DNA of 64,000 nt from NCBI GenBank assembly GCA_045542315.1, contig JAZQKU010000043.1, forward strand, positions 3,041 through 67,040. Reading direction: 5' to 3'. The stretch comes from Eubacteriales bacterium (lineage in GTDB: Bacteria; Bacillota; Clostridia; Oscillospirales; RGIG5299). The translations under genes were made by a program, and so were the position numbers. Positions 1 through 64,000 of the stretch are shown here, piece by piece. How positions within the stretch are numbered: the first letter of the stretch is position 1; every line of letters begins with the position of its first letter. The notes beneath the pieces were generated by a model, which searched no databases, was not told the origin of the DNA, and saw only the letters and a list, made by a program, of their open reading frames with translations.

Positions 1-51
1 AAAGTGCGGTAAAGATAACCGTTATAAAATAACCGAACTTTTTTAAAAGCT

Positions 52-729
52 TCAAAGAGAAGCCTCCTCTCTTGTTACGGAAACAGCAATAAGCGCTTGC
101 GATGGAAGATAAAACGTCCACATTCCAAAGAAAATGAAGGTCTCGATCTTCGGGAAAAGACCGAGATTAAAGGCTCCGACGCAAATATCGCATAACAGAA
201 AAAGAAAAAGTCCCAAAGCAAGCTCAATGGGCTCCTTTTTAAAAAATGCGGCAAATGCGGCAAGGGCAGTGTTTAACAAAAGATTTATTATTGAGAATGC
301 GGAAAGAAAATATAATAACGGCGCTTCCAAATGGAGAAGAATAACAGAAGCGACTGAAAATAAAAAGATTCTCAAGGCTGACGACAGCAAAAACGTGCCC
401 TTTTTCTTTCCGAGTGAAAGCTTTAGAAAATAGACTGTCTGCACTGTGCAGAAAAGGAAAACGCCTAACTCGTAGCGGTCGTTTTCAACGAGCAAGAACC
501 AATCTGCAGCGAGGGTGAGGGACATCGCCGCTAAAATAAAGGGCGTGCCTCCAAGCCTCCCTTTAATCACTTTTCTGACTGCTTCAAAAATGACAAAGAG
601 GAAGCAAATTATAATTGAAATATATTTGATTAAAGCCGAGGGAAAGGCGGCAAGACCAAGATCGGCGACGGTGAAAATAAGAAAAAGAGCCGCCTCGGTA
701 AAGAAAAACAAAAGCTTTGAAAATTTCAT
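52..729 (-). CDS. polytopic membrane protein, possibly YhhN/lysoplasmalogenase-like
   Basis: 225-aa ORF with about 7 hydrophobic helices. Its start overlaps the rsmI stop by 4 nt (726-729). The family name is from recall only. Confidence 0.45.
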   Translation of the reverse strand: MKFSKLLFFFTEAALFLIFTVADLGLAAFPSALIKYISIIICFLFVIFEAVRKVIKGRLGGTPFILAAMSLTLAADWFLLVENDRYELGVFLFCTVQTVYFLKLSLGKKKGTFLLSSALRIFLFSVASVILLHLEAPLLYFLSAFSIINLLLNTALAAFAAFFKKEPIELALGLFLFLLCDICVGAFNLGLFPKIETFIFFGMWTFYLPSQALIAVSVTREEASL

Positions 730-1550
730 TTTACAAAACGGTTGTAAAGGTCGTTTTTGCGAAGCCCCGTTTTCTTGGCGGCTTCCTTTACCGCGTCGGT
801 GCGGGAAAGACCGTTTGATAAGGCCTCGTTGAATATTTTTTCGGCGGCGTCATAATCGGGTAAGATCTCCTCCTCGGGCTTTCCGCCTACGATCACTACG
901 AATTCGCCCAAGGGGTCCTTTTGCTCGTATTTTTCGATAGCGGCAAAAAGAGAGGTTGTAATTATCTCCTCGTAAAACTTTGAAAGCTCACGAGCAAGCA
1001 CTACCTTGCGGTCTCCGAAATATTCCGCCATATCCTTAAGCGTTTTCAAAAGGCGGTGGGGCGCCTCGTAAAAGACCATGGTGCGCTTTTCGTCAACAAG
1101 TGAGGAAAGATGCTCCTTCCTTGAATTGTGTGCGGTTGACAAAAAGCCCTCGAAGGTAAATCTTCCGGTGGGCATGCCCGAAGCAGAAAGGGCGGTGATG
1201 ACTGCGGAGGGCCCCGAAATGGGAGTGACCCTTATTCCGTTTTCGTGGCAGATCCTCACAAGCTCCTCGCCGGGGTCTGAGATAGCGGGGGTGCCCGCAT
1301 CGCTTACCAAGGCGATCGACTCGCCGTTTTGCATCCTTTCAATAAGCTTTCCCGAACGCTCAACGATATTGTGAGCGTGATAGCTTATCATCTCTTTTTT
1401 GATTCCGAGATGATTTAAAAGCTTTTGAGTATTTCTCGTGTCTTCCGCCGCAATAAATGAAACGCTTTTAAGGATCTCCACCGCTCTCGGAGAGAGATCG
1501 TTTAAATTTCCAATCGGCGTGGCAACAACGTAAAGACCGTTCAAATCCAT
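726..1550 (-). CDS. rsmI: 16S rRNA (cytidine1402-2'-O)-methyltransferase RsmI
   Basis: N-terminus LYVVATPIGNLNDLSPRAVEILKSVSFIAAEDTRNT and SDAGTPAISDPG are typical tetrapyrrole-methylase-fold RsmI motifs. Confidence 0.9.
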   Translation of the reverse strand: MDLNGLYVVATPIGNLNDLSPRAVEILKSVSFIAAEDTRNTQKLLNHLGIKKEMISYHAHNIVERSGKLIERMQNGESIALVSDAGTPAISDPGEELVRICHENGIRVTPISGPSAVITALSASGMPTGRFTFEGFLSTAHNSRKEHLSSLVDEKRTMVFYEAPHRLLKTLKDMAEYFGDRKVVLARELSKFYEEIITTSLFAAIEKYEQKDPLGEFVVIVGGKPEEEILPDYDAAEKIFNEALSNGLSRTDAVKEAAKKTGLRKNDLYNRFVK

Positions 1551-1551
1551 T

Positions 1552-2205
1552 TTAAAGCTCCTTAGTGATAACGTCGGGCTCGGTGATAACGCCCTCTTTT
1601 GCGCCCTTTTTTGCCTCTATAAGCACTGCGTGAGGGCTGCTCTTCGAGTCCTTTTTGATAAACCTTATTCTTTTTATCGCAAGACTCGCCTTTTTTGCCT
1701 CTGCGGCAAATTCAAAGAGACGCTGTGCGGGACAGACGGCAAACAAAAGTCCGCCGTATTTAATAACTCTTGCCGCGGCAAAGATAAAATCGGAAAAATC
1801 ACCGTGACGTGCCGTTGCCATTTCCGCTGTAACGGGCTTTTTGCCGCTTCCCTCTCCGTAGTATGGAGGGTTGGTAACGGCTATGTCGAAGGTATCGTTG
1901 TATTTTACGGGAATATCCTTAACATCGGAAAGAAGGGCCTCGTAGCGCCCTGTAAGACCGTTTTCCTCAATATTCTTGTTGATAAGCTCAAAGGCAGCCT
2001 TCTGGCAGTCAACAAGCAGGCAGGAAGAGATCCTCTTTGAAAGAGAAAGGCCCAAAACACCGGTGCCGGCTCCGAGATCTATTGCTCTTTGATTGCGGTT
2101 GCTTCTTACAAATTCCGAAAGCAAAAAGGAGTCGGTTCCTATTTTAAAAACCTCGGGAGAAGAAATGACCCTCTCGCCCGAGGGCAAAAATTCAAAATTA
2201 TCCAT
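1552..2205 (-). CDS. class I SAM-dependent methyltransferase (YabB / tRNA m6A37 TrmN6-like)
   Basis: DLGAGTGVLGL SAM-binding motif and NPPY catalytic motif. Start moved to the internal ATG at 2205 (MDNFEF), which follows AAGGGG. yabB-rsmI synteny as in Bacillus. Confidence 0.75.
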   Translation of the reverse strand: MDNFEFLPSGERVISSPEVFKIGTDSFLLSEFVRSNRNQRAIDLGAGTGVLGLSLSKRISSCLLVDCQKAAFELINKNIEENGLTGRYEALLSDVKDIPVKYNDTFDIAVTNPPYYGEGSGKKPVTAEMATARHGDFSDFIFAAARVIKYGGLLFAVCPAQRLFEFAAEAKKASLAIKRIRFIKKDSKSSPHAVLIEAKKGAKEGVITEPDVITKEL

Positions 2206-2306
2206 AAATAATACCCCTTGAAAGCGGGTTTGAAAAGTAAAATAAATCTTCCGAATACCGAAACACCCTGTGGAGACCACAGGGCGTTTTCGTTTTTCTT
2301 TTTTAA

Positions 2307-2477
2307 TTACTCTGCTTTGGGAGCATCAACGGGACAAGCTCCGGCGCAAGAACCGCAATCAATGCAAGCATCTGCGTCGATAACGTATTTTCCGTCGCCC
2401 TCAGAGATAGCTTCAACGGGGCACTCGCTTGCGCATGCGCCGCAAGCAATGCAATCGTCACTGATAATGTATGCCAT
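2307..2477 (-). CDS. 2x[4Fe-4S] ferredoxin (56 aa), absent from the supplied ORF track
   Basis: Manual translation gives MAYIISDDCIACGACASECPVEAISEGDGKYVIDADACIDCGSCAGACPVDAPKAE. It has two CxxCxxCxxxCP clusters. ATG at 2475-2477 and TAA at 2307-2309. Confidence 0.85.
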   Translation of the reverse strand: MAYIISDDCIACGACASECPVEAISEGDGKYVIDADACIDCGSCAGACPVDAPKAE

Positions 2478-2549
2478 TTCGATACCCTCCTCTTTTGACT
2501 TGCTTCTATTATATCACAATTATTGAAAAATGCAAGCGGAATTTTAAAA

Positions 2550-2588
2550 AAGACGAAAAAACCGCCCCGAAATAAGCTTCGGGGCGGT
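2550..2588 (-). terminator. rho-independent terminator of pckG
   Basis: Stem ACCGCCCCGAA / TTCGGGGCGGT (2561-2571 / 2578-2588), followed on the minus strand by a T-run. Confidence 0.65.
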
Positions 2589-2602
2589 TTGTAACTATGC
2601 AA

Positions 2603-4357
2603 TTAAGAAATTCTCTTTTTGAGGTTTGCAAGCTCGGTCTGAAGCTCTGCGGGGATCTTGCCCTCGAACTTTGCATAGAACTCCTCGAGAGAAGCGGCGT
2701 CCTCTGCCCAGAGAGCGTTGTCAACGTCAAGAAGATTCTTAACGTCCTCAACGGTCATATCAAGACCCTCAAGGTTGATATCCTCTGCCTTGGGAAGATA
2801 ACCGATAGCAGACTCAACAGCCTCTGCCTTGCCCTCGGCGCGGTCAAGGATCCACATGAGAACTCTCATGTTGTCGCCAAAGCCGGGCCATGCGAAGTGA
2901 CCTTCTGCATCGGTGCGGAACCAGTTAACGTTGAAGATCTTGGGAGGATTCTCAAGCTTCTTGCCGATATCGAGCCAATGCTGGAAGTAGTTGGCCATAT
3001 TGTAGCCGCAGAAGGGAAGCATAGCCATGGGGTCACGTCTTACCACGCCTACTGCGCCGCTTGCCGCAGCGGTGGTCTCGGAAGCCATAGCGGAGCCGAC
3101 GAATACGCCGTGCTGCCAATCAAATGCCTCGTAAACGAGGGGAGCGGTCTTTGCACGTCTGCCGCCGAATACGATAGCGGAGAGCGGTACACCATCGGGA
3201 TTATTGAACTCCTTGGAGATGCAGGGGCAGTTCTCTGCGGGAGCGGTAAAGCGAGAGTTGGGATGTGCGCCCTTAACGCCGGAATCCTTGGTCCAGGGGT
3301 TGCCCTTCCAATCGATACCGGTATCGGGAGCTGCGGAAAGACCTTCCCACCAAACGGTGTTCTCTTCGGTCTTTACAACGTTGGTGAAGATGGTATTCTT
3401 CATGGTAGCTGCCAAAGCGTTGGGGTTGGACTTTGCATTGGTGCCGGGAGCAACGCCGAAGAAGCCGTTTTCGGGGTTAACTGCCCAAAGCTTGCCGTCT
3501 CTGATTCTGATCCAGGCAATATCGTCGCCTACGCACCAGACCTTGTAGCCCTTGTTGCGGTAGACCTCGGGGGGAATGAGCATTGCGAGGTTGGTCTTGC
3601 CGCAAGCGGAGGGGAATGCTGCTGCGATGTATTTAACTTCGCCTTCGGGATTTTCGATACCGAGGATAAGCATATGCTCTGCCATCCAGCCCTCGTTACG
3701 TCCGAGGTAGGAAGCTATACGGAGAGCGAAGCACTTTTTGCCAAGCAAAACGTTGCCGCCGTAACCGGAGTTAACGGACATAATGGTATTATCCTGGGGA
3801 AAATGCATGATGTAGCGGTTTTCCTCATCAATATCCTTTCTTGCGTGAAGACCCTTGATGAAGTCTGCTCTCTCACCGAGAACGTCCAAAACCTTCTGAC
3901 CTACTCTGGTCATGATGTGCATGTTAAGAACAACGTAGATGGAATCGGTAAGCTCGATACCGATCTTTGCAAAATCGGAGCCTACAACAGACATTGAGTA
4001 GGGGATAACGTACATAGTACGGCCCTTCATAGAGCCTGCGAAAAGACCGTTGAGCATTTTATATGCCTCGGAGGGCTCCATCCAGTTGTTTATGGGACCT
4101 GCCTCTTCCTTGGTGGGAGTGCAGATAAAGGTACGGTGCTCAACACGTGCAACGTCGTTGACGGCGGTGCGGTGGAGATAGCAACCGGGAAGTTTGTCCT
4201 GATCGAGTTTTTCAAGCTCTCCGGTAGAACAAGCCTCGGCTCTCAAAGCCTCGATCTGCTCCTCGCTTCCGTCGATAAGTACGATGTTGTCGGGGCAGGT
4301 AAGCGCCGCAACCTCTTCGATCCATTTGGAAAGAGCTTCATTTTTTAAATTAAGCAT
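2603..4357 (-). CDS. pckG: phosphoenolpyruvate carboxykinase (GTP)
   Basis: 584 aa with GTP-PEPCK signatures (FPSACGKTN kinase-1a, WIRIRDGKLWAVNPENGFFGVAPGTN). Confidence 0.92.
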   Translation of the reverse strand: MLNLKNEALSKWIEEVAALTCPDNIVLIDGSEEQIEALRAEACSTGELEKLDQDKLPGCYLHRTAVNDVARVEHRTFICTPTKEEAGPINNWMEPSEAYKMLNGLFAGSMKGRTMYVIPYSMSVVGSDFAKIGIELTDSIYVVLNMHIMTRVGQKVLDVLGERADFIKGLHARKDIDEENRYIMHFPQDNTIMSVNSGYGGNVLLGKKCFALRIASYLGRNEGWMAEHMLILGIENPEGEVKYIAAAFPSACGKTNLAMLIPPEVYRNKGYKVWCVGDDIAWIRIRDGKLWAVNPENGFFGVAPGTNAKSNPNALAATMKNTIFTNVVKTEENTVWWEGLSAAPDTGIDWKGNPWTKDSGVKGAHPNSRFTAPAENCPCISKEFNNPDGVPLSAIVFGGRRAKTAPLVYEAFDWQHGVFVGSAMASETTAAASGAVGVVRRDPMAMLPFCGYNMANYFQHWLDIGKKLENPPKIFNVNWFRTDAEGHFAWPGFGDNMRVLMWILDRAEGKAEAVESAIGYLPKAEDINLEGLDMTVEDVKNLLDVDNALWAEDAASLEEFYAKFEGKIPAELQTELANLKKRIS

Positions 4358-4535
4358 TGAACCAGTCTCCTTTAAGAAAACAAAATTTTACTTATATATT
4401 ATAAATGATTTTTCAATAAAAGTCAATGATAAAATATTAACAAAATCAATGTTTGTAAACCGAATGCAAAAAATCCGTTAACTTCTTCTCTTTTTGGCGA
4501 AATTGAATAAAATGTTTTATATAGGAGGGTTAATA

Positions 4536-5075
4536 ATGAATAACGATTTTATTCAGTTAAAACGGAAAGCAAGAGAGGAGGAGCTGAAGCTTTTGACCTT
4601 TGGCGAAGGGGAAAAACGGATAGTGCTTTTTTCAAAGGAGGAAAAAGGGAAAAGGCTGCTTTCGGATTTTTATGACGGCGTGGTCGAGGCGTATGAAAAA
4701 AATCTGCCGTTTTATAACGTAAGCTTCAGGCTTCTTTACGAGCGGATAAGCCTTACCTTTGCCTTCGGGAAAGGCGAGGATGCTGTCTTTGCGGCAAAAA
4801 GCGGAGAAGCCGCGGCGTTTTTTGAGATATTTTCAGAAAAGTCGGGACTTTTTTGTTACGGCGGAAAGGAAAATTCCGAGCGTTCCGAACAGATCGCGGT
4901 TATCTTTTCGGCAGTGTCAAAGCTAAAAAGGGGGAGAATAAAGCCGAAAACGGCGGCATATCTTTTTGCAAAGCAAACGGGACGTCTTTCATTTGCGGCA
5001 GGAACGGCGGGTGACGACTTTTCGTTAAGCCGCCTTTACGAGGCTCTTTGCATTTTTCCCGAGCTCGTGAGATAA
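4536..5075 (+). CDS. hypothetical protein
   Basis: ORF with an AGGAGGG RBS 7 nt before the ATG at 4536. No family recognised. Confidence 0.5.
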   Translation: MNNDFIQLKRKAREEELKLLTFGEGEKRIVLFSKEEKGKRLLSDFYDGVVEAYEKNLPFYNVSFRLLYERISLTFAFGKGEDAVFAAKSGEAAAFFEIFSEKSGLFCYGGKENSERSEQIAVIFSAVSKLKRGRIKPKTAAYLFAKQTGRLSFAAGTAGDDFSLSRLYEALCIFPELVR

Positions 5076-5080
5076 AAACT

Positions 5081-5107
5081 CCCCCGACGATGTTTAAACG
5101 TCGGGGG
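5081..5107. terminator. GC-rich hairpin (probable terminator between convergent genes)
   Basis: CCCCCGACG / CGTCGGGGG 9-bp stem. The T-run is on the minus-strand side. Confidence 0.45.
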
Positions 5108-5186
5108 TATAAAAAGCACCGAAGCGGTTTTTAAAAGCCCGCACGGCACATTTACATAATATGCCGACGGAGCTGAAGGTGACATT

Positions 5187-5224
5187 AAAAATCTCCCATT
5201 GCATTTTGCAAAGGGAGATTTTTA
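5187..5224. terminator. bidirectional hairpin terminator
   Basis: AAAATCTCCC ... GGGAGATTTT, with A- and T-runs flanking the stem. Confidence 0.5.
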
Positions 5225-5467
5225 ATTTTGGCTTTCAAGATATTCTTCAATCTTTAATATTACGGTGCTCATTTTGATATCAAGAGCAGAGCAAATGCGG
5301 TAAAGCGTTTCTAACGTAGGCTTGCGTTCTCCTCGTTCTATGGCGCTTAAGTGGCTGCGTCCAATATCGGCAAGACCGCTTAAAACCTCTTGCGACAAAC
5401 CTTTTTGCTGTCTGAAAAATACTATTGCCTTACCTACCGTAACAGAATCTAACATAGGGATAAACAT
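5222..5467 (-). CDS. XRE-family helix-turn-helix transcriptional regulator
   Basis: 81 aa. QQKGLSQEVLSGLADIGRSHLSAIERGERKPTLETLYRICSAL is a canonical HTH_3 domain. Confidence 0.85.
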   Translation of the reverse strand: MFIPMLDSVTVGKAIVFFRQQKGLSQEVLSGLADIGRSHLSAIERGERKPTLETLYRICSALDIKMSTVILKIEEYLESQN

Positions 5468-5511
5468 ATTTTCACCTCTATATTATATTCTACGACAAAA
5501 CTTTAAAAAAT

Positions 5512-5545
5512 ATGAATACATATGTTGACAAATGAATACTTATGT
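5512..5545 (+). promoter_or_regulatory. two 14-bp direct repeats (candidate XRE operator)
   Basis: ATGAATACATATGT (5512-5525) and ATGAATACTTATGT (5532-5545), spaced 20 bp apart and bracketing the -35 box. Confidence 0.4.
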
Positions 5546-5553
5546 GTTAAAAT
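5525..5553 (+). promoter_or_regulatory. sigma-A type promoter of the TM2 gene
   Basis: TTGACA (5525-5530), 17 bp spacer, TAAAAT (5548-5553). Confidence 0.5.
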
Positions 5554-5579
5554 AATTGTAAAAAATAAGGAGAACAAAA

Positions 5580-5990
5580 ATGGAAAATATGACTGAAAAT
5601 CAAACGGTACAAAACACAAAGTTTTGCAAGCATTGCGGAAATAAGATTCCTGCCGATGCGGTAATATGCACGGCTTGCGGAAGACAGGTTGAGGAAATAA
5701 AAAACTCGGCTTCTGCGCAACCGAGCATTGTCATCAACAACAGTAATGCCAATTCAAACGTTAATCAAAATGTAAACCAAAACGGAGCAGGATATTACGG
5801 CAGACCTAAAAACAAATGGGTTGCATTGATACTTTGCTTGACCTTGGGATATTTCGGTGCTCATAAATTTTACGAAGGAAAAGTGGGCATGGGAATTTTA
5901 TATCTGTTTACAGGCGGATTATTCTTTATCGGTGTTGTGATAGACGTCATCGCATTATTAACCAAGCCTAATCCGTATTATGTTCGATAA
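5580..5990 (+). CDS. zinc-ribbon plus TM2 domain membrane protein
   Basis: N-terminal CKHCG..CTACG zinc ribbon, an N/Q-rich linker, and a C-terminal TM2 motif (WVALILCLTLGYFGAHKFYEGKVGMGILYLFTGGLFFIG). Confidence 0.75.
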   Translation: MENMTENQTVQNTKFCKHCGNKIPADAVICTACGRQVEEIKNSASAQPSIVINNSNANSNVNQNVNQNGAGYYGRPKNKWVALILCLTLGYFGAHKFYEGKVGMGILYLFTGGLFFIGVVIDVIALLTKPNPYYVR

Positions 5991-6002
5991 GTAGCTAACA
6001 AG

Positions 6003-6049
6003 TCAAAACGGTCTCGATTCGTTATGAAAAGAGACCGTTTTGATTTATT
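6003..6049 (+). terminator. rho-independent terminator
   Basis: TCAAAACGGTCTC / GAGACCGTTTTGA 13-bp stem followed by TTTATT. Confidence 0.65.
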
Positions 6050-6055
6050 AAGGCA

Positions 6056-6087
6056 CTAACCCCACCCGTTAAATAGGGTGGGGTTAG
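6056..6087. terminator. hairpin between convergent genes
   Basis: CTAACCCCACCC / GGGTGGGGTTAG 12-bp stem, 4 nt from the stop of the 6092-8878 gene. Confidence 0.45.
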
Positions 6088-6091
6088 TATT

Positions 6092-8878
6092 TTATCTGTC
6101 CTGTTTTATAGCCGTTCCGTTATTAAAGAGAATAATTCGCAGAATATCGGAGGAATTTATTCTTCCGTCGCCGTTAATATCGGCGGCAGCCTTCTTTGCG
6201 CCCGTGAGATGAGAGTTGTTGTTATGTAAAACTATCTGGAGAATGTCGGAGGTGTTTACTCTTCCGTCGCCGTTTATCTCGCCGTAGATAACGAGGGTAA
6301 GACGGTCGGTCTCCGCTCCGATTTCATCATAGAGCACTACCTGCATTCCCGTTGCCGCCGCACCCGAGGTGACCTCGGCTTCTCCCTTGAATATCTTTAT
6401 TCTTTCGGGGGCGTTTTCAAAGGAAGCAATGAGCGCCGAAACGTCTGCAAGGGGAGTGAAGTTGGAGATAAAGCCGGTTTCGCGGTTTAAGATAAGCGAC
6501 TCGGAGAGGAGCTTTTCGGGTTCCGAGGGAGCCTTTTTAAGCGTAAGAGTGTAAACCGTTGAAACACCGTTATTGGTAACGGTTATCTCGGTAACGGCTT
6601 CGCCGTTAAGAAGGGTTACCTCGCCTTGATAGGAAAGCTCTGCGCCTTCGAAATCGCAACAAGGCAAAACCGAGGCGGTGTCACCCTCGACGGTGACGGT
6701 ATAATCGAATTTATCGGGTGAAAAATCGGGGATCGCCGTGCCGTTTACCGTAATGCCCGAAAGATAATTCTCTTTGAAAAGTGTGAAATCAAAGACCTCG
6801 GGAGCAAAAGGTCCCTTAACGCCGATAACCGAAACAACGTCGTTTCCGCCGTATTCGGGCAATGCCAATAAGGGTAAGAGGCTTCCGTTTCCGAACAGAT
6901 CAAGGTAACCGTTATAGCTTACGGGGACCAAACCGTAACGGAAGGTGTCCGGCAAGAGATCGATGTAATTTTTGCCCTCTTCGCTTGATACAACGCCTAA
7001 AAGGACGCCGTCCTTGCCGTAGCAACAGACGTCAAGGCGGTTGAGAGCAGGCTCTTCAAGAGTGCCGTAATCAACGGTAAAGGTAACTGCTTCAACAGTT
7101 TCGCCGCCCACTCTGAATTCGATATTCAGCTCGCTTCCGAGCTCCTCTCTCGTGAGATAAAATATGAAGGAGCTTTCCTTGAGGGCAATTTCCTCGGTGC
7201 CGTTTACAAAGATATCGCCGTTAAACGCCTTCGGTGTGACGGCTAAAAAGGCACCGTCCGTATAATAATTGAGCTTATATGATGTTACGCCCTCTTGGTA
7301 AATTATCGCATCGAAATAGTTTTTGTCAGCGTCTATGGGCATTATAACGAATCCCTCAAAAAGGGAAAAATCCTCTGCGCCTGCCTCAAAGCGAAGATAA
7401 TAGCTTACCGATCCTTCTCCGTTTGTTACGGTGATTACCGCGTCCTCGCCGATGGGAACTGTGTCGGTTGCTTCGCCGTTAACGGTGAACGATTCGAAGA
7501 AGCGTCCGAGAAGCTTTGAAAGCTTTACCGAGGTGACGTCGGCGGAAACGGTGCAGATTATTTTGTTTTCCTCACCGCTTTTAACGGAAAAGGCGTCCCG
7601 TCCTATTTTGTTTCCTGCGGCGTCAAAAAAGTCAAAGCCCATTTCGCTTATGAAGGGCGGCTCCGGCTTAGCAGTAAGAGTAACTGTGTAGTCAAAGCTT
7701 TCTTCGCCGTAAAAAACGGTCAGAACGGCATCGCCTGTAAATAACGGCATACCGTCATTCTTTGAATATTCCGTGCCCGAAAGAGTGAGCTTATAACCGT
7801 AGCCGTAATCCTTCTCAAAGACGGGAACGACCAAAAGATGATCGCCGTTACTGAAGTAATTTGCGGTGAATCCGTTTTCTGATTTATTCATATTGTAAAT
7901 ATGAAAGTAGTCGCCGTTATAAACCAAAAGCTCAACGCCGAGCAAAACGGGACGGGTATCTTCTGCCTCTTTGAGAACCAAATCAAAAAGACGGTTTCCC
8001 TTTATATCTCTCGCAACGAGCCTCATACCGTCTGTAAAGGTAAATGAGTCGGTTATCTCAGCGCCGCTGTCGGCATCGTAGAAGATGCAGCCATCAATGA
8101 GGTCAAAACGGTAGCTTGCGCCTTCATTCGGAAGTAAGACGGTGTAAACGTCGCTTCCGCCGTAAACGGTAAAGCTCTTTTCAAAGTTTGTCTTACCCTC
8201 GTCACCCGTCAGGGTAAAGGAGGAAATACTCTTTCCGCCGAAATCAAAAAGGTAGGTGTAGCATAACTTGCCGAGGGTTACGGTAATTTCAAAATCGGTG
8301 CCGTAGGGGGAAAGAAGATAGCTTTCCTTAACGTCTTTTCCGTTTATCTTTACCTCTGCGCCCTCCTTCGCGGATATATCAAAGGAAATTGAAACGGCGT
8401 TATCGGGAAGAGAAAGACTGTAATCAAATAAAAACGGCTTGTAATCAAACAAAAGTGAATCGGACGCGCCCTCGGAATCAAAGGTGTTGACCGAAATTGC
8501 GGATATAAGGGTGTTTGCCTCGTTCTCCTTGATAAAGAGCAGTGAATACGCCTCGTCGGAGACGGTAAATGCAACCGACGCGGTATCACCCTCAAACGAA
8601 AATTCGTTTCCGCCTTCGGTGTAAACGGGCAGCTCGTTTTCGTTGGTGGTGGCAAAAAGCGTTATTTTCGTGGCGTTTTCCGAAACGAAAATATCATACT
8701 TCCCCGCACCGTTTAAACGGAAATCGTCGCTGTAAATAAGCTCCTCTCCGTTATACACGTTATAGGTAATGCTTTCAGCCGTCACGGAAAAAACCGCGAA
8801 GGCAGAAAAGCAGGATAATATCATTAAAACCGAAATCAGATAAGCAGTTAACCTTTGGATAACCTTCACCTTAAACAC
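6092..8878 (-). CDS. secreted multi-module protein with cadherin-like beta-sandwich repeat and C-terminal type I dockerin
   Basis: N-terminal signal/TM segment. LSGITVNGTAIPDFSPDKFDYTVTV is a cadherin-like motif. The C-terminal duplicated EINGDGRVNTSDILQI / DINGDGRINSSDILRI segments are dockerin Ca-binding repeats. Confidence 0.8.
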   Translation of the reverse strand: MFKVKVIQRLTAYLISVLMILSCFSAFAVFSVTAESITYNVYNGEELIYSDDFRLNGAGKYDIFVSENATKITLFATTNENELPVYTEGGNEFSFEGDTASVAFTVSDEAYSLLFIKENEANTLISAISVNTFDSEGASDSLLFDYKPFLFDYSLSLPDNAVSISFDISAKEGAEVKINGKDVKESYLLSPYGTDFEITVTLGKLCYTYLFDFGGKSISSFTLTGDEGKTNFEKSFTVYGGSDVYTVLLPNEGASYRFDLIDGCIFYDADSGAEITDSFTFTDGMRLVARDIKGNRLFDLVLKEAEDTRPVLLGVELLVYNGDYFHIYNMNKSENGFTANYFSNGDHLLVVPVFEKDYGYGYKLTLSGTEYSKNDGMPLFTGDAVLTVFYGEESFDYTVTLTAKPEPPFISEMGFDFFDAAGNKIGRDAFSVKSGEENKIICTVSADVTSVKLSKLLGRFFESFTVNGEATDTVPIGEDAVITVTNGEGSVSYYLRFEAGAEDFSLFEGFVIMPIDADKNYFDAIIYQEGVTSYKLNYYTDGAFLAVTPKAFNGDIFVNGTEEIALKESSFIFYLTREELGSELNIEFRVGGETVEAVTFTVDYGTLEEPALNRLDVCCYGKDGVLLGVVSSEEGKNYIDLLPDTFRYGLVPVSYNGYLDLFGNGSLLPLLALPEYGGNDVVSVIGVKGPFAPEVFDFTLFKENYLSGITVNGTAIPDFSPDKFDYTVTVEGDTASVLPCCDFEGAELSYQGEVTLLNGEAVTEITVTNNGVSTVYTLTLKKAPSEPEKLLSESLILNRETGFISNFTPLADVSALIASFENAPERIKIFKGEAEVTSGAAATGMQVVLYDEIGAETDRLTLVIYGEINGDGRVNTSDILQIVLHNNNSHLTGAKKAAADINGDGRINSSDILRIILFNNGTAIKQDR

Positions 8879-8960
8879 CGCCTTAATATTTCTTATTATA
8901 TTTTATCATAAAAAATGAGGCGTTGCAATATAAATATCAAGTTTCATCTTATTATCAAAA

Positions 8961-8990
8961 AATAAAAGCCGCATAAAGCGGCTTTTTATT
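8961..8990. terminator. bidirectional terminator downstream of mrp
   Basis: AGCCGC / GCGGCT stem flanked by A-run and T-run. Confidence 0.55.
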
Positions 8991-8996
8991 TTTCAA

Positions 8997-9836
8997 TTAT
9001 TCCTGCTCCCTCTTCGGGGTCTTTTCGATTGCGTCGGCAACGCATTCGAGCCAATCGCCCTCGAAAAGCTCAACGGCGCCTCTGTCTGCCGCGGCGGCAA
9101 GACGGGGGTCAATGGGCATTCTCGAGAATACGTCGATTCCGAAATCACGTGCGGTGTCGGCGATCTTCGACTTGCCGAAGATATCGTATTCCTTATCGCA
9201 ATCGGGACATTTGAAATAGCTCATATTTTCAACTATTGCCAAAACGGGAACGTTCATAAGCTTTGCCATTTTAACAGCCTTTGCAACGATCATCGAAACG
9301 AGCTCTGCGGGAGAGGTTACAATGACGATGCCGTCAACGGGAATAGACTGGAAAACGGTAAGCGGAACGTCACCGGTTCCGGGAGGCATATCCACAAACA
9401 TATAGTCAACGTCATCCCAGATAACGTCGGTCCAGAACTGCTTTACGGCGCCCGCGATAACGGGACCTCTCCAGACAACGGGGTCGGTATCGTCCTCAAG
9501 AAGCATGTTGACCGACATCATTTTAATTCCGGTCTTGCTTTTTCCCGCAAATATTCCGGTTGCGTCTGCCTCGGCCTTTTCCTTCACTCCGAACATTTTG
9601 GGAATGGAGGGACCGGTAACGTCGGCATCGAGAACTGCGGTGGAAAAGCCGCGACGCTGCATCGTTACGGCAAGAAGGGAGGAAACCATTGATTTACCTA
9701 CGCCGCCCTTGCCGCTGACTACACCGATAACCTTTTTGATGTTGGAGAGCTGATGGGGCTTTTCGATTAAACTTTGCTTTTCGCGGGAGGAGCAGTTTGA
9801 GCTGCAGGTCTCGCAGTTGTGTGTGCATTCGCTCAT
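8997..9836 (-). CDS. mrp: Mrp/NBP35 (ApbC) family iron-sulfur cluster carrier ATPase
   Basis: GKGGVGKS deviant Walker A motif and an N-terminal Cys-rich segment (CTHNCETCSSNC). Confidence 0.88.
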   Translation of the reverse strand: MSECTHNCETCSSNCSSREKQSLIEKPHQLSNIKKVIGVVSGKGGVGKSMVSSLLAVTMQRRGFSTAVLDADVTGPSIPKMFGVKEKAEADATGIFAGKSKTGIKMMSVNMLLEDDTDPVVWRGPVIAGAVKQFWTDVIWDDVDYMFVDMPPGTGDVPLTVFQSIPVDGIVIVTSPAELVSMIVAKAVKMAKLMNVPVLAIVENMSYFKCPDCDKEYDIFGKSKIADTARDFGIDVFSRMPIDPRLAAAADRGAVELFEGDWLECVADAIEKTPKREQE

Positions 9837-9857
9837 TTTATCATATCCTTTTTAAAA

Positions 9858-12257
9858 TTAAACTTTTTCGTTCATTTCGGCAATATCTGCCTGACGCATC
9901 TGTATCTCTGCCCATTCCGCCTTGGTGAGAAGCACCTGACGGGGCTTTGAACCCTCGGGAGGACCTACTATTCCGCGCTCCTCCATCTCGTCGATTATTC
10001 TTGCGGCTCTGCCGTAGCCGAGCTTCAAGCGGCGCTGAAGCATTGAGGTAGAGACGGTTCTTGCATCGATCGCTATTTCAATAGCGTCGTCTATCATCGG
10101 GTCGGAGTCGCCGTTTCCGCCGCCCTTGTCGCCCTTGCCCTTTTCGCGCTCCTCGACCTGCTTTTCTATCTCCTTCATAACGGCATCGTCGTAGTTTGCG
10201 GTGCCGTTTTCCTTTATAAAGGAGATGACGGCGGCGATGTCCTTATCGGGAATATAACAGCCCTGTGCGCGTATGCATTTATCCGAGCCCATCGGGTGAT
10301 AGAGCATATCGCCCTGTCCTATAAGCTTTTCGGCACCCGTCTGATCGAGAATAATGCCCGAGTCGATACGGCTTGCAACCGCAAAAGCTATTCTGGAGGG
10401 AATGTTGGTTTTTATAAGACCTGTGATAACGTCTGCCGAGGGACGCTGCGTTGCAACGATAAGATACATACCTGCGGCTCTTGCCTTTTGAGCAAGACGG
10501 CAGATAGAATCCTCAACCTCCTTGGGGGCAGTCATCATAAGGTCGTTAAGCTCGTCGATAACAATAACTATCTGGGGAAGCGGCTCAAGATCGGGGTCGG
10601 TTTCCGCCAAGGCGTTATATGAGAATATCTCTCTTACCGAGTTATCTGCAAATAGCTGATAGCGCTTTTGCATTTCGGCAACTGCCCAGCAAAGAGCGCC
10701 GGCCGCCTTTTTGGGGTCTGTAACAACGGGTATCATAAGGTGGGGAATGCCGTTGTAATCGGAAAGCTCAACCATCTTGGGGTCTATCATTATAAGCTTT
10801 ACCTTATCGGGCGAGGCCTTATAGATAAGCGAAACGATTATCGCGTTGATGCAGACCGATTTACCCGAGCCGGTTGCGCCCGCAATAAGAAGGTGAGGCA
10901 TCTTTGCAATATCCATAATTACCGAGCCGCCGCCTATATCCTTGCCGAGCGCGGCGGTAACGTAGCTTTTTGATTCGGAAAACTCACGGCTTGCAACTAT
11001 CTCGCGCATAAACACGGTGGTCTTGTTTTTATTGGGGACCTCAATGCCGATGGCAGCCTTACCGGGAATGGGAGCTTCGATTCTTACTCTGCTTGCGGCA
11101 AGTGCGAGGGCAAGGTCGTTTGAAAGGTTTGCTATCTTGCTTATCTTAACGCCCATACCGGGAACAAGCTCGAATCTCGTTATCGATGGACCTCTTGAAA
11201 CGTTTGTTATTCTCGTTTCAACGCCAAACGAGGCAAGAGTTGAAACGATTTTGTCCGCCATCTGGCGCATTTCGGCGGTGGCGTCGATATTTTCCGCATT
11301 GCCCTTGGTAAGAAGGGTAATGGGCGGGAAACGGTAGGGCTTTTCGGCAGGTCTTTCGGACTTTGCCGAGGCCTCGATCTCGTTTATCATCTTCGCCTTT
11401 TCCTCGGCGGTAACGGTTATCCTCTCGGTCTCCTCGGGAGAAACGGGGGAGGGAATTGAAATTTCGGGAATTTCCGTTTCGTCGGGCTCAAAGGGAGGTC
11501 TTTCCTCCGAAAGAGGAATATCGATAGCGCTTCGCTTTTTCCTTTTTTCTTTTTTGGGCTTTTCCTCTGGCTCGTCGATGGGAATGTCGATGTTGACGTC
11601 ACCTATCGGCATAGGCTTCCTTTTGGGAGGCTCCTCAGAAACGGGCTCCTCCTTCTTTGCTTCCTTTTTCGAGGCCTTTTTTGCCTTTATTTTATCCCAA
11701 AGCTTCGAAATTATAGCTGCAACCGAAATATCGAAATACAAAACGAGTGAAACCACTGCGGCAAAAATAAAGATGAGCGCCGAAAGCACCGCACCGATGC
11801 CGCTTGCGAGAGGATAGCCTAAAACTCCGCCTATAACGCCGCCCGAAAAGAGGCTTTTGTTAGAAACGTTAAAAAGGGAGGTGAGCATCGCGGAGAAGGT
11901 TGAGGCATCGATCCCATCTCTTGCAAAGAGAGAAAAGACCGCGGAGAGCGAGATGAACATTATCGCTCCCGAAACAAGCTTCACGGCGCGTCTTGCGGTT
12001 TTGGGGAATACCGCGTAAACGCCGCTTATTGCCATAATTACGGGCAAAAGGTAGGCGGGGAAGCCGAAAAGACCCAAAAGCACCGATCTTATCCACGCGC
12101 CTGCCGTGCCGATGTCGAAAAATAACACGGCTATAAAGGCAATGGCAAGGAAAAAGAGGGCAATGCCCGCTATCTGCGCGCCGAGATTTTTCTTCGGCGC
12201 CTCGGCGGCTTTCTTTTTCACGTTATTCATTTTCCGGGATTTTTTAGCTTTAGCCAT
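9858..12257 (-). CDS. ftsK: DNA translocase FtsK/SpoIIIE
   Basis: 799 aa with N-terminal TM helices, a K/E/P-rich linker, a motor domain ([13 protein letters not shown]) and a C-terminal gamma domain. Confidence 0.92.
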
Positions 12258-12293
12258 TTAAACACCCAACTTTCAACGAAAGAAATTTTTGAA

Positions 12294-13148
12294 TTATTTA
12301 ATAAAAGACCATATTACGGCAAATATACCCACGATACCGCAGTAGATCGAGAATATGAAGAATTTATTTTTCTCGGAGATAAGCTTTACCATCCAGATAG
12401 CCAGAACGCCGACGACGGCGGCAACGGCGGCCCCCGCGATGCAGTAGATAACGGGAGTTTCCATTCCCACCTCGATCACGTCGAGAATGGTAAGAAGATT
12501 TGCGCCGAGCACTGCGGGGATAGACATAACGAAGGCAAACTCAACGGCAAAGGCTTTGTCAAAGCCGCAAAGAAGTCCGCCTGTTATGGTGGCACCCGAG
12601 CGTGAAATGCCGGGAAGGGTGGCAACCGCCTGGAAAAGACCTACTATAAGGGGGTGACGGAGCTTTGCGTTTTCGCAGGTTATCTTTCCCTTTGAAAAAC
12701 GGTCGCACAAAACGAGAAGACCCGATGTAAGAATAAGCAAAAGACCTACTGCGAGAGTGCTTGCGAAAAGTGCCTCGATCTTATCTTTAACAAGAAGCAC
12801 GAAGAAAAGCGGAATCATTGAAATAATAACGTAAACGAGCATTTTTTCGTATTTTTCCGCCGCCTTGAAGCTGTATTTTCCCGTGAATATCTTTTTTACC
12901 GATGAGAAAAAGGCCTTGATAAGTCCCCACACGGTGGCCCTGAAGACCACGATGACCGCAACGAGTGTGCCGAAGTGAAGAAATACGTCAAACGCTAAAT
13001 TTTCCGCCTCGTTATAGGAAAGACCGAAGATCTGCTGTGCAAGCACGAGATGTCCCGAGCTTGAAATGGGTAAAAATTCGGCAAGCCCCTGAATAATACC
13101 CAAAAGAATCGCTTTGATAAAACCCATGATAAAACTCCTATCTGTCAA
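12294..13148 (-). CDS. uppP: undecaprenyl-diphosphate phosphatase
   Basis: GLAEFLPISSSGHL and PGISRSGATI are BacA/UppP signature motifs. Confidence 0.9.
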   Translation of the reverse strand: MTDRSFIMGFIKAILLGIIQGLAEFLPISSSGHLVLAQQIFGLSYNEAENLAFDVFLHFGTLVAVIVVFRATVWGLIKAFFSSVKKIFTGKYSFKAAEKYEKMLVYVIISMIPLFFVLLVKDKIEALFASTLAVGLLLILTSGLLVLCDRFSKGKITCENAKLRHPLIVGLFQAVATLPGISRSGATITGGLLCGFDKAFAVEFAFVMSIPAVLGANLLTILDVIEVGMETPVIYCIAGAAVAAVVGVLAIWMVKLISEKNKFFIFSIYCGIVGIFAVIWSFIK

Positions 13149-13911
13149 AAATTTCTTTGATTGCTTCTATTGAAACTGCCTTGCCATTTTCACATTCAAT
13201 GACAACGCCGTTTATAAGAAAAGGGGGCGTGTCTGCCTGAACGAGCTTTTGCTTGCCGCCGTTTACGAAGCGGTCGATAACCTCTTCCTTGTTTACCCCG
13301 AGCACGCTGTTTAACGAGCCGCAAAAGCCTGCGTCGGAGATAAAGGCGGTGCCGCCCTCTAAAATTTCGGCGTCGTTGGTCTGGGCGTGGGTGTGGGTGC
13401 CGATGACCGCCGTTGCGATCCCGTCAAGCCAAAATCCCATTGCTCTTTTCTCACTCGAGGCCTCGGCGTGAAAGTCAACTATAACTGTATCGGTTTCCTC
13501 CTTGAGCCTTAATACCTCACTTTTTGCCGCAATAAACGGATTTTCACATTTTGACACCATATTGACGGTGCCCGAAACCGATATAACTCCGACCTTGAAG
13601 CGGACGGCGTCGTAGATAACGCTTCCCACGCCGCTATCGGTGCTCCAATTAAGCGGCCTCAAAATGTAAGGAATATCAAAAACGTCGCGGCTTCCTCTGT
13701 CAAATGAGTGGTTGCCGCCGCTTATAACGTCGGCGCCCGCGGCAAAGATCGCGTTTGCCTCGTATTCGGTAATTCCGTTTCCGGGTGCGGAATTTTCGCC
13801 GTTTACCACCGTGAAATCGGCATTGTATTTGTTTTTAAGCCTCGGAAGCTTATTCACGAGAAGCTCCACGCCGCCTCTGCCGACAACGTCGGCAATAAAA
13901 AGTATTCTCAT
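13138..13911 (-). CDS. ymdB: YmdB-family metallophosphoesterase (TIGR00282)
   Basis: MRILFIADVVGRGG ... VVNGENSAPGNGIT ... GNHSFD motifs. Its stop region overlaps the uppP start by 11 nt. Confidence 0.85.
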   Translation of the reverse strand: MRILFIADVVGRGGVELLVNKLPRLKNKYNADFTVVNGENSAPGNGITEYEANAIFAAGADVISGGNHSFDRGSRDVFDIPYILRPLNWSTDSGVGSVIYDAVRFKVGVISVSGTVNMVSKCENPFIAAKSEVLRLKEETDTVIVDFHAEASSEKRAMGFWLDGIATAVIGTHTHAQTNDAEILEGGTAFISDAGFCGSLNSVLGVNKEEVIDRFVNGGKQKLVQADTPPFLINGVVIECENGKAVSIEAIKEIFDR

Positions 13912-13924
13912 AAAAGCTCCTTTA

Positions 13925-15049
13925 TCACAAGGCTTCCTGCCAATTTTTCTTTTTGTGGCGCATAACCGACAAAACGAGCCCTACGGCAAGCCATACGGAA
14001 AGCATTGAGGAGCCGCCCGCCGAGAAGAAGGGAAGGGTAATGCCGATAACGGGTGTAAGCCCCACGCACATTCCTATATTGATTATTATCTGCACCAGAA
14101 ACATTGCCGAAACGCCGACCAGAATGGCCCTTCCGAAGCTGTCGGTGCTTTTTTTGGTATTATAAAAAATACGCGATACGATAAAAAGAAGAAGAACGAC
14201 TGCCGTCATACAGCCGAAAAATCCGAACTCCTCGCCGCAGACGGCGAAGATAAAATCGGTGTGCTTTGCGGGCAAGGCGTTTGTCTGCGTCATTACCCCT
14301 TGCATATAGCCCGCTCCGAAGAACTTTCCGCTTCCCAAAGCGATCTTTGAACGAATGACCTGATAGCCGTAGCCGAGCGGGTCAAGCTCGGGATTGAAAA
14401 GGGTGAGTATTCTGAAGCGCTGCCTGTCCTTCAGAACGAAGTTCCAGATAAAAGGTATTGCTCCGATAACGGGAACTATGCAAAGCACGAGATATTTGAT
14501 TCTGAAGCCGGCGGTGATTATCATTATAAGGAAGATAAGACCGTAGACGGTCGCCATTCCCATATCATTCTGAATAAGCACGCCAACTATATATGCTCCC
14601 GCATGCAAAAAGAGGAAAAAGAGATTTTTCGGGTTGTTTATTTCGTCACCGAGATAGCTTACGTGTGCCGCGATTGTGACGATGTAAACGAGCTTGATAA
14701 ACTCGGAGGGCTGAACGGAAACTCCAAACACCACGAGCCAGCTGTTGTTGCCTGCGATCTCGGGCGCAAAAAGTCCAACCGCCACGAGGGCAAGGACAGC
14801 CACCGGCACACAAAACTTTGAGATAGGCTCAAAGAGATGATAGTCGATCAACGAAATAACGAGAGCGAGCAAAAGGCCCAAGACCGCGGCGGCGATCTGC
14901 ACCAGGACCAAACGGTCGGGCGAAACTCCCGCAGGCGGGTTATTTACCGCCGAAATAACGAGAGCGATTCCGAAAACGGACGCACAAAGAGCGCCTGCCA
15001 ATAAAGGCAGGTCAAGCGGCTTTATGAAGCCTTGCAAAAGCTTCCTCAT
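13925..15049 (-). CDS. FtsW/RodA/SpoVE family peptidoglycan glycosyltransferase
   Basis: 374 aa and about 10 TM helices, with SHAPE-family motifs (QPSEF.K, HTDFIFAVCGEEFGF). Confidence 0.88.
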   Translation of the reverse strand: MRKLLQGFIKPLDLPLLAGALCASVFGIALVISAVNNPPAGVSPDRLVLVQIAAAVLGLLLALVISLIDYHLFEPISKFCVPVAVLALVAVGLFAPEIAGNNSWLVVFGVSVQPSEFIKLVYIVTIAAHVSYLGDEINNPKNLFFLFLHAGAYIVGVLIQNDMGMATVYGLIFLIMIITAGFRIKYLVLCIVPVIGAIPFIWNFVLKDRQRFRILTLFNPELDPLGYGYQVIRSKIALGSGKFFGAGYMQGVMTQTNALPAKHTDFIFAVCGEEFGFFGCMTAVVLLLFIVSRIFYNTKKSTDSFGRAILVGVSAMFLVQIIINIGMCVGLTPVIGITLPFFSAGGSSMLSVWLAVGLVLSVMRHKKKNWQEAL

Positions 15050-15079
15050 TCGCTTTCGTTCCTCTCTGCTTTAATAAAT

Positions 15080-16360
15080 TTATTCAGCCGATTCAAAAAC
15101 CTCGCCGTCGGCGGCAAGCTCAAGAGCCGCCGTGGCTTCCGATTCCGAAAGCCCGGAAACGCCCTTTAATTTCGAGCGTATCATTCTCGAACGGGTGCCG
15201 ATAAGGGTGTCGAGATCCTTGCTTGCGTCGTCAAGCTTTTTCTGAGTCTTTTCCAAAAGACCGCCGAACTTATCGAATTCGGTCTTTACTGCGCCTAAAA
15301 TGCTCCATACCTCACTTGAGCGCTTCTGTATTTTAAGGGTCTGGAAGCCCATCTGCAGGCTGTTTAAAAGCGCCGCTACGGTTGACGGACCGCAGACGTT
15401 TATTTTATATTCCCGCAAAAGCGCTTCGATAAGCTCGCCCTTTGCCGCCTCGGCGTAAAGACCCTCGGAGGGTAAGAACATGATCGCAAAATCGGTGGTA
15501 ACGGGGGGTGCTACGTATTTTTCCGAAATGGATCTTGCCTCGGCCTTAAAAGCTCTGTGAAGCTCCTTCCTTGCGGCCTCAACAGCCGACTTGTCGCCGG
15601 ATTCGTAGGCATCGAGAAGATGGTTGTAGGTTATGACGGGGAATTTCGAGTCGATAGGCAGATAAACGGGATCCTCGCCCTTTCCGGGAAGCTTCACAAC
15701 GAAGTCAACGCGGTCAAGACTTCCTGACGTTACTGCAAACTGCTTTTCCCAAAGCTTTTGGGGAAGTATCTCGGTGAGAATGCTTTCAAGCTGTATCTCT
15801 CCCATATTTCCGCTTGCCTTTACGTTGGTAAGGGCGTTTTTGAGGTCACCCACGCTTGATGCGAGCGACTGCATCTCTCCAAGCCCCTTTTGCACCGCTT
15901 CAAGCCTTTCGGAAACGGTGTTGAAGGATTGGGCAAAGCGCTCGTTTAAGGTCTTTTGGAGCTTTTCGTCAACAACTACCTTTATTTCGTTAAGCTTCGT
16001 TTCGTTTTCCTTTTTCATTCCGTCAATGCTTTTTTCTGTGTTTTCCTTTATGGCATTAAGACTCTTTTCGTTTGATTCGGCAAAGGTTTTGAAGCGAGAG
16101 TCCATTGAATTGGAAAGATCGTTTACCGTTTTGCGGAGAGTTTCCATCGAGTTGTTCTGATTTTCCGAAACGGTGCGGCTTATTTCCGAAACCGATTTAA
16201 GCTGCAGGGCAATAAGAGCGTTATCTCTTTCTGCGCGCTCGTCGATTATCTTCTTTATTTCGTCGGTGTTGCTCTTTTGCTTTTTCGTTACCACCGCAAT
16301 AAGCGCCGCGGCGGAAAAAAGACAGGCAAGAGCGGAAAGCACAACTGCAATCGTTTCCAT
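15080..16360 (-). CDS. rmuC: DNA recombination protein RmuC
   Basis: N-terminal TM helix, long coiled coil and C-terminal RmuC nuclease-like domain. Start set at ATG 16360 (METIAV), which has an AAAGGA RBS, rather than the upstream TTG. Confidence 0.85.
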   Translation of the reverse strand: METIAVVLSALACLFSAAALIAVVTKKQKSNTDEIKKIIDERAERDNALIALQLKSVSEISRTVSENQNNSMETLRKTVNDLSNSMDSRFKTFAESNEKSLNAIKENTEKSIDGMKKENETKLNEIKVVVDEKLQKTLNERFAQSFNTVSERLEAVQKGLGEMQSLASSVGDLKNALTNVKASGNMGEIQLESILTEILPQKLWEKQFAVTSGSLDRVDFVVKLPGKGEDPVYLPIDSKFPVITYNHLLDAYESGDKSAVEAARKELHRAFKAEARSISEKYVAPPVTTDFAIMFLPSEGLYAEAAKGELIEALLREYKINVCGPSTVAALLNSLQMGFQTLKIQKRSSEVWSILGAVKTEFDKFGGLLEKTQKKLDDASKDLDTLIGTRSRMIRSKLKGVSGLSESEATAALELAADGEVFESAE

Positions 16361-16507
16361 AAATAAACGTCCTTTTCGCAATTTAATAGTTGATTTAATA
16401 ATACCTCATAATATTATAACAAATAATTTAAATAATTTAAAGGGCTTTTTGCAAAAAAGTGGCGAAAAAATATAAAAAATTTTATAATGAAATTTAGTAA
16501 AAAGTTA

Positions 16508-16536
16508 TTGACAAACGATAATACGTGTGATACAAT
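16508..16536 (+). promoter_or_regulatory. sigma-A type promoter
   Basis: TTGACA, 17 bp spacer, TACAAT. Confidence 0.5.
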
Positions 16537-16559
16537 ATTTAACGAAAGAGGTGTTTTTT

Positions 16560-17006
16560 ATGTTAAACTACAAACGCTCTGCAAGATTTACTCTCTGGGT
16601 GCTTGCAATAGGGTCGGCGGCGCTTCTGGCGCTCTTTATCGGTGCTCCGTTTTTAATGCCGTTTCTTGAAAAGATCGGTCACGGCACAAAAACAGAATAC
16701 ACCGTTTTTCTCGTGGCATTTTACATTACGGCAACCCTCGGATTTGCGGTGATCGCACTGCTTTTCAAGCTTTTGAAAAACGTTATCGGAGAGCGTCTTT
16801 TCGTCACCGAAAACGTGAAGCTTTTAAATGCGGTGTCCTATCTCTGCTTTGCGGTAGTACCCGTTTGCTTTGCGGCGGGATTCTGGTTTATCACTCTGTT
16901 TGCCTTCTCACTTGCGGCACTTTTTATGGGATTTGTGGTGCGTATCGTAATGCACTCCTTTGAATATGCCGTCGAAATAAAAGAAGAAAACGAACTTACC
17001 GTGTGA
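16560..17006 (+). CDS. DUF2975-like membrane protein
   Basis: Four-TM protein immediately upstream of a YozG-type HTH gene, which is the classic pairing. Start at ATG 16560 after AAGAGG. Confidence 0.65.
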   Translation: MLNYKRSARFTLWVLAIGSAALLALFIGAPFLMPFLEKIGHGTKTEYTVFLVAFYITATLGFAVIALLFKLLKNVIGERLFVTENVKLLNAVSYLCFAVVPVCFAAGFWFITLFAFSLAALFMGFVVRIVMHSFEYAVEIKEENELTV

Positions 17007-17016
17007 GGTGCGAAAT

Positions 17017-17226
17017 ATGCCTATAATAGTAAATCTCGACGTAATGCTCGCAAAGCGTAAAATGGCATCAAACGAGCTTGCCGCAAAGATCAATATAACC
17101 ACTGCAAACCTTTCGATTTTAAAGACGGGCAAGGCAAAGGCTGTGCGCTTCCAGACCCTTGAAAAGATCTGTAAGGAGCTTGATTGCCAGCCCGGCGACA
17201 TTCTGGAATACAGAAAAGAGGAATAA
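17017..17226 (+). CDS. YozG-like XRE-family HTH transcriptional regulator
   Basis: MPIIVNLDVMLAKRKM.SNELA..I.IT.ANLS.LK.GKAKA.RF.TLE.IC..L.CQPGDILEY is the YozG consensus. Confidence 0.85.
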   Translation: MPIIVNLDVMLAKRKMASNELAAKINITTANLSILKTGKAKAVRFQTLEKICKELDCQPGDILEYRKEE

Positions 17227-17228
17227 TT

Positions 17229-18773
17229 ATGGAAAACGTTTTTTCTCCCGAAAAAGCAACGTCGGGAAACGGAAGGATAATGTCGCAAAGAGAAAAAACC
17301 GTCTTCGCATTTGTTTTTCTTGCATTAAGCTTTATGATCGTTTCTCTGGGCTTTTTCGGAGGAATGAGGCTGGGACTCACCGTTTCTCTTTTTGCGGTTT
17401 TTGTTGCCGCCACCGTCTATTTCCGCGGCTTCCCGAGAATAACCTTCTTCGGCGCCGCAATGGGAATTTTTGCTGTTCTGACCTCGGCGGTCTTCGCTCT
17501 TCACACCGACGTTTACGGGAATTTTATAGCCTTTAATACGGTGATATGGTGCAGTTCCGTCTATCTTATAGAGATATCGGGAACGGCGCGTTTTTTCTCG
17601 GGCTGCTGGCTCTATATAATCGATATATTAAGGGTAATATTCGTAAATCCCTTCCGCTATATCGGAAACGCCTTCAGGGTGACGGTTCCGCCCCTTTCGG
17701 ATAAATCCAAAAAGACGGCGGGCTACGCGATTGCGGGCGTTGTGCTTGCCCTTATATTCCTTCCCGTCATCGTTCCGCTTCTCATTTCGGCAGACGTTGC
17801 ATTTTCCTCCCTGATGGAAAGAATATTCGGAGATATCGGTGAAATTATTGCCGAAATAATTTTGAGCCTTATCCTTTTTCCGCTTGTGATGTCCCTCTTT
17901 TTCGGACTTCGAAGCGGTGCCGATACCCCGAAGAAAAAGCCCGATCCGGACGACGTAAACAAGCTCAAGCGCCTTGAGCCGATAATGTTTAACGTTTTGC
18001 TTTCGGCAATTTCGGTCTTTTATCTCATCTATCTTTTCTCACAGCTTGCCTATTTCTTCAATGCATTTTCGGGCATTTTACCCGAAAGCTACGATTTTAC
18101 CTACGCCGACTATGCCCGTCGCGGCTTTTTTGAAATGACGGCGATAGCCGCAATAAATCTTTTCCTCCTGTTCGTTTCCAACGCCTTCTCAAAGGAAAAC
18201 GGAAGGAACGTCTATTTAAAAGCCGTTTCGGTCTTTGTCTGCGTTTTCACCGAGATAATCGCGGCTACCTCTCTTTCCAAAATGGTGATGTATATAAACG
18301 CTTACGGACTTACAAAGCTCCGTATTATAACCTCGATTTTCACCGTTTTCATCTTTTTGGTGGTGATTTTTGCCGCTCTTAAAATAATTGTCAGGCGCTT
18401 CTCTTATATGAAAGCGGTAATTTTAACGGCGGTTATTTTAAACGCGGCTACCGCCCTTGTCGGCATCGACAGAACGGTTGCGGCCTACAACACCGAGGCG
18501 TATTTCAGCGGAAAGCTTGAAAAGGTTGACGTTTCCACCGTTTCGGAGCTCGGCGACGCGGGCGTGCCTTATCTCGTAAGGCTTGCTTATGCCGACGACC
18601 CGAAGGTAGCAAAGGAAGCAAGACGTGAGCTTAAGGCGGAAAGCCACCGTTATCTTGAGAAAAATGCAGACGGAAGCTTTGTGAAAAAGCCGCAAAAATT
18701 CTTAAGAGGCTACAACGTGACCTACGAGGCGGCGGCAAACGCCGTTTTTAAAAATTCGGAGCTGCTTAACTGA
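17229..18773 (+). CDS. large polytopic membrane protein (DUF4153/DUF4173-like)
   Basis: About 514 aa with many TM helices. ATG at 17229 lies 2 nt after the yozG-like stop. The family name is from recall. Confidence 0.6.
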   Translation: MENVFSPEKATSGNGRIMSQREKTVFAFVFLALSFMIVSLGFFGGMRLGLTVSLFAVFVAATVYFRGFPRITFFGAAMGIFAVLTSAVFALHTDVYGNFIAFNTVIWCSSVYLIEISGTARFFSGCWLYIIDILRVIFVNPFRYIGNAFRVTVPPLSDKSKKTAGYAIAGVVLALIFLPVIVPLLISADVAFSSLMERIFGDIGEIIAEIILSLILFPLVMSLFFGLRSGADTPKKKPDPDDVNKLKRLEPIMFNVLLSAISVFYLIYLFSQLAYFFNAFSGILPESYDFTYADYARRGFFEMTAIAAINLFLLFVSNAFSKENGRNVYLKAVSVFVCVFTEIIAATSLSKMVMYINAYGLTKLRIITSIFTVFIFLVVIFAALKIIVRRFSYMKAVILTAVILNAATALVGIDRTVAAYNTEAYFSGKLEKVDVSTVSELGDAGVPYLVRLAYADDPKVAKEARRELKAESHRYLEKNADGSFVKKPQKFLRGYNVTYEAAANAVFKNSELLN

Positions 18774-18859
18774 ATCAAAGCCAATAAAAACGCGGGAAGC
18801 ATCGGGTTGTACCATAAAGGACAGTTTTACCCACCAGTAGAAAAAACAAAAAACGAAGA

Positions 18860-18888
18860 TTGATTTTCTGTCAGTTTTGAAATATAAT
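18860..18888 (+). promoter_or_regulatory. sigma-A type promoter
   Basis: TTGATT, 17 bp spacer, TATAAT. Confidence 0.5.
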
Positions 18889-18959
18889 AGTGTGTGTTTA
18901 ACACTGTGCATAAAGATGTTTTCTTACGATAAATAGAATATGACGAAGGAGGCTTTATC

Positions 18960-19445
18960 ATGAGACATGTAAAGTTAATCATAGCAACTATCATTATTTG
19001 CATTGTTTTTTCTTCTTGTAGCACCGTAGGTAGCAGACGAACCGAATACTTTGGTTTCAAAATAAGTGTGTTTACTGTTATAGAGGAGAAAGACACACAT
19101 GGTTTTCATGGTGATGGCTCGTATTATCTAATTTTGGACTGCTCAGAAAAAAGAGCGCAAGCAACGGAACTTATTAGGGGTTGGACACCGCTTCCTCTTA
19201 CGGAGAATTTGCAGTTGATTATGTATGGCGGTGAAAAAGATGGTGTAGTCTATTGCCATAATCTCGCAGAAGAAGCACATTGGCCTATTATCAACAACGG
19301 TGTTTATAAATTTGTTGACCGCCACTCGGAAGCAAGCGGCAAGTCAGATGACACAAACCTATTCAGCAGATACTCTTTTAATTTTTCTATTGCAGCATAT
19401 GATTTAGACACTAACACATTGTATTATTTTGAATTTGACACTTAA
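18960..19445 (+). CDS. hypothetical lipoprotein
   Basis: Lipobox-like signal IICIVFSSC, GAAGGAGG RBS, and visibly AT-richer than its neighbours. Confidence 0.6.
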   Translation: MRHVKLIIATIIICIVFSSCSTVGSRRTEYFGFKISVFTVIEEKDTHGFHGDGSYYLILDCSEKRAQATELIRGWTPLPLTENLQLIMYGGEKDGVVYCHNLAEEAHWPIINNGVYKFVDRHSEASGKSDDTNLFSRYSFNFSIAAYDLDTNTLYYFEFDT

Positions 19446-19719
19446 TTGTTAGCCCAATCCGATTTGTCTAACAGATTTACACCGCACCAAAGCGTCCCTT
19501 TACACAAGGGAGGCTTTTTTGTTCACCTATGACTTGTCAATTTTCCTGACAAGCACTGCATTTGTGTCCACAAATGCAAAAATACGGCATACCTCTTTCG
19601 AGATATACCGCATTTTTGAAAACTGTCCTTAAGAGTGCAACTCTATAGCTTTCCGCGTTTTTATTTTCAAAAATCTGTCGAAATAGCGAAAGTTAAGAGG
19701 AAAAAACGAAAATATTTAC

Positions 19720-19748
19720 TTGATTATAAACTACATTGATGTTATAAT
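19720..19748 (+). promoter_or_regulatory. sigma-A type promoter with extended -10 (iorAB)
   Basis: TTGATT, 17 bp spacer, TATAAT preceded by TGT. Confidence 0.5.
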
Positions 19749-19777
19749 ATAATATACACAATTAAAGACTGGAGCAA

Positions 19778-21520
19778 ATGAAAATGAAAAAACTCATGCT
19801 CGGAAACGACGCCGTCGCAAGAGGACTCTACGAGGGCGGACTTTCTTTTGCCTCAAGCTATCCCGGTACCCCTTCAACCGAAATAACCGAGGCAATAGCA
19901 AAATACGATGAAATATACAGCGAATGGGCGCCCAACGAAAAGGTTGCGGCGGAAGCGGCATTCGGTGCAAGCGTTGCGGGAGCAAAAAGCTTTTGCGCAA
20001 TGAAGCACGTAGGTCTTAACGTTGCGGCAGACCTTTTATATACCGCATCATATACCGGCGTTAACGGTGGCTTCGTAATCGCCGTAGCCGATGATCCCGG
20101 AATGCACTCCTCCCAGAACGAGCAGGACAGCCGTCATCACGCTATCGCCTCAAAGGCAATGATGATAGAGCCCTCCGATTCGGCAGATTGCCTTAATTTC
20201 GCAAAGGATGCGCTTTATCTTTCCGAAAAGTTCGATACCCCCGTTATCCTTCGTCTTTCAACGAGAGTTTCTCACTCGCAGTCTATCGTTGAAATCGGCG
20301 AAAGAGGAAACGCCGATAAGAAAAAATACGAGAAAAACATAGGCAAATTCGTTATGATGCCCGGCAACGCCATCAAGCGTCACGTTGACGTTGAAAACCG
20401 CCTTGTTGAAATAAGAAAATGGTCCGAAAGCTGTAAGCTCAACAAAACCGAGTTAAACGGCTCGAAGATAGGCGTTATCACCGCGGGCATTTCATATCAG
20501 TATGCGAAGGAAGCACTCGGCGATTCTGCCGACTATCTGAAGCTCGGCGTTGTCAATCCGCTTCCCGTAGATATAATCAAAAGCTTCTGCGAAAGCCACG
20601 AGACCGTATGGGTGCTTGAGGAGCTTGACGATATAATCGAGACCCATTGCAGAAAGCTGGGCCTTTCGGTAAAGGGTAAGGAATTCTTCTCCCTTCGCGG
20701 CGAATACACCGCAACCGAGATAAAGAAGGTCATAAAGGGAGAGATAACCGAAACGGTAAAGGCTCCCGAGGCGGCTCCCGTCCGTCCTCCGGTAATGTGC
20801 CCCGGCTGCCCCCACAGAGGCGTGTTCTACGTGCTTTCAAAGCTTAAGCTCTACGTCAGCGGCGATATCGGCTGCTACACCCTCGGCGCCGCCGCTCCTC
20901 TTTCGGCAATCGACACCACAATATGCATGGGCGCTTCGGTTTCAATGCTTCACGGCTTCAATATTGCAAACGGTGCGGCAAACGAAAAGGTGAAGTCGGT
21001 TGCGGTAATCGGCGATTCGACCTTCATGCATTCGGGCATAACCGGACTTATCGATATTGCCTACAACAGAAGCAACTCCACCGTAATAATTCTCGATAAC
21101 TCAATAACCGGTATGACGGGTCATCAGCAGAACCCCACGACCGGCAAAAACATAAAGGGAGATCCCACGGCTGCCGTTTCGCTTGAAGCGCTTGTGAAAT
21201 CCATCGGCATCGAGCTCGTTTCAATAGTCGATCCCTTCGATATAAAAACTCTCGAAACAACGATAAAGGAATACACCGCCCTCGATACTCCCTCGGTGAT
21301 CATCTGCCGCCGTCCCTGCGCGCTTCTTAAATACGTAAAGCCCTCGGCTCCCGTATCCATCGATGCGAAAAAGTGCGTAAGCTGCGGAATGTGTCTCAAG
21401 GCAGGCTGTCCCGCAATAGTTAAGAAAGACGGCAAAATGCAGATAAACCACGTGCTTTGCACAGGCTGCGGTCTTTGCGAAAAGATATGCGCACTCGGCG
21501 CCATCGGTAAGGAGGCATAA
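19778..21520 (+). CDS. iorA: indolepyruvate ferredoxin oxidoreductase subunit alpha
   Basis: 580 aa with TPP-binding GDSTFMHSG and a C-terminal 2x CxxCxxCxxxC motif. Confidence 0.9.
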   Translation: MKMKKLMLGNDAVARGLYEGGLSFASSYPGTPSTEITEAIAKYDEIYSEWAPNEKVAAEAAFGASVAGAKSFCAMKHVGLNVAADLLYTASYTGVNGGFVIAVADDPGMHSSQNEQDSRHHAIASKAMMIEPSDSADCLNFAKDALYLSEKFDTPVILRLSTRVSHSQSIVEIGERGNADKKKYEKNIGKFVMMPGNAIKRHVDVENRLVEIRKWSESCKLNKTELNGSKIGVITAGISYQYAKEALGDSADYLKLGVVNPLPVDIIKSFCESHETVWVLEELDDIIETHCRKLGLSVKGKEFFSLRGEYTATEIKKVIKGEITETVKAPEAAPVRPPVMCPGCPHRGVFYVLSKLKLYVSGDIGCYTLGAAAPLSAIDTTICMGASVSMLHGFNIANGAANEKVKSVAVIGDSTFMHSGITGLIDIAYNRSNSTVIILDNSITGMTGHQQNPTTGKNIKGDPTAAVSLEALVKSIGIELVSIVDPFDIKTLETTIKEYTALDTPSVIICRRPCALLKYVKPSAPVSIDAKKCVSCGMCLKAGCPAIVKKDGKMQINHVLCTGCGLCEKICALGAIGKEA

Positions 21521-21523
21521 GAA

Positions 21524-22090
21524 ATGGGAAATATAATGATAGTCGGCGTAGGCGGTCAGGGAACCCTTCTTGCCTCACGCATACTCGGAAACGTTTTTCT
21601 TGCAGAGGGCTACGACGTCAAGGTGAGCGAGGTTCACGGAATGAGCCAGCGCGGCGGTTCGGTAGTTACCTACGTTAAATACGGCAAGGAAGTCTTTTCA
21701 CCCATAATAGAAAAGGGCGGAGCCGATATAATTCTGGCTTTTGAAAAGCTCGAGGCTCTCCGCTACTGTGAATATCTCAAAAAGGGCGGCAGACTTATTG
21801 CAAATATTCAGGAAATAGACCCCATGCCCGTAATTACGGGTGCGGCAAAATACCCCGAGAATATAATCGAAAAGCTTGAGGCGCTCGGTCAGTCGGTAAC
21901 CGCGGTTGACGCGCTTGCTCTTGCAAACGAGGCGGGCAACGCCAAAGCTATCAACGTAGTACTTCTCGGTGTCGGAGCAAAAAGCTCCGAGATCAAAAAG
22001 GAAAAATGGATAGAGGCAATAAAGGCAACGGTGCCCGCAAAGCTTCTTGATATTAACCTTAAAGCATTCGAGCTCGGATATAATTATTGA
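21524..22090 (+). CDS. iorB: indolepyruvate oxidoreductase subunit beta
   Basis: 188 aa, N-terminus IMIVGVGGQGTLLASRILG, 3 nt after iorA. Confidence 0.88.
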   Translation: MGNIMIVGVGGQGTLLASRILGNVFLAEGYDVKVSEVHGMSQRGGSVVTYVKYGKEVFSPIIEKGGADIILAFEKLEALRYCEYLKKGGRLIANIQEIDPMPVITGAAKYPENIIEKLEALGQSVTAVDALALANEAGNAKAINVVLLGVGAKSSEIKKEKWIEAIKATVPAKLLDINLKAFELGYNY

Positions 22091-22106
22091 TAGAGAGGTA
22101 AAGAAG

Positions 22107-22541
22107 ATGTCGATAATTCAGCTTTCAACCTTTTTGGAAAACTCCCCCGGCAGACTTTGCGGAATAACCCGCGTGCTTCGTGAGAACGGCATTGATATAA
22201 GAAGCCTTTGCATTTCGGAGACCACCCGCTACGGTGTTTTGAGAATGATAGTAAAGGAACCCGAAAAGGCTGCGGCTGTTCTTAAGGAAAACGGCTTTTC
22301 GGTAACCGAAAACAAGGTCGTTGCCGTTATGGTCGATGATGCTCCCGGAGGTCTTAACGCCCTTTTGGAGGCGTTTGACAAAACGGGCCTTTCCATTGAG
22401 TATATGTACGATTTCGTAGGCAGAGCAAAGGGAAATAAGGCCTGCGTGGTATTCAAGGCCTCATCAAACGACACTGCGGAAAAGATCTGCACCGAAAACG
22501 GTCTTACCGTTATCACCGCCGACGATATAAAAGAGCTTTAA
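22107..22541 (+). CDS. ACT domain-containing protein
   Basis: 144 aa with two ACT-like halves (LSTFLENSPGRL..., VAVMVDDAPGGL...). ATG 22107 follows AGAGAGG. Confidence 0.75.
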   Translation: MSIIQLSTFLENSPGRLCGITRVLRENGIDIRSLCISETTRYGVLRMIVKEPEKAAAVLKENGFSVTENKVVAVMVDDAPGGLNALLEAFDKTGLSIEYMYDFVGRAKGNKACVVFKASSNDTAEKICTENGLTVITADDIKEL

Positions 22542-22569
22542 TTTCAAAAAACAAAAATCCGAATGCCAA

Positions 22570-22597
22570 GGCGTTGTGTTCCTAAGGACACAACGCC
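22570..22597 (+). terminator. 10-bp GC-rich hairpin after the ACT gene
   Basis: GGCGTTGTGT / ACACAACGCC stem. There is no clear T-run. Confidence 0.35.
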
Positions 22598-22600
22598 AAC

Positions 22601-22772
22601 TCTATTCGCCTTCGGCGAGTTATATTGCTTCGCAGTGATATTCGGCTTACGCCGAGTGGTATTCGCTACGCGAGTTTAGGAGGCGAATAGAATATCACTG
22701 CAAGGCGAAGCCCCTGCAATATCACTTTTGCGGTAGCAAAAATATAACGCTGTCGAAGACAGCATATCACTC
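22601..22772. repeat. array of short hairpin units followed by their inverted copies (compound imperfect palindrome)
   Basis: Four tandem units ATTsGsC-(3-4 nt loop)-GsCsAGT start at 22604, 22624, 22640 and 22661. Reverse-orientation copies follow (GGCGAATA, GAATATCACTGC, GCAATATCAC, GCATATCACT). Confidence 0.6.
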
Positions 22773-22915
22773 AAAACAATCAGGAAGAGCGCACTTACTC
22801 ACCACCAACGGCGGTAGTGCTAATGCAAAAAGCCGATACGGAAATAAATCCATATCGGCTTTTTGACTGTCCTTTAGCACCCGTGGCTAAACGGGTGGAG
22901 ATTTTTTTGTATTTT

Positions 22916-22956
22916 TGCACAAATCGGCCCCTCGTTTTTTGTGCAAGGTGCACAAA
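22916..22956. promoter_or_regulatory. TGCACAAA half-site plus 19-bp palindrome TTTGTGCA-AGG-TGCACAAA
   Basis: Half-site at 22916-22923. Perfect 8-bp arms at 22938-22945 / 22949-22956, 25 bp upstream of the -35 box. Confidence 0.45.
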
Positions 22957-22980
22957 CATTCCGAGGAATACAAAAATGCG

Positions 22981-23009
22981 TTGACGGGTGGGGGGTAGCG
23001 TGTTATAAT
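22981..23009 (+). promoter_or_regulatory. sigma-A type promoter with extended -10
   Basis: TTGACG, 17 bp spacer, TGT-TATAAT. Confidence 0.55.
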
Positions 23010-23069
23010 GGAAATGGAGAGAAATGGTATCATTTTTCTTAAAATGCTTTTTCAAAGGAGGAAACCATT

Positions 23070-24131
23070 ATGAAAAAATTACTTACATTATTAACCGCGC
23101 TTATTTTGCTTTTCGGAATCACTGCCTGCACGGTAACGGAAAACAGTTCAAGTGAGCCTCCTGCATCGAGCGAGCCGCCCGCAAGCTCCGACGTTACCTC
23201 CTCCGAGCCGCCCGCAAGCTCTGTTGTTACGCCGAGCAATCTTCCCTTCGTTCCCGAAACGAATATGGGAGAATTCGGAAGAAGCGTTTGGGCTTTTGAT
23301 AATTGCACAAATGTTGTTTGGGAAAACGAAGAAGTGTATTTTATTTTTGAAAACACCGTTTTTTCACTTACAAAAAAGATATATAAAAGCGATAATGGGT
23401 TACTGTCCGATTTGCTTTTATTTGATGGATATCTTTATTTTGAAGAGGAAGTCGATGGGAACAGCTCCTTGGTAAAAATTAAAACAGACGGAAGCGATAA
23501 AACTGTTTTGTGCGAAAAAAGCGGATTTATTTATAATCTGTTTATTTATGAAGGATATTTGCATTATAAATATTCCGCAAGCAGCTATGACACTTGTCAT
23601 AAAATCAAATTAGACGGAAGCGAGCCTGAACAAAAAGCAAGCAACTTTTTCCCTTTGGGAAACGGTTGGATTTATAAGCCGGGAAAGATAGATGCCGATT
23701 TTCTCCATGGACCGGGACAGTTGATCTGTGGCGATGAAGTCTTTGAGGAAGACGATGTTTGTCCGAGGTGGCGATACGTTTTCTTCAAGGAAAACTTTTG
23801 CTATTATGACGGGGACTTGAATCAGTTTGTTTTTTACAACATAAGAAACACTGAAAACAAAACGGCCGTGGCAGTTTCGGATGTCTTGGTGCGCTCGCCG
23901 GGGTGGGAATTTTCATTTATCGGAAACTGGATTTTCTACATCAATAAAAACTTCGAGCTTTGCAAAATAGATATAGAAGGCAACGGCTACGAGGTGCTTA
24001 CAACGGAAAAGGTTACGCAATTCGAGGTCTGCGGAGAATGGATACTTTGCTTCACAACTCACGATTTTGTAACGAATAACGGCGTTAGCCTCGTTAAATA
24101 TGACGGCACCGAAAATAAATTTATCGGCTGA
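23070..24131 (+). CDS. lipoprotein with DUF5050-like beta-propeller
   Basis: Lipobox LLFGITAC, an SSEPPASS x3 linker, and repeated ...YLYF...LVKIKTDGSDKTVL / HKIKLDGSEPEQ blades. Confidence 0.65.
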   Translation: MKKLLTLLTALILLFGITACTVTENSSSEPPASSEPPASSDVTSSEPPASSVVTPSNLPFVPETNMGEFGRSVWAFDNCTNVVWENEEVYFIFENTVFSLTKKIYKSDNGLLSDLLLFDGYLYFEEEVDGNSSLVKIKTDGSDKTVLCEKSGFIYNLFIYEGYLHYKYSASSYDTCHKIKLDGSEPEQKASNFFPLGNGWIYKPGKIDADFLHGPGQLICGDEVFEEDDVCPRWRYVFFKENFCYYDGDLNQFVFYNIRNTENKTAVAVSDVLVRSPGWEFSFIGNWIFYINKNFELCKIDIEGNGYEVLTTEKVTQFEVCGEWILCFTTHDFVTNNGVSLVKYDGTENKFIG

Positions 24132-24135
24132 TAAA

Positions 24136-24171
24136 CCCCCCCCCGCCCCATTCGAGGCGGGGGTATTTTTT
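24136..24171 (+). terminator. rho-independent terminator
   Basis: CCCCCGCC / GGCGGGGG stem followed by TATTTTTT. Confidence 0.7.
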
Positions 24172-24260
24172 GCTTACCGCGGCGATTTTCACCTTCTTCC
24201 CTTCTTTTTCATATACTGAAAAAGACAGCGATGTCAGACCAAAAACAAAGGAGAAGGATA

Positions 24261-24611
24261 ATGGATTACAAAGCATTTTTCGAGAGCGACGATTACGCCT
24301 GCTCGAAAACGAAAAAGCAAGGCGCGGAAGCCGATGGCAACTTTTTTACCGCTGCTCCCGTCTTCAAGCCGATGACCGAGGCACAGCCGTCAAAAAATGA
24401 ATGCGGCCCCGTAAGATCGCCCGAAACAACGGCGCGGGTGACCCTTTCAATGGAGCTTGACAGAGAGGGTCTTCCTCTTGCGATAGCCTACGTTCCCATG
24501 CAGGCGTGGCGTGAAGTTTACGAGCCCGAAATTGCGATCACACGGGCAACTGTTTTTAAAGAGCTTGACAAGCCGTTTTGTTTAGAGGAGGCAAAAAACC
24601 GTGGACGATAG
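24261..24611 (+). CDS. cotJA: spore coat-associated protein CotJA
   Basis: LAIAYVPMQAWREVYEPEIAITRATVFKELDKPF matches the CotJA domain. ATG 24261 follows AAGGAGAAGG. Confidence 0.85.
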   Translation: MDYKAFFESDDYACSKTKKQGAEADGNFFTAAPVFKPMTEAQPSKNECGPVRSPETTARVTLSMELDREGLPLAIAYVPMQAWREVYEPEIAITRATVFKELDKPFCLEEAKNRGR

Positions 24612-24843
24612 AACCTTACTTACCCGAAAAATTATGGCTTACAGTATGGCGGCAGAGGATTCCCGCCTTTTTCTCGACACTCACCCCAACTGCGATGCGG
24701 CGCTCGATTACTACAATATGAGCCTTAAGAAAAAGATGGAATATTTAAAGGAATACGAGAGCACCTTCGGTGCGATGTCGCAATCGAGCGTTCAAAACGG
24801 CAGATATTCGTGGATAAGCACCCCCTGGCCGTGGCAGATATGA
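24601..24843 (+). CDS. cotJB: spore coat protein CotJB
   Basis: IMAYSMAAEDSRLFLDTHPNCDAALDYYN is the CotJB signature. GTG start follows GAGGAGG and overlaps cotJA by 11 nt. Confidence 0.85.
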   Translation: MDDRTLLTRKIMAYSMAAEDSRLFLDTHPNCDAALDYYNMSLKKKMEYLKEYESTFGAMSQSSVQNGRYSWISTPWPWQI

Positions 24844-24863
24844 GAGAAAGGAAGGTATTTTGA

Positions 24864-25061
24864 ATGTTTTTATATGAAAAAAGGCTCCAGTATCCCGTGA
24901 GAATAAAAAATCCGAATCCCAACACCGCAAAGCTCGTTATTTCGGCATTCGGAGGCCCCGACGGCGAGCTCGGCGCCTCGATGAGATATCTTTCACAGCG
25001 CTTTACCGCGTCGCAGGGCGAGGTGATCGGCACCCTTACCGACGTTGGTATTGAAGAATAA
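24864..25061 (+). pseudogene. cotJC: cotJC (Mn-catalase family spore coat protein), 5' fragment, interrupted after codon 62
   Basis: MFLYEKRLQYPVRIKNPNP...GELGASMRYLSQRF...TDVG, then IEE-stop read from the element sequence. Confidence 0.85.
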
Positions 25062-25072
25062 AATTGTTTATG
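25047..25072 (+). other. attL-like junction (GGTA core plus inner 16-bp arm)
   Basis: GGTA at 25047-25050 is shared with 30593-30596. The arm AATAAAATTGTTTATG at 25057-25072 matches 12/16 with the reverse complement of 30575-30590. Confidence 0.6.
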
Positions 25073-25079
25073 ATATAAT
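25051..25079 (+). promoter_or_regulatory. element-borne promoter reading into the small ORF and recombinase
   Basis: TTGAAG (the first 6 nt of the element), 17 bp spacer, TGA-TATAAT extended -10 (25071-25079). Confidence 0.4.
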
Positions 25080-25101
25080 AGTAACACAAGGAGGGGTTAC
25101 T

Positions 25102-25431
25102 ATGAGTTATTACAATTATAGACACAACATAAAAACTAGATTAAAACACTTCTGTCGCAACAACTTGACGAAAGAACAAGCACAAAGTTTGCTATTGTTC
25201 TTTATGGATAACAAAGAGTTATTTTCCCGTTTATGCCAAGCATACAATGAATATAAAGTAAGTTGTGGCAGGGAGTATTTATGTGTGATAACCAATTTAG
25301 ATGCTTTGTTTAAAAACACCGAAGCAGAAGAAGCGTTCATAAAGGAAATTAAAACTTACATAATGGACGTAATTGGTATCAAAAGAGAGGATGTTGAAAA
25401 TGGCACAGATACAGATAATAGAGCCGAATAA
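25102..25431 (+). CDS. small hypothetical protein upstream of the recombinase (candidate directionality factor)
   Basis: 109 aa, AAGGAGGGG RBS, overlaps the recombinase start by 32 nt. No family recognised. Confidence 0.55.
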   Translation: MSYYNYRHNIKTRLKHFCRNNLTKEQAQSLLLFFMDNKELFSRLCQAYNEYKVSCGREYLCVITNLDALFKNTEAEEAFIKEIKTYIMDVIGIKREDVENGTDTDNRAE

Positions 25432-27145
25432 AACAACCCTCAAAACTGACGACAACAAACCGCATAGGGTCTGCGCGTACTGCCGTGTATCGACAGACGA
25501 TACCGACCAAAAGAACTCTCTTGTGGCACAAAAGCAATTTTTCGCAAGGTATTTTAATCTTCATTCAAATTGGACTAATGTTGGCATATTTGCAGATGAA
25601 GGCCTTTCGGGAACCTCTCTTGAAAAAAGAGATGATTTCAACCGAATGTTATTTGAAGCCAGACACGGAAACATTGACATTATTCTTACAAAGGAAGTTT
25701 CCCGTTTTTCCCGTAATGTTCAGCATCTCTTGAATATCGTTGAAGAATTACGGAACAAGGGTGTTTATATTTGGTTTTTGTCTGACGACATAAACACCGA
25801 GAAACATGACTATCGAGAGAAATTGACACAGATAGCAACCAATGCCGAACAAGAGAGTTTAAGAACTTCTCGCCGTGTTCGTTGGGGGCAGCAACAACAA
25901 ATGCAACTCGGTGTCATTTTCGGTCGTAAAGAAATGTACGGGTATAATATCGTCAAGGATGACAACGGCATACAACATTTTGAAATCATACCCGAAGAAG
26001 CCGAAGTCATTAAAAAGATTTTTGAGTGGTTCGCAAGTGGCGAGGGTACTCACCGAATTAGCAGACGATTAGAGCAACAAGGTATCACTACCAAGCAATA
26101 TAAAAACGGGTGGAGTAATACTGTAATTCTTCGCATATTGCGGAACGAAAAATATGTGGGCGACTTGGCACAGGGCAAAACCTACACCCCCGACCCACTC
26201 ACCCACAAAAAGAAATACAACACGGGGCAATCATACCGATTTTATATAACCGACCACCACCCCGAAAGTGCTATTATTGACCGAGATTTATGGAACAAGG
26301 TGCGAACGATTTTAGAAGAAAAAGCACCGAGCGAAGAAATTAAGGCAAAGCACTCAAACCGCTATTGGACAAGCGGCAAGGTGTATTGTGGTTTATGTGG
26401 TGGCAGATATGTCAGTTATGTGAAGAAACAAAAGAACACCCCTTATCGTGCTTGGGTGTGCTTTGAAAATCACCAAAGGGGCAATTACAAGCAAATAACA
26501 CTTGATACGGGCGATACTGCACTTGTGGGTTGTAATGCTCTGCGAGTAAATGACAGAGTGCTAAAAACGGCAGTTCACGATATTATTACTGCATATATCA
26601 TCCCTTATAGAGAAACTTTGCTCAACGAAATGAAAAAGGAAATTGCCGAACTGTCAAAACCCAAAGACAATACCAAGCAGATAGAAAAACTACAAACGGC
26701 ACTTGAAAAGAAGCAAGGCGAAATCTCAAAGCTCACTTTGGGTTGGTCGGGTGGCTCGGTGCCTGATATTGCCTATTATTCAAGCATAGGGACACTTAAC
26801 AAGCAATATGAAGATTTACAAACACAACTCCGTAAAATGCAAGAACAAGGCAATTCTGCGAGTGCAGAGATACAAATATATACCGAGTATATAGAACAGC
26901 TTGAGTCTGTGCTCTCTCTTTCCGAGAACGACTTAAACGAGGCATTTTACGAAAGGGTTACAAAGCAGATTTTTGTTTATCCCCTTAATCTGTTGGAGTT
27001 TCGTTTGTCATTTATCCCAATGCCGATTTATATGCAATATAAGACATCAGGCAGAGGCGACGATTACACGGCAGAGTTCACTATCCTATCAAAAGAACAG
27101 TTTGCAGAACTGCTTGAAACTGCACCTAAAAACGAAATTGACTAA
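25400..27145 (+). CDS. large serine recombinase (SpoIVCA/SprA/TndX-like)
   Basis: YCRVSTDD catalytic Ser motif, resolvase core (LTKEVSRFSRN), recombinase domain, zinc ribbon (CGLCGGRY...WVCFENH) and a C-terminal coiled coil. Confidence 0.9.
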   Translation: MAQIQIIEPNKTTLKTDDNKPHRVCAYCRVSTDDTDQKNSLVAQKQFFARYFNLHSNWTNVGIFADEGLSGTSLEKRDDFNRMLFEARHGNIDIILTKEVSRFSRNVQHLLNIVEELRNKGVYIWFLSDDINTEKHDYREKLTQIATNAEQESLRTSRRVRWGQQQQMQLGVIFGRKEMYGYNIVKDDNGIQHFEIIPEEAEVIKKIFEWFASGEGTHRISRRLEQQGITTKQYKNGWSNTVILRILRNEKYVGDLAQGKTYTPDPLTHKKKYNTGQSYRFYITDHHPESAIIDRDLWNKVRTILEEKAPSEEIKAKHSNRYWTSGKVYCGLCGGRYVSYVKKQKNTPYRAWVCFENHQRGNYKQITLDTGDTALVGCNALRVNDRVLKTAVHDIITAYIIPYRETLLNEMKKEIAELSKPKDNTKQIEKLQTALEKKQGEISKLTLGWSGGSVPDIAYYSSIGTLNKQYEDLQTQLRKMQEQGNSASAEIQIYTEYIEQLESVLSLSENDLNEAFYERVTKQIFVYPLNLLEFRLSFIPMPIYMQYKTSGRGDDYTAEFTILSKEQFAELLETAPKNEID

Positions 27146-27151
27146 CTGAAA

Positions 27152-27180
27152 TTGTTTTTTGAATCGGATTATGATATAAT
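27152..27180 (+). promoter_or_regulatory. extended -10 promoter of the phosphorylase gene
   Basis: TTGTTT, 17 bp spacer, TGA-TATAAT. It shares the 13-mer TTATGATATAATA with 25068-25080. Confidence 0.4.
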
Positions 27181-27225
27181 ACAACTAACTGATAAATAAG
27201 AATTTGTGCCTTGGAGGAAATTTGT

Positions 27226-27984
27226 ATGTGGTTTTATAGGGATGATATAACAAGACCTACAATTTCTGCTGAAGAACAAGTTGAGTCTTCGCATGGAAAA
27301 AAGGATGCTTTTGTGCTTCCAAAAACAGTAGTACTGTTATATATGAGCGGCATTGAGTTTATAAAAGAACGATATGATGTTGAACTAATAACGGAACGTT
27401 TCCCAAGATTTCTTAATGCTTGCCCTATTTATAAGATTAAAGGACACAATGATATTTGCTTCTTAGATGGTGGAAGAGGTGCTCCACAAGCGGCAGATAC
27501 ATTGGAAACTTTGAAAGCATTAGGCATTGAGAATGTTGTTTCAGTAGGGATGATTGGTGGTTATTCAAGTTTAATTAATGTAGGAGATATTATCATTCCA
27601 CCACTTGCATATTCCGAAGAAGGTACGTCTCTACATTATTTTGAAAATGAAGAATATTATAAGCCTAATGAAAAACTATTTAAAGCGGCAGTTGGGTTTG
27701 TTGAAAATTGCAAACAACATTCAATTGTATCAACAGATGCGGTATATCGACAAACATTTTATAAAGAAGCACTATGGAGAAAAAAAGGTGCAGTAGGTGT
27801 TGATATGGAAACATCTGCATTATTTAGTGTTGGAAATTATTTGGATTTAAACGTAGTTGCTTTGTTAATGGTATCTGATATTCATCCTTTAGATGAGAAC
27901 GAAAATAAATGGTCGTGGAAAATGACCAAAGAAATGAGAAAAGAAGTTATTTATAAGGCGATTGATTTTGCTTTATCTATTTAG
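27226..27984 (+). CDS. PNP/UDP family 1 nucleoside phosphorylase-like protein
   Basis: GGRGAPQAADTLETLKALGIENVVSVGMIGG, INVGDIII, EGTSLHY and GVDMETSALF parallel the uridine/purine nucleoside phosphorylase motifs. Very AT-rich codon usage. Confidence 0.8.
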   Translation: MWFYRDDITRPTISAEEQVESSHGKKDAFVLPKTVVLLYMSGIEFIKERYDVELITERFPRFLNACPIYKIKGHNDICFLDGGRGAPQAADTLETLKALGIENVVSVGMIGGYSSLINVGDIIIPPLAYSEEGTSLHYFENEEYYKPNEKLFKAAVGFVENCKQHSIVSTDAVYRQTFYKEALWRKKGAVGVDMETSALFSVGNYLDLNVVALLMVSDIHPLDENENKWSWKMTKEMRKEVIYKAIDFALSI

Positions 27985-28018
27985 GATAGATAAATTCCAA
28001 TTTGTCGCTCTCTTATAA

Positions 28019-28091
28019 TAAACAAAACACCTTATGACTGTGGTCATAGGGTGTTTTGTTTATGATGGCGGGACCCTTTTGGGTCCCGGCT
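28019..28091 (+). terminator. two tandem hairpin terminators
   Basis: AACAAAACACCTTATGAC / GTCATAGGGTGTTTTGTT, then CGGGACCC-TTTT-GGGTCCCG followed by TAATTTTA. Confidence 0.65.
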
Positions 28092-28410
28092 AATTTTATA
28101 CCTTTTCTTGATTTTTATTTAAAACATTGTCATGCTATATTTGTATTCAATAATACAATGAAGGAGCAATATTAGAGAAAAAATGAAGGAGGAATATTTT
28201 ATATCTTTGAAAATCACACACAAGAAAACACACACATTAAACCCCAATCATGTGTTGTGTGCCAATGCTTGACTGTAAACGACCTCAAAGGCACACTTCC
28301 CATGATGTTCAATCGTAAAATCGTTGTATCGGGCGATTTTGGTTGAACACCCCAACCGACACGATAAGGTCGGTTTATCGGCGGTAGTTCCTATCGCTGT
28401 TTTGGGATAG

Positions 28411-28700
28411 CGGAGCGACGGCACCGTTATCTTTTATCTGAACAGTTAAACGATACATATATTATTTTTTAGGGTGTCGGTCAATGGGTCGGCACCTTAA
28501 AAATTACATAAATTATGTCGCCATTAACGGCGCGACGTTTACGATCGCGACGACAATGGCGACAAATACCACGAAAGGAGCGACAAAACAATGTCAAAAT
28601 CGTTATTCTATCAATTTAACTCTGCTTTGGACATGTGCTTTGTTTTGCATTTTGACAAGCATAGCGACAAGCACAACCCACAAGCAGATAGCGACCACAT
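28411..28700. repeat. cluster of about 8 GCGAC-core motifs around the tyrosine recombinase start
   Basis: GAGCGACGG, GTCGCC (rc), GGCGCGACG, ATCGCGACGAC, TGGCGACAA, AGCGACAA, TAGCGACAA and TAGCGACCA all fall within 290 bp. Confidence 0.45.
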
Positions 28701-29478
28701 AATAAAATCGTTGTCGGCAAAGAGCAACCTCAAAGACTTTGCTCACGACTTCGTCGCATTTATTAAAAACGAATATGGGGTCAAGCAAGTAAAGGAAATT
28801 ACCCCCGATATGTGCCAATCGTATATAGAGCGAAAAGTAGATGAGGGTTGTTCTTTGAAAACGATTAAGACCTACCAAAGCAATCTGCTCAAACTGTCAA
28901 AGTGTGCAAACAAAGCCTTCAACATTCGCACCGACTATGCGGTGTCGGTTGACGAAAGCAAGATTGAGAAAACCGAGACGATAAAGCAATACTCTTTCAC
29001 CCGTGAGGAAATGCAAAAGATACTCGCAGCCCCTCGTCAATGCGAAAGTCTGTCGGCACTACGGCTGGCATACGATTTGGGGCTTCGTGTCGGGTCTCTG
29101 TCCCGTTTAGAGGTTCGACACATAAACTTTCAAGATAATACCTTACTTGTCTACAAGGACAAAGGGAATAGGTCCAGAGTGCTACAAATGAACGACGAGA
29201 CCGCAAAGTTTCTCCGTCAGCAAATAAAGGGCAAAGACCCCCAAAGCAAGGTTTTCTCGGTGAAACCGTCAAGCATCAACACATATTTGCGGAGACGATG
29301 CACCGCCCTCAATCTCCGCGCCCCGAATGGCGAAATAAAGTCGGGGGTGCACTCAATCCGCAAGTTATGGGCAGAGGAGTTTGCCGAAAAAAACGGGGTC
29401 GCAAAAACGATGGTCGCACTCGGTCACGGGGAGCAAAGGAGCGATTTGGAGCAGACCTACCTGCATAGCAAAAAATAA
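28591..29478 (+). CDS. tyrosine-type site-specific recombinase/integrase
   Basis: C-terminal catalytic pattern: LGLRVGSL (R), HSIRKLWA (HxxR), LGHGEQRSDLEQTYL (H...Y). Confidence 0.8.
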   Translation: MSKSLFYQFNSALDMCFVLHFDKHSDKHNPQADSDHIIKSLSAKSNLKDFAHDFVAFIKNEYGVKQVKEITPDMCQSYIERKVDEGCSLKTIKTYQSNLLKLSKCANKAFNIRTDYAVSVDESKIEKTETIKQYSFTREEMQKILAAPRQCESLSALRLAYDLGLRVGSLSRLEVRHINFQDNTLLVYKDKGNRSRVLQMNDETAKFLRQQIKGKDPQSKVFSVKPSSINTYLRRRCTALNLRAPNGEIKSGVHSIRKLWAEEFAEKNGVAKTMVALGHGEQRSDLEQTYLHSKK

Positions 29479-29529
29479 TTTTAAAATTTTTTGAAAAAGG
29501 GGTCAAAAATACTTGCAATTTAATTTTTT

Positions 29530-29775
29530 ATAAGTTATATAGTTATATATACTTAACTTTTAGGTATTATAGGTATATAACTTTTTTAGGTTATATAGAT
29601 ATTAACTTACATAAGTTAGTAGGTAAAACACTTACTTATAAGGTTTATAGTTAAATCGCTTACATAAAGGTACATAGGCAGATTACTTTGAAAAGGTTTT
29701 AGTTATAACCCTTATTAAAGGTGTTTGTGTAGATATATAACTTAAATGGGTTGAGAAGTTAGATACTTTACAACG
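29530..29775 (+). repeat. AT-rich iteron-like direct repeat array
   Basis: Eight AGGT-initiated units (29562, 29571, 29588, 29621, 29641, 29668, 29694, 29719). Most carry AGTTA/TAACTTA-like second boxes. A palindrome AACTTA-CA-TAAGTT sits at 29604-29617. Confidence 0.6.
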
Positions 29776-29842
29776 GATAATGAATATACTCCTTTTGATT
29801 AGAAAAGTTTAAGTAAATAAACAAAAAGGAGTGTAAGTTTCA

Positions 29843-30193
29843 ATGCTTTCACAAAAACTAAACAATCTTTATGAAAATTATTTTTTAGGTGGTTACATTT
29901 CAAACTTGATTGATAACCCCAACAAACCCTATCTTTCTATCGCCATGAAGTCATATGACAAGGACAAGAGCAAAACTGTCTTTATTATGATTTTCAAAAT
30001 GTCGGGGTATGGCGATAGCAAATACCCGAACCCGACGGCACAAATCGTCAAAGATGCCTTTGAGAAACATATCCCCATTTCCTGTGTCTATTACGATGAC
30101 GGCAAAGGCGGAAACAAAATGTCCTGCTGCTATGCGAACTTCTCGGCAGATAAATATGCCGAAGTTCCCGTTGCCGACGAAATGCCGTTTTAA
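29843..30193 (+). CDS. hypothetical protein, possibly a divergent SSB-like OB-fold protein
   Basis: 116 aa. The C-terminus ...VADEMPF resembles the acidic D-D-D-I/L-P-F SSB tip, and the N-terminal LGGYISNLIDNPNKPYLSIAM pattern resembles an OB fold. This is a weak assignment. Confidence 0.35.
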   Translation: MLSQKLNNLYENYFLGGYISNLIDNPNKPYLSIAMKSYDKDKSKTVFIMIFKMSGYGDSKYPNPTAQIVKDAFEKHIPISCVYYDDGKGGNKMSCCYANFSADKYAEVPVADEMPF

Positions 30194-30206
30194 CGGGGGT
30201 ATGGAT

Positions 30207-30521
30207 ATGAATAAAAACAGATTTGACTTTGCCATATTAAACTGCCGTGAAATCGGCACTCATTTTGAAGGCAATCGCTATTGTTTTACTAGGCTTCCCG
30301 AATTAGAAATAGTTTCGTTTGCCAACTTCAAGTACGAAGACTACAAGCAAATAAACCAAGCATTAGAGGACGATACCTATACACATATATTTTATTCCAT
30401 TGATGACGATAGGTTGCATACAGATAAGTATGACGAATACCGAGACAGAACATATCCCGTATATTATATTGATAGAGACCACTTTGATAAATATTGGAAA
30501 CCCCAAATATTAGAAGGCTAA
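30207..30521 (+). CDS. hypothetical protein
   Basis: 104 aa. ATG 30207 follows GGGGG. No family recognised. Confidence 0.5.
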   Translation: MNKNRFDFAILNCREIGTHFEGNRYCFTRLPELEIVSFANFKYEDYKQINQALEDDTYTHIFYSIDDDRLHTDKYDEYRDRTYPVYYIDRDHFDKYWKPQILEG

Positions 30522-30530
30522 CCAAAGAAA

Positions 30531-30565
30531 GACTGTGCATTGTTGCACAGCCTTTTATTATTTTA
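30531..30565 (+). terminator. rho-independent terminator just inside the right end of the element
   Basis: CTGTGCA-TTGT-TGCACAG stem followed by CCTTTTATTATTTT. Confidence 0.6.
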
Positions 30566-30574
30566 CTATATGCA

Positions 30575-30596
30575 CAATAAAAATCTTATTTAGGTA
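30575..30596 (+). other. attR-like junction (inner 16-bp arm plus GGTA core)
   Basis: CAATAAAAATCTTATT (30575-30590), then TA, then GGTA (30593-30596). cotJC codons resume at ACC 30596-30598. Confidence 0.6.
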
Positions 30597-31015
30597 CCGA
30601 GGAGCTCGGACATATTGAGATGGTAAGCAGCATCGTTTATCAGCTCACCCGCGGGCTTACTCCCGAGGAGATCAAGAAAAGCGGCTTTGACGCCTATTTT
30701 ATAGAGCATACCACGGGAATTTACCCGGTGGCGGCTTCGGGCGAGCCGTTTAACGCAGTGGGATTCCAATCAACCGGTGACATTATCGCCGACCTCCACG
30801 AGGATATGGCGGCGGAGCAGAAGGCGCGAAAGAGCTACGATAACCTTATTACCCTTATCGACGATCCCGACGTGCTTGACCCCCTCAAATATCTTCGCGA
30901 GCGCGAGATAGTGCATTTCCAGCGCTTCGGCGAGGCGCTTCGGGTGGTCGAGGAGGGCTTGAACCCCAAAAATTTTTATTACACAAATCCCTCGTTCCCT
31001 ACCAAGAGAATGTGA
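30597..31015 (+). pseudogene. cotJC: cotJC 3' fragment (about 140 aa)
   Basis: The frame reads (G)TEELGHIEMVSSIVYQLTRGLTPEE...DLHEDMAAEQKARKSYDNL...LREREIVHFQRFGEAL, which are Mn-catalase/CotJC motifs. It is in frame with the 5' fragment when 25049 is joined to 30596. Confidence 0.85.
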
Positions 31016-31030
31016 AAAAGAAAACCCGCC

Positions 31031-31056
31031 CGTTACGGGCGGTTTTCGATTTATAT
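31031..31056. terminator. bidirectional terminator after cotJC
   Basis: CCGCCCG-TTA-CGGGCGG stem flanked by AAAA and TTTT. Confidence 0.6.
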
Positions 31057-32745
31057 TGACTTTAGAAAATCCCCGTAAACCCTCGTAAGCTCTCCCATGA
31101 TAAGCGAGTTATCCTTAAGAAGCGGGATATACCACAAAAGGAAAAGGACAAAGAGCACCGCAACCGGCAAAAGACATTTGAGCGCCTTTATGGCGTGCGA
31201 TCTCAGTGAGGGGATGTTAAGACGAAGATCGGCAAGCGAATAGAATGCAAAAACGCCGTAAACTATAGCAAACCACGGAAGCAGGTAGCGGCTTTCCATT
31301 TTTGTAAGACAGGAGACGGCACCCGAGAGCACTATTGCCAAAACGGGAACGAGGGTGAAAAAGTTGTGACGTGCGCGCTCGCGCTTTCCCTTGGTTTTGA
31401 AAAATTTGAAAACGGCGCTGGAAACGGTGACCACAAAGCAGGAAATCATAAAGATACTCAATGCCGCGCGCTCGAAAAAGCCGGTAGTGAGGTCGGTAAC
31501 GTAGCTTTCGCCGTAGGTCGCGACCATTCCGAGAAATGCGGAGTTAAGCCACGATTCGATATACCATTTCGGGTGACTGAGAACGGAGCTGAAATAGCTT
31601 TCGTAGTCAAAGCATTTTTCGTAGCCCTCGAAGGGGGAGTTGGGATATACGGCGGCGTAGATCTCGTGGGTGTTGAAGTCACGTACCCAGAAATCGACCT
31701 TGAGCATTGTGGCAAGGCCGTGGGCGTTAAAAAGCACCAAGGGGTATTCGACCCCTTCGGCCGCAAGCGGATAGGTCTGGGTCTGCACCTGCCAATCGCT
31801 TTTGTTAAGATGCGCCCTGTTTATTATTACCTGCGGTATCATTATCAAAACGACGCCGAGGATAACGGCAGATATCTTGAGAGCCTTTCTTGCTCCGTTT
31901 AAAACTATTCTGAAAACGGGCTTCAGGCTACTTATTTTATCGGGTATTTTTTTGAAAAATCCCCTCGTAATGCCGAAAAAGGAGTGGACCTCGCGGGTTG
32001 CAAATATCTTTAACGCCGTCATTGCTATCATTGCAAAAAGGAAGATGAGATAGATCTGGCGGAGATTATAGGCCGCCGCGGCGGAGAGGCCAACGAGAAA
32101 AGCCGATAAAAGACGGAAACGTCCGTCGTCCATCTTGAAATATGCGGTAAGCGATATAAAGATAAAGCAAAGGGCGGGAATATCGGTCAACGGGTGAGCA
32201 AAGTCGCCGCCGAAGAAGATCAAGAGAAGCAAGATAAATACTCCGAGAGAGAGGAAGGAAAACCTTTTCTTGAATGCTTTGCAAAAGACGTAGGGAGCAA
32301 CGAAGGTAAAGATTACCGCCGAGAAAAGTGCGTAGCTGAAATAATAGGCGGAAACGGGGTCGATAAAGCCCAAAAAATCGGTTGCAAAGCGCACGAAAAG
32401 AAAGACTGTAAAGGAGGCGAGGTAGCCTCTTGCATAGGAGGTGTAGTGAGCAAAGGAAAAGACCTTATCGGTGTTTACAAACACCTTGGCGCTGTTCCAA
32501 TATCCGTGTGCGTCGCCCGTAAACTGCGGGGGACGGTGGGCGTTCATCGTGGCGTAGATCGCGTAAAAGACCGCGAAAAAGAAAAGTATTTTAAGCAAAA
32601 GCTCAAAAATACCCTTGCCCGTCTCTCTTTCGGAAAGCGGACTTTCGGATCTGTCTTTGAATAATCTCAAAGCAGCTGAAAACGGCTTGCCGACGGCTTC
32701 GAAAATACCGTCACGCAATTTTGAGAACGTCGCGGAAAAGAACAT
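31051..32745 (-). CDS. large polytopic membrane protein (possible GT-C type glycosyltransferase)
   Basis: 564 aa and at least 12 TM helices. The function is a guess from architecture only. Confidence 0.4.
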   Translation of the reverse strand: MFFSATFSKLRDGIFEAVGKPFSAALRLFKDRSESPLSERETGKGIFELLLKILFFFAVFYAIYATMNAHRPPQFTGDAHGYWNSAKVFVNTDKVFSFAHYTSYARGYLASFTVFLFVRFATDFLGFIDPVSAYYFSYALFSAVIFTFVAPYVFCKAFKKRFSFLSLGVFILLLLIFFGGDFAHPLTDIPALCFIFISLTAYFKMDDGRFRLLSAFLVGLSAAAAYNLRQIYLIFLFAMIAMTALKIFATREVHSFFGITRGFFKKIPDKISSLKPVFRIVLNGARKALKISAVILGVVLIMIPQVIINRAHLNKSDWQVQTQTYPLAAEGVEYPLVLFNAHGLATMLKVDFWVRDFNTHEIYAAVYPNSPFEGYEKCFDYESYFSSVLSHPKWYIESWLNSAFLGMVATYGESYVTDLTTGFFERAALSIFMISCFVVTVSSAVFKFFKTKGKRERARHNFFTLVPVLAIVLSGAVSCLTKMESRYLLPWFAIVYGVFAFYSLADLRLNIPSLRSHAIKALKCLLPVAVLFVLFLLWYIPLLKDNSLIMGELTRVYGDFLKSI

Positions 32746-32756
32746 AATATCTCTCC

Positions 32757-33818
32757 TTATTTTACTCCAAGCTCGTTAAGTGCCTTTAATACCTTTATTG
32801 CCATTCTTGAAAAGCCGAGATCGTTGGGGTGACAGCCGTCGGTGGTGCAGCCGTCCTTGAAGCGGCCGTCAAAGACGTGTTTGCCGTCAACGAAGGCAAC
32901 CCTGTCGCCTCGCTCCTTGGCGATGCGGTAGGTTTCCATAATTATATTGCGGCGCTCGAAATCGTCGGAATCGTCGCCGCGGTAGTCGGGCTTTGAAAGG
33001 ATTACGATGGGAAGGTCGGGATTTTTCTCTCTTACGCGCTCGTAGCAGGCAAGATGGGTATCTCTTAAAAAGTCTATGGTAGGACAGTTGTGATCGTAAT
33101 CGTAAACGTATGCGGTGAGGTCAAGAGTGTTTATGTAGTCTGCCATAATTATCTCGCCCTGACAGCTTCCCGAAAAGCCGAGGTTTATCATGGGAGCGTC
33201 AAGCTCGCGGCAGACTATGGTGGGGTAAGCGGTGCCGGGGTGCGAGCAGCAGCCGCCCTGGGTTATGGAGGAGCCGTAGAAGCAGATGGGCTTCTCGTTT
33301 TTGAAGGGGGTGGGCGGCAAAAGCTTGCTTCCCTCTTTAACGCCGACCGATATCGAAAGCACCTCGGCGTAGGTGGGCAGGTTTATGGTGATTTCCTTGA
33401 GGCCGGGCTTCAAATTTAGGGTGACCACGTTTTCCTTTTCGTTTTCCGAAGGAATAACGTTGCCGGCAAAACGCTTGTTTTTACCCTTGCCTATATAAAC
33501 GTCCATTCCCGCAAGACCTATCATTGAAAAATGAGGATAGGGATAGATGCCCGAGAGAGTGGATTTCACCGCAAGGGTGTCGGAGTCGGTCATAAATCTT
33601 ATCATACCGCCTGTCGAGCACACCTGCATATTTTTAACGCCCCAGAAAAGGTTGGGATCGTCCTGAAGCGCGGTGGGAAGTCTTCTGTAATTTCCGTTCT
33701 TTTCCTTGTTGGGAAGACCCGAAAAATCAAAAGGGGGCAAATTGGGGTCAAAATAAACTATTCCGTTTTCGTTTGCTATAGGTGCGGCAAAATTCTTATC
33801 TACGTCTGTAAGCTTCAT
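32757..33818 (-). CDS. SGNH/GDSL hydrolase family protein with N-terminal beta-sandwich
   Basis: Block I FYGSSITQG and block V DGCHPND. Confidence 0.75.
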   Translation of the reverse strand: MKLTDVDKNFAAPIANENGIVYFDPNLPPFDFSGLPNKEKNGNYRRLPTALQDDPNLFWGVKNMQVCSTGGMIRFMTDSDTLAVKSTLSGIYPYPHFSMIGLAGMDVYIGKGKNKRFAGNVIPSENEKENVVTLNLKPGLKEITINLPTYAEVLSISVGVKEGSKLLPPTPFKNEKPICFYGSSITQGGCCSHPGTAYPTIVCRELDAPMINLGFSGSCQGEIIMADYINTLDLTAYVYDYDHNCPTIDFLRDTHLACYERVREKNPDLPIVILSKPDYRGDDSDDFERRNIIMETYRIAKERGDRVAFVDGKHVFDGRFKDGCTTDGCHPNDLGFSRMAIKVLKALNELGVK

Positions 33819-33835
33819 TGCACTGTTTCCTCAAT

Positions 33836-34276
33836 TTATGCCTTTTCAAAGGTGAAAAGATATGCGTTGTCATCGTCGCTCCACTCGATGGTGAGGGTAT
33901 AGAGGTTTTCGCCGACGGCTACAACGTCAACGCCGCCCGCGTCGGTAACGGTTATCTTAAGGGTAAAGCTTCCGCTTGTTTTGGTAACGCTACCTTCGGA
34001 AACGGTCACGTCGGAGACGGTGGGCTGTGCCCAGGCGCCGTAGGTATCGACGGGAGCGCTTCCGAGCGTTTCCATCATAACCACGTTATTGGTCTTGACG
34101 GCGTTTGCAAAGGCTGCCGCCTTTTCTCTTATTTCGGTTGAAAGGTCGGTTTCGGGAACCGAAGAGGCGGGAACGCTTGATTCGGGAACAGAGGACTCTC
34201 CTCCGCCTGTGCTACCGCATGCGGCAAAGGAAAGGGTAAAGGACAAGGCTAAAAGCATTAAAACGATTTTTTTCAT
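33836..34276 (-). CDS. hypothetical lipoprotein
   Basis: Lipobox LSFAAC with an S/V/P-rich linker. Confidence 0.6.
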   Translation of the reverse strand: MKKIVLMLLALSFTLSFAACGSTGGGESSVPESSVPASSVPETDLSTEIREKAAAFANAVKTNNVVMMETLGSAPVDTYGAWAQPTVSDVTVSEGSVTKTSGSFTLKITVTDAGGVDVVAVGENLYTLTIEWSDDDNAYLFTFEKA

Positions 34277-34283
34277 TTTCCTT

Positions 34284-34763
34284 TCAGAGCGAGGCGCGCT
34301 CGTTAAGATATTCTTCGATTATGTCTGCGGCGCTTTTTACAAGCTCACCGCAGGGACGCTTTTTGTAATATTCGGGGCTTCTTGTCTCGGGATTTCCTCC
34401 GGGTGCGGCGTTGACGCCTTCAAGAAGCTCACGGCAGATTATAGAGCCGTTTTCCGCCTTGAATTTATCGGCGATCTCTCTTACCTTTGCGTAAAGAGCC
34501 ATCTTTCCCTCACTGTCGGCGGGGTCGGTGTATTTTTCGGTAAGACCCAAAACCATAAAGCTTCCGCTTACCGCTCCGCAGACCTCTCTCATTCTGCCCA
34601 TACCGCCGCCGAAGGGAGCGGCGAGCGCCGAGAGAGTCTCCTCGGGTATATCAAAAAGGTCGGCAAATGAGAGCGCCACCGCCTGCGAGCAGGTATAGCC
34701 GCTTTCAAAAAGTGCCTTTGCTTTTTCTCCTCTTGTCATTTTGTCATTACTCCTTTTCGTCAA
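34284..34763 (-). CDS. C_GCAxxG_C_C family protein
   Basis: GYTCSQAV ... FGGGMGRMREVCGAVSG ... C...LV pattern. Confidence 0.8.
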   Translation of the reverse strand: MTKRSNDKMTRGEKAKALFESGYTCSQAVALSFADLFDIPEETLSALAAPFGGGMGRMREVCGAVSGSFMVLGLTEKYTDPADSEGKMALYAKVREIADKFKAENGSIICRELLEGVNAAPGGNPETRSPEYYKKRPCGELVKSAADIIEEYLNERASL

Positions 34764-35322
34764 ACTTCTTCGAGCTTTCGGTGAGATAACCCATAAAGCT
34801 CATATAAACGCCCTCGGGGTCTGCTTTGAAAAGACGGCAAAGGGCTTTCGCCTGACCGATGCTCGGCATATAGAGGGTGGTGTCAAATATTTTCATCGTT
34901 TCGTCGTTTAAGGAAAGCCTTACCATATATCCCATGGGGACCTCCTTTATTTCGGTTACGACCGACTCCTTGCGGATTATGGCGGCAAGGGTGGCGGCGG
35001 CGGAAACGTCGGCCTTATCGCGGATAGACTTCGGAATGTGCCTCTCAAGCTGAGAAAGCGCCGAAAAGCCCTTTGCGGTGGGACTGTAGTAATTCTCGCC
35101 GTCGATATCGGTCCTGTCCATAAGGCCGTCTTTAACAAGCTCCTTTAAGCAGCCTGTCATATCGAAATAGTTGCATAGCTCCTCGTAACGGACGGTGTCG
35201 GTTATTTCGGTAAGGGTCATCGGACGGCGAACCGAAATAAAAATATAAAGCAGTAAGAGCTTTATCTGCTCGGGGTCGTTCAATGCTCCGAGATTAAGAT
35301 CCTCATCAAAAAATTTTTTCAT
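34747..35322 (-). CDS. DUF4364-like protein
   Basis: 191 aa with N-terminal IKLLLLYIF...MTLTEITD winged-helix-like region. The family name is from recall. Confidence 0.55.
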   Translation of the reverse strand: MKKFFDEDLNLGALNDPEQIKLLLLYIFISVRRPMTLTEITDTVRYEELCNYFDMTGCLKELVKDGLMDRTDIDGENYYSPTAKGFSALSQLERHIPKSIRDKADVSAAATLAAIIRKESVVTEIKEVPMGYMVRLSLNDETMKIFDTTLYMPSIGQAKALCRLFKADPEGVYMSFMGYLTESSKKFDEKE

Positions 35323-35339
35323 AACATTACCTCAACTTG

Positions 35340-35368
35340 TTGCAATTCCACGGAAAAAGTGGTAAAAT
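35340..35368 (+). promoter_or_regulatory. sigma-A type promoter with extended -10
   Basis: TTGCAA, 17 bp spacer, TGG-TAAAAT. Confidence 0.5.
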
Positions 35369-35440
35369 AATAACTATATAATATAGTACATTATTTTTGA
35401 GTTTTTGTAAAGTAAATTTTTTAAAAAAGAGGAATGACTT

Positions 35441-36049
35441 ATGGCAAAAAGAAAAAACAACTATGAAAAAATGGTAACTGTGGCTCTTCTTATGGCAATC
35501 GTTGCCGTTCTTCAGATAATTTGCACCTTTATAAAGTTCGGCCCCTTTTCGATAACGCTTGCGCTCACGCCCGTAGTGATCGGCGCGGCGCTTTACGGCT
35601 GGAAGGTCGGCGCAGGGCTTGGATTTGTCTTTTCCGCGGTTGTATTTATCAGCGGTATTGCAGGCTGGGACGGCGGCTTTATCAATATGATGCTTAACTA
35701 CAACGCCGTTGCAACCGTTTTGGTATGCTTCGGAAAGGGCACTCTTGCGGGGCTTTTCGCAGGGCTCATCTACCGCCCTCTTACCAAGGTTAACGATACC
35801 GCCTCTGCGGTTATAACGGGCGCTTTGGCACCGATTGTCAACACGGGACTTTTTGCCGTAACGATGCTCACCGTTTTCTGGGGCTTCCTTGCGGGAAACG
35901 CGCCTGCCGACGGTTCAATGTCGCCCGTGGCGATGCTTTTCCTTTCATGGATAGGAGTGAATTTCCTCGTTGAGCTTGTAACGAATATCGTTTTAAGCTC
36001 CGTTACCGTGAGAGTCGCGAGAATTTTTGAAAAGAAAAAGTCAAAATAA
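35441..36049 (+). CDS. ECF transporter S component-like membrane protein
   Basis: 202 aa, 6 TM helices, Gly-rich helices typical of ECF S units. Substrate unknown. Confidence 0.6.
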   Translation: MAKRKNNYEKMVTVALLMAIVAVLQIICTFIKFGPFSITLALTPVVIGAALYGWKVGAGLGFVFSAVVFISGIAGWDGGFINMMLNYNAVATVLVCFGKGTLAGLFAGLIYRPLTKVNDTASAVITGALAPIVNTGLFAVTMLTVFWGFLAGNAPADGSMSPVAMLFLSWIGVNFLVELVTNIVLSSVTVRVARIFEKKKSK

Positions 36050-36065
36050 TTTTACCGAAAATTAA

Positions 36066-36095
36066 AAAACGGGGCGTTTTGCCCCGTTTTTATTT
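36066..36095 (+). terminator. rho-independent terminator
   Basis: ACGGGGC / GCCCCGT stem plus TTTTTATTTT. Confidence 0.75.
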
Positions 36096-36398
36096 TGCCT
36101 GTTTTCACAAAAGATTGCCGAAAACCGTCGAAAAACTGCGTAAAAACGCCGCAAATTTTCACATAAAATCTCCGTTTTTGCGGGGGATCTTGCATTCGGA
36201 ACAGGGTTGAACGCGGGAGATTTTCAGCACGAAAAAAACAAAAATTTGTTGAAAGTGTCAACGGTGAGTGATTTAAGATTGAATTAAAATAAGTTTAAAT
36301 TAACTTTATAATTTTTAACGTTTAGATTAAAAATTCGCAAAATAGCCAAAAACAGGAAAAAACGGAAAAAAACGGCGGCTCGGTTTCTGCACAAGGGA

Positions 36399-36426
36399 TT
36401 GACAAATCGCATAAAAGGTATATAAT
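36399..36426 (+). promoter_or_regulatory. sigma-A type promoter of the ABC operon
   Basis: TTGACA, 16 bp spacer, TATAAT. Preceded by phased A-tracts and a TGCACAA half-site (36388-36394). Confidence 0.5.
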
Positions 36427-36485
36427 ATATATTACTGAAATTGTCGTTTCAGCGTCTATCATTTTCCCAGAAAGGATTGAAGCAA

Positions 36486-39400
36486 ATGCAAAACAAGAAA
36501 AAGCTCACCAGGCTTTTATCGGTAGTGCTTGCAGTGTTTCTCGTGTTGCCTCTCGTCTTCGGTATGACAGGCTACGCCGCCAATGAGCTTTACGGCGCAG
36601 AGAACCCCTACACCGATGAAATGATCCAAGAGCTTATGGACATCCCCTTCTACTCGGTATTGAGGAGAAAATACGAAAAGGCGGGCTACAAGGCTCCCTC
36701 CGATTCTCCCGAAAATACCATCGTGGTCAAGCCCGAGGAGATTACCACGGAAAACGGAGAAAAGGTTACTCTTTCCAACTGCGGTCCCGCAGACGGTCAG
36801 AAGAACGCTTTTTTCTGGACCTACGATAACAAAACCGCTACCTGGACCTTTGAGGTTAAGGAGTCGGGACTTTATCAGTTCAACCTCGAATACTACCTCC
36901 CCACAGGTAAGGGTGCAGATCCCGTAAGAAAGCTCACCGTTGACGGCACTAAGCTTTACTACGAGGCCGATAACCACATATTCTACCGTTATTTCAAGGA
37001 CGAAAACGGTGCTGACCGCGTTCTTAACACCGACGGCGACGAAATGCGTCCCCGCGCTATTGAGATCGACAGATGGCGCTCTGTTGACGTCGTTGATTAC
37101 TACGGCTTCTCGTCAACTCCCATTGCCATCTACTTCGAGGCAGGCACCCATTCGGTAACGATGGAGTACTACTCGGGTGATATGGCTGTCGGTGATTTCA
37201 CCGTTTTGCCGATGAAGAACTACAAGAGCTACGCCGAATATAAGGCACAGCTTGAGGCAGACGGTCTTTTCGTTCAGGCAGGCGACGTTGATCCCATCAC
37301 CTTTGAGGCTGAGTTCCACACCGAGAGAAACGGAAGCGCTATCCGCCGCGAGGCTGACGGTGACCCCGCTTGCTCTCCCTATCAGTGGGATAAGAAGATA
37401 CTCAACATCATCGGTGCGGGCACCTGGTATAAGGCCAATAAGGCTATCACCTGGACCTTCAACGTTGAAAAAGCAGGCGTTTACAAGATCGCTCTCCGTC
37501 AGTTCCAGGCTTATAACGACAATGTCTCATCTTACAGAAAGATCGAGATAGACGGCGAGGTACCCTTCGCAGAGTTTAACGAGTATGAGTTTGAGTACAG
37601 CAAGAACAAGAGCTGGAAGAACTACACTCTCAACATCGACGACGAAGCGGTATATTACTACTTCGGCGAGGGTGAGCACACCATCACCATGACGGTTGTA
37701 ATGGGCGGCTACACCGAGGTTATTCAGTCGATCTACTACGATATGCAGCTCATGACCGATTTCATGAACGATATCCGTACCATCACCGGTGCAAACCCCG
37801 ACTACAACTACGACTACGGCTTCTACGATAACGACGATAAGAGAGGCTTCAAGGTCAAGTTCCAGAAGATGAGCGACAGTATGGCCTGGAAATACGATTT
37901 CCTCGTTAAAAACTCGCGCACCGGAAAGATCCCCTCGATGGCAAACAGCTTTAAGTTCTTAAAGACCTCGTTTGACACCGCTATCAAGTATGAGTACCGT
38001 ATTGCAAAGCTCTACGATACCGACTTCTTAAGCGCACAGTCGAGCCTCTCGACCTACTACTCGCAGTTACAGTCACAGAATCTCGCGATAGACGACTTTA
38101 CGATATATAACGACAGCTACACACTTCCCAAAAGAGAAGCCACCGTCTGGCAGAAGCTTTCTTCTTCAATTAAAAACTTCTTCCTCTCCTTCACCAAGGA
38201 TTACGACAGCATCAAGGGTGTTCAGGGTGCTGCACAGCCTGAGGAGATCGTTAAGGTATGGATCGCCCGCGGTATCGACTGGGCAGAGCTCTTCAAGGAG
38301 CTTGCGGATACCACCTTCACTCCCGAATCGAAGATAGGCGTTCAGCTCTCGATCATGCCTGCAGGTCAGCTCACCGCAGGTGCTACCAACGCTCTTATGC
38401 TTGCGATCGCATCGGGTAAGAATATTCCCGACATTTGTATATCCTCCGACACCGGTTCTCCCGCAGAGTTTGCGGTTCGTGAAGCAACTCTCGACCTTAC
38501 TCAGTTTGAGGATTACGATATAGTTAAAGAGTGGTTCCTTGACGTTTGCATGAACCCCCTTACCTATACCGACGCTGAAGGTCACGCAGGCGTTTACGGT
38601 CTTCCCGAAACGATGGACTTCAAGGTATTCTTCTACCGCACCGATATATTCGAGGAGCTCGGTCTTGAGGTTCCCGAAACCAGAGAAGATATATACAATT
38701 ATATTATGCCCGCTCTCTACCGTCAGCAGATGACCGTAGGTATGGGCAGAGACGAGCTCACCTACATCCTTCAGCACGGCGGCAGCCTCTACACCGAGGA
38801 TCTTCTTTATTCGGGTCTCGGCACTCCCGAGGCATACCTCGCAATGAAGGAGCAGACCGACCTCTTCACAAAATACGCAGTTCCGATTGCGCAGGATTTC
38901 TACAACCGCTTCCGTACCGGTGAAACCCCCTGCGGTATCGGTACCTTCGCAACCTACATTCAGCTTAAGGCAGCGGCTCCCGAGCTTAACGGACGTTGGT
39001 CCATCGCATTGCTCCCGGGTCTTGAAAAGGTTAACACCGAAACCGGCGAGACCTACGTTGACCGCAGCCACAGCGGCTCGATCGCAACCGCATCCTTCAT
39101 TATGGCAATGACCGAGAAGCCCGACGAGTGCTGGGAAATTCTCAAATGGTGGATGAGCGAGGAAACCCAGACCGAGTACGGCGTATCCATAGAGGGTATC
39201 GTCGGTGAAAGCGCAAGATGGAACTCGGCGAACCTCGCCGCATTCGACAAGATGAACTGGAACGTTGAGGACCTTAAGGTCATTCGCGAAACCAGAAACT
39301 GGGTTTACGAATATCCCTACGTTCTCGGCGGTTACTTCACCACCCGTCATCTTACCAACGCATACACCAAGGTCGTTATGAGCGCAGGCAACCTCAGAGA

Positions 39401-39497
39401 TGCTCTTGAATCCGCAGTAAGAGATATCAACCGCGAGCTCAAGATGAAGCACGAGGAATACGGCCAGGGTCACCTTTATGAAACGGAGGGAGTATAA
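36486..39497 (+). CDS. giant extracellular solute-binding protein (about 1003 aa) with two N-terminal CBM-like modules
   Basis: Signal peptide; duplicated TWTFEVKESGLYQFNLEYY / TWTFNVEKAGVYKIALRQF beta-sandwich signatures; C-terminal family-1 SBP region. ATG 36486 follows GAAAGGA. Confidence 0.75.
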   Translation: MQNKKKLTRLLSVVLAVFLVLPLVFGMTGYAANELYGAENPYTDEMIQELMDIPFYSVLRRKYEKAGYKAPSDSPENTIVVKPEEITTENGEKVTLSNCGPADGQKNAFFWTYDNKTATWTFEVKESGLYQFNLEYYLPTGKGADPVRKLTVDGTKLYYEADNHIFYRYFKDENGADRVLNTDGDEMRPRAIEIDRWRSVDVVDYYGFSSTPIAIYFEAGTHSVTMEYYSGDMAVGDFTVLPMKNYKSYAEYKAQLEADGLFVQAGDVDPITFEAEFHTERNGSAIRREADGDPACSPYQWDKKILNIIGAGTWYKANKAITWTFNVEKAGVYKIALRQFQAYNDNVSSYRKIEIDGEVPFAEFNEYEFEYSKNKSWKNYTLNIDDEAVYYYFGEGEHTITMTVVMGGYTEVIQSIYYDMQLMTDFMNDIRTITGANPDYNYDYGFYDNDDKRGFKVKFQKMSDSMAWKYDFLVKNSRTGKIPSMANSFKFLKTSFDTAIKYEYRIAKLYDTDFLSAQSSLSTYYSQLQSQNLAIDDFTIYNDSYTLPKREATVWQKLSSSIKNFFLSFTKDYDSIKGVQGAAQPEEIVKVWIARGIDWAELFKELADTTFTPESKIGVQLSIMPAGQLTAGATNALMLAIASGKNIPDICISSDTGSPAEFAVREATLDLTQFEDYDIVKEWFLDVCMNPLTYTDAEGHAGVYGLPETMDFKVFFYRTDIFEELGLEVPETREDIYNYIMPALYRQQMTVGMGRDELTYILQHGGSLYTEDLLYSGLGTPEAYLAMKEQTDLFTKYAVPIAQDFYNRFRTGETPCGIGTFATYIQLKAAAPELNGRWSIALLPGLEKVNTETGETYVDRSHSGSIATASFIMAMTEKPDECWEILKWWMSEETQTEYGVSIEGIVGESARWNSANLAAFDKMNWNVEDLKVIRETRNWVYEYPYVLGGYFTTRHLTNAYTKVVMSAGNLRDALESAVRDINRELKMKHEEYGQGHLYETEGV

Positions 39498-40405
39498 TGG
39501 CATCGTCACTTGCATTAAGAAAGCCTAAAAAGGCAAAGCTTGAGAAAAACTGGGTCGGCCTTCTTTTCTTCCTTCCCTTCTTTATTCTCTTCATCGTATT
39601 TACCATCGCTCCCGTTTTAGTTGCCATGGGTCTTTCTCTTACCAATTATAATATGATACAGACCCCTGATTTCAGCGGCATCACAAACTATAAGCTTTTG
39701 TTCCTTGACGACGATATATTTATTCTCTCGCTCAAGAACACCTTTACCTTCGCAATAATCACAGGTCCCGTAGGTTATTTGATGTCCTTCGTTTCTGCAT
39801 GGGTCATCAACAACCTCAAGTTCAAGACCGGATTTGCGCTTGCCTTCTATATCCCCTCCATCACCTCCGGTGTTGCGATGTCGGTTATCTGGCTCGTTGT
39901 TTTCTCTCCCGATAAATACGGTTACTTGAACAACTTCCTTATCAACGTAGGACTTATTTCGGAGCCTATCGCATGGACGCAGGACCCCACCCAGTTAATG
40001 ACGGTTATAGTCATCATTCAGATCTGGATGAGTATGGGCGGCGGCTTCCTGGTATTCCTTGCAGGTATTCAGAACCTCAACAGAGAGCTTCTTGAATCCG
40101 GTAAGATAGACGGTATCAAGACGAAGTTCCAGGAGCTTCAGTATATCATTCTTCCCTCGATGAAGCCCCAGCTCCTTTACGGTGCTATCACCTCTGTTAC
40201 CGGCGCACTCGGCGTTTACGATATCGCGGTTGCGGTTGCGGGCTTCCCCTCACCGAACTACGCGGTACATACCATAGTTGCTCATCTTTACGACTACGCC
40301 TTCGTAAGATTCCAGATGGGCTACGCATCAGCAATAGCAGTTGTACTCTTCGCAATGACCTTTATTATAGGTAAGATCATTATGAGAGTACTCAGATCCG
40401 AATGA
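39497..40405 (+). CDS. carbohydrate ABC transporter permease (MalF-like)
   Basis: 6 TM helices with an EAA-type loop (ESGKIDGIKTKFQELQYIILP). Its ATG overlaps the SBP TAA. Confidence 0.85.
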   Translation: MASSLALRKPKKAKLEKNWVGLLFFLPFFILFIVFTIAPVLVAMGLSLTNYNMIQTPDFSGITNYKLLFLDDDIFILSLKNTFTFAIITGPVGYLMSFVSAWVINNLKFKTGFALAFYIPSITSGVAMSVIWLVVFSPDKYGYLNNFLINVGLISEPIAWTQDPTQLMTVIVIIQIWMSMGGGFLVFLAGIQNLNRELLESGKIDGIKTKFQELQYIILPSMKPQLLYGAITSVTGALGVYDIAVAVAGFPSPNYAVHTIVAHLYDYAFVRFQMGYASAIAVVLFAMTFIIGKIIMRVLRSE

Positions 40406-40421
40406 GAAAGGAGGAGCAAAG

Positions 40422-41357
40422 TTGAATTACGAATCTACAAAGGTCATTGTAAAAGACCCTTTCAAAAAACGCGTTATTGAAAAGCTTAAGGATATACGCA
40501 GAGGATTCAGACATATCACTCCGGGCTGGGTAATGCTTTACGTATTTATGATATTACTCGCAGTCTTTTGTCTCCTCCCCATCGTATATATGATTTCGGC
40601 TTCCTTGAAGCCCTACGACGAGCTTTTCTACTTCCCGCCGAGATTCTTCGTTGAAAAGCCCACCTTCGATAACTTCACAAATCTTTTCTCGGCACTTTCA
40701 AACTCCACCGTTCCCTTTACCCGTTATCTCTTTAACAGTATCGTGATCACGGTGGCAACCGTTGTCGGCACCTGCCTTGTTTGCTCGATGGGTGCTTACG
40801 GTCTTTCAAAGTTTAAGATCCCCGGCGGCAATACGATATTCAATATCATCATTGCTACCCTTATGTTCTCCCCCTACGTAACGAGAATCCCCTCCTTCCT
40901 CGTTGTTTCCAACCTGGGATTGCTTGACAGCTTTGCGGGTATCGTTATAGTTTCGGTAGGTACCTCGAGTAACTTCTTCCTTATGAAGCAGTTTATCGAC
41001 CAGTATCCCTACGAGCTTATAGAGGCGGCGAGAATAGACGGCGCAGGCGAATTCAGAATATTCTGGAAGATCGTTATGCCCGCACAGAAGCCGGCGCTCT
41101 CCGCACTTATAGTTTTCTCCTTCGTTGCGTCGTGGAACGATTACTTTACTCCCCTTATATTCCTCTCGCAGCAGTCGATGAGAACTCTCCCGTTGGCACT
41201 CCAGAGCCTTGCGGGCGGCGCGGGCGCAGCAACACTTGCAACCGCAGGTATTACCGCAGCGGCGTCACTCCTTATGACACTCCCCGTTGTAGTAATATTC
41301 GTTATAATGCAGCGTAAGGTTATTGAAACGATGACCTATGCAGGTATTAAGGGTTAA
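40422..41357 (+). CDS. carbohydrate ABC transporter permease (MalG-like)
   Basis: EAARIDGAGEFRIFWKIVMP EAA motif. TTG start follows AAGGAGG. Confidence 0.85.
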   Translation: MNYESTKVIVKDPFKKRVIEKLKDIRRGFRHITPGWVMLYVFMILLAVFCLLPIVYMISASLKPYDELFYFPPRFFVEKPTFDNFTNLFSALSNSTVPFTRYLFNSIVITVATVVGTCLVCSMGAYGLSKFKIPGGNTIFNIIIATLMFSPYVTRIPSFLVVSNLGLLDSFAGIVIVSVGTSSNFFLMKQFIDQYPYELIEAARIDGAGEFRIFWKIVMPAQKPALSALIVFSFVASWNDYFTPLIFLSQQSMRTLPLALQSLAGGAGAATLATAGITAAASLLMTLPVVVIFVIMQRKVIETMTYAGIKG

Positions 41358-41370
41358 GGAGGAACTGAAG

Positions 41371-43749
41371 ATGAAAAAAGCAAAGCGTATAATCAGTGCC
41401 CTCCTTGCAGCTCTTATGCTTGTCGTTCTCCTCACCACGAGTGTAGGAGCGGCAAGCAACAGCTACATTCCCAACGGCACCGACGGAAAGACCTCCATAC
41501 CCACCACCTATAGCGTTGAAACCGTTATAATGGAGATCGAGGTCAAAAAGCAGTTTACCTATAATAAGGTAACGGCAACTCATAAGGTCACCGATGACGA
41601 AGGCTTTACCTACGAGGTAAACGAGTGGGAAACCCTCACCTTCGAGCCCGGCGACATTATTGAATTGTCCTCACCCGAGGATCTCTTTATCGACAACGAA
41701 AACAATATGTACGTTGCCGACACCAAAAACGGCAGAATACTCAAGTTCAACCGCGATCAGGAGCTTCTCGGAATCTGGACCGGCGTTATCGCAGATAACG
41801 TTAAGACTGCCATAAAAGGCACCGGTGAAAACGCACAGAAAAAAGAAGTCATCGTTGAAGACGAATTTATCGGCTTTGCCGATCCCAAGGGCGTATTCGT
41901 TGCAGACTTTGAAAACAACACCGTTTACGTTGCAGACACCGGTAACAGAAGAATCGTTGCCCTCAATCAGGAGGACGGCTCTTGCGTAAGAATTTACGGC
42001 GTTCCGAAGTCCGACCTCATTATCGACGAGGAGATCCAGAACAACTATTCTCCCGCAAAGATAGTAAAGACCAAGACCGGCTGGCTCTACGTTGTTGTTA
42101 AGGAAGCGGTCATGACCCTTGACGATAACAACGTTTTCCAGGGCTACTACGGTCAGGCAGCGGTTGCATTCGACCTTGAGCTTGCTATCTACCGTGCACT
42201 CGGCCTTCAGGAGTATATTGACAGACAGGCAAAGACCTATGCAAGCTTCTATTTGAATATAACCCTCGGAAACGACGGAATGATCTACGCCGTTACCCAG
42301 GATAACCTCGGCGGCGAGGTAAAGAAGCTTAACTCCGTAGGCGATAACATTTACAAGAACTACGGCGGCGTCGGCGGCGGAAGCATCTACGATTCACTCG
42401 TTGCAAGCTTCTTCTCAAGCGCCACAAACCCCTTGGCTCTCCTCTTTGCAAAGACCAACATTCTCGGTGAGACCTTCTGGTTCGGCGAGCGTGTTAACGA
42501 GGACGGCCTCTACACCTTCCCCGTATTCGCAGATATCTGCGTTAATAACGACGGTATCGTAACCGTTCTGGAAAGAAACAACGGTAAGCTTTATCAGTAC
42601 GACGCAGAGGGCAACTGCCTCACCGTTTTCGGCGGACTCGGCGCTTCGAAGGGTACCTTCGAATATCCCGAATCACTCGCTACCGACTCTGAAGGCAACA
42701 TCTACGTTCTTGATAAGAACTTAAACTCCATTCAGATATTCAAGCCCACTGCCTTCATCAAGCTCGTTCACTCTGCTGTTAAGCAGTATTCAGAGGGTCA
42801 GTACGACGCAGCCTCCGAGACCTGGAAGGAAGTCCTCAAGATGACCTCCACCTACGATATGGCTCACGTCGGCCTTGCAAAGACCGAATTCAAGGACGGC
42901 AACTACGACAAGGCAATGGACCTCTACTATCTCGCACAGGACCGTGCAGGCTATTCGCAGGCATTCTCCGAATGGCGCCGCGAGGCATTCAGAAACTATT
43001 TCCCCCTTATTATAATAGGTATAGCGGCAATAGGATTTGCATTTATAATGCTCATTAAGGGCATCAACAAGACCGCAGACCTTGCTCTCTCCTTCTCCTC
43101 CGAGGAAGGCAGAAAGAAATGGTCGGCAAAGAAGAACGCGCAGATATTCGTTGGAACGATACGCTCGCCCTTCAAGCTGTTTGACAGCGTAAAGGGTGCA
43201 AACGCAAAGCTTATGTGGTGGCCTCCGATAGTGGTTTACGCTCTCGTGGTCGTTGTAAGAATCGCTTACATCTTCCTCGTCCACTACCCGCTTGCGGATA
43301 TCGAGCCCAGAAACGCAAACATTCTTCTTGAAATAATCAAGATGCTCATTCTCCCGATTACCTGGTCTGCCGCATCTATCGCGGTAACCTCTATCTGGGA
43401 CGGTGAATCGAGATTCAAGGAAATCTTCTATGCAACCGCAATGGCACAGATTCCTTACATCTTCGTAACCACCCTTCTCATTCCCTTGAGCCACGGCCTC
43501 TGCCAGGAAGAATACGATATTTACAGCTCTCTTATTCAGATAGCTTCTTATTGGGTAATATTCCTCATGCTCGGATCGCTCAAGAGTCTTAACGATTACA
43601 GCGTTGGAAAGACCATCCGCGTTGCAATAGTAATTCTTATTATGATGGCTCTTATCTGGCTCGTATGTATCCTCGGCGTCACCCTCATCGGCCAGGTTAT
43701 CAACTTCTTCGAGAGCATTGCTCTTGAAATCCGAATGATGTTACTGTAA
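41371..43749 (+). CDS. NHL-repeat / TPR / Yip1-domain membrane protein
   Basis: Signal peptide; NHL blades (NMYVADTKNGRILKFN, TVYVADTGNRRIVALN, NIYVLDKNLNSIQIF); TPR-like segment (GQYDAASETWKEVL...GNYDKAMDLYY); C-terminal 5-TM Yip1-like region. Confidence 0.7.
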   Translation: MKKAKRIISALLAALMLVVLLTTSVGAASNSYIPNGTDGKTSIPTTYSVETVIMEIEVKKQFTYNKVTATHKVTDDEGFTYEVNEWETLTFEPGDIIELSSPEDLFIDNENNMYVADTKNGRILKFNRDQELLGIWTGVIADNVKTAIKGTGENAQKKEVIVEDEFIGFADPKGVFVADFENNTVYVADTGNRRIVALNQEDGSCVRIYGVPKSDLIIDEEIQNNYSPAKIVKTKTGWLYVVVKEAVMTLDDNNVFQGYYGQAAVAFDLELAIYRALGLQEYIDRQAKTYASFYLNITLGNDGMIYAVTQDNLGGEVKKLNSVGDNIYKNYGGVGGGSIYDSLVASFFSSATNPLALLFAKTNILGETFWFGERVNEDGLYTFPVFADICVNNDGIVTVLERNNGKLYQYDAEGNCLTVFGGLGASKGTFEYPESLATDSEGNIYVLDKNLNSIQIFKPTAFIKLVHSAVKQYSEGQYDAASETWKEVLKMTSTYDMAHVGLAKTEFKDGNYDKAMDLYYLAQDRAGYSQAFSEWRREAFRNYFPLIIIGIAAIGFAFIMLIKGINKTADLALSFSSEEGRKKWSAKKNAQIFVGTIRSPFKLFDSVKGANAKLMWWPPIVVYALVVVVRIAYIFLVHYPLADIEPRNANILLEIIKMLILPITWSAASIAVTSIWDGESRFKEIFYATAMAQIPYIFVTTLLIPLSHGLCQEEYDIYSSLIQIASYWVIFLMLGSLKSLNDYSVGKTIRVAIVILIMMALIWLVCILGVTLIGQVINFFESIALEIRMMLL

Positions 43750-43764
43750 AGGAGGCAATGAATT

Positions 43765-46700
43765 ATGAAATTTAAAAAGTTTTTAGCTGTTTTATCAGTT
43801 CTCGTAATGGTTTTACCCCTTTTCTCGTTCATGGCCTCTGCCGATACAAAGGCTGACAAGGAAGTTTACGAATTCCCCGCACAAAGCCTTGCCGAGCTTG
43901 AAATCGATTGGGATAACCCCATTGCGGAAAACGGCAGCCTTAAAATGTACTTCGTACGTTACAGCGGCCTTGCAAAGGAAACCCAATTTGCCGCAGATAA
44001 GGTCATAGTTGACCGCCTCACCGGCATTACCGACGCTATTTATATAGAAGAGGTCGGTGAGACAAGACCCTCCGGACTTATCGTTGGCGGAATGATAACT
44101 CCCGCAAACGGTATAACGAGCGACCTTCAAAAGGCAAATTTTGCCGCAGGCACTCTCGTTACCGAGATCGACGATCAGCCCATCACCTCTATTGAGGACT
44201 ACGTTAAGGTTCTTGAATCAAAGAAGCTTGGCGATAAGATCAAGCTTTCCTACGTTAACAGAAGCGGCGACAAGAACGACTCTGCCAGCGAAACGATTAC
44301 CGATGAAAACGCTACCGCTCCCAAGTCGCTCGTAATGAAGGACTATTACAAGCAGAACCTTACCACCAACGAATTCGGCGTGGTTCTCGGAAGCCTTAAG
44401 GTTCCCGAGGGAATGACCGAGGCTGAGTTCAAAAAGATCGTTAAGGCTCCCGCAGGCGCAATTATCGTAGGCGCCGAGTATAAGGTTGAGATCAAAAAGG
44501 CAAGCGGCGCTGCGATCAAGGACCCCGCAACCGGCGAAGCTCCCGCAAGCAACAAGGGAGAACAGAAGATCAAAGAAGTCGAGTCTGTCGATCAGCTTAT
44601 TGAGTTTATCGAAAACTTCGAAAGAGATTATGCATATTACACCGGCATCCGCCAGGAGAAAAACACCATCTCCGTTTCCTTCAAGATAACCTATCAGTTT
44701 TACGAGGAAAAGAGCGCTACCGTTACCGCAGGCGTTCAGACCGATTCACTTTTCGTTCTCGACAGCCAGAATCCCGAGGCTCCCTATCTTTGGAGAGCGG
44801 GCGTTGACGAGACCGAGTACGACATCGCAGACCCCAACATCGTAGGACGTTGGAAGAACATTATGAGATCTCTCGTAGTTCTTTATGCCGACCAGCTTCG
44901 CGCAGAGTCTGCTACCGGTACAAAGGTAACCTACTCCTCTGCAGACGATAAGGAATGCACAACGAACTACGCCGTTAAAAACGGCAAGCTTATTTACAGC
45001 GTTGATTTCAAAAACGCAGAGATAAAATTCGACGTTGAGTTCGGTCTTGTTGACGGAAGCTTCTACGGAAAGATCCTTAATAAATCCATCAGCGAATACG
45101 ACGACGGCGAAGGCGCAAAGAGAATAATCGATATTGAGCTTATGCCCTTCTTCGGAGCGGTAAACAGCGTAAGAAACGGTTATTCCATCGTTCCCGACGG
45201 CTCGGGCATGATGATAAACTTTGCCGAAAACGTAAACAGCATCTACGCCAAGGAATACGCCTTCTCGGTTGGCGGAAGCGATATTCTTGATATGGATAAA
45301 TACCTCAAGAATAAAAACCTTCTCGAAAACACCAACCTTCCCGTATTCGGTATGGCAAACCTCGATAAAAACGTTGCATTCGTCGGTTATTCGGCTACGG
45401 CTGACGCCGAGGCTTCGGTAATTACCTCTCCCGCAGGCTATGCGGTTGATATCTACCGTTCTTCTCTCCGCTTCCGTTACCGCTACACCACCGATATTCT
45501 CGCAACCAACATCACCACCACCGGCGCAGGAAATGCGATCGACCGTACCCAGAACCTCAATATCAAGCGTATTGCAGGTAAGAGATACACCAACGAGATC
45601 GTTTGCGATAAGGACCATGAGGTTCGCTACAAGCTCCTCTCGGGTGAAAACGCAAACTACAGCGGAATGGCTAACGCCTACAGAAGCTACCTCATTGCAA
45701 ACGGCGATCTCAAGAAGAATATTCTCGCAAACGAGGATATGCCCATAATGATCGACTTCTTTATGGCAACCTGGGAAAGCCAGATACTCTTTACAAAGAT
45801 CGTAAAGATGACCTCTTTTGCAGACGCAAAGGAAATTGCCGCTGACCTTTATGATAACGGCGTTACCAACATTTACGCAAACTTCGTTGGCTACGTCAAG
45901 GGCGGTTACGGCAAGAACCCGAGAATCTGGCCTATTGAAAATGCAATAGGCGGCGCAAACGGCGCAAGAGATTTTGCCGAGTTTGCAGATGCAAAGAATA
46001 TCAAATCGCTTCTTTCGATCGAGCCTATTCTTGCTTCTCTCGATAACGGCGGCTTCTCAACCAAGAACGATATCGTAAACTTCGGTAACTCCGTTGCAGT
46101 TTCCGATAAGAAGGGCGATAAGTATTTCCTTAACGCTCCCGCAGTTTTGAAGAAGCTCAACGGCTTCACCAAAAACGTTGATTCCATCAACTTCAGCGGC
46201 GTTGCTCTTGAGACCATAGGCAATATGCTCACCCAGAACTACAAGGGTAAGGCGCTTATCGAAACCAGAACCGACACCTTGAACAGATGGGACGAGGCTC
46301 TTAAGAATCTTTCGGAAAAGACCGATATGCTCGCAGTAGAGGGCGCATCGCTTTACAGCCTTAAGTATTCGAACCACATTCTCGGAATGCCCAACAAGTC
46401 TTCCGAATATCACATCACCTATAAGTCGGTTCCCTTCGTTCAGCTTATACTTCACGGCTTTGTAACCTACACCGACGAGCCTATCAACCTCTTCTACGAC
46501 CAGAACGTCCAGAAGCTTCAGCTCATTGAGTACGGTTGCATTCCTTACTACAAGATAACCAAGGAAGCCACCGAGAAGCTTAAGCTTGCTGATTATAACG
46601 AGCTCTTCTCCTCCGAGTATTCGCAGTGGAAAGAGGATATCGTATCCTTCTACACGGAATGCAACGAAAAGCTTGCAGAGGTCTGGAATCAGCCGATGGT

Positions 46701-46833
46701 ATATCACGAAAATAACGGCACCACAGCTATAGTAAGATATGAAAACGGCAAAACTCTTCTTATCAACTATACCGCAGCCGAGCTTGTGATCGAAGGCGTC
46801 ACCGTTGGCGCATACGATTACGAGGTTAAATGA
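43765..46833 (+). CDS. 1022-aa secreted protein with PDZ-like segment and DUF5696-like C-terminal region
   Basis: Signal peptide and a PDZ-like GTLVTEIDDQPITSIEDYVKVLESKKLGDKIKLSY segment. The DUF5696 assignment is from recall of synteny with Yip1 and ABC permeases. Confidence 0.55.
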   Translation: MKFKKFLAVLSVLVMVLPLFSFMASADTKADKEVYEFPAQSLAELEIDWDNPIAENGSLKMYFVRYSGLAKETQFAADKVIVDRLTGITDAIYIEEVGETRPSGLIVGGMITPANGITSDLQKANFAAGTLVTEIDDQPITSIEDYVKVLESKKLGDKIKLSYVNRSGDKNDSASETITDENATAPKSLVMKDYYKQNLTTNEFGVVLGSLKVPEGMTEAEFKKIVKAPAGAIIVGAEYKVEIKKASGAAIKDPATGEAPASNKGEQKIKEVESVDQLIEFIENFERDYAYYTGIRQEKNTISVSFKITYQFYEEKSATVTAGVQTDSLFVLDSQNPEAPYLWRAGVDETEYDIADPNIVGRWKNIMRSLVVLYADQLRAESATGTKVTYSSADDKECTTNYAVKNGKLIYSVDFKNAEIKFDVEFGLVDGSFYGKILNKSISEYDDGEGAKRIIDIELMPFFGAVNSVRNGYSIVPDGSGMMINFAENVNSIYAKEYAFSVGGSDILDMDKYLKNKNLLENTNLPVFGMANLDKNVAFVGYSATADAEASVITSPAGYAVDIYRSSLRFRYRYTTDILATNITTTGAGNAIDRTQNLNIKRIAGKRYTNEIVCDKDHEVRYKLLSGENANYSGMANAYRSYLIANGDLKKNILANEDMPIMIDFFMATWESQILFTKIVKMTSFADAKEIAADLYDNGVTNIYANFVGYVKGGYGKNPRIWPIENAIGGANGARDFAEFADAKNIKSLLSIEPILASLDNGGFSTKNDIVNFGNSVAVSDKKGDKYFLNAPAVLKKLNGFTKNVDSINFSGVALETIGNMLTQNYKGKALIETRTDTLNRWDEALKNLSEKTDMLAVEGASLYSLKYSNHILGMPNKSSEYHITYKSVPFVQLILHGFVTYTDEPINLFYDQNVQKLQLIEYGCIPYYKITKEATEKLKLADYNELFSSEYSQWKEDIVSFYTECNEKLAEVWNQPMVYHENNGTTAIVRYENGKTLLINYTAAELVIEGVTVGAYDYEVK

Positions 46834-47966
46834 AAAGGGGTGAAGAAGAATTGAAAAACGATGAGAATAAAAACCTCGCGGAGTCGGCAGAGAATATTGC
46901 TCCCGTTTCCGAAAAGGTAGAAACCAAAAAAGAAAAGGCTCCCAAAGCTCCCAAAGCCCCCAAGGCTCCCAAGGAGAAGAAGGTAAAGGCCAAAAAAGAA
47001 CCCAAGCCCTATAAGGACCCCTCAAAGTTTACCGTATGGCTCAAGAGAAAGATAGATCTTGAAAAGAGAGCAGCTCTTGAAGGATATTTCTTCACCACGC
47101 CTCTTATAATCGGTCTTTTGGTCTTCTTTGCATTCCCCTTAGGTCTCTCGATTGTTTTAAGCTTCTCGGAGCTTGAAAAAATGGTTGGCTTTGAAATGCA
47201 CTGGATAGGCTTTAAAAACTACATCGACGTTGTTTTGAACGACGTGCGCTTCACAACGGCGCTTGGCGAGATCTTCTCCGATACCTTTATTAAAATTCCT
47301 CTTATAATTGTTTTCGCGCTTCTTCTTTCAATAATTATAAGCAGAAACATAAAGGGAAAAGGCTTCTTCCGAGTAGTATTCTTCCTCCCCTTCATATTGG
47401 GAACCGGATACGTTCTTGAGCAGCTTTATTCACTCGGCGTTGTGTCGCAGGCTCTTTCACTTGACTCCTCGTCGCTCATTCCTCCCTCGGTTATCGCTTA
47501 CCTCGGCGGCGACTTTACCGCAATGGTAAACGAGTTCCTCGGAATAATCGTTTCGGTTCTGTGGTCCTGCAGCGTTCAGATACTTATGTTCCTTTCGGGA
47601 CTTCAGAGCATTTCGCCCACTCTTTACGAGTCTGCCGGCGTTGACGGCGCTACCGAGTGGGAAAAATTCTGGAAGATAACTCTTCCGATGATAATGCCCA
47701 TCATGGTCGTTAACATCATCTACTCTATCTGCGATTCCTTCGTAAATGTTGAGAACGGAGTTCTCACCCTTATTAAGGACCTCACCTACGGTGCAGGCGC
47801 ACAGATGGAAAAGGCAGCCGCAATTTCCTGGATCTACACACTTATTATAATGGCATTCGTCGGCATAGTCTTCCTCTTCCTCGGAAGAAGCTACGGATCA
47901 GATACTACGAAAGGAGCGAATGAACGTGCAATCAGAAAAGCTAAAAAGCGCCGCTATAATTGGTAA
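46830..47966 (+). CDS. carbohydrate ABC transporter permease (MalF-like) with a 70-aa K/P-rich N-terminal extension
   Basis: ATGA overlap with the upstream stop. KAPKAPKAPKAPKEKK tract followed by 6 TM helices. Confidence 0.8.
   Translation: MKRGEEELKNDENKNLAESAENIAPVSEKVETKKEKAPKAPKAPKAPKEKKVKAKKEPKPYKDPSKFTVWLKRKIDLEKRAALEGYFFTTPLIIGLLVFFAFPLGLSIVLSFSELEKMVGFEMHWIGFKNYIDVVLNDVRFTTALGEIFSDTFIKIPLIIVFALLLSIIISRNIKGKGFFRVVFFLPFILGTGYVLEQLYSLGVVSQALSLDSSSLIPPSVIAYLGGDFTAMVNEFLGIIVSVLWSCSVQILMFLSGLQSISPTLYESAGVDGATEWEKFWKITLPMIMPIMVVNIIYSICDSFVNVENGVLTLIKDLTYGAGAQMEKAAAISWIYTLIIMAFVGIVFLFLGRSYGSDTTKGANERAIRKAKKRRYNW
46938..46973 (+). repeat. 4 x 9-bp tandem repeat encoding (A/K)PK
   Basis: GCTCCCAAA GCTCCCAAA GCCCCCAAG GCTCCCAAG. 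Confidence 0.8.
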
Positions 47967-48951
47967 GCTCTTTAAGAGAGAGCCCAAGCCCAAAAAGCCC
48001 CGCATGACAAAGGAAGAATTCGTGCAGACCTATAAGCGCAAGATCAAGCAGCCTCAGTTCTGGGGTTCCGTCGGTCTTAATATAGGAATGTATATCCTTC
48101 TTATCGGTATTGCATTCATCTTCCTTTACCCCTTTATATTTATGATAATAACCTCCTTGAAATCCAATTCCGACCTTATCGACCCCACCATCGGTTGGAT
48201 TCCGAGATATCTTCGCTGGGAAAACTATGCAATGGCGTTTAAGCTTATGGGCTTTACCAAATATATCGGTAACTCGGTGCTTATCACTCTTGTATGTACC
48301 CTCGGTCATCTTATATCCTGCACCTTCGTAGGATACGGTCTTGCGAGATTTAAATTCAAGGGAAGAGGACTTCTTTTCTTCCTCGTTATCCTTACCATTA
48401 TAATCCCGATTCAGACCACCATCACTCCCAGCTACATTATGTTTGCAAACATCAAGTGGCTCAATACCTTCCTTCCCACCTTCGTACCCTCCTTCCTCGG
48501 ACTCGGACTTAAGGGCGGTCTCTTCATCTTCCTTGCAAGAAACTTCCTTTTAGGACTCCCGAAGGAAATGGAAGAAGCAGCGAGAATCGACGGATGCTCT
48601 TTCATCGGCATATTCTTCAGAATAGTTGTTCCGATAGTAAGACCTCTTCTTCTCGTTATTCTCGTTCTTTCGCTCGTTTGGCACTGGAACGATTACTATG
48701 AGCCCTCGCTCTACTTCAAGCAGGATATGCAGCCTCTCTCAACCGGTATTAAAGAGCTTATAACTCTTTCGAAGCTTACCGACGAAGAACGCGAGAGAAT
48801 TCTCGGACGTCCCGTAACCGACGACGATATAGTTAACACCGCAACGGTTATGGCGGGAAGCTTCATTACCCTTACTCCCCTTATCGTAATGTTCATGTTC
48901 TTACAGAAGCAGTTCATTCAGGGCGTTGAGAGAACGGGTCTTGTTGAATAA
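47920..48951 (+). CDS. carbohydrate ABC transporter permease (MalG-like)
   Basis: EAARIDGCSFIGIFFRIVVP EAA motif. ATG follows AAAGGAG and lies 47 nt inside the upstream gene. Confidence 0.85.
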   Translation: MNVQSEKLKSAAIIGKLFKREPKPKKPRMTKEEFVQTYKRKIKQPQFWGSVGLNIGMYILLIGIAFIFLYPFIFMIITSLKSNSDLIDPTIGWIPRYLRWENYAMAFKLMGFTKYIGNSVLITLVCTLGHLISCTFVGYGLARFKFKGRGLLFFLVILTIIIPIQTTITPSYIMFANIKWLNTFLPTFVPSFLGLGLKGGLFIFLARNFLLGLPKEMEEAARIDGCSFIGIFFRIVVPIVRPLLLVILVLSLVWHWNDYYEPSLYFKQDMQPLSTGIKELITLSKLTDEERERILGRPVTDDDIVNTATVMAGSFITLTPLIVMFMFLQKQFIQGVERTGLVE

Positions 48952-49023
48952 TCAATAATTCTCCGCCGATGCATAACGGCATTGGCGGAGAATAAAAGCA
49001 AAAACAGAAAGAACGGTGTAAAA

Positions 49024-49800
49024 ATGATTATAGACGCACACGCACACATCGGCGAGATAAAGGACTTTCTTTGCTTTGACCCGTCGGTTGAAAACCTTTT
49101 AAAGAGAATGGACGAGCTTAAGGTTGACGTCGTTATCAATGCAGACTATTACGGTCTTGACGTTCCGGATTTTGACCGCGGCGCAGAGGTAAGCATCAAT
49201 CTTTACAACGTTTCAAACGGAAAGCTCGTAAACTATTTCAACTATAACCCCAAGCATATGGAAAAATGCCTCGAGGTCATTGAGAAATATCACGATCATC
49301 CCGCATTCGTTGGCATAAAGATCCACCCCTCCATGCACCACATCTTTGCAGACGACGAAAGCTACCGTCCCGTTTGGGAGATCGCAAAGAAATACGACCT
49401 TCCCATTATGTCGCACACCTGGGCGCTTTCCGATTACAACCCCCGTCAGAAGTTTGCTGTTCCCGGTCTCTTTGAGAAATATATCAAAGAATATCCCGAG
49501 GTTGACTTCATCTTCGGTCATTCGGGCGGCAGAACAGAGGGTGTAAGAGAGGCTGCGGCCTTGGCTGCAAAATATGCAAACGCATACCTCGATATAGCAG
49601 GCGATCCTTTTGAGTTCGGCGTTGTTGATTACCTTGTCAAAAACGGCGGCGAGGATAAGGTCCTCTTCGGAACCGACGTTTTCTGGTTCGACTTTTCTCC
49701 CCAGCTCGGAATGGTGCTCGGCGCCAACATTTCCGACGAAGCAAAGGAAAAGGTATTTAAGACAAACGCTCTCAAGGTGTTTAAAAAGCTTAACAAATAA
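49024..49800 (+). CDS. amidohydrolase-family metal-dependent hydrolase
   Basis: MIIDAHAHIGE N-terminal HxH motif, with later H and D ligands (GHSGG, GTDVFW). Confidence 0.75.
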   Translation: MIIDAHAHIGEIKDFLCFDPSVENLLKRMDELKVDVVINADYYGLDVPDFDRGAEVSINLYNVSNGKLVNYFNYNPKHMEKCLEVIEKYHDHPAFVGIKIHPSMHHIFADDESYRPVWEIAKKYDLPIMSHTWALSDYNPRQKFAVPGLFEKYIKEYPEVDFIFGHSGGRTEGVREAAALAAKYANAYLDIAGDPFEFGVVDYLVKNGGEDKVLFGTDVFWFDFSPQLGMVLGANISDEAKEKVFKTNALKVFKKLNK

Positions 49801-49804
49801 TCGT

Positions 49805-49836
49805 AAATCCTCCGCGAAAAGCGGAGGATTTTATTT
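49805..49836 (+). terminator. rho-independent terminator
   Basis: AAATCCTCCGC-GAAAA-GCGGAGGATTT stem followed by TAT. Confidence 0.75.
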
Positions 49837-49839
49837 GTA

Positions 49840-49868
49840 TTGACATATTTTAAATAGTATGCTATAAT
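49840..49868 (+). promoter_or_regulatory. sigma-A type promoter of the glmS leader
   Basis: TTGACA, 17 bp spacer, TATAAT (consensus). Confidence 0.6.
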
Positions 49869-49899
49869 ATTATAAAAGAAAGCAGTGAATGCAAGGTAT

Positions 49900-50100
49900 A
49901 TACGTAGCGCCGGCTCCGCGAAAAGCGGAGGACGAGGACGGGGATCATCGAAATTTTCGGCGGATATTCCCGCGGCTTGAGGCAGTCGAAAGACAGAGGC
50001 AAATACCCCTGTAAAGGGGCAACAGATCCTGCTGTCACGCCTTTTGCATTCACCTGACTTTTAGGGGCATTAAGCCCCGCGGCAAGTGAAGCACGCAGTT
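49900..50100 (+). ncRNA. glmS ribozyme (GlcN6P-dependent self-cleaving riboswitch)
   Basis: A|GCGCC cleavage-site motif at 49906/49907, a P1 hairpin CTCCGC-GAAA-AGCGGAG, and the conserved core GACGAGGACGGGGATCATCGAAATTTTCGGCGGATATTCCCGCGG. It lies directly upstream of glmS. The 3' boundary is approximate. Confidence 0.85.
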
Positions 50101-50168
50101 TAAAAGCTCGCACCTTTTAAGCTGCAGGCTTTGTTGTGCTTGCCTGAAAAAGAAAGGTGGATTTTTTT

Positions 50169-51971
50169 ATGTGCGGAATTGTTGGTTACAGCGGAAAAAG
50201 AGAAGCTAAAGAGGTGCTTGTAAGCGGCCTCTCAAAGCTCGAATACAGAGGCTACGACTCGGCGGGTATTGCCGTTTCAAAGGCTTCGGGCGTGGAAACG
50301 GTCAAATCGAAGGGCAGACTTCTTGAGCTTACCAAAAAGCTTGAGGCTCTGGATATGAGCGGAAACGTCGGCATCGGTCACACGAGATGGGCAACCCACG
50401 GCGAGCCCTCCGATGCAAACTCTCACCCCCACAGAAGCGGAAGAGTAACTCTCGTACACAACGGCATTATTGAAAACTATATGCAGCTTAAGGAAAAGCT
50501 TATAAACAAGGGCAAGACCTTCGAGTCGGATACCGATACCGAGGTAGTCGTCGCGCTTATCGACCATTATTACTCCGATGACCCCATTGCCGCCATCTAT
50601 AAGGCAATAGGCAAGCTTCGCGGCTCCTACGCTCTTGCTATAATTTTCGACGATATCCCCGACACCGTTTACGCAATAAGAAAGGACAGCCCTTTGGTTA
50701 TCGGCGTCGGCAAGGAGGAGATAATAATCGCCTCCGATATCCCCGCATTCCTTTCGGAAACGAGGGATTACTATCTTCTTGACGAGGGCGAGCTTGCCAT
50801 CGTTAAAAACGGTGCGGTAAGATTTACCGACGAGTGGCTTACCGAGCGCAAAAAGGAGCTTCTCACCGCATCGTGGGATATTGAGGCGGCTGAAAAATGC
50901 GGATATCCCCACTTTATGCTAAAGGAAATGCACGAGCAGCCCAAAACGCTTAAGGACACGATATTCCCCCGCATAGGCGAAAAAGGCGAAATACTTAAAA
51001 ACGAGCTTAAAGACACCTCTTATATCAAAAGACTTCACATCGTAGGCTGCGGAAGCGCAATGCACGCAGGCCTCTTGGGCAAGGCGTTTATTGAAAAATA
51101 TGCGCGCGTTCCCGTTTCGGTTGAGATAGCTTCGGAATTCCGCTATGCAAATCCCGTTCTTTCGGAGGGCGACGTTATCGTGCTTATCTCCCAGTCGGGC
51201 GAAACGGCAGACAGTCTTGCCGTTATCAAGCTTGCAAAGGAGCTTAATATTCCCACTATCGGCATCGTAAACGTTGTAGGTTCCTCTATTGCAAGAGCGG
51301 CCGACACCGTTATCTACACCAATGCAGGCCCCGAGATCGCGGTTGCGACCACCAAAGCATACACCGCACAGGTTTCTGTCCTCTATCTTTTGGGACTCCG
51401 CCTTGCAGCCGACAGAAAGACGATTTCCGATTCCGATTACAATGATATCGTGAATGCACTTAAGGTCCTTCCCGAGAATGCCGAGAAGGTGCTTGAAAAG
51501 GAAGAGGACTACAAGCGTCTTGCATCGGTCTATCAGAACGCGAAGGATATGTTCTTCATCGGCAGAGGTCAGGACAGCGCTCTCTGTTGCGAGGGCTCCT
51601 TGAAGCTCAAGGAGATATCTTATATGCACTCCGAGGCCTATGCGGCAGGCGAGCTTAAGCACGGCACCATCTCGCTTATCACCGACGGTGTTCCCGTTGT
51701 CGCCGTTGCGACCACCGAGGCAATGTTTGAAAAGACGGTAAGCAACATAAAAGAAGTCACCTCCCGCGGTGCCGACGTTGTATTTGTCACCCAGTTTGAC
51801 GATGCGGGCGGCTTCTATAAGGATAAGATACAGCTCCCCGCTATCCACGAGGCAATAATGCCTATCCTTGCGATAATTCCCTTGCAGCTCTTTGCCTATT
51901 ACGTTTCGATAGACAGAGGCTGTGACGTTGACAAGCCCAGAAATCTCGCAAAATCGGTAACTGTTGAATAA
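50169..51971 (+). CDS. glmS: glutamine--fructose-6-phosphate aminotransferase
   Basis: MCGIVGY N-terminal nucleophile Cys, two SIS domains and the C-terminal KSVTVE motif. Confidence 0.95.
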   Translation: MCGIVGYSGKREAKEVLVSGLSKLEYRGYDSAGIAVSKASGVETVKSKGRLLELTKKLEALDMSGNVGIGHTRWATHGEPSDANSHPHRSGRVTLVHNGIIENYMQLKEKLINKGKTFESDTDTEVVVALIDHYYSDDPIAAIYKAIGKLRGSYALAIIFDDIPDTVYAIRKDSPLVIGVGKEEIIIASDIPAFLSETRDYYLLDEGELAIVKNGAVRFTDEWLTERKKELLTASWDIEAAEKCGYPHFMLKEMHEQPKTLKDTIFPRIGEKGEILKNELKDTSYIKRLHIVGCGSAMHAGLLGKAFIEKYARVPVSVEIASEFRYANPVLSEGDVIVLISQSGETADSLAVIKLAKELNIPTIGIVNVVGSSIARAADTVIYTNAGPEIAVATTKAYTAQVSVLYLLGLRLAADRKTISDSDYNDIVNALKVLPENAEKVLEKEEDYKRLASVYQNAKDMFFIGRGQDSALCCEGSLKLKEISYMHSEAYAAGELKHGTISLITDGVPVVAVATTEAMFEKTVSNIKEVTSRGADVVFVTQFDDAGGFYKDKIQLPAIHEAIMPILAIIPLQLFAYYVSIDRGCDVDKPRNLAKSVTVE

Positions 51972-51974
51972 AAG

Positions 51975-52006
51975 AAAAAACCTGCTCGTTTAGAGCAGGT
52001 TTTTCT
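51975..52006. terminator. bidirectional rho-independent terminator
   Basis: AAAAACCTGCTC / GAGCAGGTTTTT stem. Confidence 0.75.
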
Positions 52007-52017
52007 TATGCTTAAGG

Positions 52018-52872
52018 TTAATTTTCCTTTTTCCTTGAACTGACGGCGCTTACAAAATAGCCAAGAAAAACGGCTATTACGGGTAAGACGGCAGATGCAA
52101 CCAAATAGAATTGTTCATAGGAGTAGTCTGCGATTGCAAAAGCGGCGACGGCTAAGGCGGATATGGGCAAGATTACGGCAAGCTGAATTGCAAGCGGCTT
52201 TTTGTTTATAAAAAACCACAGAATGACGGCTGTTAAGATAAGAAAGACGGCGACAAGACCGGCTGCGAGAGAAAATCCGTATCTTGAGTCGGCAGGTCTT
52301 GTGAAAATGCCGTAAAGACGTAAGCCCGCGCCTGCAAGAGAAGCAGCGGAAATAATTGAAAAGATTATCAAGGAAAGGGGGGTTGGCTTTCTTGAAAGCT
52401 TGAATTCAAAGCCGTAGACCGTGCGGTAAACCAAAAGCTGAACGAGTGATATAATGAGATATATCACGGAAGCAGCCGAAGCCAAAGCCAAAATGGTAAC
52501 GCCTATTCCCTGACCGAGATCTGCCCAGATCCCCGGCGGACCGAGTATCGTGCCTTGAGAGGACTCGTGGAGAGAAGAAAGGTCAATGGTGGAAAATATA
52601 ACAGGTATGACGTTTAAAACCGAAGCGAAGACATAAATCCATTCGGTTTTTCTGCTGCGCTGTGCAATCGAAAGAGCGACGGGAGTGAAAAATGAGCCGA
52701 TAGCGCCGCCGAAGACCAATGCCAACGGGATCACGATTAAAAAGCCGTATAAAAGGTTTAAAAAGTCGTGGCCGTTTGACAGTACCTTAATAACTATCGG
52801 CCCCGGGAACCAAAAGATCAAGGCTAATACCGTGACGGCGATAGCCGCACCGTTTTTGTTTTTTAAGTTCAT
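52018..52872 (-). CDS. hypothetical polytopic membrane protein
   Basis: 284 aa, about 8 TM helices. No family recognised. Confidence 0.5.
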   Translation of the reverse strand: MNLKNKNGAAIAVTVLALIFWFPGPIVIKVLSNGHDFLNLLYGFLIVIPLALVFGGAIGSFFTPVALSIAQRSRKTEWIYVFASVLNVIPVIFSTIDLSSLHESSQGTILGPPGIWADLGQGIGVTILALASAASVIYLIISLVQLLVYRTVYGFEFKLSRKPTPLSLIIFSIISAASLAGAGLRLYGIFTRPADSRYGFSLAAGLVAVFLILTAVILWFFINKKPLAIQLAVILPISALAVAAFAIADYSYEQFYLVASAVLPVIAVFLGYFVSAVSSRKKEN

Positions 52873-52940
52873 AAAATCACTTCCTTTGTTGTGGTAATTC
52901 TATTATACAGTAGCCGCACGGAGTTGTCAACCAAGGGAAT

Positions 52941-52959
52941 TTTGTGCAGATTGCACAAA
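52941..52959. promoter_or_regulatory. 19-bp palindrome TTTGTGCA-GAT-TGCACAAA
   Basis: Perfect 8-bp arms identical to those at 22938-22956. It lies in the divergent intergenic region 69 bp from the 52872 start codon. Confidence 0.45.
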
Positions 52960-53146
52960 AAACGGGGGAGTAAGAACGCAAAAGGGGCATTTTTGGGGGA
53001 GTTACTCCGTAAATTATACACAGAGTATATTTTTTTCAAGCCGAATTTGTAACATTAAACAAAACGGCAACGCCGCTTTAAAAAACGGCAGTATGTTAAT
53101 TTGTTAACAAACTTTTTGAAAAATATGCGTATTTTGCGGTTTTTGC

Positions 53147-53175
53147 TTGACAAATTGGGGTTAATCGTTTATAAT
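53147..53175 (+). promoter_or_regulatory. sigma-A type promoter
   Basis: TTGACA, 17 bp spacer, TATAAT (consensus). Confidence 0.6.
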
Positions 53176-53216
53176 TTAATCGTAAAACCCAAAAGCGTAT
53201 GAAAGGACGAAATTTT

Positions 53217-54878
53217 ATGAAAAAAGTAATTGCAGTATTCTTTGCCGTGCTTATGCTTTTCTCCTCACTTGCGCTGCTTTCGGCGTGCGGCGGCGAGAAG
53301 ATAACGGTTGAAGAAGGCCCTTTAGGCAAATACAGCCCCAATCTTACGGTAAGCTATGCAAGACCCTATTTTGCAACCGATGAGTCGATCCTTGCAAAGG
53401 CAGGCTGGACTCTTACGGAAAACGGTTGGTTTGACCTTATTAAGGAGCATCTTGGCGTTAAAATAAGAGTTGAGTGGTCGCTTAACGATTACGGTATGTA
53501 CGTTGAGCGTCTTAACAACGCTATTTTAGAGGGAACCATTCCCGATATTCTCGACGTAAGTGCCGGTGAGGGCGCATATCAGTCGATTCAGGCTCTTTAC
53601 AATAACGATATCATCGCCGAGCTTGATGACGTTATGGCAAACTATATGTCGGACGATGCAAGAGCGCTTTACGAGCTTGCGGGTCCCGAAATATTCTATC
53701 CCGCAACCTTTGGCGGCAAGACCTACGCTATCTGCCAGGTCGCATCGGGCGAGGGTATTGCAAAGACCTTCTATTATATCCGTCAGGACTGGCTCGACAA
53801 TTTAAACCTTCAGGCTCCCACCAACTATACCGAGCTTGAGGAGGTAATTGAGGCCTTTGCAAATAAGGACCCCGACGGCGACGGAGAGAAAAACACCTTC
53901 GGTATGACGGTAAACACCGTTCAGTCAACCGAGCTTGACGCCTATTTCAACGGCTACGGCGCCTACCCCAACATCTGGCTTGAAAACGATCAGGGCGAGC
54001 TTTACTACGGCACTGTCGGCGCCGAGATGAAGAAGCCTCTTGAAAGACTTTCTCACATGATAAAATCCGGCTGGGTGGATTACGCTCCTCTTTCCGGTGC
54101 AAACATTTCGGGCGACTTTATGACAGGCAAGACCGGTATCGTTATCGGTCAGACAAACTCCATTCTCACCCTTACGAATCTTTACAAGATAAACCCCGAC
54201 GCGAAGATAACCGCGATCCCCGCCTTTACCGAGGACGGCGACGTTGCAAAGGTAACCGCAGGTCCCAACTCATACAGATATTACGTTGCAAGCAAGGAAT
54301 TTGATTATCCCGAGGTCCTCATTAAGCTCAACAACTTTATGCTTCATATGACCGACCTTGCCTCGAGCGACATCGATCTCTACCATCAATATTTCACTAT
54401 TGAGGACGGCTCTGCCCATCTTTATAACTACGCACCCGTCGTTCAGGAGGATTACCCCGCAAGAAACTATAACAACGCGGTGCTCGTAGGCGAAGCGCTT
54501 GCCTCGGATAACAGAGATATGCTTGAAACCGAGCTTCAGCGTATGCTTTACGACTGGGTAAAGGAATTTGAGGAAAGCGGCAGAGAAAGCTATCGCGGTT
54601 ACGCCCTTCTTTACGGCGAAAACGGCATTCAGCAGCTACAGGGCCTTTTCTTTGAAAACGACGGATATATTCAAAATAAATTCTTATCGGTACCTACCGC
54701 AACGATGGCTTCCCATCAGGTTGAGCTTGATACCCTTGAAATCGGCGCTATCGGTCAGATACTCGTAGGCGAGCAGCCGCTTGACTACTTCGATATCTTT
54801 ATCGGCGAGTGGAAGGACCTCGGCGGCAGCGACGTCACCCGCGAGGTAAACGAGTGGTATCAGAGCATTAACGGCTGA
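53217..54878 (+). CDS. extracellular solute-binding lipoprotein (orphan, family 1 SBP, LplA-like size)
   Basis: Lipobox LALLSAC, 553 aa. No adjacent permease genes. Confidence 0.75.
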   Translation: MKKVIAVFFAVLMLFSSLALLSACGGEKITVEEGPLGKYSPNLTVSYARPYFATDESILAKAGWTLTENGWFDLIKEHLGVKIRVEWSLNDYGMYVERLNNAILEGTIPDILDVSAGEGAYQSIQALYNNDIIAELDDVMANYMSDDARALYELAGPEIFYPATFGGKTYAICQVASGEGIAKTFYYIRQDWLDNLNLQAPTNYTELEEVIEAFANKDPDGDGEKNTFGMTVNTVQSTELDAYFNGYGAYPNIWLENDQGELYYGTVGAEMKKPLERLSHMIKSGWVDYAPLSGANISGDFMTGKTGIVIGQTNSILTLTNLYKINPDAKITAIPAFTEDGDVAKVTAGPNSYRYYVASKEFDYPEVLIKLNNFMLHMTDLASSDIDLYHQYFTIEDGSAHLYNYAPVVQEDYPARNYNNAVLVGEALASDNRDMLETELQRMLYDWVKEFEESGRESYRGYALLYGENGIQQLQGLFFENDGYIQNKFLSVPTATMASHQVELDTLEIGAIGQILVGEQPLDYFDIFIGEWKDLGGSDVTREVNEWYQSING

Positions 54879-54896
54879 TAAATAAATACAAATATA

Positions 54897-54925
54897 AAAC
54901 CTCCGCAAAAGCGGAGGTTTTTAGT
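54897..54925. terminator. bidirectional rho-independent terminator
   Basis: AAACCTCCGC-AAAA-GCGGAGGTTT stem. Confidence 0.75.
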
Positions 54926-54926
54926 T

Positions 54927-56687
54927 TTAATCCTCTGTATGGAAGCTCTGCACTACACCGTAAACAACGGAAACGTAAAGAGTCTTGCCGTTTGAAAGCT
55001 TATAGAGAAAGATGCTTATACCGCTGCCGATATCGTCGTAGGGCTTACCGAGGAGCTTTATCACTGTTCTGTAAGACATTCCTTCATATAGAACATCGAG
55101 CGCTTCTTGCTCGGAGGGCCAATCGGTTCGGCTTGGGTCAGGCGCATAGTAACTGTATTCATCATTGAGCTCATCCTCGGGAATAAAGGCGACGATAGAT
55201 GAGGCAATCGCAAAGCCTACGTCACCGTAATATCTTTTTACCTTTTTGCCGTTTTTGAGCTTATAGGAAAAAGCGAGAGTATAGTTACCGTCGTTTTCGG
55301 GGGTAAAGCGTGAATTGGCGGCTATTGCCTGCTTGTGCATTTCTTCAATCTTTAAGATATCCTTTTCCGAAACGACGGCAAAGTTCGTGCGCATTTCTCC
55401 TCCGAGGGTTATCGCAACGTTTTCAACCTCGGAAACGGCAGGAATATAAGAGGTATAGCCGAAGCAACCGAATATCATTGTGAAGATGAGAGCCAAGGAG
55501 ATGAGTGCGGTGATGACGGGGGCGCGGTAGCTTTTCCATATCTTACGAAGCGACGCTCTGCAAAGGCCGTAAAGGAGAAAATAGAGAACGAAAAAGGTAA
55601 TGAGGAAGATAAGAATGCTCAAATAGGGATTTTTAACCGTAAAGAGCAGGCTTGAAGCAATCGCCGTGGAAATAACTGCCGAAAAAGCAATCGAAAGCGG
55701 CTTATTTGAATTTGGCTTTTCGGCAATTTCGGCATTGCGCTTGCAAAATGCAAAATAAGCTAAGACCGCGGCAAGCACTCCGAAAAGGAAAACCAAGATA
55801 ATCGGTAAAACGGGAACGGAATATCTTGAAAGAAGCGTTTCTGTCGGCGGATAGTTTGATGCAAGCTTGTCGCCGGGGGCGATGGGGGCAGAGGGCATTT
55901 CTATAACGCTTTTGTGATATGAAAATTCGGCAAAAGTGCGGAAAGCCTCCCCAAATACCGTTAAGATCGAATAGGTCCATGTAGTGATTAATATTTTTGG
56001 GCATCTGTAATAGAAGATAGTGGAGAAAGATGTGCCTAAATACTTCTCGGAATAGGCACCGTTGAGGAAAGCCTCGGTTATATTTCCAACGGTAAATAAA
56101 ACCGCTAAAACGGAAAGCACCCAAAAAAGATTAAAGGCGAAAAACTCTGTTTTGCGTCCTATAAGTGTGGCAATAAGTGACGCCGCGGAAAAGACGGCAA
56201 ACACGGTAAGGATCATTATTCCCGTTATTATAAGGCTGTTTCGGATTATAAAATAGGTGTCGGGCAAAACGACGATGAAATTTATTGCTACAGTCGTTCC
56301 CATTGCGATGATTATAGGCACAAAAAGGGAGAGAAGACCGTAAATAAAGCGGCTTATAAAAAGAGAGGAGCGCTTTCCGCCGGTTATGAGCATTGCTGTT
56401 TGGTGCTTTTTGTTAAAAAGAAAGTTAAAGCAGCCAAACGCCGATATTACCGCTAAAACGATAAGAAGAAACGGGAGCTTTTCTGCACCGTTGTAAAGCG
56501 AAAACGGGCCGTCAAGAACGAGATCGTAACCTACGTCGGAAAAATCATAGAGAGGCATAGAGTTGTTGACGGGTATTGCAAGAATTAAAAGAACAAGATT
56601 CAAAAGCGGTATCCACCAAAGCGTTTTTGCGTTTTCCAAAATACCGGTGCGGTCAAATCTTTTATGAGAAGATATTGCAAACTTCAT
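54927..56687 (-). CDS. multi-TM ABC-2-like permease with C-terminal extracellular domain
   Basis: 586 aa, more than 10 TM helices, overlaps the upstream ATPase gene by 26 nt. Confidence 0.55.
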   Translation of the reverse strand: MKFAISSHKRFDRTGILENAKTLWWIPLLNLVLLILAIPVNNSMPLYDFSDVGYDLVLDGPFSLYNGAEKLPFLLIVLAVISAFGCFNFLFNKKHQTAMLITGGKRSSLFISRFIYGLLSLFVPIIIAMGTTVAINFIVVLPDTYFIIRNSLIITGIMILTVFAVFSAASLIATLIGRKTEFFAFNLFWVLSVLAVLFTVGNITEAFLNGAYSEKYLGTSFSTIFYYRCPKILITTWTYSILTVFGEAFRTFAEFSYHKSVIEMPSAPIAPGDKLASNYPPTETLLSRYSVPVLPIILVFLFGVLAAVLAYFAFCKRNAEIAEKPNSNKPLSIAFSAVISTAIASSLLFTVKNPYLSILIFLITFFVLYFLLYGLCRASLRKIWKSYRAPVITALISLALIFTMIFGCFGYTSYIPAVSEVENVAITLGGEMRTNFAVVSEKDILKIEEMHKQAIAANSRFTPENDGNYTLAFSYKLKNGKKVKRYYGDVGFAIASSIVAFIPEDELNDEYSYYAPDPSRTDWPSEQEALDVLYEGMSYRTVIKLLGKPYDDIGSGISIFLYKLSNGKTLYVSVVYGVVQSFHTED

Positions 56688-57576
56688 TTTTATTCTCCTC
56701 CGTTTCGTATTTGAAAATTTCGCTTAAGGTAAGAGGCGAAGCCTCGAAAAGCAGTATTTCGGCGTGAGCCGAAAGCGTTTTTTCGATTTTATCTCTGCTT
56801 TCGTTGCTGTCAAAGGAAAGAACGTTGCCGATAACGCTTATATTTTTGCAATTTATACCGAGAGTATAATTTTCGGCGGGTGCGGTGGAAAAGCCAATGC
56901 TGTAACGGAAAACGGAATTTTTAAGGGCGAAGATCTCGTCGCTGTAAAGCAGACGTCTGCCACTTAAAACACCCACCGTGTCGCATATCCTCTCGATCTC
57001 GTAAAGATCGTGCGATGAGATCATAACGGTAAAGCCCGTTTCCATAACGTATTCGTTTAAAAGATCTCTCACGGTAATGCGCGCCGCGGGGTCGATACCG
57101 TCGAATATCTCGTCAAGCAAAATATATTCCGCTTTTGAGGAAAGAGCAAGGATAAGAAACGCCTTTTTCCTCATTCCCTTTGACAGATCTGAAATTCGGG
57201 TAAACGGCTTTAAGCCAAAAAGTGAAACGAGCCTGTCAAAAGCCTTATCGCTCCAGTTTGGATAGACGCATTTGTAAAATTCTTTCATTCCGTTCAGGGT
57301 TGAATGACGAATAAAATAAGGGTCGTCGGTGAGATAGAAGCATCTTTGCTTGAAATAGGGATTGTCAAAAACGGGCTGCTCATCTTCGCCGCACGATACC
57401 GTTACTTCGCCGCTGTCGGCGCGGTAAAGTCCCGAAATAATATTCAGAAGGGTGGTTTTTCCTGCACCGTTTAAGCCAATAAGTCCGTAAACGGTGCCGT
57501 CGGCTATTTCAAGGCTGATATTTTCCAAGACCTTAAGATCATCAAACGATTTTGAAACAGATTTTATCTTTATCAT
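56662..57576 (-). CDS. ABC transporter ATP-binding protein
   Basis: Walker A GLNGAGKTT, signature LSKGMRKK, Walker B ILLDE. ATG 57576 forms an ATGA overlap with the GntR stop. Confidence 0.88.
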   Translation of the reverse strand: MIKIKSVSKSFDDLKVLENISLEIADGTVYGLIGLNGAGKTTLLNIISGLYRADSGEVTVSCGEDEQPVFDNPYFKQRCFYLTDDPYFIRHSTLNGMKEFYKCVYPNWSDKAFDRLVSLFGLKPFTRISDLSKGMRKKAFLILALSSKAEYILLDEIFDGIDPAARITVRDLLNEYVMETGFTVMISSHDLYEIERICDTVGVLSGRRLLYSDEIFALKNSVFRYSIGFSTAPAENYTLGINCKNISVIGNVLSFDSNESRDKIEKTLSAHAEILLFEASPLTLSEIFKYETEENKNEVCNIFS

Positions 57577-57947
57577 TTTAAATCTCCTTTCAAACAGGCT
57601 TTCTTTACCGTTTCGATTATCTCTTCCTCTGTCATACCGTAGGAGAGAGCCGCCAATGCGGCGCAAGACAGGTCGTTTTGCGCTTTTGAAATTACTGCGG
57701 GGTTTCGGTAGGCTGTGGCGGAAAGGTAGCTGCCGCTTCCAACCACGGTTGTAATTACTCCGTCTGCTTCAAGCTCGGAAAAAACCTTTTTCACGGTGTT
57801 TATATTAAGATGAAGCTCCGAGGACAAAACGCGTAAGGACGGAAGTTTATCGCCTTCCTTCAAAACGCCCGCCGAAACAAGTGCTAATATCTGGCGCTTT
57901 ATCTGCTCGTATATAGGCGTTTGTGACGAGTGGTCAATTATAAACAA
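57573..57947 (-). CDS. GntR-family transcriptional regulator (YhcF-like, short)
   Basis: PIYEQIKRQILALVSAGVLKEGDKLPSLRVLSSELHLNINTVKKVFSELEADG. Start reassigned to TTG 57947, 6 nt after GAAAGGAGGAGG. Confidence 0.8.
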   Translation of the reverse strand: MFIIDHSSQTPIYEQIKRQILALVSAGVLKEGDKLPSLRVLSSELHLNINTVKKVFSELEADGVITTVVGSGSYLSATAYRNPAVISKAQNDLSCAALAALSYGMTEEEIIETVKKACLKGDLK

Positions 57948-57967
57948 CGGCGCCCTCCTCCTTTCAA

Positions 57968-57992
57968 AGTGTGCTATCTCTAGTATCACACT
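57968..57992. promoter_or_regulatory. imperfect palindrome between -10 and RBS (candidate GntR operator)
   Basis: AGTGTGCTATCTCTAGTATCACACT, with outer arms AGTGTG / CACACT. Confidence 0.35.
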
Positions 57993-57993
57993 T

Positions 57994-58022
57994 AATATAA
58001 CACAAACTGATTGCGTTGTCAA
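57994..58022 (-). promoter_or_regulatory. sigma-A type promoter of the GntR-ABC operon
   Basis: On the minus strand: TTGACA, 17 bp spacer, TATATT. Confidence 0.5.
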
Positions 58023-58041
58023 TATATTTTTTGAAAAAAAT

Positions 58042-58073
58042 AAAAGCAGGCAAAAATATTTTTGCCTGCTTTT
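58042..58073. terminator. bidirectional terminator after gpmI
   Basis: AAAAGCAGGCAAAA / TTTTGCCTGCTTTT near-perfect 14-bp stem. Confidence 0.75.
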
Positions 58074-58093
58074 ATCTATATTTATATCTATCT

Positions 58094-59611
58094 TTATTCC
58101 TTTGCAATAAGGCTTTCGCCGTCCATTACCGAGGGCTTATCGATCGAAAGGATCTCAAGCACGGTGGGAGCGATGTCGGCAAGTCTGCCGGTTTCCTTCA
58201 ATTTGCAGGGGAAGTTTACCACAGAGAAGGGAACTGCGTTGGTGGTGTGAGCGGTGAAGGGCGAAACGCCGTCGGGCTCGAGCATCTTTTCGGCGTTGCC
58301 GTGGTCTGCGGTGATTACCATAATGCCGTCGACCGATTTAACTGCCTCGTAGACCTTCTGTACGCACTCGTCAACTGCGATAACAGCCTTTTCAGCCGCC
58401 TCGTAGACGCCGGTGTGACCTACCATATCGCAGTTTGCGAAGTTGATAACGATGAAATCGTAGCATCTCGCGGTGATCTTTTCGCAAACGGTGTCGCATA
58501 CCTCATAGGCGCTCATTTCGGGCTTTAAGTCGTAGGTCGCAACGTCGGGAGAATCTATAAGTATTCTGTCCTCGCCGCTGTAAATTGTCTCAACGCCGCC
58601 GTTTAAGAAAAAGGTAACGTGAGCGTATTTGGTGTATTCTGCGATGCGAAGCTGGGTAAGACCGTGCTGGCTTACGATAGCGCCCAAGGGGAGATCGAGA
58701 GATTGGGGCTTGTAGGCTATCTCAACGTTCGGCATAGTGGCGTCGTACTGCGTCATACAAACGTAGTAGAGATCAAGCTGCTCGGGTCTTTCAAAGCCGT
58801 CGAAGCGGGGATCGACGAAGGCGCGGGTTATCTCTCTTGCGCGGTCGGGACGGAAGTTAAAGAAGATCACCGAGTCGCCGTTTTTAACGGTCGCGTTCTC
58901 CTCACACACGGTGGGAACGATAAACTCGTCGGTAATATCGTTCTTGTAGCTTTCCTTGCAAACGTCTGCGGCGGAAGCCTTTATGCCCTCGCCAAAGACC
59001 ATTGCATCGTAAACTCTCTTAACGCGCTCGAAACGCTTTTCGCGGTCCATAGCGTAATATCTGCCCGAGATGGTGGCGATCTTGCCGATATTCTTCTCGG
59101 CAGTTACCTTTATAAGCTCGTCAACGTAATTCTCGCCCGAGGTGGGAGGAACGTCACGTCCGTCCATAAAGCAGTGAATGTAAACCTTTTCAAGGCCTTC
59201 CTTCTTTGCAAAATCAAGAAGACCGTAGAGATGGGTGTTGTGGGAGTGAACGCCGCCGTCGGACAAAAGTCCCATAACGTGAAGGGCAGAGCCGTTCCTT
59301 TTGCAGTTTTCCGCGGCGCCCTTGAAGGCGGGATTTTCAAAGAAATCTCCGTCTTTAATAGACTTTGAAATTCTCGTGAGCTCCTGATAAACGATTCTGC
59401 CTGCACCGATGTTGGTGTGGCCTACCTCACTGTTGCCCATCTGACCCTCGGGAAGACCTACGTCCATGCCCGAGGCGTGTATCTGCGTGGTGGGATTGCT
59501 TTTGAATATTTTATCGATATTGGGGGTGGTCTTTGCATTTATGGCGTTGCCCTTGCCTTCGGGCGCAATACCGAAGCCGTCGAGTATCGTGAGAACCAAT
59601 GGTCTTTTCAT
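58094..59611 (-). CDS. gpmI: 2,3-bisphosphoglycerate-independent phosphoglycerate mutase
   Basis: 505 aa with LVLTILDGFG, NSEVGHTNIGAGR and ITADHGNAE motifs. Confidence 0.95.
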   Translation of the reverse strand: MKRPLVLTILDGFGIAPEGKGNAINAKTTPNIDKIFKSNPTTQIHASGMDVGLPEGQMGNSEVGHTNIGAGRIVYQELTRISKSIKDGDFFENPAFKGAAENCKRNGSALHVMGLLSDGGVHSHNTHLYGLLDFAKKEGLEKVYIHCFMDGRDVPPTSGENYVDELIKVTAEKNIGKIATISGRYYAMDREKRFERVKRVYDAMVFGEGIKASAADVCKESYKNDITDEFIVPTVCEENATVKNGDSVIFFNFRPDRAREITRAFVDPRFDGFERPEQLDLYYVCMTQYDATMPNVEIAYKPQSLDLPLGAIVSQHGLTQLRIAEYTKYAHVTFFLNGGVETIYSGEDRILIDSPDVATYDLKPEMSAYEVCDTVCEKITARCYDFIVINFANCDMVGHTGVYEAAEKAVIAVDECVQKVYEAVKSVDGIMVITADHGNAEKMLEPDGVSPFTAHTTNAVPFSVVNFPCKLKETGRLADIAPTVLEILSIDKPSVMDGESLIAKE

Positions 59612-59650
59612 TTTATCTGATTTGATCCTTTCAGTAACTGATATTACAGC

Positions 59651-60406
59651 TTATTTTGCAGCTGCGGCAACGATTATTGAGAAGTCTGCGCTCTTTAAGG
59701 AGGCTCCGCCGATAAGTCCGCCGTCAACATTGGGCTTTGAGAGAAGCTCCTCGGCATTTTTTGCGTTCATAGAGCCGCCGTACTGGATAACTACCTTGTT
59801 TGCAACTGCCTTGCCGTAGAGAGAAGCAATGCAGGAGCGGATAACGCCGCAAGCCTCGTCAGCCTGCTCGCTCGTTGCGGTCTTGCCGGTGCCGATTGCC
59901 CAAACGGGCTCGTATGCAACGATGATGCCCTTTGCTTCGTCTGCGGAGATGCCCTTGAAGGCAATCTTTATCTGACGGCGAAGCACCTCTGCGGTGATGT
60001 CGTCCTCTCTCTCGGAGAGAAGCTCGCCAACGCAGACGATGGGCTTTAAGCCCGCTGCCAAAGCGGCTTTGATCTTGAGGTTAACGGTTTCGTCGGTCTC
60101 GTTGAAATACTGACGTCTTTCGGAGTGGCCGATGATTACGTATTCAACGCCGAGGTCTTTAAGCATATCTGCCGATACCTCGCCGGTGAATGCGCCCGAT
60201 TTTTCAAAGTGAAGGTTCTGTGCGCCGATCTTTATGTTGGTGCGCTTTGCAGCTTTAACTGCTGCGGCGAGATCGGTGAAGGGAACGCACGCGATAACGG
60301 TGCATTTTGCGCCCTTGACGAGGGGAGCAAGCTCCTTTAAGAAGCTGTCTGCCTCGGAGGCGGTCTTATTCATTTTCCAGTTTCCTGCAATAACGGTTTT
60401 TCTCAT
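59651..60406 (-). CDS. tpiA: triose-phosphate isomerase
   Basis: AGNWKMN, GHSERR and AYEPVWAIGTG motifs. Confidence 0.95.
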   Translation of the reverse strand: MRKTVIAGNWKMNKTASEADSFLKELAPLVKGAKCTVIACVPFTDLAAAVKAAKRTNIKIGAQNLHFEKSGAFTGEVSADMLKDLGVEYVIIGHSERRQYFNETDETVNLKIKAALAAGLKPIVCVGELLSEREDDITAEVLRRQIKIAFKGISADEAKGIIVAYEPVWAIGTGKTATSEQADEACGVIRSCIASLYGKAVANKVVIQYGGSMNAKNAEELLSKPNVDGGLIGGASLKSADFSIIVAAAAK

Positions 60407-60436
60407 TGTTATACTACCTTTCTGTCTTTACATAGG

Positions 60437-60470
60437 TTGTTGCTTGCCTTTTTAAAAGACAAGCAACAAC
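60437..60470 (-). other. 11-bp intercistronic stem-loop between pgk and tpiA
   Basis: GTTGTTGCTTG / CAAGCAACAAC with a 12-nt loop and no T-run. Confidence 0.4.
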
Positions 60471-60485
60471 GGCTGTTTTCAAATC

Positions 60486-61673
60486 TTATTTGTCGTTTAA
60501 GCAAGCGATGCCGGGAAGCTCAAGACCCTCGAGGAATTCGAGAGAAGCGCCGCCGCCGGTGGAGATGTGGGTCATTTTGTCAGCAAAGCCGAGCTTCTGA
60601 ACGGCTGCTGCGGAGTCGCCTCCGCCGATGATGGAGATAGCGCCGCTTTCTGCAACTGCCTTTGCAACGGATACGGTGCCGTTTGCGAAGTTTGCCCATT
60701 CGCTTACGCCCATGGGGCCGTTCCATACAACGGTGCCTGCGCCGAGGATAGCGTCGGCAAAAAGCTTGGAGGTCTTGGGACCAATATCAAGGCCCATCCA
60801 GCCGTCGGGGATCTCGTCGGAGTTGATTACCTTGAACTCGGAGTTCTCGTTGTATTCGGTTGCAACTACGTTGTCAACGGGAATGAGGAAGTTTACGCCC
60901 TTTGCCTTTGCCTTATCCATAAGTTCCTTTGCAAGCTCGAGCTTGTCCTCTTCGCAAAGAGAGGTGCCGATGTGGTGACCGAGAGATTTAAGGAAGGTGT
61001 AAGCCATACCGCCGCCTACGATGAGGGTATCTACCTTTTCGAGAAGGTTGGTGATAACGCCGATCTTATCGCTTACCTTTGCGCCGCCCAAAATCGCAAC
61101 GAAGGGACGCTTGGGATCGTTAAGAGCGTCGCCCATGATCTTGATCTCCTTCTGAATGAGGTAGCCGCAAACTGCGGGAAGATAATCTGCAACGCCTGCG
61201 GTTGAGGAGTGCGCTCTGTGAGCGGTGCCGAATGCGTCATTAACGTAGATCTCTGCAAGAGAAGCCAAAGCCTTTGAAAATTCGGGATCGTGCTTTTCCT
61301 CTTCCTTATGGAAACGGACGTTTTCAATAAGCATAACGTCGCCGTCCTTCAAAGCGGCGGCCTTTGCCTGTGCGTCCTCGCCGATTACGTCGGCTGCAAG
61401 AACGACCTCTTTACCGAGAAGCTCGGAAAGACGTGCTGCAACGGGAGCGAGAGAATACTTCATATTGAATTCGCCCTTCGGTCTGCCCATGTGAGAGCAG
61501 AGAATGAGCTTCGCGCCGTTATCGGAAAGATATTTGATGGTGGGGAGCGCTTCAACTATTCTCTTATCGTCGGTGATAACGCCGTCCTTAAGCGGAACGT
61601 TGAAATCGCAGCGTGCAAGGACCTTTTTGCCCTTAACTTCAATGTCTTCTACTGTTTTCTTGTTGTAATTCAT
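60486..61673 (-). CDS. pgk: phosphoglycerate kinase
   Basis: [15 protein letters not shown] and GGGDSAAAV motifs. Confidence 0.95.
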
Positions 61674-61714
61674 TGTTATTACTCCTTCTTATATACCTTA
61701 TATAAAATAAATTA

Positions 61715-62206
61715 TTACCAATCAAATTGAGTGAGCTCGCCCTTTTCAAGAAGTCCCTCGTAATCTCTCTGGCGAAGCGCCTCGTAAAGCACGATGGCAA
61801 CGGAGTTTGAAAGATTTAAGCTCCGAAGCGTGTTTCGCATGGGAATACGGAGAGTGGAATCGGGATTTTCCTTTAAAAGCTCCTCCGGAAGCCCCTTGGT
61901 CTCCTTACCGAAGATTATATAGAAATCATCGGGATAAATGACCTCGGAATGAGTTTTTCTTCCCTTTGTTGAAAGAAAAAATCGGGGCTTTCCTTTTGTT
62001 TTTTCAAGAAAATCCGCAAGGCTGTCGTAATAGGTTATGTCGAGCTTGTCCCAATAATCAAGACCTGCCCGCTTTAATTTTTTATCGTCTATCTCAAAGC
62101 CCATGGGCTTCACGAGATGAAGTCTTGCGCCGGTGCAGGCGCAGCTTCTTGCGATATTGCCCGTGTTTTGCGGGATCTCGGGCTCAACCAATACGATGTT
62201 TATCAT
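61715..62206 (-). CDS. trmL: tRNA (cytidine/uridine-2'-O-)-methyltransferase TrmL (SpoU/TrmH family)
   Basis: IVLVEPEIPQNTGNIARSCA ... LNLSNSVAIVLYEALRQ. Confidence 0.88.
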   Translation of the reverse strand: MINIVLVEPEIPQNTGNIARSCACTGARLHLVKPMGFEIDDKKLKRAGLDYWDKLDITYYDSLADFLEKTKGKPRFFLSTKGRKTHSEVIYPDDFYIIFGKETKGLPEELLKENPDSTLRIPMRNTLRSLNLSNSVAIVLYEALRQRDYEGLLEKGELTQFDW

Positions 62207-63594
62207 CAGAACGCGATCTTTTCCTCGATGTAAGCCTTAAGCTCGGAAACGGGAATTCTTACCTGCTCCATGGTGTCGCGGTCACGGACGGAAACTGCGC
62301 CGTCTGTTTCGGTGTCGAAGTCAACGGTGATGCAGAAGGGGGTGCCTATCTCGTCCTGACGGCGATAGCGCTTACCGATAGAGCCTGCCTCGTCATACTC
62401 GATATTGAAATATTTGGAGAGGTCTGCATAGATCGCGGTTGCCTGCTCGGAAAGCTTTTTGGAAAGGGGAAGGATTGCCGCCTTGACGGGAGCAAGTGCG
62501 GGGTGGAAGCGCAAAACGGTCCTTACGTCGTTCTTTTCCGCGTCGATAACCTCTTCGTCATAGGCGTCGCACAAAACTGCCAAAACGCTTCTCTCAACGC
62601 CCAAAGAGGGCTCGATAACGTAGGGGACGTAGCGCTCGTTGGTCTCGGGGTCGAAATAGGTCATATCCTTGCCCGAATGGTCCTGATGCTGGGTAAGGTC
62701 GTAGTCGGTTCTGTCGGCAACGCCCCAAAGCTCGCCCCAGCCGAAGGGGAAGAGGAACTCGAAGTCGGTGGTTGCCTTGGAGTAGAAGCAAAGCTCGTCC
62801 TTATCGTGGTCGCGAAGACGCAGGTTTTCCTCCTTAAGACCGATGGCAAGGAGCCAATCGCGGCAGAAGCTTCTCCAGTAATCGAACCACTCAAGGTCGG
62901 TGCCGGGCTTGCAGAAGAATTCAAGCTCCATCTGCTCAAACTCACGTACACGGAAGATGAAGTTTCCGGGAGTGATCTCGTTTCTGAAGGATTTACCTAT
63001 CTGGCCGATACCGAAGGGTATCTTCTTTCTCGAGGTTCTCTGAACGTTCTGGAAGTTTACGAAGATGCCCTGTGCCGTTTCGGGACGGAGATAAATCTCG
63101 CTCTTGTTATCCTCGGTAACGCCCTGGAAGGTCTTGAACATAAGGTTGAATTTTCTTATGTCGGTAAAGTTGCTCTTGCCGCAGTCGGGACAAACGATGT
63201 TGTTATCTCTTATATACTGAAGCATCTGCTCATTGGACCAGCCTGCACACATAACGCCGGTATCCTCGATGAGCTTATCGGCTCTGTGACGTGAATGACA
63301 CTCCTTGCAGTCCATAAGAGGATCGGAAAATCCGCCAACGTGACCGGAAGCGACCCAGGTCTCGGGATTCATAAGAATAGCGCAGTCAAGACCGACGTTC
63401 AAGGGAGATTCCTGAACGAATTTCTTCCACCACGCCTTTTTGATATTGTTTTTAAGCTCAACACCCAAAGGACCGTAGTCCCAGGTGTTTGCAAGACCGC
63501 CGTATATCTCGGAGCCTGCGTAGATAAGACCTCTGCCCTTACAAAGAGCAACGATCTTTTCCATTTTCTTTTCGGTGTTTAACATTGTAGTCAC
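62206..63594 (-). CDS. glyQS: glycine--tRNA ligase (class II, alpha2 type)
   Basis: 462 aa with [37 protein letters not shown] and an anticodon-binding C-terminus. Confidence 0.93.
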
Positions 63595-63641
63595 TCCATA
63601 TTTAAATGATGTTATTATATATCTAATAAATACCGCATAAT

Positions 63642-63670
63642 ATAATAGAGAAATTTTGCCTTTTTGTCAA
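63642..63670 (-). promoter_or_regulatory. sigma-A type promoter of glyQS
   Basis: On the minus strand: TTGACA, 17 bp spacer, TATTAT. The leader is only about 40 nt. Confidence 0.55.
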
Positions 63671-63738
63671 GCGGTTTTGCAAAAAAACCGCAATTTTTTA
63701 ACGAAAATTTTGTAAAAAGGGGCTGTAAATGCAAAAAA

Positions 63739-64000
63739 TCACTGTTTTGAAGCCCAAGCCTCGTAAGTGACTATCGGCTCTCTCTTGTGATTGCTTCTTT
63801 TGTGGTAGCGCTCGATGACTTCAAGATCCTTTTCGTCGCAGCTTCCTTTTAAGAGAAGAGAGTCGATCGCGGCGTAGGTAACGCCCATCTCCTGCTCGTC
63901 GGTCTGACCCTCGAAAAGACCTGCAGAGGGAGCCTTTTTGATGATCGACTCGGGCGCTCCGAGATATTCCAGAAATTCATAGACCTCACACACCGCAAGA
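63739..64000 (-). CDS. nadE: NAD+ synthetase, C-terminal part (runs off the window)
   Basis: KAPSAGLFEGQTDEQEMGVTYAAID is the NadE C-terminal motif. The ORF is open to the window edge. Confidence 0.75.
   Translation of the reverse strand, partial: LAVCEVYEFLEYLGAPESIIKKAPSAGLFEGQTDEQEMGVTYAAIDSLLLKGSCDEKDLEVIERYHKRSNHKREPIVTYEAWASKQ

Follow-up and report, generated by a model that had tools for sequence, protein, structure and literature searches.

Bacillus cereus ATCC 10987 carries gin, a non-phage element that splits the small mother-cell gene gerE and encodes a large serine recombinase (LSR) together with a small accessory protein without known motif; its insertion breaks the reading frame and its excision restores it (PMC5595907). 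The element described here, which lies in cotJC, resembles gin in each of these respects, the restoration of cotJC being an in silico result. The two differ in target and in scale, as gin spans 28.6 kb and has three serine recombinases whereas the cotJC element has one LSR in 5.5 kb; GirX of gin is 42 aa long and encoded apart from girC (PMC5595907), whereas the 109-aa ORF of the cotJC element overlaps the LSR start, and relatives of the cotJC element often carry a relaxase. Excision of gin during sporulation has been demonstrated and in vitro data suggest its possible movement between species (PMC5595907), whereas for the cotJC element such excision is plausible.

LSR-mediated precise excision also restores the genes split by skin in sigK (SpoIVCA in B. 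subtilis; CD1231 with the recombination directionality factor (RDF) CD1234 in C. difficile; PMC5025042) and by SPbeta in spsM (SprA/SprB; PMC4191935, PMC5499854), to both of which the likeness of the cotJC element is one read from its DNA. There, the recombinase may be constitutive while a second factor sets the timing (PMC5025042, PMC4191935, PMC5499854). Both elements are prophage-derived, 14.6-134 kb in size, and have mapped sporulation-specific promoters (PMC5025042, PMC4191935, PMC5499854), in contrast to the cotJC element, in which no phage genes were detected. A preceding sequence-only reading of this locus had compared it to skin, SPbeta, vfbin and gin, and the comparison holds in part, namely for the LSR beside an att site, the mother-cell-type target gene and an insertion that does not restore a gene.

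Tn4451 and Tn4453 are clostridial mobilisable transposons that encode the LSR TnpX and the Mob/Pre relaxase TnpZ. Like them, the cotJC family belongs to the ~6 kb size class, has a terminal LSR and, in many relatives, a Mob_Pre relaxase, lives in clostridia and is expected to form a circular intermediate. TnpX elements can use many GA-containing insertion sites and work without an RDF. Unlike them, the cotJC family strictly uses one codon with a GG crossover, and the copy described here has no relaxase.

As an intervening-element target, cotJC has been listed before (Abe 2013, as cited in the available part of 10.1101/2021.11.22.469490), and an interrupted cotJC was mentioned in Laceyella sacchari (10.1101/2022.02.25.481979). 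As far as the available parts of these two in silico sources go, they agree with the present analysis in target gene and in basic idea, but in one line each and for Bacilli, where the insertions are phage- or transposon-related or skin-like. The sequence-only reading could not tell whether a cotJC-resident element of this composition had been described. Within the same limits, the target was known; beyond the one-line mentions, and with Abe 2013 represented by the paper citing it, we found no account in the literature of such a composition or family, its crossover site, recombinase family, small element type or spread in Clostridia. A large family of small elements at one spot of cotJC across gut Clostridia is thus apparently undescribed.

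Reconstruction of cotJC and contents of the element

In the window (the whole stretch of DNA analysed, 64,000 nucleotides), cotJA and cotJB are followed by a cotJC gene that is intact to codon 62 (...TLTDVG) and then reads IEE-stop (Table 1). The true start of cotJA is likely the ATG at 24262, 3' of GGAGAAGG. The cotJC frame picks up again at 30596, reading TEELGHIEMVSS, and continues to the stop at 31015 on the forward strand; the sequence-only reading had placed it correctly, and its estimate of about 140 aa needs only a small correction to 139 residues. The 5,546-bp insert between the two halves has a GC content of 38.2%, compared with 47-49% in the flanks, in agreement with the AT-richness noted earlier. 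Joining 24864-25049 to 30596-31015 gave an in-frame ORF of 606 nt and 201 aa that recreates the ligand motif TD(V)G-TEE-x-x-H, as had been predicted. Aligning the joined product to CotJC and to Mn_catalase had been proposed as a check: residues 1-182 were colinear with positions 1-196 of the Pfam profile (E 4.2e-51), and alignment to Mn catalases of solved structure covered the protein from one end to the other. The host gene therefore encodes a Mn_catalase fold with Glu/His ligand motifs 3' of cotJA and cotJB; the numbering of the manganese ligands (Glu35, Glu66, His69 and Glu148) is that of the L. plantarum enzyme.

Empty sites, as anticipated, were found in related genomes. An uninterrupted CotJC of 202 aa (P0001, in genome L001) is 97% identical to the joined CotJC, the DNA alignment of L001 to the window stops at 25045 and restarts at 30593, precisely where the junction lies, and the same 90% cluster contains further intact alleles (P0274, P0278). 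Precise excision in silico thus restores an intact ORF close to its uninterrupted orthologue. The exact joined protein has no entry in protein records, and the 65-aa product of the 5' fragment has an exact match there, deposited from the source contig itself. In the integrated state, cotJC is cut two to three residues ahead of the Glu-Glu-x-x-His manganese ligands and therefore yields the 65-aa stub only. If expression in B. subtilis can be carried over, the insert lies inside a mother-cell-expressed sporulation gene.

Table 1. Features of the cotJ operon and the inserted element (positions in the window)
Feature	Position	Strand	Basis
Candidate mother-cell-type cotJ promoter	24191..24217	+	AC-17 nt-CATATACT, read from sequence
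cotJA	24231..24611	+	Pfam CotJA, E 3.8e-14
cotJB	24601..24843	+	Pfam CotJB, E 3.4e-23
cotJC 5' fragment	24864..25061	+	Host codons 1-62 to 25049, then element-derived IEE-stop
attL	25022..25075 (approximate)	+	Crossover GG at 25047-25048; junction comparison, ~60 loci; dyad-symmetry centre
SigmaA-like promoter TTGAAG-17-TG-TATAAT	25051..25079	+	10/12 matches with TG; among the top-scoring sites of the scan
109-aa ORF (ORF109)	25102..25431	+	Overlaps LSR start; family-specific accessory protein
LSR, 581 aa	25400..27145	+	Pfam Resolvase 9.6e-28, Recombinase 4.4e-22, Zn_ribbon_recom 1.8e-5
PNP_UDP_1 (nucleoside phosphorylase/nucleosidase) cargo gene	27211..27984	+	Pfam 2.6e-21; NCBIfam sub-threshold only
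24-bp-arm hairpin, then terminator-like stem-loop	28015..28088	+	Sequence scan
Tyrosine recombinase-like gene, 295 aa	28591..29478	+	Pfam Phage_integrase 4.9e-16; PHROG integrase 5.9e-26
AT-rich region, 26% GC	29526..29654	.	Three ~21-nt direct repeats, 52-56 nt spacing
116-aa ORF	29843..30193	+	No family match
106-aa ORF	30201..30521	+	Internal ATG of 170-aa ORF listed at 30009; no family match
Terminator-like hairpin, right end of element	30533..30550	+	Scan
attR	30566..30620 (approximate)	+	Crossover GG at 30593-30594
cotJC 3' fragment	30596..31015	+	Codons 63-201 and stop
Terminator 3' of cotJC	31026..31042	+	Terminator scan

The element encodes ORF109, the LSR, a nucleoside-phosphorylase-family protein, a tyrosine recombinase and two small ORFs. 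As the sequence-only reading had stated, the LSR operon lies at the left end of the insert, co-oriented with cotJ, and the LSR gene adjoins the att site, starting ~350 bp from attL. At 581 aa, against 538-598 aa in relatives, the LSR is of complete length and retains its three domains; it is 100% identical to P0121. The nearest match of its catalytic domain is 3g13 (3e-29), a 'conjugative transposon recombinase', and a distant one is TnpX (2mhc, 6e-8). ORF109 has no Pfam or NCBIfam match, no convincing PHROG or PADLOC match and no detectable similarity to known RDFs, and its AF2 model is of low confidence. It has 33 close homologues, of which those examined lie directly 5' of an LSR; the window protein has their modal length, and a motif, LITNPDALF...YI.DV, is kept in both orientation classes. 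We infer that ORF109 is a candidate RDF.

The PNP_UDP_1 gene, which has no PADLOC match, is missing from the closest relatives and therefore occupies a variable slot, filled by a NUDIX gene in L088. The module at 27992-29480, with the tyrosine recombinase, recurs at ~80% identity in L009, L010 and L014, and the AT-rich repeats are possibly iterons or an origin. No phage structural, packaging or lysis genes were found in the window element, the PHROG matches being integrase matches to the tyrosine recombinase only; together with the plasmid- or IME-type cargo of the relatives, this led us to reject a prophage or defective prophage. Relaxase families were not detected in the element, nor T4SS-related families among its five non-LSR ORFs (Pfam and NCBIfam in both cases). 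It thus has an integration/excision module of its own and lacks conjugation pore genes, as an IME does; of the relaxase and/or oriT that an IME also has, no relaxase was detected, and an oriT may lie at the hairpins at 28015-28066 and 28516-28564.

Crossover site and relatives of the element

attL (25047-25050) and attR (30593-30596) have GGTA in common; the extent of the att sites, about +/-25 bp, was taken from general knowledge of LSR att sites. Across ~60 loci, attL junctions invariably read GG-T, the T being contributed by the element, and attR junctions read GGT/C/A/G, where the final base is the wobble base of the host. Immediately 5' of GG, attL varies and nearly every attR junction has A. 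Such natural variation, as far as junction comparison can pin it, places the crossover on the GG of codon Gly62. The dyad-symmetry centre coincides with the GG in 28 of 35 reconstructed attP sites; the attP centre is GG in 7/7 co-oriented elements and CC in 14/14 inverted ones, with the P' arm unchanged. Both att arms of the window copy agree with the family consensus.

We collected 80 LSR relatives (37-97% identity) from species-representative genomes. Split cotJC fragments flank 73 of them, and all mapped junctions fall at one cotJC codon; these observations and the distant TnpX likeness led us to reject a Tn4451-type TnpX transposon. The elements are 3.3-9.3 kb in size, carry a Mob_Pre relaxase in 17 of 31 complete relatives and have ArdC, DUF3987, Rep or primase genes as other cargo; the rejoined cotJC is full length in about 28 of 31 distinct loci. 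LSRs with 97% identity (L008-L010, L014) occur in hosts whose CotJC shares only 49-68% identity with that of the window, LSR genes 90-94% identical in DNA were found in unrelated hosts, and one identical ORF109 protein recurs in at least five host contexts. Comparison across hosts thereby shows a family that is mobile between species and not phage-like. About two thirds of close relatives are antisense to cotJ; after dereplication, the count is 24 of the 31 that were typed.

Further insertions revealed at least four crossover sites in cotJC (at about residues 27-33, 62, 65/66 and 133-136), three of the four lying at metal-ligand motifs. Two to three of these sites serve LSRs that are unrelated or very distant, several can be filled simultaneously, and within a single host lineage the site is empty, holds the element of the window or holds two other elements. 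It is tempting, if rather doubtful, to speculate that cotJC in Clostridia is a convergently evolved landing pad for small elements driven by recombinases, in which a GG to CC flip would set orientation, co-oriented copies would borrow the cotJ promoter and inverted copies would use a sigmaK/E-like promoter of their own in the small ORF.

Transcription, proposed excision and alternative explanations

The candidate cotJ promoter, which we presume to be of the sigmaK/sigmaE type by the B. subtilis consensus, occupies an identical position in L001. An AC-N15-18-CATAnnnT motif precedes cotJA at 31 of 47 loci, compared with 5 of 47 when the reverse strand is scanned and 5.9+/-2.2 when the sequences are shuffled. 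No terminator was found by the scan between cotJB and the LSR in the window, and no sporulation-type promoter is evident directly before its recombinase operon, which begins 40 bp 3' of the cotJC stub. As this ORF109-LSR operon is co-oriented with cotJ and no terminator intervenes, transcripts from the sigmaK/E-like cotJ promoter should extend into it when cotJC is needed. Read-through is not the general mechanism in the family, because 24 of the 31 typed close relatives are antisense to cotJ. In the antisense relatives, AC-N15-18-CATAnnnT occurs ~170-180 nt 5' of the LSR in 12 of 24 (versus 2.5+/-1.5), but it falls in conserved small-ORF codons and may instead reflect protein constraint; of this motif, the window copy has just the CATACAAT box (25241-25248). 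The P' arm at the att site contains the sigmaA-like promoter, whose position is largely conserved in both orientation classes.

We slightly favour the explanation that the insert (~25049-30594) is a site-specific integrative element of a cotJC-targeting family, excised by its LSR and boosted in the mother cell in this copy. The target of the LSR would be the DNA that codes for TD(I/V)G|TEE-x-x-H, a conserved motif of CotJC, with integration by crossover on the GG of codon Gly62; exact reversal there would give full-length cotJC, and neither the gene halves nor the att arms, LSR or small ORF show damage. Excision would probably be aided by the 109-aa protein as directionality factor, with GirC and GirX of gin as an experimental precedent for an LSR and small RDF in a non-phage sporulation-gene element (PMC5595907). 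In the mother cell, read-through from cotJ would boost excision of the window copy, the sigmaA-like promoter would otherwise provide basal, possibly self-repressed expression, and the forespore chromosome would retain the element. Excision during spore formation is plausible, and the comparative data fit equally well a small integrative, often mobilizable element. A search for attP junctions found none in collections from which the element itself is absent.

The latter could be all there is to the locus: a plain integrative, mostly mobilizable element for which cotJC is a conserved, dispensable safe harbour that is inactivated, with low-frequency excision in any cell type and no developmental role. 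We regard this as a realistic possibility, short of an even chance. The relaxases and plasmid- or IME-type cargo of the relatives, an LSR catalytic domain nearest to conjugative-transposon and TnpX-type recombinases, the conserved sigmaA-like promoter, the frequency of both orientations and the rapid turnover within one host lineage all speak for it. Loss of CotJC homologues in B. subtilis and C. difficile gives mild phenotypes, and in C. difficile they are functionally redundant (PMC11222575); permanent disruption may therefore be tolerated. Against it, the multiple crossover sites in one small gene suggest selection for the gene rather than for one sequence, and all experimentally studied elements that split mother-cell sporulation genes excise there (PMC5595907, PMC4191935). 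The rejoined genes are also nearly always intact, although recent insertion could equally account for this.

An immobile remnant fixed in the lineage, with cotJC as a permanent pseudogene, would agree with the missing relaxase of the window copy and with the lack of a circular form in the collections searched, which do not contain the element, but is improbable given the complete LSR and ORF109, consensus att arms, open cotJC halves with 97% identity to the intact orthologue and LSR genes 90-94% identical in DNA in unrelated hosts. That the split is an assembly artefact or chimeric contig has nothing in its favour beyond the metagenome-type assembly of the window and merits next to no credence; it is effectively refuted by dozens of assemblies, independent of one another and made by different projects, that show the same architecture and junction sequence.

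For annotation, these findings mean that split cotJC genes in MAGs of gut Clostridia should not be labelled pseudogenes. The family constitutes a natural experiment on the rules of serine integrases, in which wobble variation locates the crossover to within 2 bp and the choice of GG or CC sets the orientation; it also supplies orthogonal integrases for a target that is defined and highly conserved. Should excision prove to be coupled to sporulation, no gene-restoring developmental rearrangement in spore formers would be more compact than that of the 5.5-kb element, and its family would comprise the smallest known developmentally excised elements, linking conjugative mobilisation to the sporulation programme; with a single recombinase, a single small partner protein and a pair of ~50-bp sites, the element would then offer a convenient system for studying how mobile elements couple to a host differentiation programme.

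Split cotJC gene and empty sites in relatives

The sequence-only reading had described a cotJC gene that breaks off and resumes in the same frame 5,546 bp downstream, and every detail of this was borne out by the ORF map, the raw sequence and the GC content. The neighbouring genes matched the Pfam families CotJA (E 3.8e-14) and CotJB (E 3.4e-23). The cotJC 5' ORF (24864-25061) reads MFLYEKRLQYPV...TLTDVG and then IEE-stop, and the frame picks up again at 30596 with TEELGHIEMVSS... and stops at 31015. Joining 24864-25049 to 30596-31015 in silico gave 606 nt, in frame and encoding 201 aa. The expected colinear alignment of this product with Mn_catalase was also obtained, as a single match of residues 1-182 to Pfam positions 1-196 (E 4.2e-51), and the solved manganese catalases 6j42 and 1jku aligned with it from end to end. 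The GC content of the insert is 38.2%, versus 47-49% in the flanks. The ORF map, the joined frame, the Mn_catalase match and the GC contrast thus confirm the original observation, and the split gene with its recombinase element is real.

Empty cotJC sites, which that reading proposed to look for in relatives, do exist. Searching proteins with the joined product gave P0001, an uninterrupted CotJC protein of 202 aa with 97% identity, on contig L001 of a related genome, where cotJA-cotJB-cotJC is present. L001 is 78-86% identical to the window DNA in an alignment that ends at 25045 and restarts at 30593. In a side-by-side comparison, GGTA is common to the left and right element ends (attL and attR), and L001 reads ...GACGTCGGCACCGAAGAG... 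there. Two more intact alleles (P0274 and P0278) belong to the same 90% protein cluster, which also includes the two CotJC fragments of the window and a differently split allele (P0275 plus P0276). Different elements were seen as well. L099, a locus from the same genus (8324-10060; DNA 80-87% identical), has a syntenic cotJC with a larger element of >10 kb carrying SLT, HTH and SMC-like genes; its large serine recombinase (LSR) of 531 aa is not detected by tblastn with the window LSR, and its junction lies ~9 bp more 3', after TEE. The protein P0280 (66 aa) equals the window's cotJC stub through DVG and continues as ISFC, pointing to a third type of element within the same species.

Features of the element and of its right flank (window coordinates)
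Feature	Position	Remarks
ORF109, 109-aa ORF	25102-25431	no family match
Large serine recombinase, 581 aa	25400-27145	Resolvase, Recombinase and Zn_ribbon_recom domains
PNP_UDP_1-family gene	27211-27984	directly after LSR
Tyrosine recombinase-like gene		right of PNP_UDP_1 gene
Two small ORFs		right of tyrosine recombinase-like gene; no matches
SigmaA-like promoter TTGAAG-17-TG-TATAAT	25051-25079	immediately 3' of crossover
Terminator-like hairpin	28069-28088	
Terminator-like hairpin	30533-30550	right end of element
Terminator-like hairpin	31026-31042	3' of cotJC

The catalytic domain of the LSR is nearest to the 'conjugative transposon recombinase' 3g13 (3e-29), and TnpX (2mhc) also matched. 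The window element contains neither phage-type genes (PHROGs matched the integrase only) nor a relaxase, megablast with the element found no match among PLSDB plasmids, and Rfam at a permissive threshold gave none across 24000-31300. The slot after the LSR is variable, with PNP_UDP_1 in the window and a NUDIX gene in L088 (2249-2779), a locus whose element is otherwise near-identical; both genes are of nucleotide metabolism. This slot might be a defence or counter-defence cargo site, although PADLOC returned no defence-system match for the PNP-family gene, the tyrosine recombinase and the small ORFs. At 29500-29840, a stretch of 26% GC holds three ~21-nt direct repeats spaced by 52-56 nt, with inverted repeats nearby, and may represent iterons, an origin or an oriT. 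Two hairpins (28015-28066, 24-nt arms; 28516-28564, 20-nt arms) lie in a ~500-bp non-coding stretch 5' of the tyrosine recombinase, which is ~80% conserved in the related loci L009, L010 and L014 and has no Rfam match. Outside the element, the gene 5' of cotJ (23070-24131) encodes a putative lipoprotein of 353 aa with PASSEPPASS repeats; it lies within a patch of 37-40% GC (23000-24000) and has a strong terminator at its end (24140-24163).

A recombinase family in cotJC

The LSR has many relatives with 60-100% identity. Two of these (89% and 77%) show the gene order of the window, one with a cotJA-cotJB-cotJC stub, small ORF, LSR, cargo and the cotJC 3' part, the other as an inverted element, i.e., antisense to cotJ. 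We then searched one genome per GTDB species with the family alignment. Among the best 80 LSR loci (37-97% identity), 73 have cotJC fragments by tblastn with the joined CotJC, with breaks at residues 59-66, and every mapped junction across these relatives falls at the same cotJC codon; three of the seven loci lacking fragments are contigs of <2.5 kb. The hosts are uncultured Acutalibacteraceae, Faecousia, Oscillospiraceae, Lachnospiraceae, Ruminococcus, Peptococcaceae and others, mostly from animal gut, and include two isolates (Bacterium 1XD8-76 and Caldicoprobacter algeriensis TH7C1). Both ends are present in 34 loci, giving element sizes of 3.3-9.3 kb, and in ~28 of 31 distinct complete loci in-silico rejoining restored a full-length cotJC (190-208 aa) with TD(I/V)GTEEL(A/G)H intact. 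Cargo clustering and Pfam placed a Mob_Pre relaxase in 17 of the 31 elements; ArdC, DUF3987, Rep_OBD with a helicase, a CHC2 primase finger and HTH proteins were further cargo in relatives. By this cargo profile, the members resemble small integrative elements, for the most part mobilizable, and not prophages.

In four related loci (L008-L010 and L014) the LSRs are 97% identical to that of the window and the recombinase-module DNA 90-94%, while the CotJC proteins of these hosts share only 49-68% identity with the window's. At least five different host neighbourhoods have one identical ORF109 protein (P0257) following a cotJC stub. The closest relatives have two modules in common with the window, that of the recombinase and that of the tyrosine recombinase (27992-29480, ~80%), and lack the PNP gene. 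The element is almost certainly active now, or was so very recently.

In close-clade elements of either orientation, ORF109 lies directly 5' of the LSR, overlaps it and has a conserved C-terminal motif; the distant clade (~40% LSR identity) has a different small ORF at the same position. We found no similarity of ORF109 to known proteins, and an AlphaFold model based on 18 homologues was helical and unreliable (pLDDT 53.5). By position and precedent only, ORF109 is a candidate recombination directionality factor. Such factors, GirX of the gin element among them, have no common fold (PMC5595907; PMC11795197).

Crossover dinucleotide and orientation

We compared ~60 junctions, all written in the cotJC reading direction. 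The attL sites almost always read GG-T followed by element sequence, and the attR sites read GGT, GGC, GGA or GGG followed by ACN; therefore the base 3' of GG belongs to the element in attL and to the host, as the Gly wobble base, in attR. On the 5' side of GG, attL has a base that depends on the host codon, and attR has A at almost all junctions. As the bases flanking GG switch source between attL and attR, strand exchange takes place within GG. Large serine recombinases use a 2-bp crossover; in the window, the junction sequences put it at the GG of 25047-25048 and 30593-30594. Independently of this comparison, dyad symmetry in the reconstructed attP sites (the excised-circle junction) was best centred on GG in 28 of 35. 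For the window, the in-silico attB junction (the empty site) joins GACGTTGG to TACCGAGGAG, and the attP junction joins CTTATTTAGG to TATTGAAGAAT. Exact and degenerate attP patterns had no match in IMG/VR and JGI metagenome contigs, a result that carries no weight since the attL control in IMG/VR was equally matchless.

Written along the LSR gene, attP has a P' arm (tattgaagaataaaattgtttatgatataat, with the promoter inside) that is common to all close-clade elements. Its centre is GG in all seven co-oriented elements, the window's included, and CC in all 14 inverted ones. In phiC31 and Bxb1, the asymmetric central dinucleotide alone sets polarity. The GG and CC centres of the reconstructed sites fit this rule and account for a single family using one site in either direction. 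In the distant clade, attP forms a near-perfect palindrome around the same GG, and the LSR sits at the opposite element end. A palindromic TA centre in GGTACC had also been considered as the source of the two orientations. This was rejected, because inverted elements read ...CAATAGGTACC... and not ...CAATACC..., and because the wobble bases show exchange at GG.

Two further insertion sites were seen in cotJC. One lies in the FGGPDGE region (about residues 27-33; loci L095 1326-2890, L070 3714-8577, L048 7256-7366 and L067 11679-11780). In L095 a cotJC piece starting at about residue 27 comes right after the end of another serine recombinase (476 aa), so that this cotJC is cut twice; in L070, 4.7 kb with an LSR of only 26% identity separates residues 1-33 from 30-64. 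The other lies at about residues 133-136, in the AAEQKA region (L038 4453-9647, L071 11653-11886 and L082 4777-5010), which aligns with the Mn catalase ligand Glu148. Residues 58-136 and 133-201 are separated in L038 by 4.7 kb with a distant LSR (26% identity), and the 3' fragments of L071 and L082 likewise end at residue 136.

Possible sporulation control and coexistence with the host

Upstream of cotJA, the window carries AC-17-CATATACT (24191-24217), which fits both the sigmaK consensus of B. subtilis and the sigmaE -10 consensus. Of 47 distinct loci, 31 have the pattern AC-N15-18-CATAnnnT no more than 400 nt 5' of the CotJA domain, whereas the opposite strand has it in 5 of 47 and 500 shuffles gave 5.9 ± 2.2 (maximum 15). 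By this enrichment, the cotJ operons of these hosts look like mother-cell genes. In the window, the ORF109-LSR operon begins 40 bp after the cotJC stub in the same orientation with no terminator between them (none was found from cotJB to the end of the PNP gene), an arrangement in which cotJ transcription should read into the recombinase operon. Such read-through cannot be a general rule, because 24 of 31 typed close relatives are inverted after dereplication.

Directly 5' of ORF109 in the window, inspection by eye found no sporulation-type promoter, only the sigmaA-like site. Among inverted elements, 12 of 24 have a sigmaK/E-like pattern within the small ORF, 168-183 nt 5' of the LSR start (expected 2.5 ± 1.5; reverse strand 4), at a density of 0.54 per 330 nt versus 0.04 in the LSR body; it occurs in one of seven co-oriented elements, a contrast between orientation classes that is not statistically significant. 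In 10 of the 12 members examined, the -10 part, CATA(C/T)AAT, falls on conserved (A/S)-Y-N codons of the small ORF; with AC 15-18 nt upstream, this box makes up the motif in many inverted elements. Constraint on the protein could therefore also explain it, and we treat the motif as a lead, not as evidence. The window has a CATACAAT box at 25241-25248, without AC at the right spacing.

Developmentally excised elements have been described in sigK, spsM, spoVFB, spoVR, gerE and yabG. For cotJC, a skin-like element in Laceyella sacchari is mentioned in a single sentence (10.1101/2022.02.25.481979), and another preprint counts the gene among 'frequently used' integration genes, crediting Abe et al. 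2013 (10.1101/2021.11.22.469490). In the literature, with Abe et al. 2013 represented by that citation, we found no description of the cotJC family, of where it crosses over or of how widely it occurs in Clostridia, and the supplements of Mageeney et al. 2020 have no catalase or cotJC entry. The element belongs to the known class of LSR elements interrupting sporulation genes, in a target mentioned before in passing; compared with that class it is unusual in being very small and related to mobilizable elements. How it coexists with its host can be read in two ways. Judged from sequence, excision in the mother cell is the most likely mode, at slightly better than even chances, and a plain safe-harbour reading, with cotJC simply serving as an insertion site, is a serious rival. 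Beyond the original finding, the interest of the family lies in its strict codon specificity at every mapped junction, in the switch of polarity between GG and CC, and in one gene having several hot spots.

Follow-up and report, generated by a model that had tools for sequence, protein, structure and literature searches.

A 5.5-kb element (positions 25049-30594) interrupts the cotJC gene in the window, that is, the whole stretch of 64,000 nucleotides that was analyzed. We consider it highly probable that this element entered cotJC by recombination between an attP and an attB site, mediated by the large serine recombinase (LSR) encoded near one of its ends, with the crossover at a GG dinucleotide and with the dyad of attP centred between the two G residues (G|G).

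The interrupted cotJC gene and the content of the element

The features of the region are the following.

24231-24611, + strand: cotJA, upstream of cotJC (Pfam CotJA, 4e-14)
24601-24843, + strand: cotJB, directly upstream of cotJC (Pfam CotJB, 3e-23)
24864-25061, + strand: cotJC 5' fragment, with the host codons up to G62 followed by I-E-E-stop supplied by the element
25023-25047, + strand: attB left half (B arm), on the host side of attL, coding for ...I-G-T-L-T-D-V-G62
25047-25048, + strand: predicted crossover GG in attL, bases 1-2 of the cotJC Gly62 codon
25048-25072, + strand: attP P' arm, proximal to the LSR gene, inside attL (G TAT TGAAGA ATAAA ATTGT TTATG)
25051-25079, + strand: promoter-like sequence TTGAAG-17-TGaTATAAT, embedded in the LSR-proximal attP arm
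25102-25431, + strand: ORF of 109 aa that overlaps the start of the LSR gene, candidate directionality factor by its position
25400-27145, + strand: LSR, 581 aa, starting 353 bp inside the left junction
27211-30521, + strand: variable cargo (a PNP_UDP_1 phosphorylase-like ORF, a tyrosine-recombinase-like ORF and two unknown ORFs)
27211-27984, + strand: PNP_UDP_1 phosphorylase-like ORF, by domain match
28591-29478, + strand: tyrosine-recombinase-like ORF (Phage_integrase, E = 5e-16)
30533-30560, + strand: terminator-like hairpin followed by the T-rich tail CCTTTTATTA, close to the right end and within the element
30569-30593, + strand: attP P arm, distal to the LSR gene, inside attR (TATGC ACAAT AAAAA TCTT ATT TAG)
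30593-30594, + strand: predicted crossover GG in attR, common to all 33 related pairs
30593-31015, + strand: cotJC 3' fragment, from Pfam and the alignment to an intact homologue
30594-30618, + strand: attB right half (B' arm), on the host side of attR, coding for G62-T-E-E-L-G-H-I-E

Removal of the element in silico restores an intact cotJC ORF: when positions 24864-25050 and 30597-31015 are joined, a CotJC protein of 201 aa is obtained (Pfam Mn_catalase, residues 1-182, E = 4e-51). The repaired gene is colinear with the uninterrupted cotJC of a relative (P0121/L081, 97% protein identity) and aligns with it without gaps over 609 nt, which indicates that the insertion was conservative and that the first-pass annotation had placed the junctions rightly; there is no target duplication, and the precise empty site can be reconstructed in silico. 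Both halves of cotJC keep an open frame and retain all the invariant residues of the protein. The bases quoted for the junctions in that annotation are all present in the sequence: attL reads GACGTT-GGTA-TTGAAG, with GGTA at 25047-25050, attR reads ATTTA-GGTA-CCGAGG, with GGTA at 30593-30596, and the contiguous identity between them is exactly 4 bp. To the right of GGTA the likeness of the two junctions carries on (GGTAttGAaGAa versus GGTAccGAgGAg).

In B. subtilis, expression of the cotJ operon takes place in the mother cell. Just upstream of the operon in the window there is a gene encoding a DUF5050 protein (23070-24131) with a signal/lipobox-like N-terminus and short tandem SSEPPASS repeats, which has no relation to the cotJC element. 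The G+C content of the flanks is ~47-54%, whereas most of the insert shows 25-43%, with a local rise to ~50% near 29000-29500. The lowest value of the region (~25%) corresponds to an ORF-poor stretch within the element, at 29500-29800, which may serve for the initiation of transfer or replication.

The LSR shows the domains Resolvase (PF00239, 9e-28), Recombinase (PF07508, 4e-22) and Zn_ribbon_recom (PF13408, 3e-5), and a coiled-coil-like stretch at residues 408-502 that matches YkyA. Its match in PHROGs is the integrase family phrog_95 (2e-105), and in an alignment of 30 homologues (alignment A1) the residues of the catalytic R-x-S motif, R29, V30 and S31, are invariant, as is T32. The 109-aa ORF is found directly upstream of the LSR gene in 18 other loci of both orientation classes, and diverges faster than the LSR (31-87% versus 61-97% identity). 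Searches of this ORF against Pfam, NCBIfam and PHROGs gave nothing usable, its homologues are all close ones, and its AlphaFold model was unusable (pLDDT 53.5). Given its position and conservation, it is the sole positional candidate for a directionality factor.

The promoter-like sequence at 25051-25079 matches the consensus at 10 of 12 positions, is the joint-best in the scan and one of two with a TG extension. Among the clade 1 relatives described below, it recurs in 25 of the 37 LSR-proximal arms and in none of the 23 distal ones, and it is probably the promoter of the 109-aa ORF and the LSR gene. Because this sequence overlaps an LSR half-site, autoregulation is possible: the promoter in the LSR-proximal arm would drive both genes, and LSR bound to the arm could occlude it.

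Position of the crossover and architecture of the attachment sites

A search of species-representative genomes with an LSR profile (alignment A1) yielded 80 loci whose LSRs are 37-97% identical to that of the window, and at least 580 stretches encode an LSR relative. Both junctions are available on concordant strands in 33 loci; L069, with discordant strands, was left out. In all 33 pairs attL and attR share GG, and in 11 of them they share nothing beyond it; the base preceding GG differs between the two junctions in 20 pairs and the base following it in 17. This following base is always T on the element side, and T (16 loci), C (9), A (7) or G (1) on the host side. L002, L005 and L007, whose LSRs are 97, 84 and 97% identical to that of the window, carry attP arms equal to those of the window from -24 to +24, and show GGT-ATT in attL versus GGA-AC in attR.

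Serine recombinases generate 2-nt overhangs that must match between the partner sites. Given this requirement, and since GG is the one dinucleotide that serves all the pairs, the crossover is assigned to 25047-25048 / 30593-30594, a predicted position that the comparison across relatives makes solid. The GGTA previously regarded as the functional core does not survive this comparison, given the pairs in which GG alone, or no base after it, is shared. In the window TA is shared because this host writes Gly-Thr as GGT-ACC, which would be a chance effect of host codon choice; the Gly62 codon of P0121/L081 is GGC, so that TA is not kept even in the nearest empty site. The very short shared core had also been taken as the mark of LSR att junctions and not of a long-homology tyrosine-integrase site, and in this respect the earlier assessment stands.

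A crossover at TA, in the middle of the palindromic attB hexamer GGTACC, or at GT, could be proposed from the fact that GGTACC is a perfect palindrome in the repaired gene of the window and that at least GGT is common to 16 of the 33 pairs. However, the near-identical elements L002, L005 and L007 reside in GGA-AC hosts, and others in GGC-AC hosts, where T and TA are not shared; moreover, TA is palindromic and would leave the orientation unfixed, yet the presence of GG or CC tracks the orientation in 37 of 37 clade 1 LSR-proximal arms. We find such a crossover hardly credible; the sites are described here as centred on GG.

The complementarity of the reconstructed attP sites was scanned over 24 positions, with the axis placed from -8 to +8. 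The attP site is a quasi-palindrome of ~50 bp centred on the crossover dinucleotide: G|G is the best axis in 32 of the 33 sites (16.3 +/- 2.5 of 24, versus 7.4 +/- 2.3 for the other axes), the exception being L060, which shows no symmetric attP at any axis. In the window attP the G|G axis scores 14/24 (p = 0.018, with the axis fixed from the comparative data), and the symmetric blocks are ACAAT (30574-30578) / ATTGT (25063-25067) at +/-16-20, TCTT (30584-30587) / AAGA (25054-25057) at +/-7-10, and TA / TA at +/-2-3. Each 25-bp half-site includes an inner motif, TAT-TGAAGA (+2 to +10), and an outer motif, AAATTGT (+14 to +20). The P' arm is conserved in 37 clade 1 LSR-proximal arms and is symmetric to 30569-30593 about G|G, and the P arm is identical in L002, L003, L005 and L007. 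In the structure of LI integrase bound to attP the half-site is also 25 bp long, with the outer motif at bp 16-24 (PMC3783163), and the half-site of the window agrees with it. Upon excision, the predicted attP product is ...CACAATAAAAATCTTATTTAGGTATTGAAGAATAAAATTGTTTATG...

The first-pass annotation had proposed a different anatomy, in which 16-bp arms lie 6 bp to each side of a dyad centred at the A|T that follows the GGTA core. This axis obtains 13/24 overall in the window, nearly a tie with the 14/24 of G|G, which explains the wrong choice of axis when the window is considered alone. The 12 matches out of 16 between the reverse complement of 30575-30590 and 25057-25072 were correctly counted, as was the 6-bp spacing from A|T, and for a fixed axis and offset their p value is 0.0014. 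The match is nevertheless not above chance: with both parameters free (axis +/-8, offset 0-10), 10% of composition-matched shuffles reach 12/16 (p about 0.10). Across the 33 relatives the corresponding axis, +3, averages 9.1/24, which is the background value, and the 16-bp arms pair -19 to -4 with +10 to +25, a 6-nt register error in A/T-rich sequence. In addition, a centre at A|T implies a crossover at AT in attP versus AC in attB, which is chemically inconsistent for a serine recombinase, and the base after GG is the one that 17 of the 33 pairs do not share. We judge that anatomy very improbable and retain the dyad at G|G.

It could also be thought that the insertion was made by the product of the tyrosine-recombinase-like ORF, given its Phage_integrase domain. 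This ORF is present only in the three closest relatives, whereas the LSR and both arms are kept in all the relatives, it lies 3.5 kb from one end of the element and 1.1 kb from the other, and the 2-4 bp of identity and the dinucleotide at the centre of the dyad are both features of the serine type; its participation as the integrase is scarcely conceivable, and we assign this role to the LSR.

The block of CotJC that contains attB, L58-T-D-[IV]-G62-T-E-E-L-[GA]-H-x-E-M, is the most conserved of the protein. Among 120 CotJC proteins the L-T-D-[IV]-G block is near-invariant, residues D60, T63, E64, E65, L66, H68 and E70 never vary, and all the homologues but one (119 of 120) have G62. At the nucleotide level the two G residues of the Gly62 codon are invariant (59/59 and 50/50), and its third base is free. 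The weak symmetry formerly noted for attB agrees with our scan, in which it averages 6.3/24 at G|G; the two TCGG sequences cited as its basis are direct copies, not inverted ones. The commonest best axis of attB (-4) reflects an incidental palindrome, ACCGAT|ATCGGT, that codes for T-D-I-G. The inner bases of the B' arm, nACnGARGA, resemble the clade 1 attP half-site. In LSR systems the outer (ZD) motif of attB lies 5 bp nearer to the centre than that of attP. The outer motif of attP, ATTG(T/C), is located at +16 to +20; comparison of the consensus half-sites by eye reveals in attB at best a weak a-C-T-g-G at +11 to +15 of the right half, and the attB half-sites were searched for this motif at the position 5 bp further in, where no clear copy was found. 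The predicted attB product of excision is ...CTTACCGACGTTGGTACCGAGGAGCTCGG...

Related elements, their cargo and their orientation

A tblastn search with the repaired CotJC located a cotJC fragment at the boundary of the element in 73 of the 80 loci. The break is at codon 62 (Gly62) in all but four of these 73 loci, with LSRs that range from 97% to 37% identity. The four exceptions, which belong to clade 2 (L040, L049, L051 and L054), leave cotJC 6-11 bp downstream of GG, and hence other crossover positions exist within the same cotJC motif; on the attL side of these loci the contexts ...GGCACAggtgattcg... and ...GGCACCGAGGAtactattt... are found.

The first 2.1 kb of the element, which include the arm, the 109-aa ORF and the LSR gene, are 90-94% identical in nucleotide sequence to L002, L003 and L007, whereas the host flanks of these three loci have almost no nucleotide similarity to the window. 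A near-identical element start between dissimilar host flanks shows that a conserved unit has moved between different hosts; by sequence conservation, this unit is formed by the two arms, the 109-aa ORF and the LSR gene, and its movement was horizontal and recent. The cargo of the window element is missing from, or different in, most relatives. In L082 (2309-2998) and L083 (2885-5604), where the LSRs are 75-88% identical, the cargo differs from that of the window, and among the relatives it includes a Mob_Pre relaxase, an EcoO109I-type restriction-modification pair, or an acetyltransferase. The tyrosine-recombinase-like ORF, located as it is in an element integrated by a serine recombinase, is common only to the window, L002, L003 and L007. 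As judged from these loci, the LSR family behaves like a group of small integrative mobilisable elements with swappable cargo.

Several loci present more complex arrangements. In L031 (4453-15413) and L028 (2143-16213) cotJC is in three pieces, being cut again downstream of codon 62, near aa 134-136 in L031 and aa 165-178 in L028; these second inserts hold serine-recombinase genes whose products are 25-38% identical to the window LSR. The cotJC C-fragments of L064 and L075 also end at aa 136. In L048 (76-2862) two tandem cotJC C-terminal fragments are found, each preceded by an arm that resembles the left arm of attP, which could reflect elements in tandem or nested within one another, or duplication of the target. 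Several IMG/VR contigs (L093-L104) end in a clade 2 LSR followed by a cotJC N-terminal fragment, and thus the predicted viral boundaries include host cotJC.

Two clades of LSRs can be distinguished. In clade 1 (50-100% identity) the 5' end of the LSR gene is at the junction and the half-site is (G/C)TATtGAaGA...AAATTGt.cAT, whereas in clade 2 (~40% identity), whose members are often found at prophage ends, it is the 3' end that is at the junction and the half-site is (G/C)TgTATCgGT...AaATTGC.CAT. The outer motif AAATTGY.CAT is common to both clades and the inner motifs differ. The clade 1 inner motif is closer to the right half of attB (TAYnGARGA; 6.1-6.5 of 11 positions identical, versus 4.1-4.4 for the left half), and that of clade 2 to the left half (ACCGAYATY; 5.8-6.4 of 11, versus 3.5-4.0 for the right half), which suggests that the two clades may rely mainly on opposite halves of a common attB.

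The elements are inserted in both orientations. In 11 loci, among them the window, the LSR gene is co-directional with cotJC and the proximal arm reads GG-TATTGAAGAATAAAATTGTTTATGATATAAT when followed from the crossover towards that gene; the shared sequence of this arm, GG-TATTGAAGA... in these 11 loci, is CC-TATTGAAGA... in the 26 loci with an antisense LSR gene where it could be seen. The distal arms follow the same pattern, and in the 37 clade 1 LSR-proximal arms the alternation between GG and CC tracks the orientation without exception. Elements of the same architecture are thus inserted both ways in one attB, and they differ systematically in nothing but the polarity of the central dinucleotide, which, GG being non-palindromic, fixes the orientation of the insertion. 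According to the work of Ghosh et al. (2003), as it is cited in PMC10083194, the central dinucleotide alone sets the polarity of the Bxb1 reaction, and GG and CC variants with the same arms are what the rule, in the form given there, predicts.

In a neighbor-joining tree of the LSRs, which carries no support values, the co-directional group of the window is nested inside antisense relatives, and the co-directional lineages L030 and L032 branch separately; this topology is consistent with three or more orientation switches in clade 1. In the clade of ~40% identity, about 28 loci show GG versus CC in L053, L058, L059, L064 and L074. Within each clade, elements appear to have flipped orientation repeatedly by inverting the central dinucleotide while the arms were kept. 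Taken jointly, we lean modestly towards the view that the GG of cotJC codon 62 is a landing site widely used in Clostridia by two clades of LSRs, with repeated orientation flips by inversion of the dinucleotide.

Excision of the element and comparison with known systems

If skin, SPbeta and gin are taken as a guide (PMC4191935, PMC5595907, PMC5025042), excision of the element probably takes place in the mother cell during sporulation. It would be precise and restore cotJC, and the LSR would carry it out with the 109-aa ORF as its directionality factor. Read-through from the cotJ promoter was considered as a general trigger of excision and discarded: both orientations occur and most relatives are antisense to cotJC.

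The products of such a reaction were searched for in sequence collections. Four collection scans of viral and metagenome contigs for the attP junction of the excised circle, with exact or degenerate patterns, gave no hits, and no free intact attP was found in 80 IMG/VR loci encoding LSR relatives. Among the short Logan contigs of element size (L082-L086), which were inspected for circular forms, L082 proved to be an insertion that retains ~28 bp of cotJC on either side. A protein search of plasmid and phage collections revealed neither a close annotated relative of the LSR nor a plasmid-borne copy; the best full-length matches there are ~29-33% identical, and one partial match (70% coverage) reaches 41.6%. 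The contig index contained no record for the window LSR itself.

An alternative is that the anatomy is as described but the copy is fixed and never excises: cotJC would be just inactivated, or the element would move solely as an integrative mobilisable element, unrelated to sporulation. The scans of contig collections, which yielded neither attP nor attB products of this organism, would fit with it, as would the Mob_Pre relaxases of the relatives, the occurrence of both orientations, and the observation that C. difficile tolerates the loss of cotJC-type catalases (PMC11222575). On the other hand, the LSR, the 109-aa ORF and both arms of the window element are intact and match those of mobile relatives, and the two halves of cotJC preserve their open frame and every invariant residue. 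A fixed copy is, in our opinion, unlikely, although it deserves some weight.

The mis-centred model of the site is replaced here by an assay-ready one, with attP and attB centred on the GG at 25047-25048 / 30593-30594. With cotJC, another gene is added to the sporulation genes known to be split by recombinase-bearing elements (sigK, spsM, spoVFB, spoVR, gerE and yabG), in this case a target where the insertions, in many families of Clostridia, fall at a single invariant glycine codon. The existence of GG and CC variants whose arms are identical would be a natural confirmation that the central dinucleotide alone sets the orientation of serine integrases. More than 30 cognate attP/attB pairs, with graded divergence of their LSRs, could help to study or engineer site recognition and, if the interpretation is true, they represent a natural series of att variants and a ready set of orthogonal attP/attB pairs. 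The observations at the family level confirm established rules and do not overturn current understanding.

From its sequence, the cotJC element would be a sporulation-gene intervening element with an LSR gene at its edge, of the type of skin, SPbeta, vfbin, vrin, gin and yin. Elements of the skin and SPbeta type are prophages or prophage remnants of 48-134 kb; in contrast, the cotJC element is only 5.5 kb long and carries metabolic and recombinase cargo. In skin (SpoIVCA, sigK) and SPbeta (SprA/SprB, spsM), as in the case reported here, an LSR-bearing element interrupts a mother-cell gene; in these systems the gene is precisely reconstituted and a separate small factor controls directionality (PMC4191935, PMC5499854, PMC5025042). 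Their developmental control has been demonstrated, whereas for the cotJC element it is proposed by analogy.

The closest known system in size and content is gin, which interrupts gerE in Bacillus cereus ATCC 10987 and uses the integrase GirC and the directionality factor GirX (PMC5595907). Both are small non-prophage elements that split a mother-cell sporulation gene and carry an LSR gene at the edge and a small accessory ORF; in both, an imperfect inverted repeat flanks the short shared core in the attP equivalent, and attB is devoid of symmetry (PMC5595907). They differ in the target, cotJC instead of gerE, and in the length of the shared core, 2-4 bp versus the 9 bp of gin (PMC5595907); in addition, the 109-aa ORF has no detectable relation to any known family, and excision of the cotJC element is a prediction from its sequence. 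An interruption of cotJC has been mentioned once, in Laceyella sacchari (10.1101/2022.02.25.481979); the target gene is the same and the recombinase is SpoIVCA-like, but the host belongs to the Bacilli and no att anatomy was given. In the literature, as far as it was covered, which was incompletely, no description was found of the Clostridia codon-62 family, its att anatomy or its orientation variants.

Regarding the characterized integrases, the attP half-sites of A118/LI, Bxb1 and phiC31 are 25 bp long and contain an inner (RD) and an outer (ZD) motif (PMC3783163), and the cotJC element resembles them in this and in that a non-palindromic central dinucleotide alone sets polarity (PMC3783163; Ghosh et al. 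2003, as cited in PMC10083194). The relation of the window LSR to these proteins is distant in sequence, and its matches in the PDB cover only the catalytic region. While in the characterized integrases the dinucleotide rule was established with engineered mutants, in the cotJC elements it is seen as natural variation between GG and CC.

Follow-up and report, generated by a model that had tools for sequence, protein, structure and literature searches.

In most accounts, the intervening elements of spore-forming bacteria are degenerate prophages that encode a single serine recombinase, and the spread of small non-phage elements is a question in its own right (PMC5595907). In the 64,000-nucleotide stretch of DNA analyzed here, which we refer to as the window, two in-frame halves of cotJC lie around a small element encoding a large serine recombinase, as in elements of the skin/gin type. 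The same element also encodes a tyrosine recombinase, followed by an AT-rich repeat array and by two small proteins of 116 and 104 amino acids. A preliminary description of the sequence took this second half for a captured replicon or plasmid module, regarded two recombinase classes in one small element as unusual, and suggested either a nested insertion or an excised circle maintained like a small plasmid. We asked what this second half of the element is, how it is linked to the serine recombinase half, and what it may do.

Results

The element in cotJC and its relatives

The features of the element are collected in Table 1. From the gene layout, excision is predicted to restore cotJC, and cotJC is not named as a split gene in the papers on intervening elements that we consulted. 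Copies of the serine recombinase that are 96–97% identical occur in four other loci (L009, L019, L023, and L048), whereas the CotJC halves of the same hosts are only 51–70% identical, which indicates horizontal mobility of the element. ORF109 is 81–85% identical where it travels with the cotJC-type serine recombinase, and at loci with a common backbone other genes stand in place of the phosphorylase cargo. Across the family the insertion targets are cotJC, a sigK-like gene, or sites beside tRNA genes; the split gene of L027 is a sigma-70 r2/r4 gene, and tRNA-Glu/Met genes adjoin the elements of L005, L006, and L007. The serine recombinase differs between loci and sets the insertion site, which in the window is cotJC. 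In the sigK-type elements, the gene for ORF116 lies directly upstream of the serine recombinase gene and on the same strand.

Table 1. Features of the cotJC element and its flanks, in window coordinates
Feature	Position	Strand	Description
cotJC left half	24864-25061		Pfam Mn_catalase, E 5e-18
ORF109	25102-25431	+	co-travels with cotJC-type serine recombinase
Large serine recombinase	25373-27145	+	Pfam Resolvase, Recombinase, Zn_ribbon_recom
S0 site	27191-27206	+	GATAAATAAGAATTTG; promoter-proximal cargo boundary
Cargo cassette	27211-27984	+	PNP_UDP_1 / AMP-nucleosidase-like phosphorylase
S1 site	27989-28006	+	GATAAATTCCAATTTGTC; 18-bp imperfect palindrome, distal cargo boundary
Left-edge hairpins	28015-28066 and 28067-28090 (terminator-like)	+	inverted repeat I2, 92% complementary
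Promoter-like conserved stretch	28107-28154	+	invariant CTTG; TTGTCA-16-AATAAT; TGCTATATT
Structured leader	28290-28575	+	conserved; several hairpins, as RNA or + strand ssDNA; ends just before recombinase ribosome-binding site
Tyrosine recombinase	28591-29478	+	two-domain, Xer/IntI-like, 295 aa
Repeat array	29531-29769	+	AT-rich, 8-9 degenerate palindrome-bounded units (TAAG...CTTA)
ORF116	29843-30193	+	predicted SSB-like OB-fold protein, 116 aa, acidic ...DEMPF tip
ORF104	30207-30521	+	optional near-orphan accessory ORF, 104 aa; variable slot
Terminator hairpin	30533-30550	+	closes the module
cotJC right half	30581-31015		Pfam Mn_catalase, E 1e-21

A conserved module is the common core of the element family

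The second half of the element is a 2.5-kb block (~28.07–30.55 kb of the window), hereafter the module, composed in order of a promoter-like region, a structured leader, the tyrosine recombinase gene, the repeat array, the SSB-like ORF116, an optional ORF, and a terminator. Comparison with loci in other contexts revealed sharp limits of homology, with a start at 28052–28103 and an end at ~30555. We collected ~50 related loci from metagenome-assembled genomes of Acutalibacteraceae, Oscillospiraceae, and Faecousia (Oscillospirales), all gut Clostridia, and in these the module always lies within small chromosomal elements, ~4–7 kb in size in this family. Tyrosine recombinase and ORF116 are linked at nearly all loci. 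Linkage to a serine recombinase was counted only where both flanks of a locus measured 3.5 kb or more (n = 14), and a large serine recombinase was found no more than 6.5 kb from the module at every one of them. The two recombinase classes are therefore a rule of this family and not an accident of one locus, contrary to the initial impression that their pairing is unusual. The preliminary description had itself offered a module never found separately from the serine recombinase half as evidence against its reading, and this is essentially what these 14 loci revealed.

The partner serine recombinases belong to at least five lineages with mutual identities of only 21–46%, from which it follows that the two halves have been shuffled relative to each other. 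Relative to the serine recombinase gene, the module occurs on either flank and in either orientation, with variable cargo between the two halves, and recombination breakpoints also occur within the module, at the border of the tyrosine recombinase and the array.

The comparison with plasmids and phages that the preliminary description had called for gave no match: distant-mode blastn with 27985–30600 found no similar DNA in 72,556 plasmids or in 50,697 phages. Scanning IMG/VR with the recombinase profile revealed no relative, and a scan of JGI metagenomes yielded only five short loci. None of the ~50 module contigs was circular, transient circles being invisible in such data, and no stand-alone copy of the module was present among the ~50 loci. 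Contigs of ~3 kb were considered as small circular plasmids and rejected, being linear fragments with differing cargo and no terminal overlaps. Because the module always stands beside a serine recombinase in small elements, it is the common core of a family of small chromosomal integrative elements; it is neither a captured plasmid nor an element that landed independently, and the proposals of a captured replicon and of a nested insertion are not supported. A role in anti-phage defence was unsupported, as no module protein had a match in PADLOC.

The upstream region contains a covarying structured leader

Two hairpins form the module's left edge; a terminator scan flagged 28069–28088, and changes in their stems are compensatory across loci. 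The stretch that follows is a candidate promoter, proposed from a promoter scan together with the conserved columns. For the leader of ~290 nt, RNAalifold gave 54 pairs, and compensatory changes occur at 28 of these. Paired cells reached 96.1%, compared with 81.4% for shuffles (0/500) and 31–60% for slid controls, and the covariation score was 0.452 as opposed to 0.06–0.11. The folding energy was −107 kcal/mol (z −6.0) for the + strand and −87 (z −2.7) for the − strand. No Rfam family was found for the leader in a scan of 24.0–31.5 kb at E up to 1; a match to Leu_leader lies outside the module and was attributed to chance. We rejected small peptides encoded by the leader because their reading frames are not kept across loci. 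A single-strand promoter of the Frpo type was likewise disfavored, since invariant G·U pairs and the asymmetry in energy indicate the sense strand.

The tyrosine recombinase is a two-domain enzyme of the Xer/IntI type

The recombinase matches Pfam Phage_integrase (PF00589; E 4.9e-16, 59.4 bits with a cut-off of 27.1), and six catalytic residues (Arg-166, Lys-191, His-254, Arg-257, His-279, and Tyr-290) are invariant in 23 homologues, so that the catalytic pattern reported earlier is borne out and the enzyme is, judging by these residues, catalytically intact. In the AF2 model (pLDDT 84), an N-terminal four-helix core-binding domain precedes the catalytic domain, and Foldseek aligns the model over its full length (~300 columns) to XerA, IntI4, Tn1549 Int, lambda Int (75–356), and Cre. 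The description as Xer-like also stands, the closest NCBIfam and PDB relatives being XerA, XerD, and IntI, with IntI4 among the solved ones. The scores nevertheless fall far below the NCBIfam cut-offs, with 64.1 bits against 220 for XerA, 46.8 against 329.6 for the XerD equivalog, 39.3 against 335 for that of XerC, and 40.7 against 265 for the integron integrase model TIGR02249, whose cut-off captures the IntI-specific insertion. The nearest plasmid relatives are 27–30% identical over their full length and reside on small Clostridium and gut plasmids. On pCQ92_6 the relative adjoins a weak match to NikA that falls below threshold (E 0.0018, 18.8 bits, cut-off 27), and on pRGI00546 it adjoins a Rep_1 protein. 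Neither pCQ92_6, without a repeat array and without an SSB-like gene, nor the pSM101B/pIP404-like plasmids served as a model of the module; in the latter, the gene downstream of the recombinase is not SSB-like and inspection by eye found no repeat array in the intergenic sequence.

The repeat array co-diverges with an SSB-like gene

The AT-rich repeat array of the preliminary description proved genuine. Manual parsing gave the unit form CTTAnnTAAGGTnnATAGnTA, with palindrome-bounded units of ~24 bp at a spacing of 25–30 bp and a total of 240 bp, and the GC fraction is 0.28–0.29 across 29400–29999. TRF reported periods of 26–28, and the autocorrelation peak at lag 26 has a z of only 2.6 because the unit spacing varies. 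Considered as iterons, the repeats thus have an irregular period and units that are each bounded by a palindrome, in an array that is kept across loci. Every related locus has such an array in the corresponding place, with a unit sequence that co-diverges, and the array type tracks the type of ORF116 and not that of the tyrosine recombinase. As noted earlier, a Rep protein is absent, no Rep family being found in any ORF of 25.0–30.6 kb. The array is probably an operator or binding region of the ORF116 gene, or else a region of DNA melting.

ORF116 is a putative SSB-like protein that may bind single-stranded DNA. Its AF2 model (pLDDT 73.8) has the OB-like topology β1-β2-β3-α-β4-β5, and the top Foldseek matches are nearly all SSBs, albeit weak ones (E 0.04–0.2, probability ≤0.9, TM 0.4–0.5). 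Like SSBs, in which a flexible linker leads to an acidic D-D-D-I-P-F-type tip, ORF116 ends, after a linker of variable length (~10 to 60 residues), in a tip of the form [D/E]-x-[L/I/M/F/V]-P-F that is conserved family-wide; the window has ...VADEMPF and its relatives DDEFPF, DDELPF, DGDLPF, EDLPF, or DEPIPF. The resemblance to SSBs proposed earlier is therefore retained as a prediction from topology and tip. No sequence match, including any to the SSB family PF00436, was obtained in searches of Pfam, PHROGs, NCBIfam, and PDB, and a profile search of 1.84 billion cluster representatives returned 27 proteins, none of them a canonical SSB. ORF116 and the serine recombinase vary independently: cotJC-type serine recombinases that are 96–97% identical are paired with ORF116 variants only 42–45% identical to that of the window, and ORF116 copies that are 90–94% identical are paired with serine recombinases only 21–27% identical.

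ORF104 is a real ORF that, as first described, has no assignment; searches of Pfam, PHROGs, NCBIfam, and PADLOC all gave no family. Among 5.8 billion proteins it has just two homologues, and its slot is empty or differently filled in most related modules; we accordingly rejected it as a component of the module. The terminator that follows lies 35–80 bp from the att junction of the serine recombinase.

Cargo is exchanged between two short sites in one sub-lineage

Homology between the window and the loci that share its backbone (L019, L040, L009, and L023) stops at S0, a motif that is also present in L031 and L034. S1 was found in 11 loci, where it lies 564–603 bp upstream of the recombinase ATG and beside two unrelated serine recombinase lineages, and extra copies separate the tandem cassettes of L017 and L019. 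The two sites have in common a 6-bp core, AATTTG, flanked by the inverted sequences GAYAAA/TTTGTC. On near-identical backbones of one sub-lineage, the cargo has been exchanged exactly between S0 and S1, and consists of the purine nucleoside phosphorylase-type gene in the window, an acetyltransferase in L040, a TM1586-type nitroreductase in L009, two tiny ORFs in L019, and a membrane protein with an HTH protein in L023. The sites are recognizable in only ~11 of 49 loci; the other lineages lack the motif, and their cargo comes with promoters and terminators of its own. Among the loci compared for S sites, no cassette recurred in identical form on a second backbone. The cassette boundaries are 18-bp palindromes that are not dif-like, and we saw no sites resembling attC.

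Discussion

Several known systems resemble parts of this element. The gin element of Bacillus cereus is not a prophage, splits gerE, and encodes GirC/GirX together with the extra recombinases GirA/GirB, for which a role in multimer resolution has been suggested (PMC5595907). Like gin/skin-type elements, the element of the window is small and non-phage, splits a mother-cell sporulation gene, and combines a large serine recombinase with an additional recombinase gene. In contrast to gin, it is found in Oscillospirales, interrupts cotJC, and has an extra recombinase that is of the tyrosine type and part of a conserved block with a leader, an array, and an SSB-like protein. In Tn4451, a small Clostridium element, a Mob gene accompanies the gene for a large serine recombinase. 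The window's element is comparable to Tn4451/Tn4453 and to integrative mobilizable elements (IMEs) of Firmicutes in its size and in its layout, with the large serine recombinase and a second DNA-processing module at opposite ends and the cargo between them; like them it has neither phage nor conjugation-pore genes, and its family likewise has spread horizontally in recent times. It differs in lacking a relaxase of the Mob/Pre or HUH kind; instead, a full two-domain tyrosine recombinase is the candidate.

TcpM of pCW3, MobK of pIGRK, and MpsA of SGI1 are tyrosine recombinase-like relaxases whose genes are immediately preceded by oriT, and SGI1 further encodes an essential small RNA (sgm-sRNA) between oriT and mpsA (PMC8152469, PMC9299015). 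The window's recombinase has the same catalytic R-K-H-R-H-Y set, and by analogy its conserved structured element stands where those systems have their cis site or RNA. However, the three relaxases are orphan catalytic domains without core-binding and arm-binding domains (PMC8152469), whereas the enzyme of the window has a core-binding domain, and no sequence relationship was evident. As a simple two-domain enzyme it also resembles those of Xer/cer resolution and the integron integrases, from which it differs in being element-encoded, in its 18-bp sites, and in its distance from the XerC, XerD, and IntI models. In pdif modules, short palindromic sites flank exchangeable gene modules, as they do at S0/S1. 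ORF116 is like the SSBs of bacteria, plasmids, and phages, including gp25 of TG1, in its predicted OB-type topology, variable linker, and acidic tip, which closes with a hydrophobic residue, proline, and phenylalanine (PMC11795197), but it is short and belongs to a tiny restricted family.

The reading that we tentatively favor joins the module as core of the element family with a function in mobilization or DNA processing of the excised circle, the latter being what we infer as a best guess. The serine recombinase would integrate and excise the element, and the module would then process the excised circle for propagation. In a module comparable to those of IMEs or Tn4451, the tyrosine recombinase would act on element-internal sites, where it might be an atypical enzyme of the relaxase-like or resolving kind or might carry out site-specific recombination at S0/S1, and ORF116 may cover exposed single-stranded DNA while its tip draws in host SSB-interacting proteins. 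We counted in favor of this reading the linkage of tyrosine recombinase and ORF116, the constant company of a large serine recombinase, the split genes, the tRNA adjacency, the horizontal mobility, the anatomy of the module, the exchange at S0/S1, the plasmid relatives, and the precedents of Tn4451 and of the tyrosine recombinase-like relaxases. Against it stand the small fraction of loci with S0/S1, the lack of a sequence link between ORF116 and canonical SSBs, the weak fold matches of ORF116, and the core-binding domain that TcpM, MobK, and MpsA do not have (PMC8152469); we could identify neither an oriT or nick site nor a coupling protein for the module. An origin would account for eight to nine repeats beside an SSB-like gene no less well than a transfer region would. 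The replicon reading of the preliminary description, in which the excised circle is kept or amplified like a small plasmid, is unlikely. The array would then be an iteron-type or melting origin, the tip of ORF116 would recruit the host primosome or replisome, and the Xer-like recombinase would serve in multimer resolution; in a variant without Rep, the structured upstream transcript would be a ColE1-like preprimer. This is consistent with 8–9 direct ~26-bp repeats at 28% GC in a position kept family-wide, with the conserved SSB-Ct-type tip, with a recombinase of simple Xer/IntI type that has relatives on small plasmids, with the stable conserved structure of ~290 nt, and with the multimer resolution proposed for the extra recombinases of gin (PMC5595907). 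It is at odds with the lack of an initiator gene, of DNA similarity to plasmid or phage records, and of any circular or stand-alone copy in ~50 loci, with the irregular period of the array, and with an RNA structure that stops, leader-like, at the ribosome-binding site of the recombinase.

Slightly less probable is an integron-like or dif-module-like platform, in which the tyrosine recombinase inserts, excises, and shuffles promoterless cassettes at S0/S1, shortly before its own gene and downstream of a fixed promoter, and ORF116 assists if the substrates are single-stranded. The exact swaps of cargo on near-identical backbones, the tandem cassettes parted by the same site, the core with inverted flanks, the fixed distance from S1 to the ATG beside two unrelated serine recombinase lineages, and IntI4 among the nearest solved relatives all point this way, but most loci have no S sites, other lineages supply cargo with its own promoters and terminators, no cassette recurs on two backbones, the score for the IntI model is low, and the enzyme at work on the S sites could instead be the host Xer or the serine recombinase. 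A more specific form, in which recombinase, structured leader, and S0/S1 make up an integron-like cassette-capture platform in Firmicutes on serine recombinase elements, with exchange of promoterless cassettes at an AATTTG core and with the SSB-like protein and possibly the RNA as cofactors, is decidedly improbable; we know of no precedent for an RNA cofactor of a tyrosine recombinase. It is more doubtful still that ORF116 moonlights as the recombination directionality factor (RDF) of the large serine recombinase and drives excision in the mother cell, with the tyrosine recombinase as an accessory. The RDF of TG1 integrase, gp25, doubles as a functional SSB (PMC11795197), a large serine recombinase always accompanies ORF116, which in sigK-type elements precedes the recombinase gene, and no RDF has been identified so far for these elements. 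ORF116 is, however, uncoupled from serine recombinase type, ORF109 is a better candidate as the companion of the cotJC-type recombinase, and such a role needs no strictly conserved SSB-Ct-type tip. Least probable of all is a nested insertion, with the module as an autonomous tyrosine recombinase element that parasitizes serine recombinase elements. The mosaic of at least five serine recombinase lineages, with the module on either flank and in either orientation, and the sharp homology limits at 28.05–28.10 and 30.555 kb would fit such an origin, but the module was never seen outside serine recombinase elements, inspection by eye found no repeated att-like core at its two ends, its right end is a mere terminator close to the att junction of the serine recombinase, and breakpoints also fall inside it.

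The locus is thus a member of a recurrent, actively exchanged family of gut Oscillospirales elements, in which interchangeable serine recombinase units are combined with one conserved block. Several of its parts are without a described counterpart, namely a restricted SSB-like family with a host-type tip, a covariation-supported leader absent from Rfam, an array that co-varies with the SSB-like gene, and, in one lineage, precise exchange of cassettes at short palindromes. Any of transfer, replication of the circle, or cassette capture, if true, would explain how such minimal elements propagate, and the module would also yield a compact set of recombination parts.

Results

The two parts of a split cotJC gene enclose a 5.5-kb element of lower GC, a sporulation-gene intervening element in which ORF109, a large serine recombinase gene and a PNP_UDP_1 phosphorylase gene are followed by the block, here called the module, that runs from a terminator-like hairpin ahead of the leader to the second terminator. 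No mention of cotJC as a target was found in the intervening-element literature examined. The element ends, attL (25045-25080) and attR (30580-30605), have GGTAyyGArGA in common, the probable crossover region. A promoter-like TTGAAG-17-TATAAT with TG spans the junction at attL, its -35 supplied by cotJC coding sequence and its direction toward ORF109 and the serine recombinase; its extended -10 box, TTATGATATAATA, is found again at ~27165, ahead of the cargo cassette. ORF109, whose 3' part overlaps the serine recombinase gene, has no family match and accompanies the cotJC-type serine recombinase in four of the collected related loci (81-85% identity in L009, L019 and L023; also in L048). Among the candidates for a recombination directionality factor (RDF) it ranks first. 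For the cargo phosphorylase the closest models were AMP nucleosidase and DeoD-type, with scores far under their cut-offs, and PADLOC and PHROGs gave no match.

Features of the cotJC element and its flanks
Feature	Position	Strand	Remarks
cotJA	24231-24611
cotJB	24601-24843
cotJC, N-terminal part	24864-25061		Mn_catalase match
ORF109	25102-25431		small ORF, first gene of element
Large serine recombinase	25373-27145		Resolvase + Recombinase + Zn ribbon
S0	27191-27206		GATAAAyww-G/AATTTG; directly after fixed extended -10 promoter
PNP_UDP_1 phosphorylase	27211-27984		cargo
S1	27989-28006		AAATTCC/AATTTG/TCG (AAATTCCAATTTGTC); 18-bp imperfect palindrome
Structured leader	~28290-28575	+	~290 nt, multi-hairpin; directly upstream of recombinase ribosome-binding site
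Tyrosine recombinase	28591-29478		295 aa; PF00589, E 4.9e-16
AT-rich repeat array	29531-29769		8-9 degenerate units (CTTAnnTAAGGTnnATAGnTA...), spacing 25-30 bp
ORF116	29843-30193		predicted SSB-like protein
Variable slot	ORF116 stop codon to terminator		holds ORF104 (30207-30521)
cotJC, C-terminal part	frame open from 30581, ATG 30620, end 31015		Mn_catalase match

The tyrosine recombinase noticed in the preliminary description is borne out by its Pfam match and by the catalytic residues R166, K191, H254, R257, H279 and Y290, which are invariant in 23 homologues. Its AF2 model (pLDDT 84) has two domains and aligns full-length to XerA, IntI4, Tn1549 Int, lambda Int, Cre and XerH, and by sequence the nearest models are XerA, XerD and IntI, each far under the curated cut-off. 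The protein is thus a two-domain tyrosine recombinase of generic type, with its catalytic set intact. Its homologues form ~125 clusters (55-97% identity), all from Clostridia metagenomes or MAGs. Plasmid relatives found by tblastn are only 27-30% identical and lie on small Clostridium and gut plasmids; the nearest occupy the "Mob slot" of tiny plasmids, one beside a small ORF that resembles NikA weakly, under the threshold, and another together with a Rep_1 protein. The former is on the 3.4-kb Clostridium perfringens plasmid pCQ92_6 (NZ_CP143540.1), with no Rep gene in its annotation, which has this 29%-identical tyrosine recombinase as its sole large gene. At positions 96-1230 the small ORF, whose NikA-like match has E 0.0018 and scores 18.8 bits where 27 is the cut-off, precedes and overlaps the recombinase, and the region may be a tyrosine-recombinase-type mobilisation module.

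The leader is conserved as a structure. RNAalifold on 24 loci predicted 54 pairs, and compensatory changes occur in 28 of these. In the explicit structure 96.1% of cells are paired; shuffles reach 81.4% (0/500) and slid partners 31-60%. Covariation scores 0.452, where the controls give 0.06-0.11. Invariant G.U pairs, together with folding energies of -107 kcal/mol (z -6.0) on the + strand and -87 kcal/mol (z -2.7) on the - strand, point to folding on the sense strand. Conserved unpaired motifs are GGUUUAUC, CUUUCAUCUGAACA, ACGAUA and CAUUAACG, and Rfam holds no match. The element could act as a 5' leader with a regulatory role, exist as an RNA of its own or be a single strand that folds, and is possibly a new recombinase-associated RNA motif.

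The AT-rich array pointed out earlier lies in the 364-bp spacer (GC 28-29%) after the recombinase. Its units have TAAG...CTTA bounds, its autocorrelation (z 2.6) is of modest significance only, and every related locus has an equivalent array at the matching position with co-diverged unit sequence. In pairs of loci whose recombinases are >72% identical, the arrays have a similarity of 0.88 where ORF116 is >70% identical, against 0.64 where it is <55% identical, and recombination breakpoints are located at the recombinase/array border; the array follows ORF116. Of the SSB likeness proposed for ORF116, the C-terminal tip stands throughout the family, and support for the fold is moderate: the model has OB topology (b1-b2-b3-alpha-b4-b5, pLDDT 73.8), and SSBs (mitochondrial, small Mycoplasma, bacterial) dominate the Foldseek matches at weak E-values of 0.04-0.2. 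The ...DEMPF terminus is no coincidence: a linker of ~10 to 60 residues and then an acidic tip ending [L/I/M/F/V]-P-F are found across the family. ORF116 has the SSB-type tail, and we predict that it is SSB-like, its interaction tip being of the host type. ORF104, described before as having no assignment, indeed has no family and merely two homologues in 5.8 billion proteins. The slot that it fills is empty in L010, L011 and L017, and holds a 59-aa DUF3970 protein in L043, alignable ~60-aa ORFs in L007 and L042, and an 82-aa ORF in L005, so ORF104 lies outside the conserved module.

Similarity to copies that lie in unrelated contexts sets in at 28052-28103, where a terminator-like hairpin shows compensatory changes in its stem, and ceases at ~30555, past a second terminator hairpin, which gives a module of ~2.5 kb. 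We gathered ~50 related loci, all MAGs or metagenome contigs, many of which end at the module; nearly all show linkage of the recombinase with ORF116. The many ~3-kb contigs were considered as small circles and proved to be fragments, with varying upstream cargo. Where the contig extends 3.5 kb or more beyond the module on each side, 14/14 loci have a large serine recombinase within 6.5 kb, upstream or downstream and on either strand. The module is thus essentially never found apart from a serine recombinase, although the partner varies, coming from at least five lineages of 21-46% mutual identity. The cotJC-type enzyme is 96-97% identical in L009, L019, L023 and L048, where cotJC is also split. 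In the L027 type the split gene encodes a sigma factor whose N-terminus is pro-sigma-like, and the element separates Sigma70_r2 from r4; the elements of L005, L006 and L007 adjoin tRNA-Glu/Met genes. The smallest, ~4 kb (L027 6607-11609, SVMI01000001.1), consists essentially of an HTH gene, recombinase, SSB-like gene and serine recombinase; it is similar in kind to skin elements but unusually small. In L014 (5769-8876) the cotJC C-terminal half and an attR-like sequence lie upstream of the module on the opposite strand, so that module and cargo are inverted relative to the att ends, as compared with the window.

In the lineage that includes the window, cargo is swapped precisely between S0 and S1, which have an AATTTG core in common. 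About a dozen loci underlie this analysis. In 11 loci 564-603 bp separate S1 from the recombinase ATG downstream of it. S1 accompanies two unrelated serine-recombinase lineages, and further copies stand between the tandem cassettes of L017 and L019 (S-site copies: L017 256, 561; L019 6850, 7227, 7402; L034 213, 1140). The cassettes encode PNP, acetyltransferase, TM1586-type nitroreductase, tiny membrane ORFs or an HTH protein. The motif was not found in other lineages, where cargo has its own promoters and terminators.

Discussion

The constant company of a serine recombinase, the variety of partners and the lack of any plasmid, phage or circular form identify the module as the core that a family of small elements integrated by serine recombinases has in common. 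Co-residence is shown to be obligatory, with a serine recombinase that would account for integration, and the module is shuffled against different integration units and cargo. The preliminary description had read it as a captured plasmid or a nested insertion. The first reading is contradicted by blastn of 27985-30600, to which neither the 72,556 plasmids nor the 50,697 phages searched gave a match, by IMG/VR, which holds no relative, and by the collected loci, none a circular contig; the 14 long-flank loci speak against the second. The module matches no described one: its recombinase falls outside XerC/D, IntI and relaxase-like tyrosine recombinases, ORF116 outside Pfam SSB and the module outside iteron replicons. 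The nearest small non-phage example, the gin element, likewise has extra recombinases, of unclear role (PMC5595907).

A replicon with multimer resolution, as first proposed, is possible, but neither an initiator nor an autonomous form was seen; one can speculate on a Rep-less ColE1-like variant, in which the leader would be a structured preprimer, used with Xer and with an SSB tip that recruits the primosome. The cassette-like swapping at S0/S1, similar to that of integrons and dif modules, makes an integron-like platform a rival with real boundary data behind it, although these come from one lineage and the behaviour is seen in only ~11/49 loci. ORF116 might itself be an RDF, by analogy with TG1 gp25 (PMC11795197), but it is decoupled from serine recombinase type, while ORF109 travels with it.

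We favour, by analogy, a role in IME/Tn4451-like mobilisation or DNA processing, in which the module would handle the excised circle. Against mobilisation, the core-binding domain is kept, whereas known relaxase-like proteins are without it, and the module has no nameable oriT. TcpM, MobK and MpsA systems have oriT immediately ahead of the gene, to which SGI1 adds an essential sRNA in that position (PMC8152469, PMC9299015). Mobilisation or processing is favoured because such tyrosine-recombinase-like relaxases exist, the nearest plasmid relatives sit where Mob genes would, SSB genes are typical of DNA with a single-stranded stage, and the elements spread between species without phage or pore genes. 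CotJC halves are only 51-70% identical among hosts whose serine recombinases are nearly identical, so the elements are horizontally mobile, and this divergence implies that the cotJC-targeting element has spread recently between species.
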